Positions 1-64,000 of a DNA stretch of 64,000 nucleotides are shown in pieces. The position numbers and the translations under genes were made by a program. The DNA is taken from assembly GCA_051885615.1 (NCBI GenBank), contig JBJEXI010000018.1, positions 73,513-137,512 of the forward strand. Direction: 5' to 3'. This stretch comes from Thermoguttaceae bacterium (lineage in GTDB: Bacteria > Planctomycetota > Planctomycetia > Pirellulales > Thermoguttaceae). The notes under the pieces were generated by a model. That model made no database searches. It had not been told where the DNA came from and worked only from the letters and a program-made list of their open reading frames with translations. How positions within the stretch are numbered: the first letter of the stretch is position 1; each line of letters begins with the position of its first letter.

Positions 1-92
1 GACGCTATTCATAACAAGCCTCTTGAAAAATTGAATAGGATACGCGGCGCTCAGGAACGCGCCGCATAAAAACCAAGAGGCTTATCGTCGCC

Positions 93-1358
93 TCATGGCA
101 ATAAATTAACGAACGCGTCGCGCAAATAAGCGGCCGCTGTTTCTGGCGCTATTGGATTGATATCAATTCCGCTGCCGTGTTCGTAACCGGCTTTCTTCAC
201 AAGACTGGGGAGTATTGTTAGGCGAGGTCGAAAAACCGCGAGCGCCTCAGTCATATCCGATTCCACACGGTAAGGTTGATTCGTCATGACTACATTATAA
301 TCAAGAGGCGTCAAATCCAACGGTCGATAGCGCCGTTTCGTTACCTGCAACGCGCGAAGAGCGTTGCGCGCAAGCTTAGCAACCTCGCTAAGAGTCGACT
401 CGTCATAATCTTCAAACGCCCCGTCGAATAAGGGACAAATTTCAACCTGCAAAGGAAAACGACTCGCATAAGGGCAGTAGAGCGCAAAGGAATCCGTTTT
501 CGCGACGATTCGCAAGCCCGCCTCGATCTCCATCGCCATCAACGCCTCCCAAAAAGAGGCGCTCTCTCCATGTTCTCGACGAACGCGTTCATACCGCGCG
601 ACGCGCTTCACTTGCGCGTCGACGTCGTCGGGAATAACGACGTTGCCCGTAAGTTGACAATGCGTATGCGGCTGCGACGCGCCCGCGTTTACGCCGACAT
701 TCTTAAAGAAAAACGCATAATCATATAATCCGGAAGCTCTAAACTCCTGCAAACGGCTTTGCAACAACCGAAATGCCAGGACGATCTCCTCCTCGGACAT
801 TTCAGCCCATCCGCGAAGGTGACGTCTTGCGTCGATCGCAACTTCGTGACGCCCCACCGCGTCTATCTTCTGAAAAAATCGTTCCTTGAGAGATAATTTA
901 CCGTCGTAGAAAAGGCGTCGAAGCTCGTCAAACCCCTGGGGATGAGTAAAGTGCGCTGGATCGATTCTAAAGGCCGGAAATTTATTTTCGATAACGCGCC
1001 CAAGCCAATGAACCCCTTCCAGATTCCCATCCCGTTCGAGCGTTTTAACCGAATATTTTTCCCCCTTCGCGTTTGAGTTCTCGACTATCGCTGCGACAGT
1101 TTCCGTCGTAATTTGCTCATTACCGGGACAGAAAGCGCAATCTTTGTACGGCGCGACGTCCTGCGCCTCCGATTCAGAAATAGCCTTAGGCGACTTATCG
1201 TCCTCCCCTTCTCCATTTCGACGCGAAGAGATCGGTTCAGGTCTTTTTCCACGACCTTCAGCGATCAGCGTCCAACGATCTATGAGAGGGTCGAGCCTAA
1301 AATCGGAATAATGTCCCTGCGAAACAGAGGCTCGTAAATGCGTTTCTTCTGAGTCCAC
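93..1358 (-). CDS. Galactose-1-phosphate uridylyltransferase-family (HIT superfamily) nucleotidyltransferase
   Basis: 421-aa ORF. It carries the Zn-knuckle CAFCPGNE and the active-site HTHCQ (H-x-H-x-Q) motif typical of the GalT / ADP-glucose phosphorylase class. The start at 1358 appears to be GTG. Confidence 0.75.
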   Translation of the reverse strand: MDSEETHLRASVSQGHYSDFRLDPLIDRWTLIAEGRGKRPEPISSRRNGEGEDDKSPKAISESEAQDVAPYKDCAFCPGNEQITTETVAAIVENSNAKGEKYSVKTLERDGNLEGVHWLGRVIENKFPAFRIDPAHFTHPQGFDELRRLFYDGKLSLKERFFQKIDAVGRHEVAIDARRHLRGWAEMSEEEIVLAFRLLQSRLQEFRASGLYDYAFFFKNVGVNAGASQPHTHCQLTGNVVIPDDVDAQVKRVARYERVRREHGESASFWEALMAMEIEAGLRIVAKTDSFALYCPYASRFPLQVEICPLFDGAFEDYDESTLSEVAKLARNALRALQVTKRRYRPLDLTPLDYNVVMTNQPYRVESDMTEALAVFRPRLTILPSLVKKAGYEHGSGIDINPIAPETAAAYLRDAFVNLLP

Positions 1359-1538
1359 TTGAGATCAACTTGGGGAGACGATAACGCTCCTCAAAAAATA
1401 CATATGTTTTTAAATTATTAAAACGCCGACGCTAGACGTAAAATCTAGACCGACGTTTGTCACAACTTCTAAACGGCGAGCAAGACGCGCGAACGTCGTC
1501 TCTCGTCTTGCTCTTCATTTCGCAAACGCCCCCTAAGC

Positions 1539-2846
1539 TCAGCGGGTAACGGTGTGGTAAACCTGACCGATACCGGGAACCTGAATCTTGAGACGACCGT
1601 TTTCATCGGGCGTATTCCAGGGCGTGCCGTCCCAATCGTAAGAGCTCGGACGATAAGACTTTTCAGACTTGATTTCTTCGTCCCAGTTCAACTTCTTACC
1701 AGAATAGCAAGCTTCGCGCGCCATGATACCCATCATTGTCGCTTTCGCCATGTAATCGCCGTTGTTGATCGTGTCGATCTTACCGCGGATGGACTTGTAA
1801 AGTTCAACGTGTTCGAGCGTGTACATATCGGAATCAACGCGTTCCTGTTCGTAGATGACCTTGCCGTCGAGATCGGTGATGCGACCGCGACCGAGGATCG
1901 ACGCGAAGCCCTTCGTACCAGCGAAGTACGCCTGGTTCTCGCCCCAGCAACCGTTCTGCTGACGGCAGAAGGAGTAGAAGGTCGTGCCGTTCGGATACTC
2001 AAAGACGGCCGCCATGGAGTCATAGATATCGCCGTTGGCGGGCTGCGCGACGCGTTGCATACGAGCGCCTAAGCCGTAACAGGTGGCAGGAGCGACGTCG
2101 CCCATCGCCCACAGAGCCTTATCAAGAGTATGAACGTGCTGTTCGATGTTGAAGTCGCCCGAAAGCCACGCATAGTTGTACCAGTTGCGAACCTGCGCCA
2201 TCATTTCGGTATCGCCTTCCGCACGAGGACGGCTCCAAAGCTGGCTGGTAAGATAGGTCAAGCGACCGGAGGTGATTTCGCCGATTTCGCCGCCGCAAAC
2301 GCGTTCCATGACGTCTTTGACGTTGAGGTCATAGCGCCAGCAAAGACCGGATACGAGGGTCAACCCCTTTTCCTTCGCGATCTTAGTGGATTCCATGACG
2401 GAACGGATACCCAAAACGTCGGTTGCGACAGGCTTTTCACAGAAAACATGCTTGCCCTGAGCGACGGCGTATTCGAGAGAGCGATAACGGAAACCGGGAG
2501 CTTCGCAAAGGAGGACGAGATCCGCGGCGTCGATCGCGTCTTTGTACGCGTCAAGACCGGCGAAGATGCGATCGCCAACGTCGATTCTGTCGCCAAAGGC
2601 GGCTTCGAGACCTTCGACGGCGCCCTTAGCCTTAGGCATGAAGGCGTCGGCGACAGCGACGATCTTGCTATTGGGATCGGCGTTAAGGGTATTCGCGGCA
2701 GCTCCACGACCACGACCGCCGCAGCCGATAAGCGCTACTTTAATTAGGTTGTCTTCACCGGCGTGAACGCGAGGAAGATTAGAAGCGGAAAGAGCGGCGA
2801 CGCCAATCGCGCTCGTCTTAAGGAAGTTACGACGAGAAAGACTCAT
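1539..2846 (-). CDS. TAT-exported Gfo/Idh/MocA family oxidoreductase (paralog A)
   Basis: 435 aa with an ATG start. Twin-arginine signal SRRNFLKTSAIGVAALSA, Rossmann motif IGCGGRG and the Gfo/Idh/MocA signature FCEKPVA. Confidence 0.85.
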   Translation of the reverse strand: MSLSRRNFLKTSAIGVAALSASNLPRVHAGEDNLIKVALIGCGGRGRGAAANTLNADPNSKIVAVADAFMPKAKGAVEGLEAAFGDRIDVGDRIFAGLDAYKDAIDAADLVLLCEAPGFRYRSLEYAVAQGKHVFCEKPVATDVLGIRSVMESTKIAKEKGLTLVSGLCWRYDLNVKDVMERVCGGEIGEITSGRLTYLTSQLWSRPRAEGDTEMMAQVRNWYNYAWLSGDFNIEQHVHTLDKALWAMGDVAPATCYGLGARMQRVAQPANGDIYDSMAAVFEYPNGTTFYSFCRQQNGCWGENQAYFAGTKGFASILGRGRITDLDGKVIYEQERVDSDMYTLEHVELYKSIRGKIDTINNGDYMAKATMMGIMAREACYSGKKLNWDEEIKSEKSYRPSSYDWDGTPWNTPDENGRLKIQVPGIGQVYHTVTR

Positions 2847-2949
2847 TGTAAAATCTCCATCTCAAGGGGTAAAAGTTAAAGGCGCTTATCGTTACGCGCT
2901 ATATTTAACTAAAAATAAATTTTTCGTCAACGTTCCGTTTCGACGTCTA

Positions 2950-4266
2950 TTATCGCGACACGGAATGATAAACTTGTCCCAGACCTGGAACTTGAATTTT
3001 ATATCGGCCTTGTTCATCCGGAACGTTCGCAGGAATTCCGTCGGGGGTGTATTCGCTCGGCCCATAAGACTTGTCTGAATTGAGCGCTTCGTCCCATGTA
3101 ATCTTTTGGCCAGTATAGCACGCCTCGCGCGACATAATTCCCATCATCGTCGCTTTCGCCATGTAATCGCCGTTGTTGATCGTATCGACTTCGCCGCGGA
3201 TTGATTTATACATCTCTTGGTGTTCGATAAGATACATGTCCGACGCAACGTTCTTACGTTCGTAAATAACCTTGCCGTCAAGATCGGTTATGATCCCGCG
3301 ACCTAAGACGGACGACACATATCCCTTCGTTCCGGAGAACGCGGCGTTGTTCTCCATCCAGGTTCCGCTATGGTGACGGCAATAGGAATACAACGTCGTG
3401 CCGTTTGGATACTCGAAAACAGAAGCCATGGAATCGTAAATATCCCCATTTCCAGGCTCCGCGACGCAAACCATGCGTCCGCCAAGCCCATAGCACGTTG
3501 CAGGCGGAACGTCGTGCATCGCCCACAAGCCCTTGTCGAGGGTGTGAACATGTTGTTCAACGTTAAAATCGCCGGAAAGCCACGCGTGATTATACCAATT
3601 CCGAACCTGTGAAATAAGTTCCGGCTCCCCTTCCACGCAAGGACGCGGCCTGTGACTTCCGCTCATATAAGTGAGACGAGCCGACGTAATATCGCCGATC
3701 GCTCCATCAAGGACGCGTTGCATAATATCTCTGACGTTCAGGTCATATCGCCAGCAAAGGCCCGACACAAGAGTAAGGCCCTTTTCTTTCGCAATCTTGG
3801 ACGATTCGATCACTGAACGCAACGTCGGTGCGTCCGTCGCCACGGGCTTTTCGCAGAAAACATGCTTTCCCTGTTCAACGGCGTAAGCAAGAGAACGGAA
3901 CCGGAAGCCGGGGACTTCGCACAAAAGAACGACATCGCAACAATCAATCACTTGCTTATAAGCGTCGAGTCCGGCAAAAATGCGCCCTTCGACGTCGACG
4001 CGATCCTCAAATTGAAGTTTAAGTCCCTCCGCCGCGCTTTGCGCCTTCGGCATGAACGCGTCGGCTACCGCATAAAGCTTCGTATTGGGATCCGCAGACA
4101 AAGTGTTGACAGCCGCCCCGTTTCCACGACCGCCGCATCCGATCAATCCGACTTTTAACTCATTGCGTTCGCCGGCATGGACGGGGGCTAAAGTCAGCCC
4201 GGTAAAAAGAGTGCCTGCGATGGTTCGTGAATTTAAAAAAACGCGGCGACTTTCAGCGGTTTTCAT
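2950..4266 (-). CDS. TAT/Sec-exported Gfo/Idh/MocA family oxidoreductase (paralog B)
   Basis: Collinear with paralog A, and by eye about two-thirds or more of residues are identical. Motifs IGCGGRG and FCEKPVA are present. I prefer the ATG at 4266, preceded by AGGAG, over the TTG at 4269. Confidence 0.85.
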   Translation of the reverse strand: MKTAESRRVFLNSRTIAGTLFTGLTLAPVHAGERNELKVGLIGCGGRGNGAAVNTLSADPNTKLYAVADAFMPKAQSAAEGLKLQFEDRVDVEGRIFAGLDAYKQVIDCCDVVLLCEVPGFRFRSLAYAVEQGKHVFCEKPVATDAPTLRSVIESSKIAKEKGLTLVSGLCWRYDLNVRDIMQRVLDGAIGDITSARLTYMSGSHRPRPCVEGEPELISQVRNWYNHAWLSGDFNVEQHVHTLDKGLWAMHDVPPATCYGLGGRMVCVAEPGNGDIYDSMASVFEYPNGTTLYSYCRHHSGTWMENNAAFSGTKGYVSSVLGRGIITDLDGKVIYERKNVASDMYLIEHQEMYKSIRGEVDTINNGDYMAKATMMGIMSREACYTGQKITWDEALNSDKSYGPSEYTPDGIPANVPDEQGRYKIQVPGLGQVYHSVSR

Positions 4267-4401
4267 CAATTAGGCTCCTAGTAATACGAAAGGTTACGGA
4301 AAGGAACTCCCCTTCTCTCCCGATTCTATCTAAATTATGTACGGAATTCAATATCCTCGGAAGATTTATTCATTAAATTCTATCCGAAACAAATTCATTT
4401 C

Positions 4402-5223
4402 TCAACGTCTCGGAATCTTTGTTTTCGGATAACGTCGTAAGATTTCAGTTACTTTGTCACGCAAAGCGCCATTTGTCGCGACGCCCTCGCGCCCTTCGAT
4501 CGTCTCTTCGTTCTGCCAGTTGCAAAAAACTCCGCCCGCTTCGTGAAGAATCGGAACCATCGGCGCGGCGTCCCAAAGTTCGAAGAAAGGATCCGTCATA
4601 ATTTCAGCGCGTCCTGTCGCGACAAGATAATAACCGTAAGCGTCTCCCCACGTCCGCGTCAAACGGCATTTTTCTTCAAGCTCGTCATACGCCCCTTCTC
4701 GACCGACAAGATCAAAATCATAGCAATCCGTCGTAAGAAAAAGCGCGTCTTCCAAACGACTTACCGATGATACGCGCGCCGGTCGCCTCTTACTTTCGTC
4801 GTTAAAAATTTCCCAAGCGCCAAGTCCCATTCCCCCGCAAACCCCGCGACCCAACGCCGGAAGCCAGATGACGCCGATTTGAGGCTCAAGCTTGCCGTCT
4901 GCCGCAATCTTTTGAACGCCGACGAGATTTGAATAAATTGGAACGCCGTGAACAAACGATTTGGTTCCGTCAATCGGATCGATGATCCATTGCCAACCGG
5001 AAGAGCCGAGCTTGTCGTCGAGTTCTTCCCCCAAAATCGAATCGTCCGGAAAGGACTCCATAATCAATCTTCGCCCCAGCGCCTCGGCTCCGCGATCCGC
5101 CTTCGTAACCGGAGTGCCATCCTGCTTACTCTCGACGTCCATGGAGTCGCTATCGAAATATTCAAGGGTCAAATTCCCCATTTGACGAGCTAAGTTTACG
5201 GCAAATTCAAAACGGTTCTTCAT
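4402..5223 (-). CDS. Inositol monophosphatase family protein (IMPase/HisN-like)
   Basis: 273 aa. Motifs LGEE, WIIDPIDGTKSFVHGVP and WDAAP are characteristic of the IMPase/FBPase superfamily. Confidence 0.8.
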   Translation of the reverse strand: MKNRFEFAVNLARQMGNLTLEYFDSDSMDVESKQDGTPVTKADRGAEALGRRLIMESFPDDSILGEELDDKLGSSGWQWIIDPIDGTKSFVHGVPIYSNLVGVQKIAADGKLEPQIGVIWLPALGRGVCGGMGLGAWEIFNDESKRRPARVSSVSRLEDALFLTTDCYDFDLVGREGAYDELEEKCRLTRTWGDAYGYYLVATGRAEIMTDPFFELWDAAPMVPILHEAGGVFCNWQNEETIEGREGVATNGALRDKVTEILRRYPKTKIPRR

Positions 5224-5417
5224 TCGTATTCCAGCCTTAAGCTTGAAGGATATTTGAGGATTAAGTCTCTTAAAATGTGGACTACACGAAAATTTAACAC
5301 AAAATAATCAAGCGCCAAGATTGAAATGAAAATCTGGATTTCTATAATTTCTTGGCAATGTCTAAAAACTCTATTAGACCGCTATTCATCACACAAATCA
5401 TTGTACGAGGTTACGTC

Positions 5418-6644
5418 ATGCGCGACTTTTCCATGTCTCGTCGTTCTTTTATCGTCAACAGCGCCGTCGGAGTAGCTCTAGCCTCCGCTTTACCGTCTTC
5501 AGTAAAGGGGCAAGACAAACCGAAAATCCAGGGGTTTGATGAAACCGACACGGCGGTCGACCCTAACGCTAAATGGGAGCCGTTCACTGATAGAAAGCTT
5601 CGTATTGGTATTGCGGGATACGGTTTATGCCAATTCGGCGCGCAATTTGGGCTGCAAGATCACCCTAACGCCGAAGTGGTCGCCGTAACCGATTTGTTCC
5701 CTGACCGTTGCGCGGGCCTTGCCAAAGCGTGTCGTTGTGAAAAAACATACGAATCGTTGGAAGAGATGGTCAAAGACGACTCTATCGAGGCGGTGTTTAT
5801 CGCGACGGACGCGCCGAGCCATGCCGATCTTGCGTGCCTTGCCTTAAAACATGGAAAGCACGTCGCTTCCGCCGTTCCGGCAATTTTTGGCGACGTTGAA
5901 GACGCCTACCGTCTATATGAAACGGTCAAAGCAACCGGCCTCTACTACGGAATGTTTGAAACGAGCGCGTTCCACGACGACGTCTATCAGGCGCGTAAAA
6001 TCTACAATGCCGGCGGATTTGGGCAAATGATTTACACCGAAGGCGAGTACTATCACTTCGGCGTCGGCGTCCTCGAGGGGTATAAGAACTGGCGTAGAGG
6101 CCTTCCGCCTCAATGGTATCCGACGCATTCGAACGCCTACTATACCTGCGTCACGGGCAATAGTTTCACGTCCGTTTCTTGCGTTGGTCATGTGAGCAAG
6201 GAAGAGGAATATCAGCCGGGACAAAATCCTTACAACAATTACTTTGGAACGGAAACGGCGCTTTTCACGACCTCTGAAGGAGGCTCCGCGCGAATGGTCG
6301 TGAGCTGGGACTCTTGGGGTTGGGGCGGCGAAACCGGGCGTATGCGCGGCGAACTTGGCGCCTTCAACGGCGGCTACGCCGGACGTACCGAAGAGGTGAA
6401 CAACATCGTCGCCAAATTGGGCGATCTTCGCAAACCGGCGTTGCCCCCGACGGTTGCGCCAGGTTCTCACGGCGGTTCCCACGGTTACCTGGGTTCGAAC
6501 TTTATCGAATCGATCCTAAAAGACCGTCATCCGCTCGTGAACGTGGCGGTAGCCCTTAATACGACAGTGCCTGGTATCGTCGCGCACACCTCGGCTCTCA
6601 AAGACGGCGAAACCCTCCGCATCCCGGAATTCAAGATGTGGTGA
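5418..6644 (+). CDS. TAT-exported Gfo/Idh/MocA family oxidoreductase (third, distant copy)
   Basis: The ORF is open from 5352 (TTG). I prefer the ATG at 5418, which gives MRDFSMSRRSFIVNSAVGVALASA, a twin-arginine signal. It has an N-terminal Rossmann-like IGIAGYG motif, and the length and layout are typical of the family. Confidence 0.7.
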   Translation: MRDFSMSRRSFIVNSAVGVALASALPSSVKGQDKPKIQGFDETDTAVDPNAKWEPFTDRKLRIGIAGYGLCQFGAQFGLQDHPNAEVVAVTDLFPDRCAGLAKACRCEKTYESLEEMVKDDSIEAVFIATDAPSHADLACLALKHGKHVASAVPAIFGDVEDAYRLYETVKATGLYYGMFETSAFHDDVYQARKIYNAGGFGQMIYTEGEYYHFGVGVLEGYKNWRRGLPPQWYPTHSNAYYTCVTGNSFTSVSCVGHVSKEEEYQPGQNPYNNYFGTETALFTTSEGGSARMVVSWDSWGWGGETGRMRGELGAFNGGYAGRTEEVNNIVAKLGDLRKPALPPTVAPGSHGGSHGYLGSNFIESILKDRHPLVNVAVALNTTVPGIVAHTSALKDGETLRIPEFKMW

Positions 6645-6727
6645 GAAAAATAGAAACGTCGTTCCAATAAAAAAGAAGGGTGTGATCGTGGAAAGATCGC
6701 ACCCCTTTTTAACCTGAAGGAGAAATA

Positions 6728-7576
6728 CTACGGATTTAAAACCTTCAGGAAATGATTCTGTAGCGACCAATTCGCTGTCGCAAGGAGCGGTTGATTCGCC
6801 AAGTCAAAGGGTTTGCCGCTGGTATTCGTCGCGACGCCGCCAGCTTCCTGCAAAATAAGGACGCCCGCCGCAACGTCCCAAGGGTGCGCCGATTGACACG
6901 ACATTCCTTCAAAACGTCCAGACGCAACGTACGCAAGATTTAACGCGGTCGAACCAGTACGACGCAGAGCTTGGCAAACGGTCACGCAGCGCTGGAAAGC
7001 AAGCGTGTCGGGAGAATCGGAACGCGCTTCGGTCTCGTAGGAAATCGCAACGAGCGCATGCGCGGGATCCTCTACGGAACTCGTCGTAATTTTCGCGCCG
7101 TTAAGATACGCGCCGCATCCCTTCTCCGCCGTGTATAACTCGTTGGTATTCGGATTGTAAATCGCGGCGCAAATGATATCGTTACCACGCGCCAAGGCGA
7201 TCGACGTGCAGAAGAAAGGAACGCGGTGCACGAAATTCGTCGTGCCGTCGAGTGGGTCGACAATCCACGTGTAAGGCTTGTCTACAGGAGCGGCGCTTCC
7301 GCACTGACTTTCGCGAAGCATCTGTCCCGCAGGAACGTTTGAAGCGAAGGCGTCCCCAAAGGAGGGAGTTTTCCCCTGAGATTCCTCGCCCAAAAAACAA
7401 TGGCAAGGAAAAGAATCTAACACGATTTCTTCGATCGCGCGTTGCGCTAAGACGTCCGCTTCCGTGACAAGATCCGCGCGACTCTTTTCGCGGAACCCGA
7501 CTTTTCCTAACTTTTCCCTTAATATGGCGCCCGCCTCATGCGCAGCTCTTACCGCCGTATCCAAAAATTCCGACAT
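6728..7576 (-). CDS. Inositol monophosphatase family protein (SuhB-like)
   Basis: 282 aa. Motifs FLGEES, WIVDPLDGTTNFVHRVP and WDVAAG. Confidence 0.85.
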   Translation of the reverse strand: MSEFLDTAVRAAHEAGAILREKLGKVGFREKSRADLVTEADVLAQRAIEEIVLDSFPCHCFLGEESQGKTPSFGDAFASNVPAGQMLRESQCGSAAPVDKPYTWIVDPLDGTTNFVHRVPFFCTSIALARGNDIICAAIYNPNTNELYTAEKGCGAYLNGAKITTSSVEDPAHALVAISYETEARSDSPDTLAFQRCVTVCQALRRTGSTALNLAYVASGRFEGMSCQSAHPWDVAAGVLILQEAGGVATNTSGKPFDLANQPLLATANWSLQNHFLKVLNP

Positions 7577-7641
7577 TTTAACTCTACTTCCAGAAATGAT
7601 GCGTCATCAGAAGAATAAGCTTGAAGCGTTAAGGAACAACG

Positions 7642-8100
7642 TCATTTCAATTTACGCCATTCCGCAACTGCGAGTTCATCGCACCTCTCGTTTTCTTTAT
7701 GACCTGCATGTCCTTTAATCCAGTCAAACTCTACTTCATGGAGCGAGACGAGCTCATCTAGTTTTTGCCATAGATCAAGATTCTTTACCTCGGCCCAACG
7801 TCCCTTCTCTTTTCTACGCCAACCGTTTGCTTTCCATGAACTCATCCATTTGGATAGACCGTTAAGCACATACGTGCTGTCGCTCACAAGCCGTATCGTC
7901 GACGGGCGTTTTAAAGCCGAGAGCCCTTCAACTACGGCCAGCAATTCCATCCGATTATTCGTCGTTTGAGGTTCCCCCCCCGAACGTTCCAATCTCTTCC
8001 CTGAAGGCGCATGATACAGCACAAAAGCCCAACCGCCTGGGCCGGGATTGCCGCTGCACGCCCCGTCTGTATACAAGATTGTCTCCGGTTCCTCAATCAT
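7642..8100 (-). CDS. rnhA: Ribonuclease HI
   Basis: 152 aa. Motifs YTDGACSGNPGPGGWAF, NNRMEL, SDSTYV and WIKGHAGHKENERCDELA match the RNase H catalytic DEDD layout. Confidence 0.93.
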   Translation of the reverse strand: MIEEPETILYTDGACSGNPGPGGWAFVLYHAPSGKRLERSGGEPQTTNNRMELLAVVEGLSALKRPSTIRLVSDSTYVLNGLSKWMSSWKANGWRRKEKGRWAEVKNLDLWQKLDELVSLHEVEFDWIKGHAGHKENERCDELAVAEWRKLK

Positions 8101-8250
8101 ATGAATCAGTCCACTTCTAACAATTGGCGCTTATCGTCGACGCACACACGCCTCGACAACTAAATTTCAAATAGAGGGGATTGTCAATTTTATCATAAAG
8201 AGAATTGTCCGCAAGGGCGCATATCGTCATGGGGTCGTCAAGGGGTCAGG

Positions 8251-10056
8251 TTAAGGGGTCTTGACGGAACGATCTTCAGTTTGCTCATTTGGACGTCCCC
8301 CTCGAAAACGCGTCATACCGCTCTCGTTTCCCTTGGCTCGAGAATATTGAGGATGATACGGCGCAGGAGTCTCGAACTGTTGGACGTCATTAACGGGCGC
8401 AGACGTAAAATCAATTTCATACCTCTTTTGAATAATCGCGCGCGTTTTGGCGACAAGATATTGCGTCATATGATCGAGGTTTGGAGTCGCGCTAAGTTCG
8501 GAGAGAAGCGACACCGCAGCGCTGTAATTCCCGTGCTGAGCTTCCTGCCATGATCGCCCGGCGAGAGCAAACGTTTCGACGGCAATATCCGATTTAGTCC
8601 GTCGCCCTAACTCCTGAAAGAGACGCCCTGCGGATTCGACGTCATTTTCCGAGACATATACAAGAGCTAGTTGTCGCTTTGCTCGAACTTCCCAATAATC
8701 AGCCCCTGGAAAATACTCGTAAACGCTCTTCCACGCGTCGACTGCGCCCGTTTGAAGAGCAAACACATACTGTTCTTCGACTGTACGAAATCGTTCAACG
8801 CATAGAGGTGGCTCAGGAGGCGCTAAAGAAAGTCGTTTATTATTGAGAAAATGCAACAAACCGCCTAAAAGAAACGAAACGACAAGGAAGGCGGAAAAGA
8901 AAGCGACGCGCCGTCGATTCCAAAAGACGACGCCCTCGCGCTTAGCAAACTCAAGTTGATCGTACGCCGCGCGCCAATCAAGAGCCAACGACGTCGTAGT
9001 TACGACTCGATTGTATCGTTCGCGTTCTTCGTCCGTCGAAAAGAATGTTGAAACGCCGCTCTCCTCCTCCAAGACCGCATCCTTCAAAGACGATTCAAAA
9101 TGAGAAAAAGAGCCCAGACATTCTCGTCGAGCCGCGCGAATATCGTTGATTAATTCGGAAAGAGACGCCGGTCTGTCGGCGACGTTCTTCTCCAACATCC
9201 GCATAACTAGGTTCGCAAGACCTTCGGGAACCTCCGGTCGAAGTTCGAGGACGGAAATTGGACGCTCGTTAATATGTTTAAGAGCGACGGCAAGAGGCGT
9301 GGCGCCGTTGAAAGGAGCCCTCCCCGTTAAAAGCTGATAGGCAGTGACTCCAAGCGAATAAACGTCGCTACGCGCGTCGACAGCCTGTCCTCGCGCCTGT
9401 TCGGGACTCATATAGAGAGGCGTTCCAAGCGCGACTCCAGTTCTCGTCGCATAGGCACCCGTCATCGTAGATTCCGTCGGCCCAATCGCGCGAGCAAGTC
9501 CAAAATCGACAACGCGAATGATTCCTGCCGAATCGACAAGAATATTCTCGGGCTTAACGTCGCGGTGAACCAGGTTGAAGTCCGACGCGCACTTCAAAGC
9601 GGCGGCGACCTGCTCTAAAACGGTGAAGGTCTGTTGAATCGACGCGGGGCCGTTCCGGCGCAAAAATTGCGCTAGGCTTACGCCAGAAATAAATTCTTGA
9701 CAAATAAACCAATAGCTTTTAGCGTTCTCTCGACGATTCTTACCCCATTTCAACCAAGAAGACGTCGCGGGCACATTTAACTCGCCGACTTCGTAGATAC
9801 GAACGACGTTTGGATGTTCCAACTGGGCCGCGGCGCGCGCTTCATGCAAAAATCGACGAACGTAATTATCGTCCGAGGCCAACGCGTCTTTGAGAATTTT
9901 CAACGCGACATGTCGTCCCAACGAAATTTGGCGAGCAAGAAAAACGTCGGACGTCGCCCCGCCTCCGATTCGTTTCAGAATTTGATAATCGCCTAGCGTC
10001 TTCCCGCATAAATCGGTACGATCGTCCATTATTACCTCATTGTGCCCGACCGACAT
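8251..10056 (-). CDS. Membrane-anchored Ser/Thr protein kinase with a C-terminal helical (TPR-like) domain
   Basis: Hanks kinase motifs are present: GGGATSDVF, VALK, HRDVKPENIL, DFGLA and SPEQ. A central TM helix (VAFFSAFLVVSFLLGGLLHF) follows. An alternative start at 10029 (MDDRT, GAGG upstream) is possible. Confidence 0.88.
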   Translation of the reverse strand: MSVGHNEVIMDDRTDLCGKTLGDYQILKRIGGGATSDVFLARQISLGRHVALKILKDALASDDNYVRRFLHEARAAAQLEHPNVVRIYEVGELNVPATSSWLKWGKNRRENAKSYWFICQEFISGVSLAQFLRRNGPASIQQTFTVLEQVAAALKCASDFNLVHRDVKPENILVDSAGIIRVVDFGLARAIGPTESTMTGAYATRTGVALGTPLYMSPEQARGQAVDARSDVYSLGVTAYQLLTGRAPFNGATPLAVALKHINERPISVLELRPEVPEGLANLVMRMLEKNVADRPASLSELINDIRAARRECLGSFSHFESSLKDAVLEEESGVSTFFSTDEERERYNRVVTTTSLALDWRAAYDQLEFAKREGVVFWNRRRVAFFSAFLVVSFLLGGLLHFLNNKRLSLAPPEPPLCVERFRTVEEQYVFALQTGAVDAWKSVYEYFPGADYWEVRAKRQLALVYVSENDVESAGRLFQELGRRTKSDIAVETFALAGRSWQEAQHGNYSAAVSLLSELSATPNLDHMTQYLVAKTRAIIQKRYEIDFTSAPVNDVQQFETPAPYHPQYSRAKGNESGMTRFRGGRPNEQTEDRSVKTP

Positions 10057-10195
10057 AACGTTGTCTCTCTCCTTAGGGATTAATTAGCGCGACTCGAGAC
10101 AAACTGACTTCGTAGCGAGTCGCGCCGTTAGTGTCCTCATCGAATTAAAACAACGCTCAAAACGTATGGTTTCGCAAAAGATCTTTATGATAAAC

Positions 10196-11128
10196 TCAGA
10201 AGGTCAATTTTATAAGACCGTCTTTCGAAACAAAATAGTCCTTTACCCCGAGTTCCGCCGCCCAACAACGCGTGTCGCACGTTTTAAAAGGCCCCGTTCC
10301 ATCCCCTCCCCCCGCGTCGTTGCGCCAAAGCCAATCGGGAGTTGGCCAGAGCGTATACGTCGGCTTGACCGCTTCGTAAAAGCTACGACGCACGCCTTGT
10401 TGTCCGTGATGCGCCATTTGGCAAAAATCGCACGACAACTTGTCACGTTGAGCCTTTAAAAGGCGATCTCCGCCTTCGTATCCAAGATCGCCGAGTATTA
10501 AAATCGACTTGTCGCCGACGTCCAAACGATAGGTTATCGACGAATTATTGATGGCATTCTTTTTGATCGACAGGTCAAAATCGTTCAAACATTCTATCCG
10601 AAGCGAACCAAATTCAAAGACCTGGTTAGGCGCGGGCTTTTGGGCGGTTGGATACTTTGCGAGTCCTTCAAAGATCGCGTCGGTTTCTTTCTGGCAATAA
10701 CTTTCGTTTTCATTGATCCAATCTTGAGGAGGAAAGTTATAGTAGAGATTCTGAATCTTCACCGAATCAGGTCGATTGGTCAAAATTTCCACGAGAGCGT
10801 TGCAGTGATCGCTATGCGCATGCGTCAAAAACCAAGCGTCAACCTTACCGCCGCACTCCCCGTTGATAAGTTCAAGAAGCTCGTCCGCATTATGAGCCCA
10901 ACCGCCGTCAAAGACGATCGTATGTCCCTCGCAAGTCTTCAGAACATACCCCATCATCTGAGAGCCTGAGTCGTTAGAAAGTTGCCAAAGCGTCATCTTA
11001 GGTTCGTTCGGGTTTTGTGAAAAATTCCAGGTCTTTTTTGGCTCTTTCGCAAAGCAATCGTTAGATTGGGTTGCGTCGAACGCAAGTGGAACGGCTAAGC
11101 TAGAAAGGAGAAACGTCCTACGATCCAT
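10196..11128 (-). CDS. Secreted MBL-fold metallo-hydrolase
   Basis: 310 aa. N-terminal signal MDRRTFLLSSLAVPLAF, the metallo-beta-lactamase motif LTHAHSDH and a later MAHHG. Confidence 0.75.
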   Translation of the reverse strand: MDRRTFLLSSLAVPLAFDATQSNDCFAKEPKKTWNFSQNPNEPKMTLWQLSNDSGSQMMGYVLKTCEGHTIVFDGGWAHNADELLELINGECGGKVDAWFLTHAHSDHCNALVEILTNRPDSVKIQNLYYNFPPQDWINENESYCQKETDAIFEGLAKYPTAQKPAPNQVFEFGSLRIECLNDFDLSIKKNAINNSSITYRLDVGDKSILILGDLGYEGGDRLLKAQRDKLSCDFCQMAHHGQQGVRRSFYEAVKPTYTLWPTPDWLWRNDAGGGDGTGPFKTCDTRCWAAELGVKDYFVSKDGLIKLTF

Positions 11129-11212
11129 AACAAACCTCCTTTACGGAAAACAAAAGTAATGAAAACGAGCTATGCAATGAAGAAGTGGAGAATGATTATA
11201 ACATAAATCAGA

Positions 11213-13276
11213 CTAAGCAGGCGAATCCTCCGTTTTTTTACACTGCCAAAAAGGCGCAGGAATTCCTAAAGCCGCCGCAGTGGCGCTTATAAGAACCAAT
11301 TCGCGATCCGTGACAACTTCGTCGTAAAGAACGCAGCGCCAACACGCTTCCATCACGAGTTTCTTTAATTGAGGCGAGGACTTGGCAAGTTCGTTAAGCG
11401 ACTCGGTAAACGTGCGCAACGTAACCGATTCAGAAGGGGGGAACGCCGCAGAAATACCGAGCCCCGAACATCCCTTTTCAAACGCCAATTCAGCGTCCCC
11501 TTCTTTCAAAGCGCCCTGCGACGCTAAAGCAGCCAAGACGTTCACAAGACGATCTTCCACGCTTGACGCCGTATTGTATTTGACTTCCATCGGCGATAAA
11601 AGGCCGAAGAAAACGTCAAGTTCGCGAATCGCTAGACATTGCAACGTATATTCAAACACGTCGAGTCGTCTATCGACGCAGCACAAGAAAAAGGTTGCCT
11701 GGCGGAAAGAATCATATTCTCCGGGAGTCATCGTTTTAAGAAGAGGAATACAGATTCGAACAACCTGAAGACGAGTTGCGACGGAAAGCCCTTCAACAAG
11801 TGAAATTGCCTTTTCTAAAGATTCATTGTCTGAAGCGCTCGGATACCTTTTCTGGAGGCCCTCGCGTTGGATTGCCTTGATTCTAGAGTCCTTATCCAGG
11901 AGAACGGAAAACACAATCGCTCGAGCGTTCTCTAAAGAAGAAATAAACTCGTCTAGCGCGGGCAAAAGCGGAGTCGGTATTCGCGCTTCAAGGAGATTTT
12001 CACCGTCTTTTTCCAGCTTACATCCATCGCCATAAAGCTCCTGCGGCAAAGAACGACGCTCAGAGGAAGAGGAGGAAGCCGGAATAGAATCCGTGTTGGA
12101 AACGCTAGAAGCGTCGTTCTCGACTAAGGAGTTGTCTCCCGTTGCGCACGGGGAATCCGTCAGGAGAGCGATATCAGAAGCGTCGACGTTAGACGGCCTA
12201 ATGATCGTTTCATTTTCCGAAGAGGCGTCAAATGTTGGGAAGACGCCTTCAAAAGACGGATCAATCGCCTTAATACGCTTAATGAGAGGCGGGTGCGTGC
12301 GAAAGAGCGTATGCATGAAACCAGCTTTGAAAACAGGAGCAAAGAAAAAGTGCGCCGCCTGTTGCGCGCCTCTCCCGTCGACGGACGTTTCGACGCCGAC
12401 TCCTCCAATTTTTTTCAGCGCGTTCGCCAAACCTTCCGGATTACGCGTAAATTGCACGGCGGACGCGTCCGCTAAGTATTCGCGTTGACGCGTCACCGCC
12501 GCTCGCATCATATTGCCGAACAAAATGCCCGTCCAACCGATGCACACAAGGCTTACACCAATCCCTAGTATGAAAAGAAAAGTATAGAACTTCGCTTTGG
12601 AGTCGTCGTCTCCTGAAACAGAGAAAGCCGTTTGGATAGTATAGGTTCCCAAAATTACGATCAGTTCGATTCCAAACAAAATAGCGAGCAGACGCATATT
12701 TAGCTTCATATCACAGTGGTAAATATGGCTAAATTCGTGTGCGACAACCCCTTGAAGTTCGTCTCGTTTTAAACGCTTCAACGCGCCTTGCGTAACGCAA
12801 ATCGCGGCGTTCTCAGGAGAAAGACCAACCGCGCAAGCATTGATTCCGTCGACTCCTTTTATGACAAAAACGCGAGGGACGGGTACTCCGGACGCGATCG
12901 ACATTTCTTCAACGATGTTGTACAACCTCTGCTCTTGCGCATCAGTGGAATTACGAGGTACCGTAGTCGCATTGAGAGAGCTAAGAATCGTATTGTTTCC
13001 GCCTATCTTTACCTGAATGGACTTAAAGAGCATCCCTGAAAAAACAGTCAATACGACAAGCGTACAATCCGTCAGAAATAGGCTTGGGGAAGTTAGCTTT
13101 CTGAAGAAGAAATTTCGCATCCCAAACCCCATGTCGTCGGAGTAAAAGAGGATCGTAATAATCGAGGAGACTAAACCATGAACCAATACAATGGTAAGAA
13201 GAACGGACAACGTAAAAAGAATCGTAAGTCGAACAGAAAGGGAGCGCGCTCGATCTTGACTTTCAAAAAAGTCCAT
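11213..13276 (-). CDS. M48 family zinc metallopeptidase (HtpX-like) with a long C-terminal TerB-like extension
   Basis: 687 aa with N-terminal TM helices and the HExxH motif VAHEFSHIYH. It lies directly downstream of lemA, a common pairing. Confidence 0.8.
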   Translation of the reverse strand: MDFFESQDRARSLSVRLTILFTLSVLLTIVLVHGLVSSIITILFYSDDMGFGMRNFFFRKLTSPSLFLTDCTLVVLTVFSGMLFKSIQVKIGGNNTILSSLNATTVPRNSTDAQEQRLYNIVEEMSIASGVPVPRVFVIKGVDGINACAVGLSPENAAICVTQGALKRLKRDELQGVVAHEFSHIYHCDMKLNMRLLAILFGIELIVILGTYTIQTAFSVSGDDDSKAKFYTFLFILGIGVSLVCIGWTGILFGNMMRAAVTRQREYLADASAVQFTRNPEGLANALKKIGGVGVETSVDGRGAQQAAHFFFAPVFKAGFMHTLFRTHPPLIKRIKAIDPSFEGVFPTFDASSENETIIRPSNVDASDIALLTDSPCATGDNSLVENDASSVSNTDSIPASSSSSERRSLPQELYGDGCKLEKDGENLLEARIPTPLLPALDEFISSLENARAIVFSVLLDKDSRIKAIQREGLQKRYPSASDNESLEKAISLVEGLSVATRLQVVRICIPLLKTMTPGEYDSFRQATFFLCCVDRRLDVFEYTLQCLAIRELDVFFGLLSPMEVKYNTASSVEDRLVNVLAALASQGALKEGDAELAFEKGCSGLGISAAFPPSESVTLRTFTESLNELAKSSPQLKKLVMEACWRCVLYDEVVTDRELVLISATAAALGIPAPFWQCKKTEDSPA

Positions 13277-13329
13277 GGCGACAAACCTTGAAGAAGGGAA
13301 AATTCAAAAGAATAAAACTGAGGCGAAGC

Positions 13330-13923
13330 TCAAAACTTAACCTTCGGCGCTTCGCGTTCGAGCGGGTCGGCTATTTCAAAAAGCGCCGCTGGAAGGAACC
13401 CGAAGAGGCCGGCCAAAATATTATTCGGAAACGTCTCTCGACGGGTATTGTAAGCTGTTACGCAGTCGTTGTAAAACTGACGAGCAAAGCCAACCTTGTT
13501 CTCTGTAGACGTCAATTCTTCCTGGAGCGCCAACATATTCTGATTTGACTTAAGCTCGGGATACGACTCCGACAACCCCCAAAAACCGTGCAACGCGCCG
13601 CGCAACGATCCTTCGGCGACGGCGACGCGCGACATAGCGCCTTGATCGCCAGGATTCGCCAACGCCTCCTTATTAGCGGCCATCGCCCCTGATCTAGCCC
13701 GAATAACGGCTTCCAAGGTTTCCGACTCATGTTTCATGAAGGATTTTGCCGTCTCGACAAGATTGGGAATGAGGTCGTATCGACGCTTCAGTTGAACGTC
13801 GATCTGAGCATAAGCGTTCTTGTAACGCTGTCTTAGTTTCACGAGACCGTTATAAACGCTCGCCATCCATAAAACGATCAAAAGTCCAAACGCCGCTAAG
13901 GCGATCAAAATTACAGGAGTCAT
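13330..13923 (-). CDS. lemA: LemA family protein
   Basis: 197 aa. It has an N-terminal TM helix and the conserved LemA core (YNGLVKLRQRYKNAYAQIDVQLKRRYDLIPNLVETAK ... FYNDCVTAYNTRRETFP). Confidence 0.9.
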   Translation of the reverse strand: MTPVILIALAAFGLLIVLWMASVYNGLVKLRQRYKNAYAQIDVQLKRRYDLIPNLVETAKSFMKHESETLEAVIRARSGAMAANKEALANPGDQGAMSRVAVAEGSLRGALHGFWGLSESYPELKSNQNMLALQEELTSTENKVGFARQFYNDCVTAYNTRRETFPNNILAGLFGFLPAALFEIADPLEREAPKVKF

Positions 13924-14124
13924 AGAAAGCAGTCCTAATCCATCTTAAAGTTTTTCGCGGACAATTTCAGAGGTTCGTCAAAAGACGCAACAGCAACTTC
14001 ATTCTAATATAATCTTAATCCAGAAACAAGAGAAAACTACCATCCTTGACAGATCAAAGAACGCCGATAACGTATGGATCGGCGTCGAGTTCTCCCTCGC
14101 GCGGACGCGGCGTCGACTATTTGA

Positions 14125-14335
14125 GAACGCAGGCGGCCTTATTCAGCGTCTCTGAATTATCGAGCGTTTGAAAGCGTAGGCATAACAGGGAATCCGGTGG
14201 AAAGTCCGGAACGGTCCTCGCCGCTGTATACGTCGCTAGGAATGATAGTTCATTCAGAGAACGTCACAAAGCCATTGACTTCCAGTCGAGAAGGCGACGT
14301 TTTTCTACGTAAGTCAGAAGACCTTCCTGCGTTTT
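14125..14335 (+). promoter_or_regulatory. Cobalamin (B12) riboswitch
   Basis: The closing helix AACGCAGG (14126-14133) pairs perfectly with CCTGCGTT (14326-14333). The conserved core is AACAGGGAAUCCGGUGGAAAGUCCGGAACGGUCCUCGCCGCUGUA (14184-14228), followed by GCCAUUG...GAAGGCG (14271-14296). The B12 box is AAGUCAGAAGACCUUCCUGCG (14311-14331). A perfect TTGACA hexamer sits upstream at 14046-14051. The element ends about 120 nt before the ATG at 14457. Confidence 0.88.
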
Positions 14336-14456
14336 GCGGTATCTTCGGAAATTCCGCGCGCCGACGCTAACGCGATGGACGAAAGCGTCGTTCGGGGATC
14401 GGCCCCTCGCTCAAATCGTCGTTCCGTTTCCTATTTTTTAAGGAGAACGCGATTCG

Positions 14457-15395
14457 ATGAAAAAAATCAATCTATCTTCCCTTAGGAGAGCGTTTACGCT
14501 TGTAGAGTTACTAGTTGTCATCGCCGTTATTGGCGTCCTCATCGGCCTATTATTGCCCGCCGTACAGGCGGCGCGAGAAACGGCCAGACGCATGACGTGC
14601 ATGAATAACGTCCGGCAAATCGGTTTGGCTTTTCATCTGTACCATGACGTTCTGGGAACCTTTCCTCCCGGCGCCCTTACGTCGAATGGAGCTAACGCCA
14701 GTTTTGGCTGGGGAGCGCTAATTCTCCCTTATCTCGAACAAGCCAATGTCAAAGACTTAGTGGATTTCAATCAACGCGTCTATGATGAAGTCAACCAAAA
14801 GGCTGGACAAACGCGTCTTCCATTTTACCTCTGCCCGTCTGATTCCGATAACGAGATTCGGGACGTCGACTATTATAACCCGGATAAGGGATGGGCGCTG
14901 GAAAAGCTCAAATTATCCCCTTCTCATTACGCCGGAATCATTACTGAAAAAATTTCGGCCTTTGGGTCGGAAACGACGGATGGTTGGACGCTTAAAAACG
15001 ACGAACTTGGGTGTTTGATTATATCTCGCGCCATACGTATCCAAGACGTCCTTGACGGAGCTTCAAATACAGTCATGGTCATGGAGACCTCGTCTTATGA
15101 AAATACAAGTTCCAAAGTTTACGACAATGGAAGTTGGATCATCGGAACCAATATTTTTCGTAAAACGACGGCGCCAATCAATTACAAGCCGAGATGCGAG
15201 CATTTTCAGTCGGGTAATCTCGTCTGGAGTTGCTCAGAGTGCAGCGCGTATCAGTATGAAGCGCGAAGTCGACACCCTTCGGGATTAAACACGCTTTTTG
15301 TCGACGGATCAGGCCGTTTCGTCTCTGAAAATACCGACCTTACGATTCTAGCGGCGACGATTACGCGCGCTCGCGGCGAGACAAATACTTTGTAA
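14457..15395 (+). CDS. DUF1559 domain protein with a prepilin-type N-terminal cleavage/methylation motif (pseudopilin-like, H-X9-DG family)
   Basis: 312 aa. The N-terminus RRAFTLVELLVVIAVIGVLIGLLLPAVQAARE is typical. The C-terminal SRHPSGLNTLFVDGSGRF is the H-X9-DG signature. AAGGAG lies upstream of the ATG. Confidence 0.92.
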   Translation: MKKINLSSLRRAFTLVELLVVIAVIGVLIGLLLPAVQAARETARRMTCMNNVRQIGLAFHLYHDVLGTFPPGALTSNGANASFGWGALILPYLEQANVKDLVDFNQRVYDEVNQKAGQTRLPFYLCPSDSDNEIRDVDYYNPDKGWALEKLKLSPSHYAGIITEKISAFGSETTDGWTLKNDELGCLIISRAIRIQDVLDGASNTVMVMETSSYENTSSKVYDNGSWIIGTNIFRKTTAPINYKPRCEHFQSGNLVWSCSECSAYQYEARSRHPSGLNTLFVDGSGRFVSENTDLTILAATITRARGETNTL

Positions 15396-15448
15396 CCGCC
15401 AACGACTCAAAATGTCGACGAGACAAAAAAATTTTTTAATTTTCTTAG

Positions 15449-15482
15449 AAACCTCGGGAATACTACAGAGGTTTAACTTTTT
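15449..15482 (+). terminator. Possible intrinsic terminator after the DUF1559 gene
   Basis: AAACCTC (15449-15455) pairs with GAGGTTT (15468-15474). The loop is 12 nt, followed by AAC and then TTTTT. Confidence 0.4.
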
Positions 15483-15634
15483 GATAGCTCAATGAAAAAC
15501 ATGCGACACAACCGTTTTTAGAGTCTATCCAACACCCTCCAATCGACTAAAACGAAGGGAACGCATCAAACAACGGCAGACGAAAGGTTCTTCGAAAATC
15601 CTTTCATTCTGCCTCGCTTAGAGAGGAAAGTATT

Positions 15635-17152
15635 ATGAAAAAGATCCTATCAATCGCCGCTACGATTACGGCAGCCGCCGCCTCCATCGCTATCGCGCAA
15701 CAACAAGACAAAGCGCCTGCCCAACCTACCCTTGGACGAATTCTTGTGAACGCCCGTGCGGAAAATGGTCAGTATGACCTGTCCAAAATTCTCAACAACG
15801 ATCGTATTCCGGAAGAAACCCGAAAGTTCATCCAAGAAGCCGATAAGGACAAAGACGGATTCCTCAATCGTGAAGAAGCGGCGACTCTGCGCGCCGCAAA
15901 CGCTCCCGGCGGCAATTTCCCCGGCGGTCCTCAGGGTTTTGGCGGGCCCCAGGGTGGATTTGGCGGGCCTCGCACCCCCTTCGGTGAAGCTTTTGCCGAT
16001 GGAAAGTTAGATCTTTCCAAGTTGCCCGAGAATCTTCCGGAAGAAGTGAAAACACGCTTCACTTCCGCTGATAAAGATGGAGACGGCTTCCTCACGGTTG
16101 AAGAAATGCAAGCCATGCCGCGTCCTAAGTTCCAGTTCTCCGAAGGTCAAAAACCTGATTTCATCAACGACGACAACGCTATCGTCATTGAAAAGCTCCT
16201 CGTCGCTATCAAAAAGGCCGACACGAACGAAGACGGGCTCATCGACACGGACGAACTCAAAACCGCTGCGGAATCGATTCGTGAAAATTCCCCTGAAACG
16301 CCTCGTTTCATCAACAATCTCTTCAACAGCGCTCAACCCGGCATGTTCGGCATGGGTATGGGTATGATGGGGATGGGACCGCGTCCCGATCAAGGCGGAC
16401 CGAACGCCGAAGGTCAGCCCGGCCCAGGCCGTCCCAATGCTCGTCAGCAAGGCGACGCTCGTCAACAAGGTAATCGTCAGCAAGGCGACGCTCGTCAACA
16501 AGGTAATCGTCAGCAAGGCGACGCTCGTCAACCAAGTAATCGTCAGCAGCGCGACGCACGTCAGCAGGGTAATCGTCAGCAGGGCGGTCCTCAGGGCGGA
16601 CCGCAAGGAGCTCCCCGTATGGGAATGGGATTTGGCGGCCCTGAATTAGCTGCGGCAATGACCAATGGCAAGCTCCGCCTTTCCAAGCTCCCCAAAACGA
16701 TTTCCGACGAACGCAAAGCGGCTTTCAAGGCGGCGGACAAAAATAAGGACGGATACCTGACGATGGAAGAATTCCAGGCAATGCCTGAACCCAAATTCGA
16801 ATTCGAAGAGAACAAACGACCTGCTTTCGTCGACGAAAACAATGCGTTTGTTTGCAATAAGCTCGAAGAAGCTCTTAAAGCTGCCGACAAAAATACCGAC
16901 GGAGTCATCGACGACGCGGAAATCCAAGATTTCGTCAAAGAAGTCCGCGAAGCGTCCCCCAGCTTCCAGTTCTTCATGATGCGTTCCTTCGGAGGTTTCG
17001 GACGAATGGGCGCCGGGCCGATGGGACAGCCTGGAATGGGTCAACCCGGAATGGGCGGTCCTGGTTTCGGCGGCCCTCAAGGCGGTCCCCAGGGCGAACA
17101 AGGCCAGCGTACGCGTGGCGCTCGTCAGGGCAACCGCGCCTCTCAGGAATGA
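15635..17152 (+). CDS. Secreted EF-hand calcium-binding repeat protein with Q/G/R low-complexity linkers
   Basis: 505 aa with signal peptide MKKILSIAATITAAAASIAIAQQ. Five EF-hand-like loops are visible: DKDKDGFLNREE, DKDGDGFLTVEE, DTNEDGLIDTDE, DKNKDGYLTMEE and DKNTDGVIDDAE. The N- and C-halves are internally duplicated. Confidence 0.85.
   Translation: MKKILSIAATITAAAASIAIAQQQDKAPAQPTLGRILVNARAENGQYDLSKILNNDRIPEETRKFIQEADKDKDGFLNREEAATLRAANAPGGNFPGGPQGFGGPQGGFGGPRTPFGEAFADGKLDLSKLPENLPEEVKTRFTSADKDGDGFLTVEEMQAMPRPKFQFSEGQKPDFINDDNAIVIEKLLVAIKKADTNEDGLIDTDELKTAAESIRENSPETPRFINNLFNSAQPGMFGMGMGMMGMGPRPDQGGPNAEGQPGPGRPNARQQGDARQQGNRQQGDARQQGNRQQGDARQPSNRQQRDARQQGNRQQGGPQGGPQGAPRMGMGFGGPELAAAMTNGKLRLSKLPKTISDERKAAFKAADKNKDGYLTMEEFQAMPEPKFEFEENKRPAFVDENNAFVCNKLEEALKAADKNTDGVIDDAEIQDFVKEVREASPSFQFFMMRSFGGFGRMGAGPMGQPGMGQPGMGGPGFGGPQGGPQGEQGQRTRGARQGNRASQE
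16442..16587 (+). repeat. 33-bp in-frame tandem repeat (about 4.4 copies) inside the EF-hand gene
   Basis: Units of CGTCAGCAAGGCGACGCTCGTCAACAAGGTAAT lie at 16442, 16475, 16508 and 16541, with a partial unit at 16574. They encode (RQQGDARQQGN)n, and the later copies are diverged. Confidence 0.9.
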
Positions 17153-17217
17153 GTGCGACTCTCGCGCCTCGAAAAGATAACAAACCAGGATAGCTGATAG
17201 AATTGCGTTCTGTTCCA

Positions 17218-17254
17218 TTAAAAAGGCTCCGTCTTAATTGACGAAGCCTTTTTC
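17218..17254. terminator. Bidirectional terminator between convergent genes
   Basis: AGGCTCCGTC (17224-17233) pairs with GACGAAGCCT (17240-17249) with one mismatch. It is flanked by an A-run upstream and a T-run downstream, and lies between the EF-hand gene (+) and the 602-aa gene (-). Confidence 0.6.
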
Positions 17255-17297
17255 TATTAAATAATTCCGCAGGGCTGGAACAGAATACCGGCGCGAC

Positions 17298-19106
17298 TCA
17301 TTTGGTATCTCCGCCAGTCCACTCGTTGGGAATGAAGCCAAGACGTTTCGCCACGAAGATCGAATCGGGGGTTATCAGTCTTTGCCAAGCCTTATTTCTG
17401 GGAGACCATCGAAATCCACATTCGCGCAACTTCATACGAATCTCATCGTCTGGTTTGGATTCAAAGATAATTTGCAAACGATTCAATTCGTAATTGAGCT
17501 TCGCCCTTCCCCCTTCAAAGGGCCAACTATTGTCCTCGTCTGTCGGTTTTATTTGCGTCAAGAATCCGAGCCGACGCTCTACCCGTTTAATCTCGGCTAA
17601 GCTAGAAGATAAATCAAAATAATTGGAGAGCGCGTTAGGATCCTGCGGAATCACGTCTTTCAAAACGCCGTCGTATCCGTCCCACGATCCGTGTTTACGT
17701 CGATAGCTATTCGCCTCTTTCATCGCCGCATGCTTCTCTTTAAGTTCAATCAATCGCGCTTGAAGCTTCGAGAAATCATTCGACTCTTCCATCGTCGTCG
17801 GAGAAGTCGGCGGCTTTGAGGAAGTCTTCTGCGTCGGCGCAGGGACAGGTTCCGTTTGCGTTAGATTATGAGGAATCGTCTTTGCCGCAACGCCGATCCC
17901 CACCTTCCCGATTTCATGCGCTAAATCGTCAATTTTTTCATGTTCTCGAAAAAGTTCGCTCGCGCGTTTTACTTTCGCGGCATGCTTTTCGCGCGGCACG
18001 GCTTTTGGTCCGACAAGTCGCGCGGAAGGACAAGACGCCGCGTTCTTATGATAATTGTCGTACCAAATGGCGAGCTGACGTTCATATTCTTCTAGCAAAA
18101 GATCGATCGCCTCGTGATATTCGCTCCCCACCTTCTCCTTTTGCCGAGCCGCCGTCGCGCGCGCGGTGTTGACGGATGCGCGATACTCGCGCGTCGCCGT
18201 ATTCGGAACATATTCTCGAAAAGAATTCGACTCCTGCGCCTGACGCGCCAACCTTTCGTCAATTAGATAGAATCCGCTTTGAGGATCGCGCTCGATAACT
18301 CTTTCTTCATTCGCCTTCGAATCTTTTGAGTTGGAATCCGCGTCCTCCAACGCGCTAGAAGCTTGCGTTCCTTGATCTTCAGTGGTTTTAGGGGACGTTT
18401 TGACCGGCGTTCCCTCGACCATCGACTTTGACTTCTCGGCATTCTTAGACGCCTTTGCTTCGAGAAGTCTTTTCTTTTCGTCCCTCTTCCTAATCGCCTG
18501 ATAGCAATCGTAAACGAAATCTATCAGACGATTGCAAAGCGTTTCCACCTCAGACGACTCGCTAAAGGAATAGTCGTCAAGAGCGGAGATATATTCGCTC
18601 AATTGAAACGCTATTTCACGACTATCTTCGCTTACGATATAATCGATCAACTCGTTTAACTTAGCGTCTCCACGCTTGTCGGTCGAGATCACTTGGGCCA
18701 TATTGATAGCAAAGTTCGCAAGTCGATCGCTCTTTAGCATGGGCTTCTTATCAAAAAGCCAAGCGTTGACGAGCTCGCGACGTTTTTCCGGCGTCGCTTG
18801 AAGCCAATCTCGATCAAACGAGCGGCGAGCGTACGCTTCAAAAACCTCTTTATCTGAAATATAACCGTCGATTTTACGAAGACAACGTCTAATGAGAGGC
18901 CATTTTGATTCACGAAGAGCTCGACCGTCCGGTGAATTATCCAACGTGAGAAAGATGGACGTCGCGTTATACAATTCTTGATCGAGCGTATAATCGGAAC
19001 CCGGCAGATCCTCAATTGATCGCAAATAAGATACAATACCGTCTAAACGCGCAAATAAATCATTCCAATCCCGCTTGTCGCTCGAACGTTCATCGGAACA
19101 TGTCAT
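17298..19106 (-). CDS. Hypothetical protein with a DUF3560-like C-terminal module
   Basis: 602 aa with an ATG start. The C-terminus LNRLQIIFESKPDDEIRMKLRECGFRWSPRNKAWQRLITPDS resembles the '...KP...LK..GF(R/K)WS....W.R' end of DUF3560, from my recollection of that family. The preceding helical region KLQARLIELKEKHAAMKEANSYRR also resembles it. I do not recognise the N-terminal 250 aa. Confidence 0.5.
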   Translation of the reverse strand: MTCSDERSSDKRDWNDLFARLDGIVSYLRSIEDLPGSDYTLDQELYNATSIFLTLDNSPDGRALRESKWPLIRRCLRKIDGYISDKEVFEAYARRSFDRDWLQATPEKRRELVNAWLFDKKPMLKSDRLANFAINMAQVISTDKRGDAKLNELIDYIVSEDSREIAFQLSEYISALDDYSFSESSEVETLCNRLIDFVYDCYQAIRKRDEKKRLLEAKASKNAEKSKSMVEGTPVKTSPKTTEDQGTQASSALEDADSNSKDSKANEERVIERDPQSGFYLIDERLARQAQESNSFREYVPNTATREYRASVNTARATAARQKEKVGSEYHEAIDLLLEEYERQLAIWYDNYHKNAASCPSARLVGPKAVPREKHAAKVKRASELFREHEKIDDLAHEIGKVGIGVAAKTIPHNLTQTEPVPAPTQKTSSKPPTSPTTMEESNDFSKLQARLIELKEKHAAMKEANSYRRKHGSWDGYDGVLKDVIPQDPNALSNYFDLSSSLAEIKRVERRLGFLTQIKPTDEDNSWPFEGGRAKLNYELNRLQIIFESKPDDEIRMKLRECGFRWSPRNKAWQRLITPDSIFVAKRLGFIPNEWTGGDTK

Positions 19107-19239
19107 CGTCTTCCTCGCGTAAAAATAAACGAAACGTTAGCGCCGTCGGATATTCCGCGGTCATTTTTAAGTGTAAACGGAGGAAAAAGCGCGGTCAAGA
19201 AGCGACGAGAAAGGAACGTTAAAAAGATAAGGCAAAGAT

Positions 19240-19294
19240 AAAAAAGAGAGCTGAACAAACTTGCGTTCCCAACTAACGCGTCCTTTGTTCAGCT
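19240..19294 (-). terminator. Intrinsic terminator downstream of the DUF11 lipoprotein gene
   Basis: An 11-bp stem, AGCTGAACAAA (19249-19259) with TTTGTTCAGCT (19284-19294). On the minus strand it is followed by CTCTTTTTT. Confidence 0.55.
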
Positions 19295-19334
19295 TCTTCG
19301 TTATCTTACTCAAATCAACCAAGAGACAATTCGA

Positions 19335-21425
19335 TCATTGCACCTTGCAGATGAAACGGACAACGCCAAATTCTTTAGGCTCGAGAGGATCCGTAATTTC
19401 CCATCTCAACACCAAAGCGCCTTGCTCGTTAAGGGACGCTACCAGATCAGCGGAGACGGAAGATTGCGCGGTTCCGTCGACATAACGCAGACGCGGCGAC
19501 AAACTATCGAGAATCGTAACGTTTCCGATCAACTCTTCGCCGATATTTTCGAAACGCAATGTGAATTCTACGAGTTCGCCGGGGAGCGCGGCGTCTTTAT
19601 TGGCAACCTTGATGACGCGTAGCTTTGACGTTTTAGTGTCGTCTTTGATCTGATAAATGGTCGCCGGACCTTCAATATAAGCGTTAGAGAAAGCGTTGAC
19701 GAGATCCGTCGACACTGCCACGCCTTGTTCCGAGCTCCAGCCTTGAGCGGCAACGGCGCCGTCAAAAACCAAGCTCGCGTCTTCGGAGCTCAGATCGTCG
19801 ATCGTCTCGGAAGTCAACATCGCGCCGAGTCGCACCTGAGAATCGCCTTCCATAACGCCTTCAAACCCAGTCGACGCCATCGTTCCTACGGTCGTCTCGG
19901 CGCCTTCCGCCTGGAGCGAGTTATTCGCACCGAGCGGACGAACTTCCTGCGAACGTACGTCTGTCCCTTCGGCGACGGCGTCTTCCGTCGCGACGTCGGT
20001 GACATTCGCAATTTCAACTCCCTCGCGATAATCCCCCTCTACTGGACCAACTACCTGACGAACCGCTCCAAATCGAGGACTGTAGATGAAGATGCGATTG
20101 GTTGGTTCGGCGAGAATACGCCCGTCGACCGTATCAAAATGAGCGGCGGAATCTTCAACGTCAAGATTTTCTATCGACCAATCTTCACGGGAATAAAACT
20201 CGCCCTTGGAATCTCCTCCAGAAAGAACGTATTCGTCGAGTTGATTTCGTTCAACGTTCTTATCGTCCGGAGCAGAAGGATTCTCCTGAGGACGTTTGAC
20301 CCCTTCGAAGGTTTTGGCAATCGAAGGATCAATCTTGACGGGCAACTTCCGAGAAGCGTAGGAAATCGCGGCGCTGATCGCCTTAGCAACAGAACTGTCT
20401 TTCGTCGCGGCGCCGGGATTCGCCAACTTGACGTTCACATTTTCGGTTTTCATCTCGAGAGCGGAATCGTCCGTCGCGTTCCCCTCAGGTTCCTGACCGC
20501 GAACGATCGTCTCAGAAGAGAAGATAAGCTCATTAGCGGCGCTCAGTCCCATCAGTTGGTAATTCGGCGAGGAAGTCGATCCGTTACTGGAGGATCCGCC
20601 GTTATTCGGATACGTCGCCGGCGTATTCGTGGGATATACGGCGGGAACGGCGGGCGTCGAGGGCGCGTTAGACGGGTAAACCGCCGAGGTGGAATCTACG
20701 ACGGGTGCGCTCGCGTTCGGAGTAACGACGTCGGAAGCGACGGGATATTGCGCGGGAGCTTGCGCCATATACTCGACGCCAGAGGCGACGGACGCGGCGT
20801 TCGCCGTATACGCTGGATTCGGTTGAACCTGTTGGTAGGGAACGCTAGCCCCTGCGACTGGGTTAGCATACGTATTCTGCGCCTGTGCGTTTGATTGCAA
20901 GGGAGTCTGAGCGGAATACAAACCGTTCTGAGACGCGGAGACAGTCCCGGTCTGGACAGGCGCGGCGGTATAGGTCGAGGACGACGTCGTTTCAGGAATA
21001 GGCGGAGGAGTCGGTAAAGCGCGACCGGTAGCGCGCGCCTCCGAATTCTGACGATTGGCCGCCTCGGAACGGATTTCGTCAAGCGTCTTTGCGCCGGGAG
21101 GGAGCATGGTCCAATGGACGGGCAATTTAGTCGAACCGCTATGTTTGTAAACGGAACGAAGATCGCTTTGACCTTCTTCACTCCATTCGCCGGAATAGAC
21201 GTCGCGATAATACGCTTCCTCTTCCGGTGATTTAGGATCATACTTTGAATAGGGATTATCGCCTCGTCCTCTCGACGAATCAGCGCCGCCAGTCGATTGG
21301 CAACCGGCAATCGCTAGCGGACAAAGCAACGTCAAAATGAGCGTTGAGCAAAGCGCGCGCGGCGTTCGTACGCGCGACGAATTTCTCCTGCCGTAAGAAG
21401 TCAGTAAAGCGTTGGGAGACTTCAT
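19335..21425 (-). CDS. Lipoprotein with a P/A/S/T/Q-rich low-complexity region and a C-terminal DUF11 domain
   Basis: 696 aa. Lipobox LAIAGCQS. The long low-complexity middle includes ...YPSNAPSTPAVPAVYPTNTPATYPNN.... The C-terminus KVANKDAALPGELVEFTLRFENIGEELIGNVTILDSLSPRLRYV is typical of the DUF11 'conserved repeat domain'. Confidence 0.8.
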   Translation of the reverse strand: MKSPNALLTSYGRRNSSRVRTPRALCSTLILTLLCPLAIAGCQSTGGADSSRGRGDNPYSKYDPKSPEEEAYYRDVYSGEWSEEGQSDLRSVYKHSGSTKLPVHWTMLPPGAKTLDEIRSEAANRQNSEARATGRALPTPPPIPETTSSSTYTAAPVQTGTVSASQNGLYSAQTPLQSNAQAQNTYANPVAGASVPYQQVQPNPAYTANAASVASGVEYMAQAPAQYPVASDVVTPNASAPVVDSTSAVYPSNAPSTPAVPAVYPTNTPATYPNNGGSSSNGSTSSPNYQLMGLSAANELIFSSETIVRGQEPEGNATDDSALEMKTENVNVKLANPGAATKDSSVAKAISAAISYASRKLPVKIDPSIAKTFEGVKRPQENPSAPDDKNVERNQLDEYVLSGGDSKGEFYSREDWSIENLDVEDSAAHFDTVDGRILAEPTNRIFIYSPRFGAVRQVVGPVEGDYREGVEIANVTDVATEDAVAEGTDVRSQEVRPLGANNSLQAEGAETTVGTMASTGFEGVMEGDSQVRLGAMLTSETIDDLSSEDASLVFDGAVAAQGWSSEQGVAVSTDLVNAFSNAYIEGPATIYQIKDDTKTSKLRVIKVANKDAALPGELVEFTLRFENIGEELIGNVTILDSLSPRLRYVDGTAQSSVSADLVASLNEQGALVLRWEITDPLEPKEFGVVRFICKVQ

Positions 21426-21677
21426 GTGGGCGTCCTTTCAACGACGACGCTATAAAGCGTCAAAAATAGTTTTGTCTTGGAAGCGCGGTGGAGCGCTTCA
21501 AGAATTATAACATGAGCGCGCTCTTCACGCGCTATCGGTTGTATCGGCTGAAAGAGTTCATCTCTTAAAACATTTCAGAAAAATCGATACTTTTTCTCAA
21601 ACCAATACATTCCAAACAAATTAACAAAGGAACGGTAGCAAGCTCGAAAGCGTCGAGATCCCCCTTTCTTCCAAGCC

Positions 21678-22317
21678 CTAGTCGAAGCCGCCAAGCTTTG
21701 TCGCTCCTAAAATGACGAAGCGTATGGCGACAAGAAGGAGGAAAACACCTAATACGCGATTAACGCGAACCAGCCAGAAAGGATTAAAGACCCGCTTGAG
21801 CGCGGCGACAATGCAAGCGACGGATAAATTGCACGCGCAGAGCACGAGGAAAAAAGTAAACAAATACGTCGCGGCGACCCCAATCCCCCTCTTCCGTATA
21901 GTAATCGTGTATCTGAAAAGCGTTGATGGTAAAGGTGAAGATCCATAGATTGGGATTAAAGATATTCGTCGCCCAAATCGAAAAAAGGGAAAGTCTTTTT
22001 TTCGTTTGAAATTTGAAGTCGTTCTCGGCGGTTCGAAATTGCAACCACGCAACACGAAACAGAAGGGTCGCGCCTAGAAAAGCGATTACCGCCAATATGG
22101 AGTTTGGGACGTTCGCCACGATAAAAAGCGCGATGCACAGCGCAATAGGATCCGTGCAAAGAGGAATTACGGCGGCTCGCCAACTTGAGCGTATCCCATT
22201 CGCAAGAGTTTCCGTTATAATAACCGTTTGCAAGGGACCGGGAGAAACTGATCCTTGAAAACCGAAAATGGAACCTAGAACACACGCGCTCAAATAACCT
22301 GACGCTATCGAAAACAT
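21678..22317 (-). pseudogene. LysE/RhtB family amino-acid exporter interrupted by a frameshift
   Basis: The N-terminal two-thirds (ORF 21784..22317; SPGPLQTVI..., NIFNPNLWIFTF) and the C-terminal third (ORF 21678..22055; ...VAATYLFTFFLVL...NRVLGVFLLLVAIRFVILG) are LysE-like but lie in different frames. Together they span about 213 codons, the normal family length. The frames switch at short C/G homopolymer runs at 21878-21889. Confidence 0.7.
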
Positions 22318-22501
22318 ATTTCCTAACCTCTGCGTCCCTTTGACAAACCTTACGACGTCTTGAATTATAGCTTTTTTAGCGCTAAGACAAGGACGAGAGA
22401 CGCAACCTCAAGAGTCTTAAAAACTTTGAGTTATCCCCAAATAACACGGCGACGCCGAATAGAGCGTCGCCTTCATCCAACCGTTTTCCGAGGATATTCA
22501 A

Positions 22502-24919
22502 ATGAAACGTCTTACCGTCGTTCTATCTTCGTTGATCCTGATGATCGCTTCATTTGGAGGCGTCAAAGTCCAGGGAGACGAATCGTGGACAATTCCGTTA
22601 AATCCGCCGAGTTGGTCCCGCGACCAAGAAGGTTTTAACGTCAGCGTGGAAAAGTTCGCCGCAACTGGTAAAGATTCTATCCATATCGTCAATCACAACG
22701 AACATGATTGGGCGATCCGCCTTCCCGAACGCATTGCCGTCGTTCCTGGGGAGATATTTGAGCTAACCTTCACGGGGCAAAATCTTGAAAGCGCTTGTCA
22801 GCCGAGCGTGGTTCTTTACGACCAAAACAACGAAGCAGTAAGCTGGGTTTATGGGCAAATCGACGTTCGACCAACGTCGGAAATGCAAACCTTCCGCAGT
22901 AAGTTTGTCGTTCCTAAACAGGTTGCGCATATCGAACCGCGAATTGTCGGCTCAGGAGAATCGAATCTCTACGTTGACTCGTTCAAAATTGAAAGAACGG
23001 GAAAGCTTGAACTATCGGAGCTGAAGGGAACGCTTCCTGAGGAAAATGAATTCCTCCATGTCAAATTTTACATGGACTCCGCCTCGTTTGACGTGTATGA
23101 TGTGCGCTCTCAGAGATCCTGGAAACAGATCGTCTCTCCCAACGCTCCCTTGGTGTTGAACGCCGAACAGATTGAAAGAGGTTTTCTTTTCACTCTATTT
23201 GACCCTCAGAACTTCCTCGAATATACAGCGCGAATTCAACTAGCGCCCGACGCGCCGGAAATTGTCGTCGCCCTTTCCGCGCCTAAAGACTCTGAATTAA
23301 CGTCAAAAATATGCTATCCCTATCCGACGGCTACGCGCAAAACGGATCGCGTCGTCCTCCCCGTCAACGAAGGAATCTCCTTCCCCACGACAGAGAACGC
23401 GCCGGGCCTAGGGGAAATTCACACCTTCGGCGGGCACGGTCTTTGCATGGCCTTCTGGGGAGTCGTGGACGATGTGTTAGACCCCGCGAATAGCGAAGGG
23501 ATGATGACAATCGTGGAGACGCCGGACGATTCCGCCGTCTTCGTGACGAAACGCGCCGCCGCCCCTAACGCCGACGGGACTCCCGAGACCGATTCGAAAA
23601 CCCTCTCTTTCGCCCCTATTTGGCACGCCTCTAAAAAGAAGTTTGGATACGACCGCGTTCTACGATTCGTCTATTTCGATCAGGGAGGGTATGTCGCTCA
23701 ATGCAAAAGATATCAGAAATACGCTAAAGAAATCGGACTTCACGTAACTTTTGACGAAAAAATCAAAAAGAACCCGGCGCTCGCGGATGGGCTCGATCGA
23801 TTGATCGGGGCCGCCAATATTTGGTGCTGGGATTGGAATATCGACAAACTCCAAATGGTTAAAACCCTCAAGGAGATGGGATTTGACAGAATCTTGTGGA
23901 GCGCTGGCGGTTCTCCAGACGTCATTAAAGAAATGAACGCGATCGACGGCGTCCTTACCTCGCAATACGATATTTATCAGGACGTGATGGATCCCGAGAA
24001 ATATCCTCTCCTTCCCTCCGTTTCTTCCCAGTGGTTGCCCGAAGCGTGGCCGCGCGATCTCGCTTGGACCGACCCCGACGGAACCCTTATGAAGGGTTGG
24101 GAAGTCGACCAGAAAGATAGAACTCAACCGCGAATCCCTTGCGGCGTTCTGTGCGCGAAAACAGCCGTCCCATACGCGGAGAAGCAAATCGGAGAATTAC
24201 TGAAAACAACCCCTTATCTCTGTCGATTCCTCGACACAACCGTCGCTTCGCCGTGGCGTGAATGTTGGAACCCGGATCATCCGATGACGCGTACCGAATG
24301 TAAGATCGAAAGAATGAAACTCCTCGCCCTCCTTGGCGAACGTTTCAATCTCGTCTGCGGAAGCGAAACGGGAATCGACGCGTCCGTGCCTTTCTGCGAT
24401 TATTATGAAGGGATGGCGAGCCTGGGGCCGTATCGCGGACCAGAATCGGGACGTTACCTCGAAAAAATATGGGACGAAGTTCCGCCTCTCGTTGAAAAAT
24501 ATCAGGTCGGCGAAGAGTACCGACTTCCCCTCTTTGAACTGGTCTACCATGGATGCGTCGTTTCCTACTGGTACTGGGGAGATCACAATAATAAACACCC
24601 GCAAGTTTGGGAAAAACGCGATCTCTTCAACGCTCTCTACGGAATTCCGCCTATGTATGGTTTTACGACCAAATTCCTCGAAGAGAATCGCGATCGATTT
24701 ATCAAAAGCTACCAAGCGGCGGAGCCAGTTTCACGCCTAACGGGCAAAGCGGATATGGTCGACCACCAGGTTCTCACGCAGGATCGTCAAGTCCAGCGTA
24801 GCGTTTTTTCCAACGGAATTTCCGTGATCGTCAACTTTAGCGAAGCGGAGTATCACGACGAAACGACCAACGCGACAATTCCGCCCAAGACGTCCCAAAT
24901 AACGAAGACGGTCGAGTAA
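22502..24919 (+). CDS. Secreted uncharacterised glycoside-hydrolase-like protein with an N-terminal CBM-like beta-sandwich
   Basis: 805 aa with signal peptide MKRLTVVLSSLILMIASFGG. The N-terminal module ends ...LYVDSFKIERTG, which is CBM-like. The C-terminal region (FLDTTVASPW...LVCGSETGIDA...YYEGMAS...PLFELVYHG) looks like a TIM-barrel glycosidase family that I cannot name with confidence. Confidence 0.45.
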   Translation: MKRLTVVLSSLILMIASFGGVKVQGDESWTIPLNPPSWSRDQEGFNVSVEKFAATGKDSIHIVNHNEHDWAIRLPERIAVVPGEIFELTFTGQNLESACQPSVVLYDQNNEAVSWVYGQIDVRPTSEMQTFRSKFVVPKQVAHIEPRIVGSGESNLYVDSFKIERTGKLELSELKGTLPEENEFLHVKFYMDSASFDVYDVRSQRSWKQIVSPNAPLVLNAEQIERGFLFTLFDPQNFLEYTARIQLAPDAPEIVVALSAPKDSELTSKICYPYPTATRKTDRVVLPVNEGISFPTTENAPGLGEIHTFGGHGLCMAFWGVVDDVLDPANSEGMMTIVETPDDSAVFVTKRAAAPNADGTPETDSKTLSFAPIWHASKKKFGYDRVLRFVYFDQGGYVAQCKRYQKYAKEIGLHVTFDEKIKKNPALADGLDRLIGAANIWCWDWNIDKLQMVKTLKEMGFDRILWSAGGSPDVIKEMNAIDGVLTSQYDIYQDVMDPEKYPLLPSVSSQWLPEAWPRDLAWTDPDGTLMKGWEVDQKDRTQPRIPCGVLCAKTAVPYAEKQIGELLKTTPYLCRFLDTTVASPWRECWNPDHPMTRTECKIERMKLLALLGERFNLVCGSETGIDASVPFCDYYEGMASLGPYRGPESGRYLEKIWDEVPPLVEKYQVGEEYRLPLFELVYHGCVVSYWYWGDHNNKHPQVWEKRDLFNALYGIPPMYGFTTKFLEENRDRFIKSYQAAEPVSRLTGKADMVDHQVLTQDRQVQRSVFSNGISVIVNFSEAEYHDETTNATIPPKTSQITKTVE

Positions 24920-24935
24920 TCGTCGTTAAAAACGA

Positions 24936-24968
24936 GGGACGACGTCTCCTGACGCGTCCCTTTTCTTT
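24936..24968 (+). terminator. Probable terminator between convergent genes
   Basis: GGGACG (24936-24941) pairs with CGTCCC (24955-24960), followed by TTTTCTTTTT. Confidence 0.45.
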
Positions 24969-25631
24969 TTACTTGTCTGAATCAAAGACCAAACTCAATC
25001 TATCGCGAGTTAATCCCCGATCGTCGGCAAGGTAGAAATAACGGGCGACGATCGATCGATACGGCGACCATTTCTTAGAGCGTTCGAGAATCGCGCCGCG
25101 TGAAGCGTCCTCCGTTTCATACAACCACTTGAAGGTGTGGACAAAAACTCGATCCGTCGGAACCAAGACGTCTTGTCGATCAAGGACGAATATCAAATAC
25201 ATCGCAGCCGTCCACTCGCCTACTCCGTGTAGCGAGAGGAGCTTTTCTCGCGCGCTCGCGTCGTTCAACGTTCGCAACTCCGCAAAGTCAAACAACCCCG
25301 CTTCAATCGATTCGTTGAGCATACGTATGTAAGTAATTTTTGGGCGCGATAGTCCGACGTCCCGTAAATTGGAGTCGTCGAGCCCGTCAATAGCCTCGCG
25401 CGTTATCCGTCCGTCGCACGCTTGGACTAAACGTCCCCCGATTTTTAGAGCCGCTTGGTTAGAAATCATCTGCCCGACAATTTGCCAAACGAGAAACTCA
25501 TAGTCATCCAAATAAACGTCGTAGGCAAGAGCGCCCAAACGGGAAATCAACGCCGCGATCCTTTCGTCGCAGGTTCGTAAATATTGAAGCGCCTTTGAAG
25601 AATCGTCAAGATATACTGTTCGAGTTCTCAT
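24969..25631 (-). CDS. DNA-3-methyladenine glycosylase II family (AlkA-like, HhH-GPD) protein
   Basis: The helix-hairpin-helix segment LSLHGVGEWTAAMYLIFVLDRQDVLVPTD is present. I prefer the start at ATG 25631 (MRTRTVYLDD), 4 nt after the wecB stop, over 25694, which would overlap wecB by 59 nt. Confidence 0.75.
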   Translation of the reverse strand: MRTRTVYLDDSSKALQYLRTCDERIAALISRLGALAYDVYLDDYEFLVWQIVGQMISNQAALKIGGRLVQACDGRITREAIDGLDDSNLRDVGLSRPKITYIRMLNESIEAGLFDFAELRTLNDASAREKLLSLHGVGEWTAAMYLIFVLDRQDVLVPTDRVFVHTFKWLYETEDASRGAILERSKKWSPYRSIVARYFYLADDRGLTRDRLSLVFDSDK

Positions 25632-25635
25632 CGCT

Positions 25636-26781
25636 CTATCTCTGTCCTCTCCCCTCGTACGCAGATTGTTTGTGCCATACGAAACGATTGACATACGGCG
25701 TGTAGTCCATGATTATCTGCAAAACCTTTTCAGAAATTTCGCGTCCCGAAAAATCATAGGCGCGTCCCTCATAAAAACCGCTAGCAATCCGATGGCGAAT
25801 TATCTTTAAGGCGTCGGTAACGCGACTCCATTCGACGCCCGTCATGATCGCTCCGCCAACGTCGCTGATCTCCGTGCGCTCGCGAGTATTGCGCAAATTG
25901 ATCGCCGGAAAGTTGAGAAACGTCGACTCTTCGTCAATTGAACCGCTATCGGAGAGAACGGCGTAAGAAGAACTTTGAAGGGCGTTATAGTCGTAAAAAC
26001 CAAGGGGACGAATCAACTGAATCTCGGGCGCTAGCGTTTCGCAACTCGCCTCCAAGCGTTTCCGCGTTCGCGGATGAACGGAAAAAATAACCCGTTTCTT
26101 CTCGTATGAGACCAAATTATTCAACGTTAAAATAAGGTTGTGAAGTTGAACGGGATCGTCGACGTTTTCTTCCCGGTGCGAACTCACGACAAAATATTCC
26201 TTCTCGCGCAAAGAAAGGCGTTTGAGAACGTCGGATTTCTCGATATTATTCAGGTAATGTCCAAAGACCTCCGCCGTGGGACTGTCTATTTTAAAGACGC
26301 GGTCGATAGGAAATCCTTCCTTCTGTAGATTGGCGACGGCAATGGAGCTGCAAGGAAGGTTAATATCGGCGATTGAATCGACAAGTCGACGGTTGATTTC
26401 TTCGGGAACCCTTTGATCGTACGCTCTTTTTCCTGCGTCCACGTGAAAGATTGGAATCTTGCGCCGTTTAGCCGCATAGGCCGCCAGGCTGCTGTTGGAA
26501 TCCCCTAAAACAAGCGTCGCGTCCGGCTGTTCTTGGGCGTAAACCTCGTCCATCTTGTCGATTATAGCCGCGACCGTTCGCGCGGGGGTGGACGCAGCGG
26601 CGTTTAGAAAATAGTCCGGTTTTCTCAATCCGAGGTCGTCAAAAAAGATCTGGCTTAACTCGTAATCATAATTTTGCCCGGTATGGACAACCACGTGTTC
26701 CACATAATCGTCGAGAGTTAGAAGTATTCGTGAAAGGCGGATAATCTCTGGACGAGTTCCAACCACAGTCAACACCTTCAT
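25636..26781 (-). CDS. wecB: UDP-N-acetylglucosamine 2-epimerase (non-hydrolysing)
   Basis: The N-terminus MKVLTVVGTRPEIIRLS and the overall length and layout fit the epimerase_2 family. I prefer the ATG at 26781, with GAGG upstream, over the GTG at 26787. Confidence 0.88.
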   Translation of the reverse strand: MKVLTVVGTRPEIIRLSRILLTLDDYVEHVVVHTGQNYDYELSQIFFDDLGLRKPDYFLNAAASTPARTVAAIIDKMDEVYAQEQPDATLVLGDSNSSLAAYAAKRRKIPIFHVDAGKRAYDQRVPEEINRRLVDSIADINLPCSSIAVANLQKEGFPIDRVFKIDSPTAEVFGHYLNNIEKSDVLKRLSLREKEYFVVSSHREENVDDPVQLHNLILTLNNLVSYEKKRVIFSVHPRTRKRLEASCETLAPEIQLIRPLGFYDYNALQSSSYAVLSDSGSIDEESTFLNFPAINLRNTRERTEISDVGGAIMTGVEWSRVTDALKIIRHRIASGFYEGRAYDFSGREISEKVLQIIMDYTPYVNRFVWHKQSAYEGRGQR

Positions 26782-27025
26782 AACCACCTCGCAAACTAAA
26801 ACGCTCGTGAAAACAAGCCTCTATCCAACGTGAAAAAGGCGGAGTCGCACAACGCCGCATATCCCTAAGTCGGCTATTTTCGAGTCGCGCTTTGAATATT
26901 ATTTATTTTCAAAGAAAGCCTCAAAAAAGAAGCAGACTTTGCCGATTATACAGGATGATTCCATTGTAGCGGGTCAGTGTCAAACGACGAAACTTTCATA
27001 AAGATTTGTATTTTTGGGGAAAGAA

Positions 27026-28018
27026 ATGGCAGACGAACGGGTAGAACAAAACAAGGTTGCGCCGTCCGATCTTTCCCCCAATAAGGCGCCCCTTTCAACG
27101 TATCTTCAGTATCCGACGTCGACCGACGCCCAAGAGGGTTGGGTCGTCCTCGCCGAAAATGGCGACGGTCGTCCGGAGCGAACTGCCAATCTCTCCGTAC
27201 TCAAGCAGATAAAGAATTTTCTCAATTCGTCGCCAGCCCCGGCGCCTCAGGAATCAATGGAATCAACGCGGGTTGATTATCCGTTTTATGACGCGGACTC
27301 CGAGAGCTCTTCGCCAATGAAAGCGTCTCCTCTGAACGTCCCCGCGTCTCCTCTGAACGTCGACGCTGAAAATCATACGGAGCCGTACGCGGTCAAGACG
27401 GAAGAGATCGAACCTGAAAAGGTTGAGCCCGTCGCTATAGCGGCAGTTCCTTTCGACTCTAAGGAATCGTCCCCAATCGAAATGGAGGAAGAGGCTCAAG
27501 ATTCAGAAGAAACGTCGGCGACGGAAACGGTCGAAGTCTACGCGGAAGAACGCGCTTCAGACGAACCGCAAGAAACGCCGCTGAAATCGGAGCCTACGTC
27601 CACATGCGTTATCGACGCCAACGAATTCGTGGATTTTGAATCGATCCCTGCTACGCCCCCCGTCGTTGAAATCGTCGCCAAAAATTACGGCGCAGAGAAA
27701 ACCAACCGACGGCAATCTGGCGAAAAAAGACTCCGCGACGCCCTTCTCCCAGAGCCTCGACAGGAGGAAAGACGCCCCGCGTTTGACTCGTCCGTTTCGA
27801 AAAAAATGCCTATTTTCAAAAAATTTGTCGATCTTATGGGGGCTCGCAATCTAATAAATAGAGAACCTAGCGAAGAGCCCCTCCCCCCGCCTTCCTTATT
27901 GGAAGAAAACGGCGTATCCGTCGAGCTGGTACTCCCCCCAACTCCGCTTGAAACCGACTCGCCAGATTTATTTGTCGACGCCCTAATACTTGGAAGCAGC
28001 GACGTTCAAACGTCCTAA
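27026..28018 (+). CDS. Acidic, proline/serine/glutamate-rich hypothetical protein (probably disordered)
   Basis: A long open frame with no recognisable domain. It contains a 21-nt tandem duplication (27323-27340 / 27344-27361) encoding ASPLNVP/ASPLNVD. Its 3' end overlaps the longest ORF of the following transferase gene. Confidence 0.55.
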   Translation: MADERVEQNKVAPSDLSPNKAPLSTYLQYPTSTDAQEGWVVLAENGDGRPERTANLSVLKQIKNFLNSSPAPAPQESMESTRVDYPFYDADSESSSPMKASPLNVPASPLNVDAENHTEPYAVKTEEIEPEKVEPVAIAAVPFDSKESSPIEMEEEAQDSEETSATETVEVYAEERASDEPQETPLKSEPTSTCVIDANEFVDFESIPATPPVVEIVAKNYGAEKTNRRQSGEKRLRDALLPEPRQEERRPAFDSSVSKKMPIFKKFVDLMGARNLINREPSEEPLPPPSLLEENGVSVELVLPPTPLETDSPDLFVDALILGSSDVQTS

Positions 28019-28055
28019 ATTACAAAGATCAATATTCGTACCTCACGTTAGCGAA

Positions 28056-29297
28056 ATGGAAAAGATTATTCTTGTTGCGCTCCTCTTTGTCATTCCGTAC
28101 GCCGTCAGTTTAGGAACTTGTTTGTTCGTAAAACGATACGGACCGACTATTGGATTGATAGACAAACCCGGCTTTCGAAAAATCCATTCGCATCCGATTC
28201 CAACGGGGGGAGGACTTGGTATCTGCGCGGGGGTCGTTATTCCTCTTCTCCTTCTATCGTTGTGCGCGCTGTATCTTGGCCATTCAAGCGGTTCGCAAAC
28301 GCTCCTAAACGCGATTCCGTCGCTCCTTGCGGAACATTTTCAGGGCTTTTTGACGCGCCTTCCTCAGCTCTGGGCGCTCTTGGGGCTTGCGTTAATCCTT
28401 GCCGTCCTTGGAACGCTTGACGATCGTTTTTCGCTCCCTTGGAAATTGCGATTAGGCGTTGAATTTCTGGTTGCGGCGGTCGCGGTCTCCGCTGGATGGC
28501 GCGCGACCCTCTTCATCGATTTACCAGTCGTCACATGGATTCTGAGCGTCATATGGATCGTCATGCTCGTCAACTCTTTCAATATGCTTGACAACATGGA
28601 CGCCCTCTCTGGAGGAGTCTCGACGATTTGTTCTCTCTTCCTCGCCGTCGTCGCCGTCGCCTTTGCGCCCAATCCGGAGTCGGGAGAACCTCAATATTTT
28701 TTGGCGGCTTTTCTCGTTCTTCTTTCAGGGGCCATATGCGGCTTTCTCCACCTCAATCGACCGCCGGCGAAGATGTTTATGGGCGACGGCGGAGCCTATT
28801 TTATCGGCTTCCTTCTCGGCGTTACGACGCTTTCGATGACCTTCGTCGGCGAATCGACCCCTAAGAACGCGATCTTCGTTCCCTTCATTATCCTTGCGAC
28901 TCCACTCTACGACACTGTAAGCGTCGTTTTGATCCGGCTAAAACATGGCGCCAGTCCTTTCGTCGGTGACAAGAATCACTACTCTCATCGTCTCGTGGCT
29001 CTTGGTCTTTCGCGAGGACAGGCCGTGGCGACGATTTACTTGACTACCGCGATTTGCGCAACAGGAGCGTTCTTTTTATACCAAGTGAATTTTATCACTT
29101 CCATCGTCGTTCTCGGACAAACTGGACTCATTCTTCTACTCGTGGCAATATTGGAATTCGCCGCGCGTAACAAAATTCGACAAGAGGAGAAGGCGCTTGA
29201 ACGTTTAGAAAAAAAGCAAGAATCCTTCCCCCTTTCAGTTTCAGTCGAAACGGAGAAAATTGATTCAGAAAATTCGGAGGAGACAATAAAAGGTTAA
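28056..29297 (+). CDS. Glycosyltransferase family 4 polyprenyl-phosphate N-acetylhexosamine-1-phosphate transferase (WecA/MraY-like)
   Basis: A polytopic membrane protein. The motifs LGTLDDRFSL, NSFNMLDNMDALSGG and FMGDGGAYFIG are typical of the MraY/WecA superfamily. I prefer the start at ATG 28056 (MEKIILVALLF). Confidence 0.85.
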   Translation: MEKIILVALLFVIPYAVSLGTCLFVKRYGPTIGLIDKPGFRKIHSHPIPTGGGLGICAGVVIPLLLLSLCALYLGHSSGSQTLLNAIPSLLAEHFQGFLTRLPQLWALLGLALILAVLGTLDDRFSLPWKLRLGVEFLVAAVAVSAGWRATLFIDLPVVTWILSVIWIVMLVNSFNMLDNMDALSGGVSTICSLFLAVVAVAFAPNPESGEPQYFLAAFLVLLSGAICGFLHLNRPPAKMFMGDGGAYFIGFLLGVTTLSMTFVGESTPKNAIFVPFIILATPLYDTVSVVLIRLKHGASPFVGDKNHYSHRLVALGLSRGQAVATIYLTTAICATGAFFLYQVNFITSIVVLGQTGLILLLVAILEFAARNKIRQEEKALERLEKKQESFPLSVSVETEKIDSENSEETIKG

Positions 29298-29321
29298 TGG
29301 AGCAAAATTGGCTCTTACCCC

Positions 29322-29349
29322 TTGTCTAGTTGGGAAGTAGGGCTATACT
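29322..29349 (+). promoter_or_regulatory. Candidate sigma70-like promoter (TTGTCT-N16-TATACT)
   Basis: Hexamers lie at 29322-29327 and 29344-29349, about 170 nt upstream of the small basic protein gene. Planctomycete promoter rules are poorly known to me, so this is tentative. Confidence 0.3.
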
Positions 29350-29517
29350 ATAGTATCTATGAGTTCGCTGGAGCGACAGAGCGACGTCAGTACGTCGTAG
29401 TTCTCCTACGGGCATTTCGCGGGCGAATCGCCGTCCTCGGCGCGTTACGTCCGTCGTTTTAGCAGCGTCGGGTCGAGTTCGAGCGATCGAGCAACCGCGT
29501 TAGTTTGGAGTAGAATC

Positions 29518-29727
29518 ATGACCATCGATAAGAGTTTAAAGATTAAGAAGGGTGTTTCGCGTTCTCGCAACGTCCTTACGAGAGTTGAGCGTATCGAGAA
29601 GCTTCAAAGCCAGGATCGCTGGACGGACGAGGCTTCCCCCTTAGGGCTTCCCAAGGTTCGCGTCTACAAGATCGTCCTGAAGAAGAAAAAGAAGGCGAAG
29701 GATCCTACTGCGGACGAAAAGAAGTGA
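29518..29727 (+). CDS. Small basic protein (about 70 aa, lysine-rich tail)
   Basis: MTIDKSLKIKKGVSRSRNVLTRVERIEKLQ...KKKKKAKDP. GGAG lies 8 nt upstream of the ATG. It resembles the conserved 'small basic protein' family of PVC-group bacteria, from recollection only. Confidence 0.6.
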   Translation: MTIDKSLKIKKGVSRSRNVLTRVERIEKLQSQDRWTDEASPLGLPKVRVYKIVLKKKKKAKDPTADEKK

Positions 29728-29781
29728 TTTTTTCTACCGCAAAGTCTCTAAAAGACCGTTCGAGTTATCGTGCGGTCTTTT

Positions 29782-30276
29782 TTATTGTATTTCTCTGAGC
29801 TTCTCTGCTATTGGCAACAATTTGGCGTCGAGCTTGTCCTGATTGGCCTTCTTAAAATCGCATTCCCAAATTCTAATGACCTGGTAGCCTAGCGCGGTCA
29901 AATGTTCTGTGGCTGCGGCGTCGCGTAAACGATTTCGTTCGATCTTGGCGCGCCAGTAATCCGCGTGATCTTTGGGCTTCGTATTACGACAGTCATGGCC
30001 ATGCCAAAAACAACCGTCGACAAAAATCGCAATACGCAATTTTGGAAAGACAAAATCTGGCCGACCAAACAGCTTAGAATTTCGTCGCCATCCCACGAGA
30101 GAACGACGACGAAACTCGTCAATTAGGCGCAATTCAGTCGACTTATTACGCGTTGAACGCACGCGACTCATGATCTCCGAACGTTTAGACGCGGTGAAGA
30201 CGTCGTTCTTTTCACTTTCATCCCCTTTCGCGGGAAGCGCTGGCAACGGCGGAAGTTTAGCGCGACGCGGTTTCAA
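29782..30276 (-). CDS. vsr: Very short patch repair endonuclease
   Basis: Motifs SEIMSRVRSTRNKSTE, GRPDFVFPKLRIAIFVDGCFWHGHDC, YWRAKIERNRLRD and VIRIWEC match Vsr. The apparent TTG start is 5 nt after the dcm stop. Confidence 0.88.
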   Translation of the reverse strand: MKPRRAKLPPLPALPAKGDESEKNDVFTASKRSEIMSRVRSTRNKSTELRLIDEFRRRSLVGWRRNSKLFGRPDFVFPKLRIAIFVDGCFWHGHDCRNTKPKDHADYWRAKIERNRLRDAAATEHLTALGYQVIRIWECDFKKANQDKLDAKLLPIAEKLREIQ

Positions 30277-30281
30277 AACGA

Positions 30282-31823
30282 TCAGTTCTCCTTCTTCGCT
30301 TGAAAAACAAGGGGCAAGAACCGTTCAAGCGCTTTTTCAACGAGATTAACAGGCGCCGCGTTCCCCATCTGCTTACGAAGCTGCGAATAGGACGTCACAA
30401 CCTTAAAGTCATCCGGAAAACCTTGAAGGCGAAGAAGTTCTAAGGGCGTAAAGCGCCTCTCCCCATTAACCAAAAGATAATTGTGACTAGCGCCCGCTCG
30501 AAGCGCGCAACTATACGGATACGACGATACAATTCCAGACTTATTCTCATGCCATACCGCAGGGAAATACTTCGACTGATGCAAGCGCTTACGGCTAGCC
30601 ACGATCTCCGGCGAAGCGTAAAAACGACGCGGTATCTTCTCTTCCGGTTCAAGAATATCCTTGAGCTCCTTGCCGCCGCGCGTTTTCTTCGGCCACTCCA
30701 TTTCAAAAGGCGTCGTCGAACCCACGATTACAACGCGTTCGCGTTTTTGAGGCAGCCCGCAATCTAAAGCGTTCAAAACTCGCCAATCGACGTAATAGCC
30801 AAGTTCGTCCTGCAATACTCTCAGAATCACTTCAAAGGTTCGACCGCCGTCGTGCGTCGTCAATTGGCGGACATTTTCCAAGACAAAAGCGCGGGGTCTC
30901 TTATCATGCAAAATACGCGCTATTTGAAAAAAAAGCGAACCTTTGGTTTCGTCGGCAAATCCTTTTCGAAGACCGATGATAGAAAAAGTTTGACAAGGAA
31001 AACCGGCAAATAAGAGGTCAAAGTCCGGAATATCCGCCGACGGGAGGAATTTGATATCGCCAAAGGGTTCGTCGCCAAAATTCGCCGCGTAACTTTTCTG
31101 CGCAAAGGGATCGACGTCGCAACTTAGGGAACAGCGCCCCTGACGTCCCATTTTCTTAATAACTCTCTCTGCGGCGTAACGAAATCCGCCTACTCCGCAA
31201 AAGAGATCGAAAAAGCGTATCGGGCGATCTTCCGTTGGATCCTGGAGCCCAAGGGGCGAGGACGCCAAGCCCTCGACAGAAGCCGTTTTGGAATAGTAGG
31301 AAGAGGTTGTTTGACTCTTACGAGGAGCGCCCACGCGCGATCGCGCTCTTTCCTTTTCTTCTTCAAGCGAGAAGAAAGGATCCCCCTCGGGAACGAAAGG
31401 GTCGGCGACGCTCAATCGAGGCACGTACGGCTGTACTTTCATCGCAGGTTCAGAGGAGTTGGAAGAAGAAGGGCCGGCTTCGGCGTCTTTTTTGTTCGCA
31501 CTCTTTACCGACGCTTTTTCATGAGTCCGAGCGGCGCCCTTTTTACGCGTCGCCTTTTTCACAGAAGAGGGTTCGTCCAAATGAGCTTTATTTTCGGGAG
31601 ACGTAGGAGACGGCAGAGGATTCGCTACGGCGAACAGTTCCTCAACCGTAACGTCAAGCGCCTGAGCCAATCGAAGGGCAACGGCGACTGAGAGATCCCC
31701 GCCATCCTCTTCCACCGCCTGTAGAAACTCCGAAGAAATATTAGCAAGGGTCGCTAAGTCGTCTCTCGTAAGAAAACGCGCCTCACGACAGCGCTTCACG
31801 TGATTAAAGGTCGTCACAATCAC
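30282..31823 (-). CDS. dcm: DNA (cytosine-5)-methyltransferase with an N-terminal XRE-type HTH domain
   Basis: m5C methyltransferase motifs: I FDLFCGVGGF, IV GFPCQTFS, VI ENV, VIII QKRERV and X MGNAAPV. The N-terminal HTH is LTRDDLATLANISSEFLQAVEEDGGDLSVAVALRLAQALDVTVEELF, followed by a roughly 130-aa low-complexity linker. The start appears to be GTG. Confidence 0.9.
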   Translation of the reverse strand: MIVTTFNHVKRCREARFLTRDDLATLANISSEFLQAVEEDGGDLSVAVALRLAQALDVTVEELFAVANPLPSPTSPENKAHLDEPSSVKKATRKKGAARTHEKASVKSANKKDAEAGPSSSNSSEPAMKVQPYVPRLSVADPFVPEGDPFFSLEEEKERARSRVGAPRKSQTTSSYYSKTASVEGLASSPLGLQDPTEDRPIRFFDLFCGVGGFRYAAERVIKKMGRQGRCSLSCDVDPFAQKSYAANFGDEPFGDIKFLPSADIPDFDLLFAGFPCQTFSIIGLRKGFADETKGSLFFQIARILHDKRPRAFVLENVRQLTTHDGGRTFEVILRVLQDELGYYVDWRVLNALDCGLPQKRERVVIVGSTTPFEMEWPKKTRGGKELKDILEPEEKIPRRFYASPEIVASRKRLHQSKYFPAVWHENKSGIVSSYPYSCALRAGASHNYLLVNGERRFTPLELLRLQGFPDDFKVVTSYSQLRKQMGNAAPVNLVEKALERFLPLVFQAKKEN

Positions 31824-31986
31824 GAACTCCCAACATCAACATATAGGCTCGTCTCCGCGTCGGCGTTTCCGTTTTACATACGCCGATCCTCTTTTATTAT
31901 ACCCGTCGGTCGCCTCGCGTCGACCTATAGGGAATACTCGAACGCCGTCCGTCTACCATTGTTTCCTCCGCTTCTCCCCTTACAAT

Positions 31987-34900
31987 TCAATTCGAGGCGT
32001 GTTTGGAAATAAAGTTTTCGACAAGCTCGCGAATATTCCATAAGGGATGCACAGCCCCACGACATTCCGCTCGACGCGTCAATTCAAGAGCTCGACGCGC
32101 GTTCTTGAGCGCCGCTTCCTTATCTTTACGCGCGAGTTCGAGATGAGCTCTAATGTAATAAGCCGTAGCTAAAAGCGGCTTGGCAGCGTAAAAATGCCGT
32201 TCAAATAACCAACGAAAATCCTCTTCGATTTCGTCCGCGCTTACGGCAACTTTCTTCAAATCTCCCCAACGCCGACGTTCGACGCGAGCCAATCCCTCAG
32301 CAATCTTCATTTTCAGATTCAAAAATTTGAATTCGAGCGTTTCTTTCTCATTCAGCGATCTAGAAAAAGCGTCGTCGATTTTCAAGTGAAATTGCTTGCA
32401 CGCGCTAATCGTAGCGTTCCACTCTCGACGTTGAACGCAGTACTCAACAAAACACTGATAATAAAAACCGCCGTTGCGTACGAGAGGCCCGCCATAGCGT
32501 TTTGCATGGAGAACCAACGCGTCGACCAATAATCGGAGAAGCCATACGGGACGTTTCGCCCCCCTGGCGAAGATGGAGTACAGCCTCGCCTGAAAATAGA
32601 GGTAATGTTCCATCTCCCAGTCTTCAGGAAAAAAGGGCTTGTCCGCGTCCTCCACAACGCGTCGATCCCAGAAAAAGTCGCTTAAAAAGGACCATTTTTT
32701 AAAAGTTGACGCCAGCGCGAGCGTCGCCGGTCGTCCTTCGAGGAGCTTTTGAATCCTCGTAATTTCTTCGACGCTGCGTCGATTTAACTCCTCGCTCGGA
32801 CGTTCATGGAAATACGCCGTTTCGTAATGATATAAATCAACGACCAATTCGCTCCCGACAATTTCTCTAATAACGTCAACGGAAGGTTCCCCATCGCTAA
32901 ATTTATCACGAAATTCCAAAAGACGACGGGTCGCAAGACTTCGCGTACGGCAGATCTTTTCACATTCTTCCTTGATCGAATATGTTTTGTAGAAGAGAAG
33001 ACTCTTGAACGTTGCGTCAAAGACTGCAGCCTGGATCTCTGAATCATGTGAAGCCAGGAATTCGCTGAGCTGCTCCGCTTTGACCCCGAGACGACGCCCC
33101 TCATAGTAACAATTTCTCACGAATCCGTAATAATAACTCGCTCGACTAAACGTCAACCATGCAAATCCCGCAACCTCCAATAGATTGGAAGACTGATCGT
33201 CTATGCTCTCATTATTCTCCTCACATAGCAAAGGCGCGTATAATAGATCAAAAAACTCCTCAAAACGATGGAATAAGAGACGCACATAAACACTCGACGC
33301 CTCGATAAACTCGCACATCGCCTGGGCTAATCCGACAAACGCCTCGTCGCGAGCTTCAGAGTTCTTCTCCAAAACCATCACAAAAATATTTGAAGCGCAG
33401 AGAAGACGTCTCTCCTTTATCTTAAGATCTTCGTCTTCCAAGGCCGCCAGCCTTAGGAATGAACGTCCGATGACGGCATGCGCCAAAAGAAGTTTCTTAA
33501 TCGATGTAGGAGCGCTTGAGTATTTCTCGTCAAAACGCTCCAGCAATTCTTTTTCAAATTCGTCGGCCCCGTCAGTTTCACTATTCATGGCGGCGTTTGC
33601 CATTTCGTGGTAAAAGAGTAAAAGCGCGCACTGTACTAAATAATTGTCTGGTTTAACAGTCTCGTCAAATTTCGATACCGAATCTAGAATTTCACGTCTC
33701 GCCGCTTTTTCACGGCCATGCGTCACTAGTAAATCATAGTAGCGTCCCGCGCAATGCAAGTAGGTCGATGCGAAGGATGGACTATGTTCGCTCACCTTTC
33801 TTCCCATTCTGAGAATATTGAGCAACCATGCCTCGAGAAACATAACCTTATTGTATGGCAAATTTGAGCAGGCGACGCTGAAAGGGACGCTCTCCTCTTC
33901 GACGCTCTCTTCTTCGCCAACCTTCTTCTCCTCGATCAGCGTAACGGTAAGATCGGGCTGGGGATCGTTTTCGACCTCCCTCTCCTCCAACCCTTCTTTC
34001 ACGGCGCGAGAAACGTCAGCTTTAAACCACTGATCCGCCTCGTCTTCGTTCGTCTCCTCGATCTCTTCGATACTCACATCCGAACGCGAATCAGGTTCGA
34101 TCGGCTTCCCTAACGCCAAACAACAACACGTCTTAAACGACAGAACACCGAGAAAGAAGGCGCACGTCCATAAAGCGTTACTCTTTTCGTCTTGACCGTT
34201 CTCCTCCTCCTCAGATTCCGGTTCGCTCTCTGCGGTATCGGTCGTTGAAACCGAAATAGTATTCAAAAAGGCGCGCGCATTATCGAGAGAAGACGTTATT
34301 TCCTTAACCGAATCCGGATCATATTCTCTTAGGCAAAACATCGTCGTTTTGAAAGAACTATACGCCTCTTGGTAAGCCAATTGGTATTCGCCATGCTTCC
34401 AATAGAATTCTACCAACGTCTTATTGATTGACGTCCAGGAAGAACAATAGCTATAGGCTCCCGTCCCAATTAGCTTCCGATAGGCGTTTGAAATCTGGCA
34501 TAGGTCGGAAAAAAAGGAGCGCTCCACAACGTTTTCAGCCAATTTCTGCGTGAAAAACTGAGCGCGCTTCCCATCCAGTGATTGTGGGTTCACATGATTC
34601 GAAGACGTTAGAAAACTCGTCGGTTCAGGGAGAAACACTATCTCGTCTTCCCCCAAAACCGGATGTTTTTCCAGGAAATGAACGCGTTCTCTTACGAGAT
34701 AGATTCGTAATTCGTCATTTTTTCTCAGCAAGTAGGCCTGATCGCTCGACGAGAGGGAGGAAGAATCGTTTCCCCATTCTTGACTCAAAAAAGAACGACG
34801 CAGATGCTGTAAATAACTTAACCAAAAACGAACCAAGCGCAAATACGAACGCGAGTCCTTGGAATCTCGGGCAAAGAAAAGGGATACGCGAATATCAGAT

Positions 34901-37002
34901 TCTAGAAATTCCCAATATTTCCACTCGCGGGACGCCAAATCAGACGTCAAAAAACGAACGGAACGCGCTAGAGTTTGCTTTGCCTCCTGCTTTTTACCAA
35001 ACTTCCACTGAAGAATGGCGAAACGCCAATAAAAGTTATAGAACAGAAGTTTGTCGTTTTCTAAAACGTCCTTGTCAAGCAGCTCCGAATTGGCCGCCTC
35101 GTACAACTTCTGAAAATCTTCGTAAATCAAGCGAAAATTGCGTTTAAAAAGGAAGTTAAACGCCGCTCTTTGAAAGTAAATGCGAGCCTGACATAATCGC
35201 AATCTTGCGCGATCTTTGTCGTCGGAATCGAGCTTCGCCAATTCGAGAGAAACGGCCAACGCCTTTTCCGTCGCCTCCTTCGCGTCGTTCATACGATTTG
35301 CGCGCGCCAGCAGCACGTGAATATGCAACAAAGCGTCGCAATAGTCCGCGTCTAAGGTAAGTCTCTCGCTATCGGTCAACTTACTTCGAATCTCCTCAAA
35401 GACGGAGTCAAGTTCTTTCACTTTATCCCACGACCGAGCGGCGACGGCAATATCATGAACAAGAGCGAAAGCGGAAACAAATACCGACGAGGGGCTATGA
35501 TTTTCGTCTTTTTCCAAAGCTTGAGCAACCGCTTGAAAAAGCGCTTGTAGATCGCGACTCGCCGCGTTGACGCGTTTCTCGATGAGATGCAAGCCCGCTC
35601 GAACGCGTAGGGCTCCTGCCAAAAGGAAAAGAGAAGCGACGCGCTTCTTCAGAGGAAGTTCGTTGTTTAAATTCGTTCGGAGAATTTCAATAGAACGATC
35701 GAGAATCGCCGAAGCGACCTGGAAATTCTGTTCGGAAAGATAAACTTCCGCTTGAAAACGCTGTATGTTCACTAACGGAATATAAAAACGATCGTTATTC
35801 GATAAATAGAGGCGTTCCTGAACAGAGTGAGCCTGCTCTAAGACGTCCTTCACTTCGTCAAGACGTCCCATACTTCGAAGAGTAACGGCAAGCTGACACA
35901 ATATATTGGCCTTCTGAATCTGAATGAGATCGGTACGTTTCGCAACGTCGCAAATACTCAACGCTTCGCGATAATGCGCGACCGCCTCCTTCAAGTCGCC
36001 AACCGTTCGGTAGGCGTCCGCTTTCCACGTTTTTAGCGGGATAAGAAACCGCGCGTCCCTATCGTCGGAATTGAAGATGATATCAGACTCCGTCGCTAAC
36101 TCTTCCGCTTTTTGAAAAGAGGTCAACGCTACGCCGCCGGCCCCTGAAAAAATAAGCGCCTGACCGTGCATCAGCCACGTGCGCGACAAATTCTCCCTAG
36201 CTTGGGCAGATTTCTCTTTGGCATACCAAGCCCGCGCTCGCGATAAAGCCTCCCCGACAACGTCGAAGGGAGCCTTCTTTCGATTGCGAAGATAAAAAAC
36301 GGAGCGGAGCAAGACGATTTCACACGACAATTCGTCGTACTCGTTCCCAAAGATGTACGTCGATTCATCTAGGTTCCTCTGCGCCTCGTCAAATAGCGCA
36401 AGAGCCTGTTCGCGATCAGACCAACGTAAAGTATTCGCATAACGGAGAATCAAACGAATCAAGTCTGAACGCGCAGACTCTTCGCCTGCGCGAACTCTCT
36501 CTCGAAGCGTCTCGATTTTCTTGGCGTCTGGAATATTATCGTCGTCGTAAAACTCCGCTTCTCCGTCTTCGTCGTCAAAAAAATCCCCTTCCTGACTCTC
36601 GTCGTCGAAAGCGTCGTCCTTCTTTCCGCCGCGATTCTTAAAAAAGGGGCCAAGATAATTACCGCTGGAATGATCTTGCGACGACTCCGGCGAATCCTCG
36701 TCCGGCGAATCTTCACTTGATTCATATAAGGAGTCGTCCTCGTCTTCCTCTTCGTCTCCGTTGGAAATCTCTTCCGCCCACTCGTCCCAATCGTCTTCGG
36801 GTTCGTCTATCTCTTCGACGTTCGTGCGACGAGACAACGCCCGAAGAACGTCTCTGAAAGATTGATTTAGAGAATCGAAAAAATCCGAATCCACATTCTC
36901 ATGTTCGTTATCTTGAGTTACGGCGCCTAACGCAAAGATCAGAAGAAACCCAAGCATGGCTCCCAAGGGAATCATCGTCGTCAACTGAATGGTCTCGATC
37001 AT
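31987..37002 (-). CDS. Giant (1671 aa) membrane-anchored hypothetical protein with acidic tracts and TPR-like helical repeats
   Basis: An uninterrupted 5-kb ORF with an ATG start preceded by GAGG. It has an N-terminal TM helix (MIPLGAMLGFLLIFALGAV) and poly-D/E segments. The rest is predicted helical-repeat sequence. I saw no Walker A motif, nuclease motif or other catalytic motif. Confidence 0.8.
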   Translation of the reverse strand: MIETIQLTTMIPLGAMLGFLLIFALGAVTQDNEHENVDSDFFDSLNQSFRDVLRALSRRTNVEEIDEPEDDWDEWAEEISNGDEEEDEDDSLYESSEDSPDEDSPESSQDHSSGNYLGPFFKNRGGKKDDAFDDESQEGDFFDDEDGEAEFYDDDNIPDAKKIETLRERVRAGEESARSDLIRLILRYANTLRWSDREQALALFDEAQRNLDESTYIFGNEYDELSCEIVLLRSVFYLRNRKKAPFDVVGEALSRARAWYAKEKSAQARENLSRTWLMHGQALIFSGAGGVALTSFQKAEELATESDIIFNSDDRDARFLIPLKTWKADAYRTVGDLKEAVAHYREALSICDVAKRTDLIQIQKANILCQLAVTLRSMGRLDEVKDVLEQAHSVQERLYLSNNDRFYIPLVNIQRFQAEVYLSEQNFQVASAILDRSIEILRTNLNNELPLKKRVASLFLLAGALRVRAGLHLIEKRVNAASRDLQALFQAVAQALEKDENHSPSSVFVSAFALVHDIAVAARSWDKVKELDSVFEEIRSKLTDSERLTLDADYCDALLHIHVLLARANRMNDAKEATEKALAVSLELAKLDSDDKDRARLRLCQARIYFQRAAFNFLFKRNFRLIYEDFQKLYEAANSELLDKDVLENDKLLFYNFYWRFAILQWKFGKKQEAKQTLARSVRFLTSDLASREWKYWEFLESDIRVSLFFARDSKDSRSYLRLVRFWLSYLQHLRRSFLSQEWGNDSSSLSSSDQAYLLRKNDELRIYLVRERVHFLEKHPVLGEDEIVFLPEPTSFLTSSNHVNPQSLDGKRAQFFTQKLAENVVERSFFSDLCQISNAYRKLIGTGAYSYCSSWTSINKTLVEFYWKHGEYQLAYQEAYSSFKTTMFCLREYDPDSVKEITSSLDNARAFLNTISVSTTDTAESEPESEEEENGQDEKSNALWTCAFFLGVLSFKTCCCLALGKPIEPDSRSDVSIEEIEETNEDEADQWFKADVSRAVKEGLEEREVENDPQPDLTVTLIEEKKVGEEESVEEESVPFSVACSNLPYNKVMFLEAWLLNILRMGRKVSEHSPSFASTYLHCAGRYYDLLVTHGREKAARREILDSVSKFDETVKPDNYLVQCALLLFYHEMANAAMNSETDGADEFEKELLERFDEKYSSAPTSIKKLLLAHAVIGRSFLRLAALEDEDLKIKERRLLCASNIFVMVLEKNSEARDEAFVGLAQAMCEFIEASSVYVRLLFHRFEEFFDLLYAPLLCEENNESIDDQSSNLLEVAGFAWLTFSRASYYYGFVRNCYYEGRRLGVKAEQLSEFLASHDSEIQAAVFDATFKSLLFYKTYSIKEECEKICRTRSLATRRLLEFRDKFSDGEPSVDVIREIVGSELVVDLYHYETAYFHERPSEELNRRSVEEITRIQKLLEGRPATLALASTFKKWSFLSDFFWDRRVVEDADKPFFPEDWEMEHYLYFQARLYSIFARGAKRPVWLLRLLVDALVLHAKRYGGPLVRNGGFYYQCFVEYCVQRREWNATISACKQFHLKIDDAFSRSLNEKETLEFKFLNLKMKIAEGLARVERRRWGDLKKVAVSADEIEEDFRWLFERHFYAAKPLLATAYYIRAHLELARKDKEAALKNARRALELTRRAECRGAVHPLWNIRELVENFISKHASN

Positions 37003-37047
37003 TAATTCCTCATTCCTGTATATGTAAAACGCGTAGCGCTCTTTTCT

Positions 37048-38397
37048 TTATCCGCATACCATTTTCAGGCATTCGTTGAAATCGCCTGAAGAACAGAGGG
37101 CGTCAAGTCGAGATAAAAACGAAAATTGCTCTTCTCGCCATATCCATGGACCGATCCGGCGACTCGTATCGACGTCAACGCCCATTTCTAAAACGACGCG
37201 CGAATAAATCGCCGACAAAAGCGTCTCAACGCCGTCGTTTCGAATTGCGCTAAGGCGTAAAAAACGGCCCTCTAGCGCCTCCCTCCAACTCTCATGCCAC
37301 ATATCTTGGGAAACGTCGGTTTTATTAAGGACGTCAACGACAGCGTCGCGAGCGGAAAACGGAGCGTCCGGAGACAAAAATTCGCAAAACGCGCGTTCTT
37401 GTTCTTCCCGATCGACCAGCGGATCATAGACTCGAACGGCAATATCGGCGCGATGGGCAAGCTTGGTAGCCAGCTTGATTCCCTCCGATTCGACGCTATC
37501 GTCAGTTTCTCGCAATCCGGCGCAGTCGACAAAGCGGAAAAGCCACCCTTTGTACGCCAGGTTTTCTTCCAGTAAATCTCGAGTCGTTCCAGCAAAGGGA
37601 GAAACAATAGCCCTATCGTAACCTAAAAGCGCGTTTAGAAGGCTACTTTTACCGACGTTTGGCGCGCCAAATATTGCCACGAGGCAAGGAGTCGTCAAAA
37701 GTCTGCCAATACGCTCCGTTTTCAAGACGGAATTAATCTTTGCTCTTACCGACGAAATGAACCGCTCCTTATCGTCGCCAAGACCGTTTCGCACACGTTG
37801 ACAATCCCCGACAAAAGAATCAAACCACATCTTCCAGGACTCTTCCTGATCGCAGGCAATTTTAGCTGTTTCTTCCGTCGTTGTCTCCGAGATTAGCTCA
37901 TATGCGGCGTCGAAAAACAGCGAGTAGACCTGTTCTGAAAAAGGCGCCTTTTCGGCTCCGTAGAGCGCGCGACGTTCGATAGCCAGCGTCTCCCTCTTCC
38001 ATTCCGAGTCGGAAACTTCCCTTGCCCCTAAGGCGACGCAACGTTCGATAATACGTGACGTCACGAGCTCCCCCCCGTGACAATCGATCTCAAAAATTGA
38101 CGGAGAACGCCTATACAAAACGCATTCGTCCGCGCTACCGCGCTCCTCGTCAAAATGGAACAAACCAAACAAAGGACGCGCTCCCTCGTCAGGCGTCCAC
38201 TCGCGAAAAAGCGCCTTCGAAGGCTCTCCCGACGTCAGACTCCAACACGCCGCAAGAATCGCCCCCGCTTGAGGCCCGCTAATTCCAACGATCGACACGG
38301 CGCCGCGTCCCGACGGAGTCAAACGGGCGACTATCGAATCAGGCGTTCGTTCTGTCGTCGGCACAGAAGACGCGCTCTCATGTATCGATCCAGTCAA
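37048..38397 (-). CDS. MnmE(TrmE)-like GTPase, divergent
   Basis: The N-terminal domain (DSIVARLTPSGRGAVSIVGISGPQA, EIDCHGG) and the G domain (GAPNVGKSSLLNAL, AGTTRD, DCAGLRET, NKTD) match MnmE. The FLNGK-DL-QAEA helix and the C-terminal C(I/L/V)GK motif are not recognisable, and the protein ends ...KMVCG. The apparent TTG start overlaps the upstream stop (TTGA). Confidence 0.7.
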   Translation of the reverse strand: MTGSIHESASSVPTTERTPDSIVARLTPSGRGAVSIVGISGPQAGAILAACWSLTSGEPSKALFREWTPDEGARPLFGLFHFDEERGSADECVLYRRSPSIFEIDCHGGELVTSRIIERCVALGAREVSDSEWKRETLAIERRALYGAEKAPFSEQVYSLFFDAAYELISETTTEETAKIACDQEESWKMWFDSFVGDCQRVRNGLGDDKERFISSVRAKINSVLKTERIGRLLTTPCLVAIFGAPNVGKSSLLNALLGYDRAIVSPFAGTTRDLLEENLAYKGWLFRFVDCAGLRETDDSVESEGIKLATKLAHRADIAVRVYDPLVDREEQERAFCEFLSPDAPFSARDAVVDVLNKTDVSQDMWHESWREALEGRFLRLSAIRNDGVETLLSAIYSRVVLEMGVDVDTSRRIGPWIWREEQFSFLSRLDALCSSGDFNECLKMVCG

Positions 38398-39539
38398 TTC
38401 GTTTCATCCTTCCCCTGAACTTTAGTCGAAACCGACTCTCGTTCGGCTCTTTGAGCGTCAAATGTTGGAGCCCCCTTCCCCTCTTTCAGAATGGAACGTA
38501 ATTCTCTTGGTTTGTTGCCCGTGAGATCCAACGCGCATTCGTCATGGGACGTCCCGTCGACGCTTCGACGCAGGAGTATGTATATTGCGTTAGAGTACGC
38601 TATTGCGGCGACAAAACTATAGGAAAGCGGAATCTTCTTAAGGAAAAGCGCTCCCCAATGGCAACTGCTACATGTTTCGTCATAATTGACCGTAAACAGG
38701 TAAGAAGCCGTTCGGCTCGCAAGACTCACAAGACTGCACCCGACGATTAATAAGACTTGAGCGATGCACGCATACAGAAGGAAGAAAGCAAGACGTTCCA
38801 GCAAATAGGAGACGCCGCGTGAAATCGCGTCAAAACCGTCGCAATTCTGCGCCGCGATAGCGGACGTCATAAGGGGAATTGCCGCGCATACGACGCCTGC
38901 GGCAACAGACGCGCCAAGCGCTAAAAGCGCAGAGATAAAAGCTGCGAACGCATTGTCGCTCGTTAAACTATCGAAAAGCAAAACGCCCCAGGAAATGAGT
39001 AGAAACACCGCCAACGGACAGAGGGTTAAAAAATTGGATCGCCAACGAACGAGAGAATACTTCAGCGACGCATACGTCGACGACTTTGAGGAACTGCATA
39101 AACGAACGACCGTCGTTCTTGAGATCGCCAAGGCAAACGTCATGAAAATCAGAACAAAGCATATCGTAAAGGCGATACTCTCGGGGCTTTTTGCCATTTT
39201 TTTCAGTAGTTCTATCCCGTCTGACGAAGGAAAGAAGGAACGAATCGCATTCCACGCCGTCGACAGCGGCTCAAAAGCGCATTCTACCGAGTAGCTAACG
39301 AGGGTGATGAAATCGTCGCGCTTGGTCATGGACTCCCCAACGCTGGGAAAAAGCGGACATGTCTTCGCCGATTCTGTAAAGGCAACCTCAGATAAAGAAA
39401 AGAAAAAAGCGAGAAGGATTATCAAGCTCCACTTAAAAGTTGCGTGAAATGCTCGAAAAAACAAAACGCCCGGAACGAAAGACTCCCAGTCGATTCGACG
39501 GATGGTACCTTCGCCTATATCATGAATTTTCGCCATCAT
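38394..39539 (-). CDS. Polytopic membrane protein, hypothetical
   Basis: About 381 aa with several hydrophobic helices. AGGAG lies 5 nt before the ATG at 39539. Its stop overlaps the start of the GTPase gene. Confidence 0.7.
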   Translation of the reverse strand: MMAKIHDIGEGTIRRIDWESFVPGVLFFRAFHATFKWSLIILLAFFFSLSEVAFTESAKTCPLFPSVGESMTKRDDFITLVSYSVECAFEPLSTAWNAIRSFFPSSDGIELLKKMAKSPESIAFTICFVLIFMTFALAISRTTVVRLCSSSKSSTYASLKYSLVRWRSNFLTLCPLAVFLLISWGVLLFDSLTSDNAFAAFISALLALGASVAAGVVCAAIPLMTSAIAAQNCDGFDAISRGVSYLLERLAFFLLYACIAQVLLIVGCSLVSLASRTASYLFTVNYDETCSSCHWGALFLKKIPLSYSFVAAIAYSNAIYILLRRSVDGTSHDECALDLTGNKPRELRSILKEGKGAPTFDAQRAERESVSTKVQGKDETN

Positions 39540-39681
39540 CACATCTCCTATAAAGTTGTTAATCCTTAACGCTAGTTCATTTTATCATTCGCTCTTGTTT
39601 AGAAAAGACTTAAAACAAGCTCATGAAAGACGTCTCCCTCAGCCATGAAGGAGAACTCATTTCGCAAGAACGCGTATCGAA

Positions 39682-39885
39682 TCAGACGGAGGATTCGTCG
39701 TTCTTCTCTTCGATTTGCGCAATCTGACGTTCAAGTTCTTCGATATTAACGGTCTCAATCGAGTATTCTTCGTTAAACCAGCGTTTAGCGTCAATCTTAC
39801 GACAACGTTCCGAACAAAAAGGAAGCGCGACCTGTGGATCGTCTTGCGAAAATACCTTCCCACAAATAGGACAGCGCATCGCCAT
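39682..39885 (-). CDS. yacG: DNA gyrase inhibitor YacG (zinc finger)
   Basis: MAMRCPICGKVF...LPFCSERCRKIDAKRWFNEEY matches the YacG C4 zinc-finger signature. Confidence 0.85.
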   Translation of the reverse strand: MAMRCPICGKVFSQDDPQVALPFCSERCRKIDAKRWFNEEYSIETVNIEELERQIAQIEEKNDESSV

Positions 39886-39975
39886 ACTCCATAAAATGAA
39901 AGTCTATAAAAAAACTCCGACATGATTTCGCGCAAGAAATCGCGTCGGAGCGAAACCTCTTATCACACCAAGACT

Positions 39976-40194
39976 CTACTTGCAACTAGAAGCGGTTGAA
40001 GACGCATTTTTGCCCTTATAATCGGTGCAATAGAACCCTGAACCTTTGAAAATAACCCCAACTCCGCCGCTAATAACGCGGCGCAACTTCTTTTCACCGC
40101 ATTTGGGACAAACCTCGGCTGGTTTGTCTTTCATGGATTGAAAAAGCTCAATCGTCTCATGACAATTGTCGCAAAAATACTCGTAAGTTGGCAT
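39976..40194 (-). CDS. FmdB family zinc-ribbon protein
   Basis: MPTYEYFCDNCHETIELFQSMKD...CPKCGEKKLRRV is the canonical FmdB/CxxC...CxxC N-terminus. Confidence 0.85.
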   Translation of the reverse strand: MPTYEYFCDNCHETIELFQSMKDKPAEVCPKCGEKKLRRVISGGVGVIFKGSGFYCTDYKGKNASSTASSCK

Positions 40195-40281
40195 ATTGGA
40201 TCCTGCTCATAAAACGCCGTACCAGAGGCTTGGCGGTATCTATAATATTTTAGGGACATTAAGGTTGGGAAAGGAATCAGA

Positions 40282-40923
40282 TCAGGAAGCCGAATCTGCG
40301 TTATCGGTTTCAGCGGGCTTCTGGGCGGCAATTACTACTTGAGTTGCGCGCACAACTCGATCGTGAAGTTTAAAACCAGCCTTGAGCTCCACGAGTACGG
40401 TATTCGCAGGAAATTCATCGGAGGGCATAAACGCGACGGATTCATGGAAATTCGGATCGAAGGGTTTATGGAGCGCGTCTATTTTCTCCACGCCCTGCTT
40501 CTTCAACACGTTCAAGAACTCGTCGTAAACCATTTTCACGCCGTCAAGAACCGCTTTGCCATTCTTTTCAGGGTCGTCGATCTGAAGAGCCAGACCGAGA
40601 TTGTCCCAAACGGGGAGAATAGCGCGCGCCAGATCCATCGACGCATACTTTCTCTCTTCTGCATGGAGTCGATTCGTACGCGCTCGATAATTCTCCAACT
40701 CGGCAAGCGCTCTAAGACCTCGATCTTTTGCTTCTTCAAGCTCTTGCTTCAATTTATCGTACTCAGACTTCGGAATCGAAATCAATTCGTCAGTTTCCGC
40801 GCCGTCTTGCGCGCAAGCTTGTTCAACTTCGGTGGAAGTCGATTGAACATTCTGGTCGGAACTCTCATTGAAGACGGGGGTTTCGGGCCCTTTTTCCTGT
40901 TTATTTTCTTTCATATAACTCAT
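40282..40923 (-). CDS. grpE: Nucleotide exchange factor GrpE
   Basis: 213 aa. It has the coiled-coil LRALAELENYRARTNR and the C-terminal beta domain ...HEAVAFMPSDEFPANTVLVELKAGFKLHDRVVRATQVVIA. Confidence 0.92.
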   Translation of the reverse strand: MSYMKENKQEKGPETPVFNESSDQNVQSTSTEVEQACAQDGAETDELISIPKSEYDKLKQELEEAKDRGLRALAELENYRARTNRLHAEERKYASMDLARAILPVWDNLGLALQIDDPEKNGKAVLDGVKMVYDEFLNVLKKQGVEKIDALHKPFDPNFHESVAFMPSDEFPANTVLVELKAGFKLHDRVVRATQVVIAAQKPAETDNADSAS

Positions 40924-41026
40924 ACAACTCTGTCGAAACAGAGTCGCCTTTCATTCATTATTAACGCTCCCCGTCAGGCGGAGAGCAAATTAGGGGCGAA
41001 TTTAAACCGGCGATCAATGCGCGGTC

Positions 41027-42208
41027 TCAATCTTCGGAAGACTTGTCCTTCTCGGAAGGCTTGTCTTTTTCAAACTTCTTCTCCGGGAAGAAATCCGCCA
41101 CGAATTTTTTAAGTCGAGAACCGAACGATCCGCGTTCAGGAAGAACGGCGTCCCCTTCGATTTCCGCTAATTGCCTCAAAATCTTCTCATGCTCGGGTTT
41201 GATCTTTGTCGGCACCTCAATAAAGAGCTGAATCAAAAGATCCCCCGCGACATTGCGACGCGGAGTCGGCATTCCGCGTCCTCGCAATCTAACAATATCG
41301 CCGTTTTGCGTTCCAGCGGGAATCTTAATCTTCTCGACGCCGTCGAGCGTTGGGACTTCAATCTCAGCGCCAAGCGCCGCTTGCGCGTAACCGACCGGAA
41401 TTCTACAGATAAGATCTTGCCCCTCGCGTCTGAAGAGAGGATGCTGCTGCAAGCGGATAATGACGTAACAATCCCCCGAAGGACCGCCGTTGGGAGAATG
41501 ATCTCCCTCTCCCTGAATTCGAAGACGCGTCCCGCTATCGACGCCTGCGGGAATACGAACGTTACGAACGACCTCTCGACGAACGAGCCCCGCGCCGCGA
41601 CAATCGGGACATGGATCCGTAATCACAGAACCGCGACCGCCGCACTGCGGACACGTCGTCTGGATGGAGAAAACGCCCGTCGACTGCTGAATCCGACCGC
41701 GACCGCCGCAATACTTACACTGAACAGGTTTCGTACCAGGTCTTGCGCCGGAACCGTGACACGTTTCGCAGACTTCTCTACGATAAAAACGGATCTCCTT
41801 GGAAACGCCCTTCGCGGCTTCGTGCAAATCGAGCGTCAGGGGGCATTGAACGTCTGCGCCTTGTTGAACGCGAACGCCGCCTCGACCGCCGCCGAAGATA
41901 TCGCCAAATCCGAACATATCCCCAAAGATGTTGAAAATATCGCCGACGTCGTTGAAACTATGACCGCCGCCTTGGTTTTCAAGCCCGCTCTTGCCGTATC
42001 GATCGTAAATCTGTCTTTTATCAGGATCGCTTAAAACTTCGAAAGCCTCCGCGCAGATCTTAAATTTGGCAACCGCTTCTTCATCGCCGGGATTCCGGTC
42101 GGGATGATATTTAAGAGCCGCTTTACGATACGCCGATTTAATTTCATCCTGAGAAGCGGAACGCTCAATTCCCAATAATTCGTAATAGTCGATTTCTTCG
42201 GCCATCAT
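41027..42208 (-). CDS. dnaJ: Molecular chaperone DnaJ
   Basis: J domain DYYELLGI...YHPDRNPGD, a G/F-rich region and four CxxCxGxG repeats ([32 protein letters not shown]). The ORF is open to the GTG at 42220, but I prefer the ATG at 42208 or 42205. Confidence 0.93.
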
Positions 42209-42380
42209 TAACACTTCCACTAATAGGCTCTTATTTAGAGAACCTATTCATATAAAGACGTCGACGCCTAAAGCGTCTGCCAAAAGCGAACTGAGGGCGA
42301 CGCCGCGAGGCGCCGCAAACCTGGATTTAATGACCGACGCGCCGCCTTCGCGACGCGCCTGTCGAAAAACGCTCAACGAA

Positions 42381-42416
42381 GACGCGTCCCGACTAACGAC
42401 GAGTCGGCGACGCGTC
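42381..42416 (-). terminator. Terminator-like hairpin between groEL and dnaJ
   Basis: A 14-bp stem with one bulge: GACGCGTCCCGACT (42381-42394) pairs with AGTCGG-C-GACGCGTC (42402-42416). On the minus strand a U-rich tract (UUCGUUGAGCGUUUUU) follows. Confidence 0.4.
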
Positions 42417-42456
42417 TTGTGAATATTAAGCGCATAGACGTTTCCTACAGGAAGGC

Positions 42457-44076
<1,620 letters not shown>

Positions 44077-44085
44077 TTATTTCTT

Positions 44086-44122
44086 AAAAAGGGCCGACGC
44101 GCAACGCGTCGGCGGGCTTTTT
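44086..44122 (-). terminator. Strong hairpin with U-run between groES and the downstream groEL
   Basis: GCCGACGCG (44093-44101) pairs with CGCGTCGGC (44105-44113). An A-run lies on one side and a T-run on the other, so it looks terminator-like on both strands. It sits 22 nt from the groEL ATG. Confidence 0.6.
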
Positions 44123-44159
44123 GGATATTAAATGTTGTGAATTCGCGTCTCTAAGAAAA

Positions 44160-44474
44160 TCACGCCGTCTTGACGATCTTCGCGAGAACGTCGCTTTCAC
44201 GCAGAATCTTATACTGTTCGCCGTCGACTTCGACGTCGGATCCAGAATACTTTCCGTAAATGACTTCGTCGTCAACGGCGACGTTCATCTCGGCGCGGGA
44301 GCCATTATCCAAGAGGCGACCTTCGCCTGCGGCGACGACGACGCCGCGCTGCGGCTTTTCTTTCGCGCTATCAGGAAGAAGGATACCGCCGGCGGTTTTC
44401 TCTTCGGCGTCGAGCGGCTTGACGACAATACGATCTTCCAAAGGCTTGAGATTAAGATTCTTTTTCGCGGACAT
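44160..44474 (-). CDS. groES: Co-chaperonin GroES
   Basis: 104 aa. [44 protein letters not shown]... is the canonical Cpn10 sequence, including the mobile loop. Confidence 0.96.
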
Positions 44475-44567
44475 GTTCTATCCTTTCAATATATCATTTG
44501 TTAATTTAACTTTTAAGTAACGGAGCGCGGACAAAACCCGCGTTCGCTAGGCGTTGGGTAGGCAGGA

Positions 44568-46232
44568 TCAGAAACCGCCCATGCCGCCCATACCGCCCAT
44601 GCCGCCCATGCCGCCCATCGCGTTCGGATCAGGCGCGGCCTTTTCTTCCTTCGGAATTTCCGTCAAGAGGCAAGAAGTCGTCAGAAGGAGAGACGCGACG
44701 CTCGCGGCGTTCTGGAGCGCGGTGCGAACAACCTTAGCGGGGTCGATAACGCCCGCCTCAACGAGGTTGCAATAGACTTCCTTATCGGCGTCATAACCGT
44801 CGTTCTTACCTTCCATCTTACGCACGCGATTCACAACGACGGAACCTTCGACCCCGGCGTTTTTCGCGATTTCGCGGATAGGAGCTTCAAGAGCTCTCTT
44901 GACGATCTGAACGCCGTAAACTTCGTCGCCGCAAGCGTCTTTCAATTCCGTGAGGGAATCGGCGGCGCGCAAAAGCGCGGTTCCACCGCCGGGAACGACG
45001 CCTTCTTCAAGAGCGGCTTTCGTCGCGGCCTGAGCGTCTTCATAGAGATACTTGCGTTCCTTGAGCTCCGACTCCGTCGCGGCGCCTACGTTGATGCGCG
45101 CAACGCCGCCGGCAAGTTTCGCAATGCGTTCCTGGAGTTTTTCTTTGTCGTAAGAGCTCGTCGTCGTCTCGATCTCGGAACGGATCTGAGCCGCGCGGGC
45201 GTCGACGTCTTCTTTCTTACCGGCGCCGCCGATAATCGTCGTCGAATCGCCAGTGACGACGATCTTCTTCGCACGGCCAAGGTCGGTGATCTGAACCGCG
45301 TCAAGCTGGACGCCAAGATCCTTAAAGACGGCGTTCGCGCCCGTCAAAATCGCGATATCGCCCAACATCGCCTTGCGACGATCGCCATAACCGGGAGCCT
45401 TGACGGCGCACACCTGAAGGATTCCGCGCAGTTTGTTCACGACAAGGGTCGCCAACGCTTCGCCTTCAACGTCTTCCGCAATGATGAAGAGGGGACGACT
45501 CTGCTTGCTGATCGCCTCAAGGAGAGGCACGAGGGATTTAGCGGTCGAAATTTTGTCTTCGAAGACGAGAACGAGGGCGTCCTCGAGTTCGACTTTCTGA
45601 TCGTCAAGGTTCGTCACAAAGTGCGGAGAAAGGTAACCACGATCGAACTGCATACCTTCGACGACGTCGACGTACGTTTCGAAATGTTTACCTTCTTCGA
45701 CGGTAATAACGCCGTTCTTACCAACCTTGAGGAACGCGTCGGCCAAAATTTGACCGATAGTGGAATCATTGTTGCCGGCGATAGAAGCGACCTGCGCGAT
45801 TTCCTTGCGGCTCTTGTCGTTTACAGGAGTAGCCAACGTGTCGACATACTCGCCGACGACGGAAGCGGCCTTCTGAATACCGCGAGACAAAGCCATAGGA
45901 TCGGCGCCGGCGGCAACCATCTTCAAACCTTCGAGGTAAATTGCTTCCGCGAGCACCGTAGCCGTCGTCGTGCCGTCGCCGGCGGCCTGATTCGTCTTCG
46001 ACGCAGCCTGCTTGACGAGAGCTGCGCCGAGATTTTCTTCGGGATCGTCGAGAACCACGTCTTCAGCTACAGTTACGCCGTCCTTCGTGACCTTGGGGGC
46101 GCCCCAACCTTTATCTAAAACGACGTTTCGACCGCGAGGCCCTAACGTGCTTTTTACGGCGCGAGCCAACTTTTTGACGCCCTCGGCAATCGGACTACGA
46201 GCAGCGTCGTCAAACGACATCTTTTTTGCCAC
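44568..46232 (-). CDS. groEL: Chaperonin GroEL (copy with a canonical GGM tail)
   Basis: 554 aa and collinear with Cpn60. The C-terminus is ...[16 protein letters not shown]. The apparent GTG start has AAGGAG 9 nt upstream. Confidence 0.96.
44575..44618 (-). repeat. 9-nt tandem repeat (5 copies) encoding the GroEL GGM tail
   Basis: The plus-strand unit CCGCCCAT(G/A) is repeated at 44575, 44584, 44593, 44602 and 44611. Confidence 0.9.
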
Positions 46233-46648
46233 TGCGGAATACTCCTTTATCTAAAATGTTAGAATCAACACGCTCTCCGCCGCGCGTTAAGGTAACGTCG
46301 ACGCGAACGACTAAGCGAATCGTCGACGCGCGGTCATCACGTGAAACGCGTCGGGAGCGCTGAATCAGTTTCATGTTCATTCAATATACGCGTCCAACAA
46401 CTCTTTTAAGAACTAGAGCGCGTCTTATTTACTCTAAATGCATAAACGGCGCCACTAAACATTCTTCGTTTAAAAATCATTGTTTTTTCGTTTTTTTATA
46501 ATCTTGAATCAAGCGCCTCGCTCATCTGCGGCGCGTTTGAACGTCTTTTCCCTTTTCTCGCTTTTTCAATTCCACAACGCCGCTGGCCGCCCGGCGTCAA
46601 TTTGGCAGTCGCTCCATTCTTGTCTTTTTTACTTAGGGACAGAAGCCA

Positions 46649-46687
46649 AAATAAAAAAAGCGGCGTCTAAACTCATGACGCCGCTTC
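46649..46687 (-). terminator. Intrinsic terminator of spoVG
   Basis: AGCGGCGTC (46659-46667) pairs with GACGCCGCT (46677-46685). On the minus strand the stem is followed by UUUUUUUAUUUU. Confidence 0.75.
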
Positions 46688-46714
46688 TTACTATTTCCGC
46701 GAAAAAAGAGTTAT

Positions 46715-47146
46715 TCAATCGTCGCCGTATTCTTGATAACTGCTGACGTAGTTCGGCTGACGCGAGCGCTCCAACTCCATTTCATACGCTTCAATGATAG
46801 CGCGATGAACACGGTCGCGACTCGCCGCATTGATAGGATGCGCCACGTCCACGAAAGCCTTGTTGGGGCATGAGGTCAACAGGTCGCGGTAGGGATCGCT
46901 TTGAGCGATCCTGCCGCCACAATGGCTACAGAAGTTTGAGCCAACTGTGTTCTTTTGCCGACAATGCGGGCAATGGAACGCAAGTTTCCGACTTGGCATT
47001 GCGATAAAATAACCTTGATTTCCCGACAAAATCTTTATGTCGCGCACGACGAAGGCGTCGTCGAGAATAATTGAACAAAACGCGCACAGTCGTTGTCGTG
47101 AAGACGTATTTTCAAGAAGCTTAATTCGAATTTCCGTTATTTGCAT
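46715..47146 (-). CDS. spoVG: SpoVG family protein with an inserted zinc-ribbon
   Basis: The SpoVG core is present: MQITEIRIKL..., SIILDDAFVVRDIKILSGNQGYFIAMPSRK ... VAHPINAASRDRVHRAIIEAY. An insertion of about 40 aa carries CPHC and CSHC. ispE lies immediately upstream, a conserved neighbourhood. Confidence 0.85.
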   Translation of the reverse strand: MQITEIRIKLLENTSSRQRLCAFCSIILDDAFVVRDIKILSGNQGYFIAMPSRKLAFHCPHCRQKNTVGSNFCSHCGGRIAQSDPYRDLLTSCPNKAFVDVAHPINAASRDRVHRAIIEAYEMELERSRQPNYVSSYQEYGDD

Positions 47147-47176
47147 CGTTATAATTCCAAACCGACGTAGTCGCTC

Positions 47177-48157
47177 TCAAATGAAGTTAGACAGTCGAGC
47201 ATTGTTATCTGGCGTCAGAGTCTTAACAACATAAACGAAGTCAATCTCTAACGAATTTGATAGAAGTAGAACCTCCTGCGCAACCTTATGAGCGCTCTCT
47301 TCATCGCGAGTTAGCACGAAAAATGACGAACCACTCCCCGACATCTGGGCGCCAAGGGCCCCGGACGTCTGGCCCAAAGAGCTTTTCCACTTTGGAAACT
47401 CGTCCCATAGAGCGGCGACAGGTTCCTCAAGACGGTTCCATATCCAACGCGAAAGGTTCTCAGCTGTATTTGTTTCTCTCAAGGAGTCAAGGGCCTCGCT
47501 AAGAGAATGACGAACGCTATGGAGTGGAGATTCCGCATATTTGCGATAAACCTCCGGCGTTGAAAAGCCTATTGTCGGTTTAACAAGCGTCATCCATATC
47601 TCGCCAAGAGGAAAAGGCTCGACAATCTCTCCGCGTCCGCGCCCGATCGTCGCGGATTCCTCAAGGAATAGAGGAGCGTCGCTACCGATTTCTCCAGCCA
47701 TACGAGCTAACTCCTCTTTCGAAAAGTTAGCTCCGTCGTACGCGTTTAACACCAAAAGCGTCGCCATGGCGTCGCTAGATCCGCCTCCTAAACCCGCTTT
47801 TGTTGGAATTTTTTTTAAAATTTTCGCGCAAACCCTCGAATGACGACGAGCCCTTTTCTCTTTATCGCAAGCTGCAAGATAAGCATAATAAGCTTTGACA
47901 ACAAGATTCGAAGAATCGTTTGGCAAATCGATTCTCGGTTTGCCCTCTTCGTCAAGACATTCCAGGGAAATAGCGTCTTCTCCCTCCGTTGGAGCAAAGG
48001 AAAACTCCAATCTATCGTAGAGACTTATCGGAGCGACAAGAGTCTCGACGTCGTGATATCCGTCGAGACGCTTGCCCATGATCTCAAAAAAGAGATTAAC
48101 TTTGGCTGGCGCCCAAACGCGATACGAAGCTCCATCGGGAGCGACTTCCATATACAT
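47177..48157 (-). CDS. ispE: 4-diphosphocytidyl-2-C-methyl-D-erythritol kinase
   Basis: Motifs APAKVNLFFEIMGKRLDGYHD and KKIPTKAGLGGGSSDAMATLL (GHMP kinase motif). Confidence 0.9.
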   Translation of the reverse strand: MYMEVAPDGASYRVWAPAKVNLFFEIMGKRLDGYHDVETLVAPISLYDRLEFSFAPTEGEDAISLECLDEEGKPRIDLPNDSSNLVVKAYYAYLAACDKEKRARRHSRVCAKILKKIPTKAGLGGGSSDAMATLLVLNAYDGANFSKEELARMAGEIGSDAPLFLEESATIGRGRGEIVEPFPLGEIWMTLVKPTIGFSTPEVYRKYAESPLHSVRHSLSEALDSLRETNTAENLSRWIWNRLEEPVAALWDEFPKWKSSLGQTSGALGAQMSGSGSSFFVLTRDEESAHKVAQEVLLLSNSLEIDFVYVVKTLTPDNNARLSNFI

Positions 48158-48254
48158 GACCAGAACCTCTTCGTTGAAACGACGACTGCGAAACGTTGCG
48201 TGAAAATCACAGCATAAAACGGTTTAAAAAACGTTGCGCAAGGCGACCTATAGG

Positions 48255-49415
48255 CTATGCGTTCTTCTTTTCCTTCTCGTCGCGCAAGCTCCAGCGCAAT
48301 TGACCGCATGCCGCGTTGATGCGATCGCCCTTTTTAAATCGAACCTTGACCTGTATTCCCTCCTCTTCAAGGGTTGAAACAAACCTTTTAACCGTCGCGG
48401 TAGACGGCGTTTTGAAGGGAAGTTCAGGGGCCGGATTATAAGGAATCACGTTGACAATAGCAGTCTTATTGCGGAGAAGCCGCGCAAGTTCTCGCGCCTC
48501 GCGCGGAGACGCATTAATTCCGTCGAGCAAAATATACTCAAAAGTGACGCGTCGCCCCGTCGTTCTGAAAAAAGCGTCCGCCGCCGTTAATACCTCCGCG
48601 ATCGGATGAACGCGATTTTGAGGCATAATTTGATCGCGAATGGCGTCGTTAGGGGCATGGAGCGAAACAGCCAGTTTGTAATGCGTCTTTTCCTGGGCAA
48701 GGCGCAGGATACCCGCGGGAACGCCGACCGTCGAAATCGTCACCCGACGATTGCTGACGTCGATACCGTCCGAGGACGTCGCAACCTCCAACGCGGGCAA
48801 CAACGCGTTTAGATTTTGAGTCGGCTCCCCCGTCCCCATGACGACAATGTGGGTCAAACGCTCGTCTTTCGGCAACAGCGCGTTCAGGCGAAGGAGTTCC
48901 TCAATAATTTCGCTTTTCGTCAAGTTGCGAACGAATCCGCCCAGTCCGCTCGCGCAAAAGGCGCAACTCATCGCGCATCCAACCTGCACGCTTATGCACG
49001 CAGTGCGATGATCCCGATCATCGCGCAGTAGGACGCACTCGACGCGCCTTCCGTCTCGCCATTCAATGAGAAGTTTTTCAGAGCCGTCGTCCGAGATCGA
49101 TTTCGCTACGAGTCTTCCCTCGTAGATAGAATCTTCGGCGTCGTTCTCGTCTGCCGCAACCGTTTCACGAGAAGCGTTGCGAATCAGAAGAGACGTTCGC
49201 TCCGCCGTCGCGCGATCCGGTCGTCCAAAGAGGCGCGTTAAACGTTCGCGCGTTTCCTTGGAAAGATCGCTCATCATCGAAATTCGGGAAGTCTTGCGAG
49301 CAAAAACCCAACGACGCATTTGATTAACTCGATATGCGGGAAGGCCGATCTCCTTAAAAATTTCAACAAGTTCCTCCTTCGTGAAGGAGAGAAAAGGCTT
49401 ATATCCTTCGTCCAC
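48255..49415 (-). CDS. rlmN: 23S rRNA/tRNA (adenine-C2)-methyltransferase RlmN (radical SAM)
   Basis: The radical-SAM cluster motif CAMSCAFCASG is present. The N-terminal ...GLPAYRVNQMRRWVF and the C-terminal ...INAACGQL are typical of RlmN/Cfr. The start appears to be GTG. Confidence 0.9.
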   Translation of the reverse strand: MDEGYKPFLSFTKEELVEIFKEIGLPAYRVNQMRRWVFARKTSRISMMSDLSKETRERLTRLFGRPDRATAERTSLLIRNASRETVAADENDAEDSIYEGRLVAKSISDDGSEKLLIEWRDGRRVECVLLRDDRDHRTACISVQVGCAMSCAFCASGLGGFVRNLTKSEIIEELLRLNALLPKDERLTHIVVMGTGEPTQNLNALLPALEVATSSDGIDVSNRRVTISTVGVPAGILRLAQEKTHYKLAVSLHAPNDAIRDQIMPQNRVHPIAEVLTAADAFFRTTGRRVTFEYILLDGINASPREARELARLLRNKTAIVNVIPYNPAPELPFKTPSTATVKRFVSTLEEEGIQVKVRFKKGDRINAACGQLRWSLRDEKEKKNA

Positions 49416-49494
49416 TTTAAATCCTCAACGCGACTCAATTGCCGCCTGAAACGTCGTTTTATGATTTTAAAACCCAATATCTACGGGCGTTGCG

Positions 49495-52161
49495 TCAGTC
49501 GCCAGTCTTCTTTTTACCATGATTCACTTTATCCTCACCGCGCCTTTTTCCGGTATATTTATCGAGTTGGTCATGCGTCCATCGAGTTGAATCGACGCGT
49601 TTTAAAAGCTGAGCATAGGCGTCGAGGTGCAAAGTAAAATCGCTTGACTTACTCTCGACACGACGGCGAGGACGACCAAAAATAGGCCAAAAACAAAAAA
49701 GTATGACAGTCCCTAAAAGCGTCAAACGCCAAACAAATTCTGTAAAAACGCTTCGTTGCGCTACGGAAAACCGACCGTCTAATTGGGGCGGGTCGTACTT
49801 ATAGTTTTGTACGACTGGAGGATAATCAAAGGGCGAAAAAGTCAAACCGATCGGACCATTATCCAAAAACTCTTGAGTCAAACGCCTCACAAACGCTCGA
49901 CCAGCCTCCTCCGTCATCGCAAAATTGGTCATGAAAGAAGCGGAATTCACGAACAGGATCTCCCCTTCCCCCTCAGCTCGACGACACACAAGAGGAGAAT
50001 CCCCATGAAGAAGCAAAACTTCCGTTCCCTCTCCAGGAACAAGTTGAAAATCCTCTCGAAACGGCGCCGATTCAGGAAGGCAAGACGTCCAAGACGTCAA
50101 GCCGGAAAAACTTCGCTTCTCCTCCTCATCCTCGTCTCTCGGCAAAAGATGACGCTGAACAAACCAACGCTCCTCTTCATCCCACGCAGTCGAATAACAA
50201 GGTTCTTTGTACCCCCAAGAAGATCCCCAAGGAGACCTCTCGTTCCTAAAGACACTCTCCCTTGCGACAAAGTCGGCGTCAGCCGAATATTCTGATCGGT
50301 TGAAGTCTTCGACAAGTTTTCGAATTGAAGCTTTCAAATCGGCAAGACTCTCTGAACCATACTCATGTTCAAAACTTGCCTCGAATTCGTCCGTCAAATC
50401 CAACTTATCGCGCCTAAGGGCATTCGTCAAGTCCTGAGGAGTCTCAATAAGATCGGGCGCCGCATCCAGAATCGTCAACAGCAAAGAAGCGTCCAAGATA
50501 TTGGAAGCCATCGTATGAGCGCGAATTGCGGATTCTCCTTTAGCGCGTCGAGAGGAATGCGAGTTCCCCTCAAAATCGACGTCGGCATAGTCGGAAAAAA
50601 TTTCACGACAATCCTCTAAAGCCTTCTGCTTCAGAGGATCTTCAAAACGCTCGTTCGCTAACTCTCGTATTTTAGTCCAATAATTAAGAGTCGAATTAGA
50701 AGACGCGAGAACAATGACAACTTTACGCCCAGGTTTTTCTCGCAACCAAACTTCTATGCCTTTACGAGGAGAGTTTGACGAAGAGTTGAAATCGTAAACG
50801 GGGTGTAGGTAATAGGAAAACCCGTCAAGAGCTGCGGATGATTCGGGAACGTAAAAGAACGGCCAATCTTCCGGCGTCGCGGTCGCGTACGCTTCGAGGG
50901 TTTGACGCCACAAATCTAAATCGTTGGAGAGAAAACTCTCGTCGTCGTCGAGCTCTCGAGACTCGTCCTCGGCGTCCTCAGTCTCACAGGCAATAGGATC
51001 GCAGGGGAGTTTCCAAGCCCCCCTGATCCAATCGACGCACATGAACCATACGATCGTATTACAATCGTCGTAATCTCCGCGCGTAAAGGGAAAAGTCTCT
51101 CTAGCGAAGCTATCGCGTTCGAGGGCGTACACTTTCTCCTTCGTAGTTAATCGACAATACTCGCAGAAAGCGGAAAGGCTATTCAAGCCGTTATGGGGAG
51201 CTACGTTGGTATCGTGCCCGTAAGGGTATCGCCATTCATTCTCTTTGCACCCGACAAGAGTAAACATAGAGCATACGAACAACGCCAAAAGCAGATGAAA
51301 TTTCGGCGCGGCCCAGTTCTTCGCGTTATTTCGAATCTTCATCGTCTCGGCTTCTTGTTCGCGATTGGCGATTTTTTCATCTTCAACGCTCATCAACTCT
51401 TCAAATGGAGTCTGATTTTCCCATAAATCTTCGAACGTGCGCCTAGATATCGAACGACCGCCGTAATAAACAAGTTCAAATTCGTTCATTATGACGCGAT
51501 AAATGCGCTGAACTTCAGGATTGCGGTCTAGTTCTCGCCAATATTCGAGATTCGTTTTTCCTTTATCCAACCAAATCAGCTCGCGTTTATCTGCTTCAAC
51601 AAGAATCCAACTAAAGTAGAAAATAATCGCGCTGCGGAAATCTCCGGAGTTATACGCTTCAAGAGCGGCGCCCTTCAAGTCGTCGTACCGCGACTTTGCT
51701 TCGTCGGCAAGGGTCTCCAGACGACGCTGACGCCGCGCCAATTCTTCAAGACGCAGACGCTTGGAAAGCGATTTCTCACGCGTCTTACGAATGAAAATCC
51801 ATAGAAGAACCCCCAAAACAACCGTAAAAAAACACGCTGGCAGAACGCCAGTGAAGAGTTTTTCGAAAAAAGGATTCTTCAAATCCTCGCGAGAACCGAG
51901 AGGCTCAGGATCGTCACGTTCCTCCACTTGACGAGAAATAGGGAGATAAACGTATTGCTTGTCAACGGAGGAAAACCAAGGCGTTCGTTGATTCTCCAGC
52001 GCTTTATCAAGGTTGGCGGCGGCAAGTTCCTGCGACGTCACAGATGATTTTCTTGTCAAAAAAGCAATCGAAAGTCCAGCGACAAGGAAGAGCGTCAACG
52101 CCGCTATCAAAACATAACGCTTTTGAGATTTAAAAGAGAGCGATTCGCGCGAGCCGGTCAT
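49495..52161 (-). CDS. Membrane protein with DUF4129-like and DUF4350-like regions
   Basis: 888 aa with TM helices near both ends. The segment FRSAIIFYFSWILVEADKRELIWLDKGKTNLEYWREL...FELVYYGGRSISRRTFEDLW resembles DUF4129, from recollection. The ATG overlaps the upstream stop (ATGA). Confidence 0.6.
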   Translation of the reverse strand: MTGSRESLSFKSQKRYVLIAALTLFLVAGLSIAFLTRKSSVTSQELAAANLDKALENQRTPWFSSVDKQYVYLPISRQVEERDDPEPLGSREDLKNPFFEKLFTGVLPACFFTVVLGVLLWIFIRKTREKSLSKRLRLEELARRQRRLETLADEAKSRYDDLKGAALEAYNSGDFRSAIIFYFSWILVEADKRELIWLDKGKTNLEYWRELDRNPEVQRIYRVIMNEFELVYYGGRSISRRTFEDLWENQTPFEELMSVEDEKIANREQEAETMKIRNNAKNWAAPKFHLLLALFVCSMFTLVGCKENEWRYPYGHDTNVAPHNGLNSLSAFCEYCRLTTKEKVYALERDSFARETFPFTRGDYDDCNTIVWFMCVDWIRGAWKLPCDPIACETEDAEDESRELDDDESFLSNDLDLWRQTLEAYATATPEDWPFFYVPESSAALDGFSYYLHPVYDFNSSSNSPRKGIEVWLREKPGRKVVIVLASSNSTLNYWTKIRELANERFEDPLKQKALEDCREIFSDYADVDFEGNSHSSRRAKGESAIRAHTMASNILDASLLLTILDAAPDLIETPQDLTNALRRDKLDLTDEFEASFEHEYGSESLADLKASIRKLVEDFNRSEYSADADFVARESVFRNERSPWGSSWGYKEPCYSTAWDEEERWFVQRHLLPRDEDEEEKRSFSGLTSWTSCLPESAPFREDFQLVPGEGTEVLLLHGDSPLVCRRAEGEGEILFVNSASFMTNFAMTEEAGRAFVRRLTQEFLDNGPIGLTFSPFDYPPVVQNYKYDPPQLDGRFSVAQRSVFTEFVWRLTLLGTVILFCFWPIFGRPRRRVESKSSDFTLHLDAYAQLLKRVDSTRWTHDQLDKYTGKRRGEDKVNHGKKKTGD

Positions 52162-53147
52162 TCCTCCGCCTCCTTGTGTTCGTCGTTTTGCAAAGGAGCG
52201 TCGACTCCATTCTCCCTTTCCATGAGGTTTGGATCTAAAACAAGAGGTCCTAGACGTTTATTTCCAACGAATGCGCCACTCGGAGTCTGATCGCCAACCA
52301 TCGCTATAGAATCTTTTCCCAATTTCGCGAGTTCAGATTTAAACAACAACTCGACGTCCCAAGACTCGTTTTTGACGCGATAGTTGACGTAAGAGCAAAA
52401 ATGGTAAACAGTCATAAAGAGTCGACTCGCCGCAGTTAATATTGGAAGCCATAGAACAGCGGTAAGGAAAAAAGCGAGGATAACATTTTGAAAAACAGCG
52501 AGCGCCAGAAGAAAGAAAACCCCGCATCCCACCGACACGCCCATATTCACAAAAGATTCGGTAACGAGCGATCCTAACCCCAACGCGAAAAACGAGCCGG
52601 ACGAATTCACGCGCTTTACGCGCCGTTTCGTAGAAACGCCGTTCTCCGTTCTCAAGAAGGGCGTGTTTTCAAGGAGGAGTATTTCAGCATAAAAAGAACG
52701 CAATCTAATCGGACGCGTCAACAACAAAAAATAGATCGATTGACCCCACCGTCCGCGCGTACTATGAAGCGTCGTTTTCAGCGTAACCCTCTCCTCCCCG
52801 GAAAAAAGCCACATTCCCAAATACTTCGTGACAAGCGCCCCGCAAAACTCGCTCAGATAGTATAAAGACGCCGTAACAAGAACCCACCAAATGCACGCGA
52901 CAGTAAAACAATCATAAAAATCCCCGCCGAGGCTTGTTTCCTCTGAAAAGAGAAGATAAAAGCTCCCGATCCAAAACAGATAACAAAGGAGCAAGGCAGG
53001 AACCGCCATAATCGCATAATGAAGCGAAATCGGCTTCAAATTTCTGGCAAAAACGCGAACCGCCAGATCCCGCGTTTCGTTCTCCGTACGAGGACGCGCC
53101 GAAATATTTGGAGTCTTCCAATGCGATAAGGGATCGTTCGTATTCAT
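52158..53147 (-). CDS. Polytopic membrane protein, hypothetical
   Basis: 329 aa with multiple hydrophobic helices. Both ends overlap their neighbours by ATGA, which indicates an operon. Confidence 0.65.
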   Translation of the reverse strand: MNTNDPLSHWKTPNISARPRTENETRDLAVRVFARNLKPISLHYAIMAVPALLLCYLFWIGSFYLLFSEETSLGGDFYDCFTVACIWWVLVTASLYYLSEFCGALVTKYLGMWLFSGEERVTLKTTLHSTRGRWGQSIYFLLLTRPIRLRSFYAEILLLENTPFLRTENGVSTKRRVKRVNSSGSFFALGLGSLVTESFVNMGVSVGCGVFFLLALAVFQNVILAFFLTAVLWLPILTAASRLFMTVYHFCSYVNYRVKNESWDVELLFKSELAKLGKDSIAMVGDQTPSGAFVGNKRLGPLVLDPNLMERENGVDAPLQNDEHKEAEE

Positions 53148-54295
53148 CTCGATTTGAGCTCTTTCTTTCTATCACGAGGAGCTGAAGACGCTGAAGAAAC
53201 GCCGACTTTCAATTTTTCATTTGGCGGCAATTCCAAGCAAAAAGAATCGCGTAAGAATCGACGCATAGCGTTTCCCATTGCTCCTCCCTTATACTTTCGA
53301 TAAATTGAAAGACCGCCCAACACTAAAAAGTAAAAGCAAAGGAGAAACACGGAGATCCAGTGAATCGTCAGCTTAACTTGGTAAGAAGTCGCGCCGTAGT
53401 CGCTCAACCATTCCATGGCGTTTGGAGAGACGAACGCCTCAAGAGCCGCCGCAAAGCAGAAAAAAAGAAGTCCCATAAAAAGCATCGGAGACGCCTTAAC
53501 CCCCGCTCGTCGCAGGGCCTCGACCCGTCCGTAACCTCCAGTCGAAACGAATCCCCATCCAATTCGAATCCCCGCTCCAGCCGCAAGAACGATCGCCGTC
53601 AGTTCAAAGGGGCCGTGCGCTCGCGTAAACTCCCAAAAATTCATACTCGCCGTCGTCGAACATACGTCCCCAAGCATATAACCGAAACAAGCGCCTAAAA
53701 AAGCGGCGTTGCTCACGAGAACCCACAATCCGGGAATCACCCCAAGCGCGCCGAAAACGAAGGATTTGAGGCCGATTCCCCCGTTATGAGAGATATAGCC
53801 AAACGTCGAGGGCAACGAATCGAGCACATTGCCGTCAAATTCGACGCTATACATTTCCTCCAGTCGTTCTAACATGCCTTCTCCGACTAAATCAGACGCA
53901 AAGTTCGGGTCGATCTGCGCCCAAAACTGGCAGGTTAGGAAGACGCCCCAAAAAAGAAAAAAAGACAAGAGAAAGGCGGAGTCCGTAATAATCCACCGCG
54001 GCGCTTCGAAAAGAACGACGCCCCAAAACGAACGATTGGGGCGATGCGTCGTCCTGTAAAGACTCCCATACGCCTTTCTCACGAGAACGTTAAGACGCGA
54101 AACCGTGTCGTAGGGCAAATTGTATGATTTGGAGAGCGCAAGATCGCTGCATACGGCGCGGTAGAGTTGAAGGAACCGCGCTATTGTATCTGGATCGACT
54201 CGACGCCGAAACACGGGCTTGTCTAACTCGCGTACCAGATCTTCCAATTCTCGCCATTCAGGTTCCCGTTTGGCTATCAATTCAGCGACTGTCAT
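53144..54295 (-). CDS. Stage II sporulation protein M (SpoIIM)-like membrane protein
   Basis: 383 aa. The segment FWEFTRAHGPFELTAIVLAAGAGIRIGWGFV...AAALEAFVSP matches the conserved SpoIIM-family core. Confidence 0.7.
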   Translation of the reverse strand: MTVAELIAKREPEWRELEDLVRELDKPVFRRRVDPDTIARFLQLYRAVCSDLALSKSYNLPYDTVSRLNVLVRKAYGSLYRTTHRPNRSFWGVVLFEAPRWIITDSAFLLSFFLFWGVFLTCQFWAQIDPNFASDLVGEGMLERLEEMYSVEFDGNVLDSLPSTFGYISHNGGIGLKSFVFGALGVIPGLWVLVSNAAFLGACFGYMLGDVCSTTASMNFWEFTRAHGPFELTAIVLAAGAGIRIGWGFVSTGGYGRVEALRRAGVKASPMLFMGLLFFCFAAALEAFVSPNAMEWLSDYGATSYQVKLTIHWISVFLLCFYFLVLGGLSIYRKYKGGAMGNAMRRFLRDSFCLELPPNEKLKVGVSSASSAPRDRKKELKSR

Positions 54296-54468
54296 AGGAA
54301 GCGATCCAAACTCGCGCCAAGCGCGCTATAAGGGAAAAGACCAATCTCTTGATTTTCAATTTTTCGTCGTTTATACTCCTACATTATAGTAGGCTGGGGG
54401 CTTCTTTCAACACAACGAAGCAATTCGTAAATACGGAAAGTAATCCTTTTAAAAAGAGAGTCATAGGC

Positions 54469-55365
54469 ATGAATCAAAAATTATCGGACGTCGCCGACGT
54501 CAAGCAAAATCTAAAACGCATTGCCGATTCGCCGAGTTACCGCATTGCGGGCGAAGACGAAGAATTTTTAAAGAGCGCTTACGGACGCGCCTCGAGACTC
54601 TTGGCGGAATATACTAAAACGGAACGTATTCTCGAAGACGCGCGGATCGAATCAACCGTCGTCGTCTTTGGGAGCGCGCGGATTAAGTCCCCCGACGTCG
54701 CTCAACGCCAACTCGAAGACGTCGAAAATCAACTCGCCCAAAATCCCTCTGATCCGGCCTTGGAACTCGCCTACAAGAAGGCGCAACACGCTCTTAAAAT
54801 GAGCAAGTACTATCAGTGCGCGCGAGAATTTGGCGAACTCGTCGCGACCAAAAACAGCGTGTTCAACGAAGAAAGAAACGAGCGCGGCGAAATCAAAGTT
54901 TCAGAAGATCAAAACTACGTCATATGCACCGGCGGCGGGCCAGGCGTCATGGAAGCCGCCAATCGCGGCGCGTATGACGCCGGAAAAGCGACCGTCGGAT
55001 TGAATATCAGTCTACCCTTTGAACAATTTCCCAATCCGTATGTCACCCCGTCGTTATGCTTTGAATTTCGGTATTTTGCAATTCGCAAATTGCATTTCAT
55101 CCTGAGGGCGAAAGCGCTCGCCGCGTTTCCGGGCGGGTTTGGAACATTCGACGAACTTTTCGAGGCGTTGACGCTCTGTCAAACGGGCAAGTCGAAGATG
55201 ATTCCAATTATTCTTTTTGGCAAGGAATTCTGGGACGGTTGCGTCAATTTCCAGTATTTGGCCGACTCTGGAATGATTAGTCAAGACGATCTGAAGCTCT
55301 TCCATTACGCCGAAACCGCTCAGGAGGGATGGGAAATCATCGAATCCTTCTACGGCAACGCGTGA
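54469..55365 (+). CDS. LOG family (TIGR00730-type) nucleotide 5'-monophosphate nucleosidase-like protein
   Basis: Motifs TGGGPGVMEAANRGA and PGGFGTFDELFEALTL. I prefer the ATG at 54469 (MNQKLSDV) over the TTG-initiated longest ORF at 54349. Confidence 0.8.
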   Translation: MNQKLSDVADVKQNLKRIADSPSYRIAGEDEEFLKSAYGRASRLLAEYTKTERILEDARIESTVVVFGSARIKSPDVAQRQLEDVENQLAQNPSDPALELAYKKAQHALKMSKYYQCAREFGELVATKNSVFNEERNERGEIKVSEDQNYVICTGGGPGVMEAANRGAYDAGKATVGLNISLPFEQFPNPYVTPSLCFEFRYFAIRKLHFILRAKALAAFPGGFGTFDELFEALTLCQTGKSKMIPIILFGKEFWDGCVNFQYLADSGMISQDDLKLFHYAETAQEGWEIIESFYGNA

Positions 55366-55465
55366 AGGGTCTTCCCAACGTTCTGAAAAAGGGTAAAATA
55401 CGGGTAGCGTGAGTAGTAGCCTGCGTTGTAGTTACGGCAAAACGTTGAAATACAAGAAATAAGAA

Positions 55466-55789
55466 ATGAAATTCCATATAAATTCGATTAAAACTCGTTT
55501 CTTTTTGTCCCTTATCGCGGCGTCTTGCTTCCTTTTGGACGCGCAGTCGCTCTTTGCGGCTACTGAAGAGGCTCCGCAAGAGGAACCGGTTTGGGTGTTG
55601 AGTTACGCCGCCTTCATCTTTTACGCAACGGCGGTCATTATGATCGCGATCTTCTTTTCCAAGAGACGCGAGACGTTGCTCGATATGGAGAATCAGAAGA
55701 AGGTGGCCCAGATTCGCGCGAACCGCGTTGTGAAGCGTCGTAAGGAGGAACAACGGGCGAGAATGCAGGCCGCAAAGGCTAAGAAATAA
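55466..55789 (+). CDS. Small membrane protein with a basic C-terminal tail, hypothetical
   Basis: 107 aa. It has a signal-like N-terminus, one TM helix (WVLSYAAFIFYATAVIMIAIFF) and a K/R-rich tail, and is followed by a clean terminator. I prefer it over the overlapping antisense ORF 55337..55753. Confidence 0.55.
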   Translation: MKFHINSIKTRFFLSLIAASCFLLDAQSLFAATEEAPQEEPVWVLSYAAFIFYATAVIMIAIFFSKRRETLLDMENQKKVAQIRANRVVKRRKEEQRARMQAAKAKK

Positions 55790-55835
55790 GAGAACCTTCT
55801 CTTATCCAATGAGGCGTTTACTGACGCCTGGAAAG

Positions 55836-55866
55836 AAAAACGTCGCGTTAGAGCGACGTTTTTTTA
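55836..55866 (+). terminator. Intrinsic terminator
   Basis: AAAAACGTCGC (55836-55846) pairs with GCGACGTTTTT (55853-55863), and the T-run continues. Confidence 0.75.
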
Positions 55867-55901
55867 TGCAGTTGCATTAAGAAAAACAAAAAGGAAAAAG
55901 A

Positions 55902-56864
55902 ATGTCCGCGTCAACAGTCGATAGAGCGCGCAAGATTCAACCCATAATGTCCCCGGCGCCGAAAAAAGAATCAACAGAAATTCAGGGGATTGCTCTTGCG
56001 TTTTCGGCGTACGTCATCTGGGGCCTCTTCCCTCTTTACTTCGTCTTGTTGCGCGACGTTCCGCCCCTCGTAACCCTTGCGTTCCGAGCGATCTTTACGA
56101 CTCTTTTGCTCGCGCCTCTCTTCGTCATGCTCAAAAAAGGGAACGCGCTGATTTGCGCCTTACGAAATCCTCGATACGTCTTAGGACTATTCGTCACGAT
56201 GGCGACCACGATGGCCAGTTGGGGATTCTTCATTTGGCTCGTCGCGATAAATCACACTCTCTACGCAAGTCTAGGAAACTACGGATGCCCTCTCGTCACA
56301 GTCGCTTTGGGCGCTATCGTTTTTCGCGAACGCCTGCGTCCCTGCCAACTCGTCGCCATCTGTATGGCCGCCGTCGCGGTCGCGATCTTCGCCGTTGGCG
56401 TCGGCAGACTTCCATGGGAAAGCGTTGTCGTTTCCTTCGTCTTTGCGATCTACTCCCTCCTCAGGAAGATGATAAACGTCGACTCAACCACTGCGCTAAG
56501 CGTTGAGACGATGTTCGCCCTTCCTTTCGCTCTCGCCTATATCGTCTTTGAGTTCATGAAAACAGACGGTATCCCGACCTGGGCGCTCGACCCCAAGACG
56601 CTCCTCCTTTTGATCGGCGCGGGCGTTTTAACGGCGATTCCTCTCCTTTTGTTTGGCGCGGCCGCTCATAAGTGCAAACTCTCGACGATTGGACTCCTTA
56701 TCTACATCACTCCCACGGGCCAATTTCTTTGCGGCGCGTTCATATTGCACGAAGAAACCTCCCTTAGCCAATGGATTAGTTTTGTTCTCATATGGATCGC
56801 GTTGATCTGTTTCACCGTCGATCTAATCAGGCACGACCGGAAGGAAGAATCTGCCGAAGCATAG
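55902..56864 (+). CDS. rarD: EamA/RarD family transporter
   Basis: 320 aa with 10 predicted TM helices. The N-terminal GIALAFSAYVIWGLFPLYF is typical of RarD. Confidence 0.8.
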   Translation: MSASTVDRARKIQPIMSPAPKKESTEIQGIALAFSAYVIWGLFPLYFVLLRDVPPLVTLAFRAIFTTLLLAPLFVMLKKGNALICALRNPRYVLGLFVTMATTMASWGFFIWLVAINHTLYASLGNYGCPLVTVALGAIVFRERLRPCQLVAICMAAVAVAIFAVGVGRLPWESVVVSFVFAIYSLLRKMINVDSTTALSVETMFALPFALAYIVFEFMKTDGIPTWALDPKTLLLLIGAGVLTAIPLLLFGAAAHKCKLSTIGLLIYITPTGQFLCGAFILHEETSLSQWISFVLIWIALICFTVDLIRHDRKEESAEA

Positions 56865-56893
56865 GCGGATTCTTCCCCCTTCTCGAAAAATAA

Positions 56894-58429
56894 CTACGTG
56901 GAGGCTGGACGAGTCTTCTCTCCCTCTCTTTTCGTCGCTTCCATGATCGTTTCCGTCCTGAGTTTAACCGGCTCAACCGTAAACTCAGGGATATTGTACG
57001 ACTTTTGTCGCTGACGATTGAACGTTGGATCGCGTTGAGGCAGGACAAACGGTTTTGACCCGCGCCCTTGCGCGTCGACATGCGTTAGGTAGAATCTCGT
57101 GAAAAAACCGTCCTCGCGGCGAGAACTAAAGATCAACCAGCGTCCGGTCGACGACCACGAGTGATAGCTGTCGGTATCGGAACTATTGACCTCGCTCATG
57201 ACGCGCGATTCGCCTGTCGTGAGATCTAGCATGTGCAGATCCGCTTCTGGACGCCAAATCGGAAAAGTTCCGCTCTCGGCAAGAGTATACACAAGGAAAC
57301 GACCGTCGGGAGATATGCGCGGAAAGAGCGCGCTTCTACCCTGAGACGCAGCGTCTACGACCGTCTCTTGAGCGCCAAAGGAACAAGTTTTTTCGTCAAA
57401 ACTTCTGCGACAGACGTTGTAACGTATCTCTGCGGCCCTATCAGACGCCTCTTTGATGAGCGCGTCCACATCGGAAGACGACGCCTTAGGAGCATAATCG
57501 GCGCAACAGTAATACAAAAATTGGCCGTCGGGAGACCAGAAAGGGAAGGTCTCCATTTGGGTTTCCGTTTTTTCGACGACGCGAACCTCGTTCTTTCTGG
57601 CGTCTAGAAGAACCAAATCAGACGTCCCGTCGTAAACCTCAATCTTTTGGGTCGAAAGGGAATGGAAAGATTGCCGCGTCACATTGGAGGAAAACGCAAT
57701 GAAATCCCCCGTCGGGCGCCACGCTGGATAAGAACACGTATTTTTTAGTTCGTCCACGTAACCGGTCGCTTTAATAATATTATCGCCGTCAATAAGGATC
57801 GTGCCCCCTTTTTCCGGCGCGTCAGGTCGACGAAAATGAAACATAAAGCGGTCGGTGCGATAGTTTTGGAAGGAGTGACAGTTTACGCAAGCGGAGGTTG
57901 TCGCCGAACGATTGTCGACAAAGAGGCGTTCGTTAAAATTCTCCAAACAACGTTGCGCCAACGCCATACGATATGAATAGTCAAATCCAGGCTCGACAAG
58001 TCGATACGCGACGTATGGATCCACAGGATCCTCGCTTACTTGGTTTTGAAACTCTTTGAAGCGGAACCACTCCCCCTGACGGCGTATAAAGATTTCATAC
58101 CGGAGCGAACTTCCTCGATTACTGTCGAGAAGGCGCCTCCATTTCTTTTCAGGAAACGCGACGTTCTGTCCGGAAACGCATAACGACGCGCCGTTATCTC
58201 CCGTGACGCGCGCGCAAAACGCGTCCCCCTCCTCTTCAATTCGAAAATTCGCGGGAGCTATATTAGGCGGAAAAACAACGTCGACATAATCGGGATAAAG
58301 CGTCGCAAGGGCGTCTAAATTCTGAAAATCAGAGGGCGCGCCGACGCCGACAAAAAGTCTGCCGACAAAAAAGACGACGCAGACCGAAAGCGCGATCAAA
58401 ACGATTTTATAAATCTTCGATTTCGTCAT
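56894..58429 (-). CDS. Membrane-anchored beta-propeller (TolB/PD40-like) protein with a single CxxCH motif
   Basis: 511 aa with an N-terminal TM helix. CVNCH lies at nt 57875-57889. Repeated SPDG/WSPDG-type segments (WSPDGQFLYY, ISPDGRFLVYT, WSSTGRWLIFSS) are typical of PD40 propellers. Confidence 0.65.
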   Translation of the reverse strand: MTKSKIYKIVLIALSVCVVFFVGRLFVGVGAPSDFQNLDALATLYPDYVDVVFPPNIAPANFRIEEEGDAFCARVTGDNGASLCVSGQNVAFPEKKWRRLLDSNRGSSLRYEIFIRRQGEWFRFKEFQNQVSEDPVDPYVAYRLVEPGFDYSYRMALAQRCLENFNERLFVDNRSATTSACVNCHSFQNYRTDRFMFHFRRPDAPEKGGTILIDGDNIIKATGYVDELKNTCSYPAWRPTGDFIAFSSNVTRQSFHSLSTQKIEVYDGTSDLVLLDARKNEVRVVEKTETQMETFPFWSPDGQFLYYCCADYAPKASSSDVDALIKEASDRAAEIRYNVCRRSFDEKTCSFGAQETVVDAASQGRSALFPRISPDGRFLVYTLAESGTFPIWRPEADLHMLDLTTGESRVMSEVNSSDTDSYHSWSSTGRWLIFSSRREDGFFTRFYLTHVDAQGRGSKPFVLPQRDPTFNRQRQKSYNIPEFTVEPVKLRTETIMEATKREGEKTRPAST

Positions 58430-58450
58430 AGTAGACTCTTCACTCTCCGA

Positions 58451-60700
58451 TCAATAGTGATGGTAGACGGATTCGTCTGTCACGAAGCCCCAGTAGAGTC
58501 CCTGACAGTAAACGCGTATCGTTTCTTGAACGTCAGGATCGCTTATGCGAGCCGCCGATCCGACCCTTGACATATAGTTGATAAAATCTCCCAAAAGGGT
58601 CTTCGTTTCATCGGAAAACTTATAATCGCATTTATCCCAATGGCTTCCATATTTGCGATAGCGCCAAGTCGCGTATCCCTCTTCGAGAGTTCTCGGCGCG
58701 TCCCCGCCGCGGTATTTCTCCTTGAAGAGCGGCTCAGCAAGAGTTAAAAACTCCTCGCCTTTCTTCTGCATGAGAAGCGATAGCAAAATCAAATCGCGAC
58801 GAGCGGGGCAAGACGATTCATATTCGTCCTCCTTTGCCAACGCGTAAAGGAACACGAGGTTCGGATAACCGGTCGCTGTCGCGTAATTCTTGGACGGACG
58901 CATTTCGCGCATGCCCGAGACAGTCTCGGCGATTTTTTCGACTTCGCTCTTCTCCACGCCGTAACGCGCCGCAGCCTCTTCAAGACTGGCCGCCTCTTCT
59001 CGCGTCGCGCGCTTCGATTCGATTACCTCGTCGACGCTCGGGTCGTTATGGAAGTCTCGGACGCCGTCGTAAAAGCTCGGACTCATCAAATAGGCCAAAC
59101 GGACTTTCGCCCAGTTGCGATGAAAGAGCGTCTGGGTCAACGGTTCGAGAAAACGCCGCGCGATTCTTTCCTCGCCGTTCGCCAGCGCCGCGATCGCAAG
59201 CGTCTTCATAAAAGCAGTTGATCGTTCCTCCGTTGCGACCCAATTGTTCATCGCAATTCGCGTCGCTACGTTCGTCTGACCCCAGTAACAATAGAGTCGT
59301 TCGCATAGGGCGCGATTCGAATCAAGCTCCATTTCACGACTCCAGTTGTAGAGTTTCACCTTCATCTTATAATACGCGTTTCCCTGAAGAGAACGCGCGT
59401 AATCCTCCCCCGTGATTCGAACGGCGGAAAGACCGCCAAGAGGACGACGAAACGCGTCGTCCATCAGTCGCCCCGTTTTGAATAACGCGACGTTGCGCAT
59501 CTGAACCGTTCCGTCAATCGGATAGGCGTCGCGCGCTTCAAGGCGTAAAACCTCTTCCCAATCCTCGTTGTAAACGGCCCTCGCACATTCCGTCAAAGTG
59601 AAGAACGATTTGACGTGATAAGAGCCAAAATAGACGCACGCCGCTAGGACGAAAAGAAGCTCCCACATCAAACGAACGCGCGCGCGCTCCTTGTTGCGGC
59701 GTTTCTGAGCAGCGTCCTCAGACGCGTTCGAAGGAAGCGCGTTTTTATCCTTTTTCGATTTTTTGTTTTCTTTCTCTCGAACCTCTCGGCGTTTGGACGT
59801 CAGTTCCGCAAAACGCGGCTGGAAGCCCCTTAGCAAAAGCGCGGCCATCGTAAAAACGATCGAAGACGCCGACAGCGTGTAGTACAACCGTCCGACAAAA
59901 GCCCCCGTATCGTAGCGCGCTTCTTCCCAAAAGCCCTGAAGATAAATATTGCAGAATCTCATCTTAACGTCGTAACACGCGTAGTAATAGAGGAGCGGTA
60001 CGACGATAGAAGCGACCGTTAAAACCACAACTTCCCGCCAGCCAGTTCGGCGCGATTCTTTGTCCTTTCCCTTTGAGATAAGTCGTCCCAGCGCCCATGC
60101 GGCGCAAAAGAGCCCGCCCCACGCCGCCCATGCCGCGCAAAAGGGATACGCGATCAACAAGAAAATGACGCCAAGGATCGGACGTCTTCCTTCGCCCCCT
60201 TCAAATCGTACGTAGAGAGACAATATGAGAAGCGAAATACAAAATCCCGCATACGCCGCGAAAGCCGTCGCAATATTGTAGGGGATGAAAACATAAATAC
60301 CATTCCACGTCGTCGACACGGTGAAGAGCGACACGGGAATGAAGGAGAGAAGCCAACCGCATCCGCGAAAACCTAAAACGCGTCCCAGAAGGAGTGGCCC
60401 CAACGTTCCTAAAAGCGCAAAGAGCCCGCCCCCTAAAAGGGGATAGTAGAAAAACTGCATCAAAAACGCGGATAGGTAACACAGTCCCCCGTCGGGCGTT
60501 TCAAGCCAACGCGTTAGGTATTCGCGAGTATAAAGGAAAATTGAGTTTTCCTGCGCGACATAGAGAAAACCAGAATATCTCACGCCCCAAAAATACCACA
60601 AAAAAAGGAAGAAGACGCAAGACGCCGCCTGTTCGTGAGTAAAACGACCAAGAAAGCGCGCAGGAAACGACTCCCGAGGGGTCGACGCTAAATCCGACAT
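58451..60700 (-). CDS. Large integral membrane protein with a C-terminal soluble helical domain (DUF6057-like?)
   Basis: 749 aa. About 10 N-terminal TM helices are followed by a basic linker and a 370-aa soluble region. The N-terminal ...ETPDGGLCYLSAFLMQFFYYPLLGG resembles what I recall of DUF6057. Confidence 0.55.
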   Translation of the reverse strand: MSDLASTPRESFPARFLGRFTHEQAASCVFFLFLWYFWGVRYSGFLYVAQENSIFLYTREYLTRWLETPDGGLCYLSAFLMQFFYYPLLGGGLFALLGTLGPLLLGRVLGFRGCGWLLSFIPVSLFTVSTTWNGIYVFIPYNIATAFAAYAGFCISLLILSLYVRFEGGEGRRPILGVIFLLIAYPFCAAWAAWGGLFCAAWALGRLISKGKDKESRRTGWREVVVLTVASIVVPLLYYYACYDVKMRFCNIYLQGFWEEARYDTGAFVGRLYYTLSASSIVFTMAALLLRGFQPRFAELTSKRREVREKENKKSKKDKNALPSNASEDAAQKRRNKERARVRLMWELLFVLAACVYFGSYHVKSFFTLTECARAVYNEDWEEVLRLEARDAYPIDGTVQMRNVALFKTGRLMDDAFRRPLGGLSAVRITGEDYARSLQGNAYYKMKVKLYNWSREMELDSNRALCERLYCYWGQTNVATRIAMNNWVATEERSTAFMKTLAIAALANGEERIARRFLEPLTQTLFHRNWAKVRLAYLMSPSFYDGVRDFHNDPSVDEVIESKRATREEAASLEEAAARYGVEKSEVEKIAETVSGMREMRPSKNYATATGYPNLVFLYALAKEDEYESSCPARRDLILLSLLMQKKGEEFLTLAEPLFKEKYRGGDAPRTLEEGYATWRYRKYGSHWDKCDYKFSDETKTLLGDFINYMSRVGSAARISDPDVQETIRVYCQGLYWGFVTDESVYHHY

Positions 60701-60898
60701 AGCAGAACTCCAAAGAACCGCTTGACGAACGCTGCGATAGAGTTCGTCCTTGTATTTTCTGATAAAAGCGTTAAATTTTATAGAGCCGACGGAAGTCCGG
60801 CAAAGCCCCTAAAATCACGGCTTCAGTAGCCGGGTAATGCTGTTATTTTAACGGAGGGGTCGGTAAAAGGCAAGCGGACGCCCGCCTTCTCTTTAACG

Positions 60899-63115
60899 AT
60901 GGATAAAGACGACGTAATGAACTCCTTAGCTAGTATTCAACCGCGAAGAATTCCAGAATATCTTTCCCCATATGGCGCGCGTTTAACTGACGGCGGCGTC
61001 CTATTTTCCTTCGTAAGTCGAAACGCGACGGGGGCGCGGCTGTTGTTATACGACGCTCCGGAGGACGAAGAACCGTCCTTGGTTATTCCGTTGGACGATA
61101 GAACAGACCGTCTTGGCGACGTTTGGAGAATCTTTGTCCCAGGCGCGGGCCCCGGAACCCTTTACCATTTTCAGGTTGACGGGCCGTTTGATCCGATGAA
61201 CGGTCATAGATTCGACGGCAGAGCAAGACTTGTCGATCCTTACGCGGACGCGTTGGCGGGCGATTTTCTTCCCCAAAAGAACGGCGTTTGTCTCCCTCCA
61301 AAGTGCGTCGTCGTCGACCATTCCTTCGATTGGGAAAACGAGCCCCGCATCACGCGTTCTCTTGCTGACGAAATTATTTATGAGCTCCACGTTCGCGGCT
61401 TTACAAACTCCCCGACAAGCGCTGTGTCCAAACCCGGAACCTATCTAGGACTTATTGAAAAGATTCCATATTTGAAATCTCTCGGCGTCACGGCGGTCGA
61501 ACTCATGCCGGTGCATGAATTCCCACGAAACGATCCGGATGGAACGCCCCCGAAACACAAAAATTATTGGGGATACGATCCGATCGCCTTTTTTGCGCCT
61601 CATCGCGGATACGCGTGGAGCGACGAACCGGGCGCCCAAGTTCGAGAATTCAAAGAGATGGTCAGAGAACTTCATAAGGCGGGAATTGAAGTTTTTCTCG
61701 ACGTCGTCTTTAACCATACGGCGGAAGGGAACGAACGCGGCGAAACCTTCTCGTTTAAGGGGCTGGAGAATAAGAATTATTACCTGCTTTTGAATCAAGG
61801 GCGTTACGCCAATTATACGGGCTGCGGCAACACTGTAAACGGCAATCATCCGTGGATGCGCGATCTGATCTTCAGTTGTTTGCGCTCTTGGGCGGGAAAT
61901 TATCATATCGACGGTTTCCGCTTCGATCTAGCGTCAATTCTCAGCCGAAATCGCGACGGCAAGCTCGTCTCTAATCCGCCAGTGTTGGAGATGATCGCGG
62001 AAGATCCCCTTCTTTCTCACGTCAAAATTATCGCCGAAGCGTGGGACGCAGCGGGCGCCTATCAAGTCGGTTCTTTTGGGAACGCGCGATGGGCGGAATG
62101 GAATGGTCGGTTCCGCGACGACGTAAGGCGTTTTTGGCGCGGCGACGACTGGACGCTCGGCGCGTTCGCCACGAGGCTTGCGGGATCTAGCGATTTATAC
62201 CAAGCGCAAGGGCGCACCCCGTCGTGCAGCGTCAATTTCATAACTGCGCACGACGGCTTCACCCTCAACGATCTAGTCTCGTACAACCACAAGCACAACT
62301 ACGCCAACGGCGAAGAAAACCGGGACGGCGAAAATAATAACATCAGTTATAACTTTGGATTCGAAGGAGAAACCTCGGACGAAAAGGTCAAAAGTCTGCG
62401 CGCGCGGCAGATCCGCAATATGTTCTGTTCACTGTTGCTAAGTCAAGGCGTGCCAATGATTGTCGCTGGAGACGAGGTGCGAAGAACGCAAAAGGGCAAC
62501 AACAACGCCTATTGCCAAGATTCTCCTATTTCGTGGTTCGATTGGCTGCGCGCGGAAAAGAACGACGATTTGCGGCGCTTTGTCGCCTCTCTCATTCGCT
62601 TGAGGCGAGAAGAAGCGTCTTTGAGAAGACGAAACTTTTTCTCCGGGAGTCCTCAAGCGCCGGGAGACGTCCCCGACATTTCCTGGTTCGGAGCGACCGG
62701 CGGCGCCGTCGATTGGAATTCGAACGAGCAATCTTCTCTCGTAGGCCTTATCAGCGTCTTGGATCCTCGAAAAGATCCGTTCTTCGCCGAAGAAATTGCA
62801 AAAGCGGGCTCTGTCATCACTGATATTTCCCCCTTCAATCCCGTGCTTGAAGCCTCGCCGGAAGCGAAATTCGACATTCTTTTCATGGTCAATCCCAAGC
62901 CGTATGAACAAACGTTTTTCTTCCCAGCAGTATCCAAGCTTCCAATGTTCCTTTGGCGAAACTTCGTTGATACGGCGGCTGCGGCTCCTTACGACGTCTA
63001 TCCTAATTACGACGGACCGATTCCCGACGTAGAACAACCCCTTCAACTTCCCGGACGTTCCACACGGATTTTCCTTTCGCGTCGCCGCGCTCAAAGAAGG
63101 GACGAAAAACAATGA
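60899..63115 (+). CDS. glgX: Glycogen debranching enzyme GlgX (GH13 isoamylase-type)
   Basis: 738 aa. GH13 regions: DVVFNHT, DGFRFDLAS, EAWD and NFITAHDGFTLNDL. An N-terminal CBM48-like segment is also present. Confidence 0.93.
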   Translation: MDKDDVMNSLASIQPRRIPEYLSPYGARLTDGGVLFSFVSRNATGARLLLYDAPEDEEPSLVIPLDDRTDRLGDVWRIFVPGAGPGTLYHFQVDGPFDPMNGHRFDGRARLVDPYADALAGDFLPQKNGVCLPPKCVVVDHSFDWENEPRITRSLADEIIYELHVRGFTNSPTSAVSKPGTYLGLIEKIPYLKSLGVTAVELMPVHEFPRNDPDGTPPKHKNYWGYDPIAFFAPHRGYAWSDEPGAQVREFKEMVRELHKAGIEVFLDVVFNHTAEGNERGETFSFKGLENKNYYLLLNQGRYANYTGCGNTVNGNHPWMRDLIFSCLRSWAGNYHIDGFRFDLASILSRNRDGKLVSNPPVLEMIAEDPLLSHVKIIAEAWDAAGAYQVGSFGNARWAEWNGRFRDDVRRFWRGDDWTLGAFATRLAGSSDLYQAQGRTPSCSVNFITAHDGFTLNDLVSYNHKHNYANGEENRDGENNNISYNFGFEGETSDEKVKSLRARQIRNMFCSLLLSQGVPMIVAGDEVRRTQKGNNNAYCQDSPISWFDWLRAEKNDDLRRFVASLIRLRREEASLRRRNFFSGSPQAPGDVPDISWFGATGGAVDWNSNEQSSLVGLISVLDPRKDPFFAEEIAKAGSVITDISPFNPVLEASPEAKFDILFMVNPKPYEQTFFFPAVSKLPMFLWRNFVDTAAAAPYDVYPNYDGPIPDVEQPLQLPGRSTRIFLSRRRAQRRDEKQ

Positions 63116-64000
63116 ATCTACGCAGTACTTCCTTTTTAACTGTCGTCGTCACTCTATTCCTTTTCGCTGGAGCCCCGTCGGCGCGCGCGCAAAAAGAAGC
63201 TCGAGAATGGGACGCCGTATTTGAGCGTCAAGAAGGATGGCTCGGCGCCGACGGAATTTATTCCGTCGATTTAGGAAAAGACGCTCGAAATAATCTTCTC
63301 TCTACTTCAAACGAGGGGGACGCTCTATTCATTTTTAGCGACACGATCGCGGGAACGACAAAAAACGGCGGAACGGAGTATGATCGCGTCGTCATGACAA
63401 ACCATTCCTTCGGCATGACAAAAGATTACGTCCCCGAGAGAGGGAGCGTCCATTTCATATGGCGTAAACCTGGAAGTGAAGAAAAGACTCCTCAAAACAT
63501 TGTCGACGGGCATTACTGGTTGCAAGACGGAATACGCTATGGGGATCAACTTTGGCTCACGGCGATTCTTGTGGGAGACGCATGGAAGCCCAAGGAAATT
63601 CACGCTCTTGTCTTCCCGATCGACGCTAACAATGGACTTCCGGACTTCTCCCGTCCGACGCTAAAAAAGCGGGCGCCGTTGTATTATGACGCGCAGGACA
63701 AGACGCTCGTCCTTGGTTCGGCGCTGTGCGATGATTCAGGCGACGACTTCATTTACGTTTTCGGTTACGTCGACCATCCGAAAGAAGGGAGTCGAAAAGA
63801 TCTCGTCGTGGCCCGAGCGCCGCGAAACGATTTTCAAAACTATGCGCGCTGGAGTTTTTATTCCGGCGGAGAATGGCAAGGAGAAATCTCCGCCCTTCTG
63901 AGCGAAGACGCCGCCCTCCTCAAGAATATTTCCGCCGAATTCTCAATTTCACGCATTCCTTCCGGAGAAGCCAAAGGGAAATGGTTAATCGTGTATACGC
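63112..64000 (+). CDS. Secreted DUF4185/DUF5005-like (beta-propeller glycosidase-like) protein, 3'-truncated by the window end
   Basis: This ORF is not in the supplied track because no stop falls in the window. I translated it by hand: MNLRSTSFLTVVVTLFLFAGAPSARAQKE...WLGADGIYSVDLG...ALFIFSDTIAG...GHYWLQDGIRYGDQLWL.... It is open to position 64000, and its ATG overlaps the glgX stop (ATGA). Confidence 0.6.
   Translation, partial: MNLRSTSFLTVVVTLFLFAGAPSARAQKEAREWDAVFERQEGWLGADGIYSVDLGKDARNNLLSTSNEGDALFIFSDTIAGTTKNGGTEYDRVVMTNHSFGMTKDYVPERGSVHFIWRKPGSEEKTPQNIVDGHYWLQDGIRYGDQLWLTAILVGDAWKPKEIHALVFPIDANNGLPDFSRPTLKKRAPLYYDAQDKTLVLGSALCDDSGDDFIYVFGYVDHPKEGSRKDLVVARAPRNDFQNYARWSFYSGGEWQGEISALLSEDAALLKNISAEFSISRIPSGEAKGKWLIVYT

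Follow-up and report, generated by a model that had tools for sequence, protein, structure and literature searches.

A conserved cobalamin riboswitch precedes a prepilin-type DUF1559 gene in Thermoguttaceae and suggests a role in cobamide scavenging

Type IV pilus-like filaments carry out DNA uptake or protein extrusion across the outer membrane, and we know of no report of a pilin under vitamin control. In the gut and rumen, fitness is shaped by competition for B12, and few paralogous families of Planctomycetota are larger than that of the DUF1559/H-X9-DG proteins. Planctopirus limnophila carries 68 DUF1559 copies, two of which are essential, and their function is unknown (PMC10632474). The closest described scavenging systems are the btuB/btuG/btuH/btuJ loci of Bacteroides thetaiotaomicron, where B12 limitation, sensed by a cobalamin riboswitch, leads to production of accessory exported proteins beyond the TonB-dependent core; two of these proteins, BtuJ1 and BtuJ2, possess a DUF4465 domain (PMC13398666, PMC13616437). 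B12 binding by DUF4465 (BtuJ) was shown experimentally in 2026, including for a planctomycete protein, and the listed DUF4465 neighbours comprise ABC transporters, TonB-dependent barrels or plugs and BtuG propellers, with DUF1559 not among them (PMC13398666). Our own literature search found no prior report of a riboswitch–DUF1559 pairing.

Such a pairing occurs in the window, by which we mean the whole 64-kb stretch of Thermoguttaceae DNA that was analysed. Its features, all on the + strand, are as follows.

14046–14073, +: putative sigma-70-type promoter, from sequence pattern (TTGACA 14046–14051, 16-nt spacer, TAACGT 14068–14073)
14124–14335, +: cobalamin riboswitch aptamer, P1 to P1 (RF00174 match; outer limits from the covariation-backed P1)
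14124–14133, +: P1 5′ strand, AGAACGCAGG, forming 10/10 pairs with 14326–14335
14188–14228, +: aptamer core GGGAATCCGGTGGAAAGTCCGGAACGGTCCTCGCCGCTGTA (RNA GGGAAUCCGGUG...CGGUCCUCGCCGCUGUA), near-invariant in an alignment of 12 diverse loci
14271–14296, +: GCCATTG (RNA GCCAUUG; 14271–14277) and GAGAAGGCG (14288–14296), flanking a small hairpin
14311–14323, +: B12 box AAGTCAGAAGACC (RNA AAGUCAGAAGACC)
14326–14335, +: P1 3′ strand, CCUGCGUUUU, partner of 14124–14133
14336–14357, +: hairpin H1 (GCGG-loop-CCGC), directly 3′ of P1, its loop retaining YCGGA
14372–14380, +: leader motif GCGA-N-GGAC, complementary to aptamer core GUCC-UCGC
14418–14432, +: anti-Shine-Dalgarno (anti-SD) element GUCGUUCCGUUUCCU, whose CGUUC and UCCU pair with AGGA-GAACG
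14440–14445, +: Shine-Dalgarno (SD) sequence AAGGAG, 11 nt before the ATG
14457–15395, +: DUF1559/H-X9-DG prepilin-type protein, 312 aa, ~120 nt downstream of the riboswitch
15449–15483, +: terminator-like hairpin (AAACCUC/GAGGUUU; –9.6 kcal/mol) followed by AACUUUUUG

A cmscan of the whole 64-kb window returned RF00174 as the only Rfam match (14161–14344, + strand; 68.3 bits, E 1e-14), covering the full model (positions 1–189 of 189) at more than double the gathering score of 31.5. The first-pass annotation of this DNA had proposed a cobalamin riboswitch in the leader, to be abandoned if the cmsearch score fell below threshold; the score lies above it, and each of the motifs that had been listed (core, GCCATTG, GAGAAGGCG and B12 box) is found at its assigned position. 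The 8-bp closing helix described there (14126–14133 with 14326–14333) is real and extends to the 10 bp of P1 given above. This P1 is 100% paired in a 7-sequence alignment, with compensatory AU↔GC changes at two pairs, compared to merely 45–64% pairing for slid control helices in the same covariation test, and it is contained in the unconstrained MFE fold. The Rfam alignment chose a nearer 5′ strand with wobbles, with 18 model positions deleted; the helix at 14124–14133/14326–14335 is the better P1. Both the B12 box and the conserved core are present in the window and invariant across related loci, and the AGTCAGAAGACC portion of the box shows no variation in any aligned locus. These results confirm 14124–14335 as a genuine RF00174-class cobalamin riboswitch, from which cobalamin binding and a response in vivo are inferred. 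In one sub-clade (L011–L014, L016, L019, L025 and L027) the aptamer periphery contains a variable insertion of ~250 nt. An apparent small ORF (cluster C7) between riboswitch and gene in these loci was not accepted as coding: Pfam gives no match for it, in the alignment it is this insertion inside the aptamer, and the indels within it are not multiples of three.

The leader between P1 and the start codon possesses elements from which an OFF-switch mechanism can be inferred. The stem of H1 covaries between clades, with compensatory changes at two pairs. The GCGA-N-GGAC motif follows P1 in nearly all DUF1559-linked leaders, distant ones included (as GCGAGGGAC or GCGCGGGAC), and was not found in the TonB-linked riboswitch of L117; we infer that it serves as an anti-aptamer strand. 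Further downstream, the AGGA-GAACG strand overlaps the SD hexamer except for its first base, and the resulting hairpin pairs fully (100%) in each of 7 sequences, which provide no covariation since the hairpin never varies. A second complementarity exists between the CGUUCCG of the anti-SD element and CGGAACG in the core. In both full-length and platform-only folding ensembles the SD is mostly paired (unpaired probability ≤0.3). A translational mechanism is inferred to be the most likely one, in which the anti-SD at 14418–14432 sequesters the SD in the ligand-bound state and the riboswitch represses a monocistronic pilin-like gene (14457–15395) under plentiful cobamide. However, no clear ON state emerged from folding: apo-state pairings, when enforced, came at a cost of +6 to +15 kcal/mol with UCCU/AGGA still paired, and gave no convincing SD-free structure. 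The promoter also remains only a candidate; its –35 hexamer and spacing are kept in the alignment of the closest loci (L001–L003), and a consensus promoter scanner made no call at 14046–14073. An ATG inside GCGATGGAC was considered as a leader-peptide start and rejected, as the position varies (AAG, ACG, GTG) across loci.

The regulated unit probably ends with the DUF1559 gene. As the first-pass annotation had described, the next gene, past a hairpin, encodes a secreted EF-hand protein (15635–17152, with a signal peptide), and the hairpin and U-run at 15449–15483 lie between the two genes. Most orthologous loci possess stronger terminator-like hairpins past the DUF1559 stop (–15 to –27 kcal/mol, then U4–6), which probably places the EF-hand gene outside the unit. 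This gene was considered as a co-regulated partner and set aside, being syntenic in the closer loci only and separated by these hairpins.

The first ORF downstream of the riboswitch encodes, as had been claimed, a prepilin-leader DUF1559 protein with the H-X9-DG signature. Matches were obtained to PF07596 (DUF1559/SBP_bac_10; residues 37–295, 179.1 bits against a gathering score of 23.3), PF07963 N_methyl (25.8 against 21.2), TIGR02532 (25.0 against 16.3) and TIGR04294 H-X9-DG (28.8 against 19). The leader is short and basic (residues 1–12) and leads into RRA|FTLVE with Glu at +5 (A|FTLVE at 14490–14507), and the C-terminal H273-X9-D283-G284 is read at 15273–15308. An AF2 model (pLDDT 90.9) comprises an N-terminal helix (residues 15–66) and a beta-rich head. 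With its leader, (G/A)|F-x-x-x-E site and long N-terminal α-helix, the protein satisfies the criterion for pilin-type architecture, and the product is predicted to be exported and anchored, or polymerized, via that helix.

Outside the window, the pairing of riboswitch and gene was found to recur. In 30/30 informative loci of the orthologous clade (93–45% protein identity), which comprises gut, rumen and termite Thermoguttaceae MAGs, the gene is preceded by a same-strand RF00174 riboswitch. Within the genome collection this holds for 25 of the 27 ortholog loci; in the two exceptions the aptamer is cut by a contig end (L008) or the 5′ end of the gene is missing (L026). The 45%-identity clade retains the riboswitch in 3/3 loci. 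The flanks of L015, L017, L018, L020–L024 and L030–L032 have unrelated genes, so that only the riboswitch–gene pair is conserved among them.

The pairing does not extend to DUF1559 proteins at large. Among 80 generic paralog loci from metagenomes, a riboswitch was detected only in L040 and L064, both accompanied by DUF4465, and an Rfam scan of 33 paralog loci (31 metagenome loci plus L028 and L029) detected none. Overall, 80 other paralog loci lack a detectable riboswitch (33 by Rfam, the remainder by B12-box regex only); many of these controls are short and were screened by the regex alone, and the metagenome controls came from an ortholog scan that anchored on the generic pilin N-terminus. 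All riboswitch-linked DUF1559 proteins form one clade in a BLOSUM62 neighbour-joining tree, and the orthologous clade and a second, environmental set are each monophyletic. The two sets share E164 and I166, found in 1% of paralogs, as well as the leader motif GCG(A/C)NGGAC, and residues specific to the riboswitch-linked proteins are E164, I166, G225, I228 and R270. Reciprocal HMM medians are 160–171 bits between the sets, compared to 102–105 for paralogs. The window gene is thus best explained, from sequence comparison, as a member of a distinct riboswitch-linked DUF1559/H-X9-DG subfamily. Because the union of the two sets receives only 43/100 neighbour-joining bootstraps, and because the HMM score ranges overlap in their tails, independent recruitment of the riboswitch is not excluded.

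The second set strengthens the connection to B12. Its DUF1559 proteins are shorter and belong to environmental planctomycetes, one of them the cultured Allorhodopirellula heiligendammensis, and in 9/9 distinct loci (L040, L064, L113, L114, L117, L118, L120, L123, L125) the order is RF00174, DUF1559, DUF4465, with the DUF4465 gene directly 3′ and co-oriented. CobA/BtuR comes next after DUF4465 in L123, a separate riboswitch–TonB unit follows the pair in L117 and L120, and L117 also has a TonB-dependent receptor close by. The link to corrinoid capture or uptake that the first-pass annotation had drawn from the riboswitch is strengthened by these deeper-branching relatives, and the recurrence of the riboswitch–DUF1559 pairing, which it had named as a test, is seen throughout the informative ortholog loci as well as in this second set, and not in generic paralogs. 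Its remark that no known B12 gene is adjacent also stands, and applies to the full window: Pfam annotation of all large ORFs across the 64 kb identified no btuB, btuFCD, cob/cbi, metE or nrd gene. The same annotation revealed no pilus machinery, and filament ATPase, platform or secretin genes were not found in the window or the loci examined, although they may lie elsewhere in the genome. DUF4465 was not found in the window or L001–L032 by tblastn with three DUF4465 partners as queries. Genes for DUF4465, a TonB-dependent receptor or pilus assembly are lacking from both the window and the examined gut-clade flanks, and the B12-uptake link in the gut lineage therefore rests on the riboswitch alone.

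We consider it likely that a functional, vertically inherited cobalamin riboswitch represses a pilin-like envelope protein that acts in cobamide scavenging, where the OFF mechanism, the location and the B12 role are inferred. The DUF1559 protein would be an accessory component of the cell envelope, made only under B12 limitation. In the ancestral arrangement, represented by environmental planctomycetes, it may act with a co-transcribed BtuJ-like DUF4465 protein and TonB-dependent uptake; the gut Thermoguttaceae lineage would then have lost the adjacent DUF4465, while DUF1559 acquired four insertions at its surface, one of them a Cys-rich loop. Envelope location and a part in B12 capture, relay, tethering or as a secretion adaptor are inferences, and there is no direct evidence of B12 binding or fibre formation by any DUF1559 protein.

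The last of these roles could also be the whole of its function. If DUF1559 were a dedicated pseudopilin or adaptor working through a type II secretion system (T2SS) or type IV filament machine to export, place or tether B12-scavenging proteins (DUF4465/BtuJ-like and others) at the cell surface, it would be co-regulated for that reason only and handle no B12 itself. Its gene precedes DUF4465 in the same orientation in all nine environmental loci, which would fit such a role, as would the pseudopilin-like N-terminus with its weak GspG and ComGC N-terminal matches, and the riboswitch-controlled DUF4465 that lacks an adjacent DUF1559 gene in L122. However, in the gut clade the riboswitch is retained with DUF1559 as its sole gene and the examined flanks contain no DUF4465, so that DUF1559 is evidently of use under B12 limitation even when no cargo gene lies next to it. 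In addition, the DUF4465 partners bear PEP-CTERM sorting signals, which point to exosortase rather than T2SS handling, and we regard a purely adaptor role as unlikely.

Less probable still, the protein may remain unassembled, its N-terminal helix anchoring in the cytoplasmic membrane a periplasmic, cobamide-binding BtuF analogue that feeds an ABC importer. The Pfam name of PF07596, SBP_bac_10, invites this idea, and the long hydrophobic helix could serve as an anchor; an SBP/BtuF-like bilobed fold is nevertheless not supported by the pLDDT-90.9 model, whose head resembles no periplasmic binding protein or BtuF by Foldseek. Against the PDB, Foldseek aligned the helix alone (best E 0.44), and the head returned no structural match to BtuF, BtuG, BtuJ or another solved fold; therefore, a B12 binding site cannot be inferred. 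Sequence matches in the PDB, to the N-terminal helices of geopilin, PilA and GspG, fit the pilin-type architecture. At –1 the protein has Ala and not the canonical Gly, which might favour an unassembled protein; Ala and Gly, however, both occur freely at this position among paralogs, and we dismissed Ala as a clade-specific trait. Linked ABC transporter genes were absent from every locus examined. Finally, a gene unrelated to cobamide transport (e.g. serving adhesion, or altering the surface in a way that helps when B12 is scarce, such as attachment to B12 producers) or a conserved but idle riboswitch relic, to which the window without a B12 gene and the head without a recognizable ligand-binding fold lend some colour, is very improbable given an above-gathering riboswitch and P1 covariation maintained despite ≤45% protein identity and broken synteny, and given repeated co-location with DUF4465, CobA/BtuR and riboswitch–TonB units that points specifically to cobamide acquisition.

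A bolder version of the scavenging role can be entertained only as speculation that we would not expect to hold: the DUF1559 subfamily may be the cobamide-capturing or relaying subunit of a retractable type-IV-like filament, enabling pilus-based B12 import across the outer membrane. If true, this machinery for vitamin uptake would be of a new class, with DNA uptake by competence pili as its analogue, and it would suggest that DUF1559 expansions represent ligand-specific capture pilins for many nutrients. Even without it, few labels of function are as direct as a riboswitch, which here indicates a protein wanted only when cobamide is scarce, and through the conserved riboswitch–DUF1559–DUF4465 arrangement a defined DUF1559 subfamily therefore has, for the first time, a function that can be tested. 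Vitamin B12 scavenging would be the first functional lead for the family, would add a pilin-like component to a field dominated so far by Bacteroides lipoproteins, and bears on the little-studied planctomycetes of gut and rumen. An experimental route exists in A. heiligendammensis, which is cultured and carries the module at SJPU01000002.1, 939287–950288.

In comparison with known systems, the DUF1559 protein resembles type IV pilins, ComGC and GspG–K in its basic leader, (G/A)|FTLxE site, Glu at +5 and ~50-residue hydrophobic helix. It differs from pilins and pseudopilins in a head of ~245 aa that matches no solved pilin or pseudopilin head, in scoring far under the equivalog cut-offs of the GspG, GspH, ComGC and PilA models (GspG 34/89; ComGC 28/75), and, relative to type IV pilus and T2SS loci, in the absence of assembly genes near its own. 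The riboswitch belongs to the same aptamer family, RF00174, as the translational OFF switches of the Escherichia coli btuB type, and occlusion of the ribosome binding site in the bound state, inferred here, would be a second likeness; unlike those, the DUF1559 platform possesses the lineage-specific core-complementary elements GCGA-N-GGAC and GUCGYUCCG. The Bacteroides btu loci share with the environmental planctomycete unit the control of accessory exported proteins by a cobalamin riboswitch and the DUF4465 domain itself. In contrast to those loci, the planctomycete DUF4465 partners are PEP-CTERM proteins and not lipoproteins, the window lineage is reduced to riboswitch and DUF1559 alone, and the first regulated gene encodes a prepilin-type DUF1559 protein.

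The element upstream of the DUF1559 gene, proposed by the first-pass annotation to be a cobalamin riboswitch, is the sole Rfam match in the 64-kb window (RF00174, 14161–14344, + strand), scoring 68.3 bits (gathering score 31.5; E 1e-14) with the full model covered. Each aptamer motif listed in that annotation was found in place, and its outer closing helix proved a better P1 than that of the Rfam alignment, in which 18 model positions are deleted and the aptamer is closed by a nearby strand containing a wobble. Specifically, the outer helix extends to 10 bp and is 100% paired in a 7-sequence alignment, with two pairs altered on both sides (AU to GC or the reverse), compared to only 45–64% pairing for slid control helices in the same test. 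The window element is a bona fide cobalamin riboswitch, arranged with its downstream genes as follows.

14124–14133 paired with 14326–14335, + strand: P1 closing helix, 10 bp, used by the unconstrained MFE fold
14188–14228, + strand: aptamer core, sequence motif
14271–14277, + strand: GCCATTG element, sequence motif
14288–14296, + strand: GAGAAGGCG element, sequence motif
14311–14323, + strand: B12 box AAGTCAGAAGACC, sequence motif
14336–14357, + strand: hairpin H1, directly after P1; stem covaries
14372–14380, + strand: GCGAUGGAC, leader element after H1
between GCGAUGGAC and GUCGUUCCGUUUCCU, + strand: GGGG/CCCC hairpin, leader element
14418–14432, + strand: GUCGUUCCGUUUCCU, leader element, followed by a U-rich loop and then the Shine-Dalgarno (SD) sequence
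11 nt upstream of the 14457–15395 ORF, + strand: SD sequence AAGGAG
14457–15395, + strand: DUF1559 ORF, 312 aa (PF07596, 179 bits), with prepilin N-methylation motif and H-X9-DG C-terminal domain
15449–15483, + strand: hairpin and U-run 3′ of the DUF1559 ORF
15635–17152, + strand: EF-hand gene, encoding a signal-peptide protein with five EF-hands

The gene order read from the sequence alone also held, with the DUF1559 protein as first downstream ORF, then a hairpin and a secreted EF-hand gene; the gene after that lies on the opposite strand. The reported lack of an adjacent btuB/btuFCD, cob/cbi, metE or nrd gene extends to all large window ORFs, for which Pfam annotation returned housekeeping genes only; TonB-dependent receptors and pilus or T2SS machinery were likewise absent. 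The EF-hand protein carries a central Q/G/R-rich low-complexity stretch of tandem GDARQQGNRQQ-like repeats, and converging on its gene is that of a 602-aa protein without Pfam match (17298–19106, minus strand), kept in the closest loci as cluster C10. Elsewhere in the window, the gene for a C5 cytosine DNA methylase with a fused HTH domain (30282–31823) adjoins that of a 1671-aa protein (31987–37002) in which, apart from TPR, hardly any domain can be recognised, and two tandem GroEL (Cpn60) paralogs (42457–44064 and 44568–46232, minus strand) adjoin DnaJ and GrpE (40282–42220 region, minus strand).

The suggested recurrence of the riboswitch–DUF1559 pairing in other planctomycete genomes was borne out. 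In a protein search, orthologues run from 91% to ~45% identity before generic paralogs start, and scanning a single genome for each GTDB species gave 29 loci, almost all from gut, rumen or termite Thermoguttaceae or related planctomycete MAGs; a Hadza gut sample supplied the closest (93% identity). In 25 of the 29, RF00174 precedes the gene on the same strand (33.5–90.8 bits), as it does in all three further loci of the 45%-identity clade (87–102 bits). Among the others, L008 begins within the aptamer, with B12 box and 3′ half present; L026 lacks the 5′ end of its DUF1559 gene; and L028 and L029, paralogs of 30–35% identity without RF00174, served as negative controls. The closest loci retain M48 peptidase–LemA upstream and the EF-hand gene downstream. 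Flanks are unrelated in L015, L017, L018, L020–24 and L030–32 (transposase, SpoU, PfkB, aldo-keto reductase, ferrochelatase, RuvB and HtrA among them), and there the riboswitch–DUF1559 pair alone stays together. Because strong hairpins and U-runs follow the DUF1559 stop codon by 60–140 nt in most orthologous loci, the regulated unit is essentially the DUF1559 gene alone, and the EF-hand gene, separated from it in the closer gut loci by these terminator-like hairpins, is therefore a neighbour by synteny.

Two individual loci deserve mention. In the termite-gut MAG locus L020 (6354–7301), the riboswitch-controlled DUF1559 gene is followed at ~400 nt by a ferrochelatase gene on the same strand, a tetrapyrrole-related neighbour that may be coincidental. 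L002 (CAVGEG010000005.1), titled Paratractidigestivibacter sp., an actinobacterial name, carries the planctomycete M48–LemA/riboswitch/DUF1559/EF-hand order with 88% protein identity to the window, and is therefore probably mis-binned.

In one gut sub-clade, an apparent ORF between switch and DUF1559 gene was rejected as a gene; it is a variable insertion inside the aptamer periphery. The insertion (~250 nt, poorly conserved; L008, L011, L012, L013, L014, L016, L019, L025 and L027) lies between the aptamer 5′ core and B12 box, so that Rfam gives only the 5′ part or a 410-nt match (e.g. L016:4243–4653).

The controls were 80 generic DUF1559 paralog loci (28–39% identity) from a single metagenome scan, which had anchored on the generic pilin N-terminus. 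A B12-box regex flagged two, L040 and L064, each with a riboswitch directly upstream that Rfam confirmed (RF00174 at 87.9 and 64.3 bits), and no RF00174 match occurred in the 31 other control loci scanned. In both, the next gene encodes a DUF4465 + PEP-CTERM protein. The shorter (~270 aa) homologues ranking just below the 45% clade all have RF00174 upstream and a DUF4465 protein immediately downstream, as does a 333-aa protein of the cultured Allorhodopirellula heiligendammensis (71.8–104.8 bits for these riboswitches). Reciprocally, a search from DUF4465 found four PVC-type proteins, three directly preceded by a DUF1559 gene and riboswitch; in the fourth (L122) the riboswitch directly precedes DUF4465, with no DUF1559 gene. 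The operon of L123 continues into CobA/BtuR, a corrinoid adenosyltransferase, and a second riboswitch precedes a TonB gene in L120 and L117, with a TonB-dependent receptor adjoining in L117. The pairing with one DUF1559 subfamily is specific and widely conserved, and the pair recurs in physical linkage with riboswitch-controlled TonB, a corrinoid adenosyltransferase and a domain proven to bind B12.

These loci have further features. The second riboswitches (L117:6775–7024 and L120:5044–5298) precede a TonB_C-domain gene just past the DUF1559–DUF4465 pair, a form of control that looked unusual to us; the L117 receptor is at 8086–10200, minus strand. L122 has two cobalamin riboswitches (3445–3711 and 5752–6017), one before the DUF4465 + PEP-CTERM protein and the other before a PEP-CTERM protein whose family is unknown and which may represent another uncharacterised member of the B12 regulon. 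In A. heiligendammensis (L118, SJPU01000002.1, 6070–11002), the gene after the pair encodes a giant protein (>1900 aa) with Planc_extracel, DUF4465 and dockerin domains.

Whether all riboswitch-linked proteins form one subfamily was assessed with trees, profile HMMs and sequence features. A BLOSUM62 neighbour-joining tree of 107 DUF1559 proteins placed every riboswitch-linked sequence in one clade, with none of 76 riboswitch-free paralogs inside. In a second tree, with five sequences added and Kimura distance, the gut plus 45% set (n = 27) and the DUF4465-linked set (n = 9) were each monophyletic; support for their union was limited to 43 of 100 bootstraps. Reciprocal profile HMMs that excluded the N-terminal helix gave medians of 160–171 bits between the sets versus 102–105 for paralogs, making each set the other's best relative on median, with overlapping score tails. 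Both sets have E164 and I166, found in 1% of paralogs, as well as G225, I228 and R270, also rare in paralogs, and a leader motif after P1, GCG(A/C)-N-GGAC, missing from the TonB-linked riboswitch. The HMM medians, rare common residues and common leader motif therefore favour a single riboswitch-linked subfamily, which on this sequence evidence is likely without being proven. Four insertions (134–147, 170–179, 214–221 and Cys-rich 247–264) distinguish the gut clade from the short DUF4465-linked proteins.

Cobalamin riboswitches of the RF00174 family are OFF switches, with few exceptions. Here the leader after P1 is highly conserved. A hairpin spanning the SD, formed by CGUUC and UCCU with AGGA-GAACG, is invariant in seven sequences, and the probability that the SD is unpaired is ≤0.3 in both full-length and platform-alone ensembles. 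Read as reverse complements, GCGA-N-GGAC and CGUUCCG together match the invariant aptamer core CGGAACGGUCCUCGC, a complementarity that suggests a ligand-free alternative in which the core would capture the anti-SD strand. When such core/anti-SD folds were enforced, the penalty was +6 to +15 kcal/mol and the SD was still not fully freed, so the ON state is only a model. In the insertion sub-clade, the DUF1559 SD is placed another ~200 nt beyond a U-rich, terminator-like element, with U6–7 after the same element as GUCGUUCCGUUUCCU, and the switch may act through termination.

An AF2 model of the window DUF1559 protein, built on 54 homologues, was confident (pLDDT 90.9, pTM 0.85) and revealed an N-terminal helix of 52 residues, after which comes a beta-rich head. 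The cleavage motif reads RRA|FTLVE and places Glu at +5; residue –1 is Ala or Gly in subfamily members and paralogs alike. PDB sequence and fold searches matched only the pilin-type helix and found no solved relative of the head, which does not resemble BtuF, periplasmic binding proteins or known pilin heads. The protein has a pilin-type architecture with a novel head. We infer that it is produced when B12 is limiting and serves cobamide scavenging as a component of the envelope; for the gut lineage, this inference depends on the riboswitch together with homology to the DUF4465-linked proteins. Among several candidate roles, it could be a direct B12 binder, a membrane-anchored periplasmic binder, a relay to a TonB-dependent transporter, or a tether or secretion adaptor for DUF4465.

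The few papers mentioning DUF1559 describe a large family of unknown function, and full-text literature searches found none that connects cobalamin riboswitches to DUF1559, H-X9-DG or pilin-like proteins. Bacteroides BtuJ1/BtuJ2 are DUF4465 proteins, and a 2026 paper demonstrated that six divergent members of this domain family bind B12, among them two from Verrucomicrobia and one from the planctomycete Mucisphaera calidilacus (PMC13398666). The neighbours it describes are ABC transporters, TonB-dependent transporters and BtuG propellers, with DUF1559 and pilins unmentioned (PMC13398666). The riboswitch itself is ordinary; in our assessment, the DUF1559 gene it regulates and the riboswitch–DUF1559–DUF4465 module are a novel variation on riboswitch-controlled B12 acquisition loci, and they offer a first clue to the function of part of the DUF1559 expansion.
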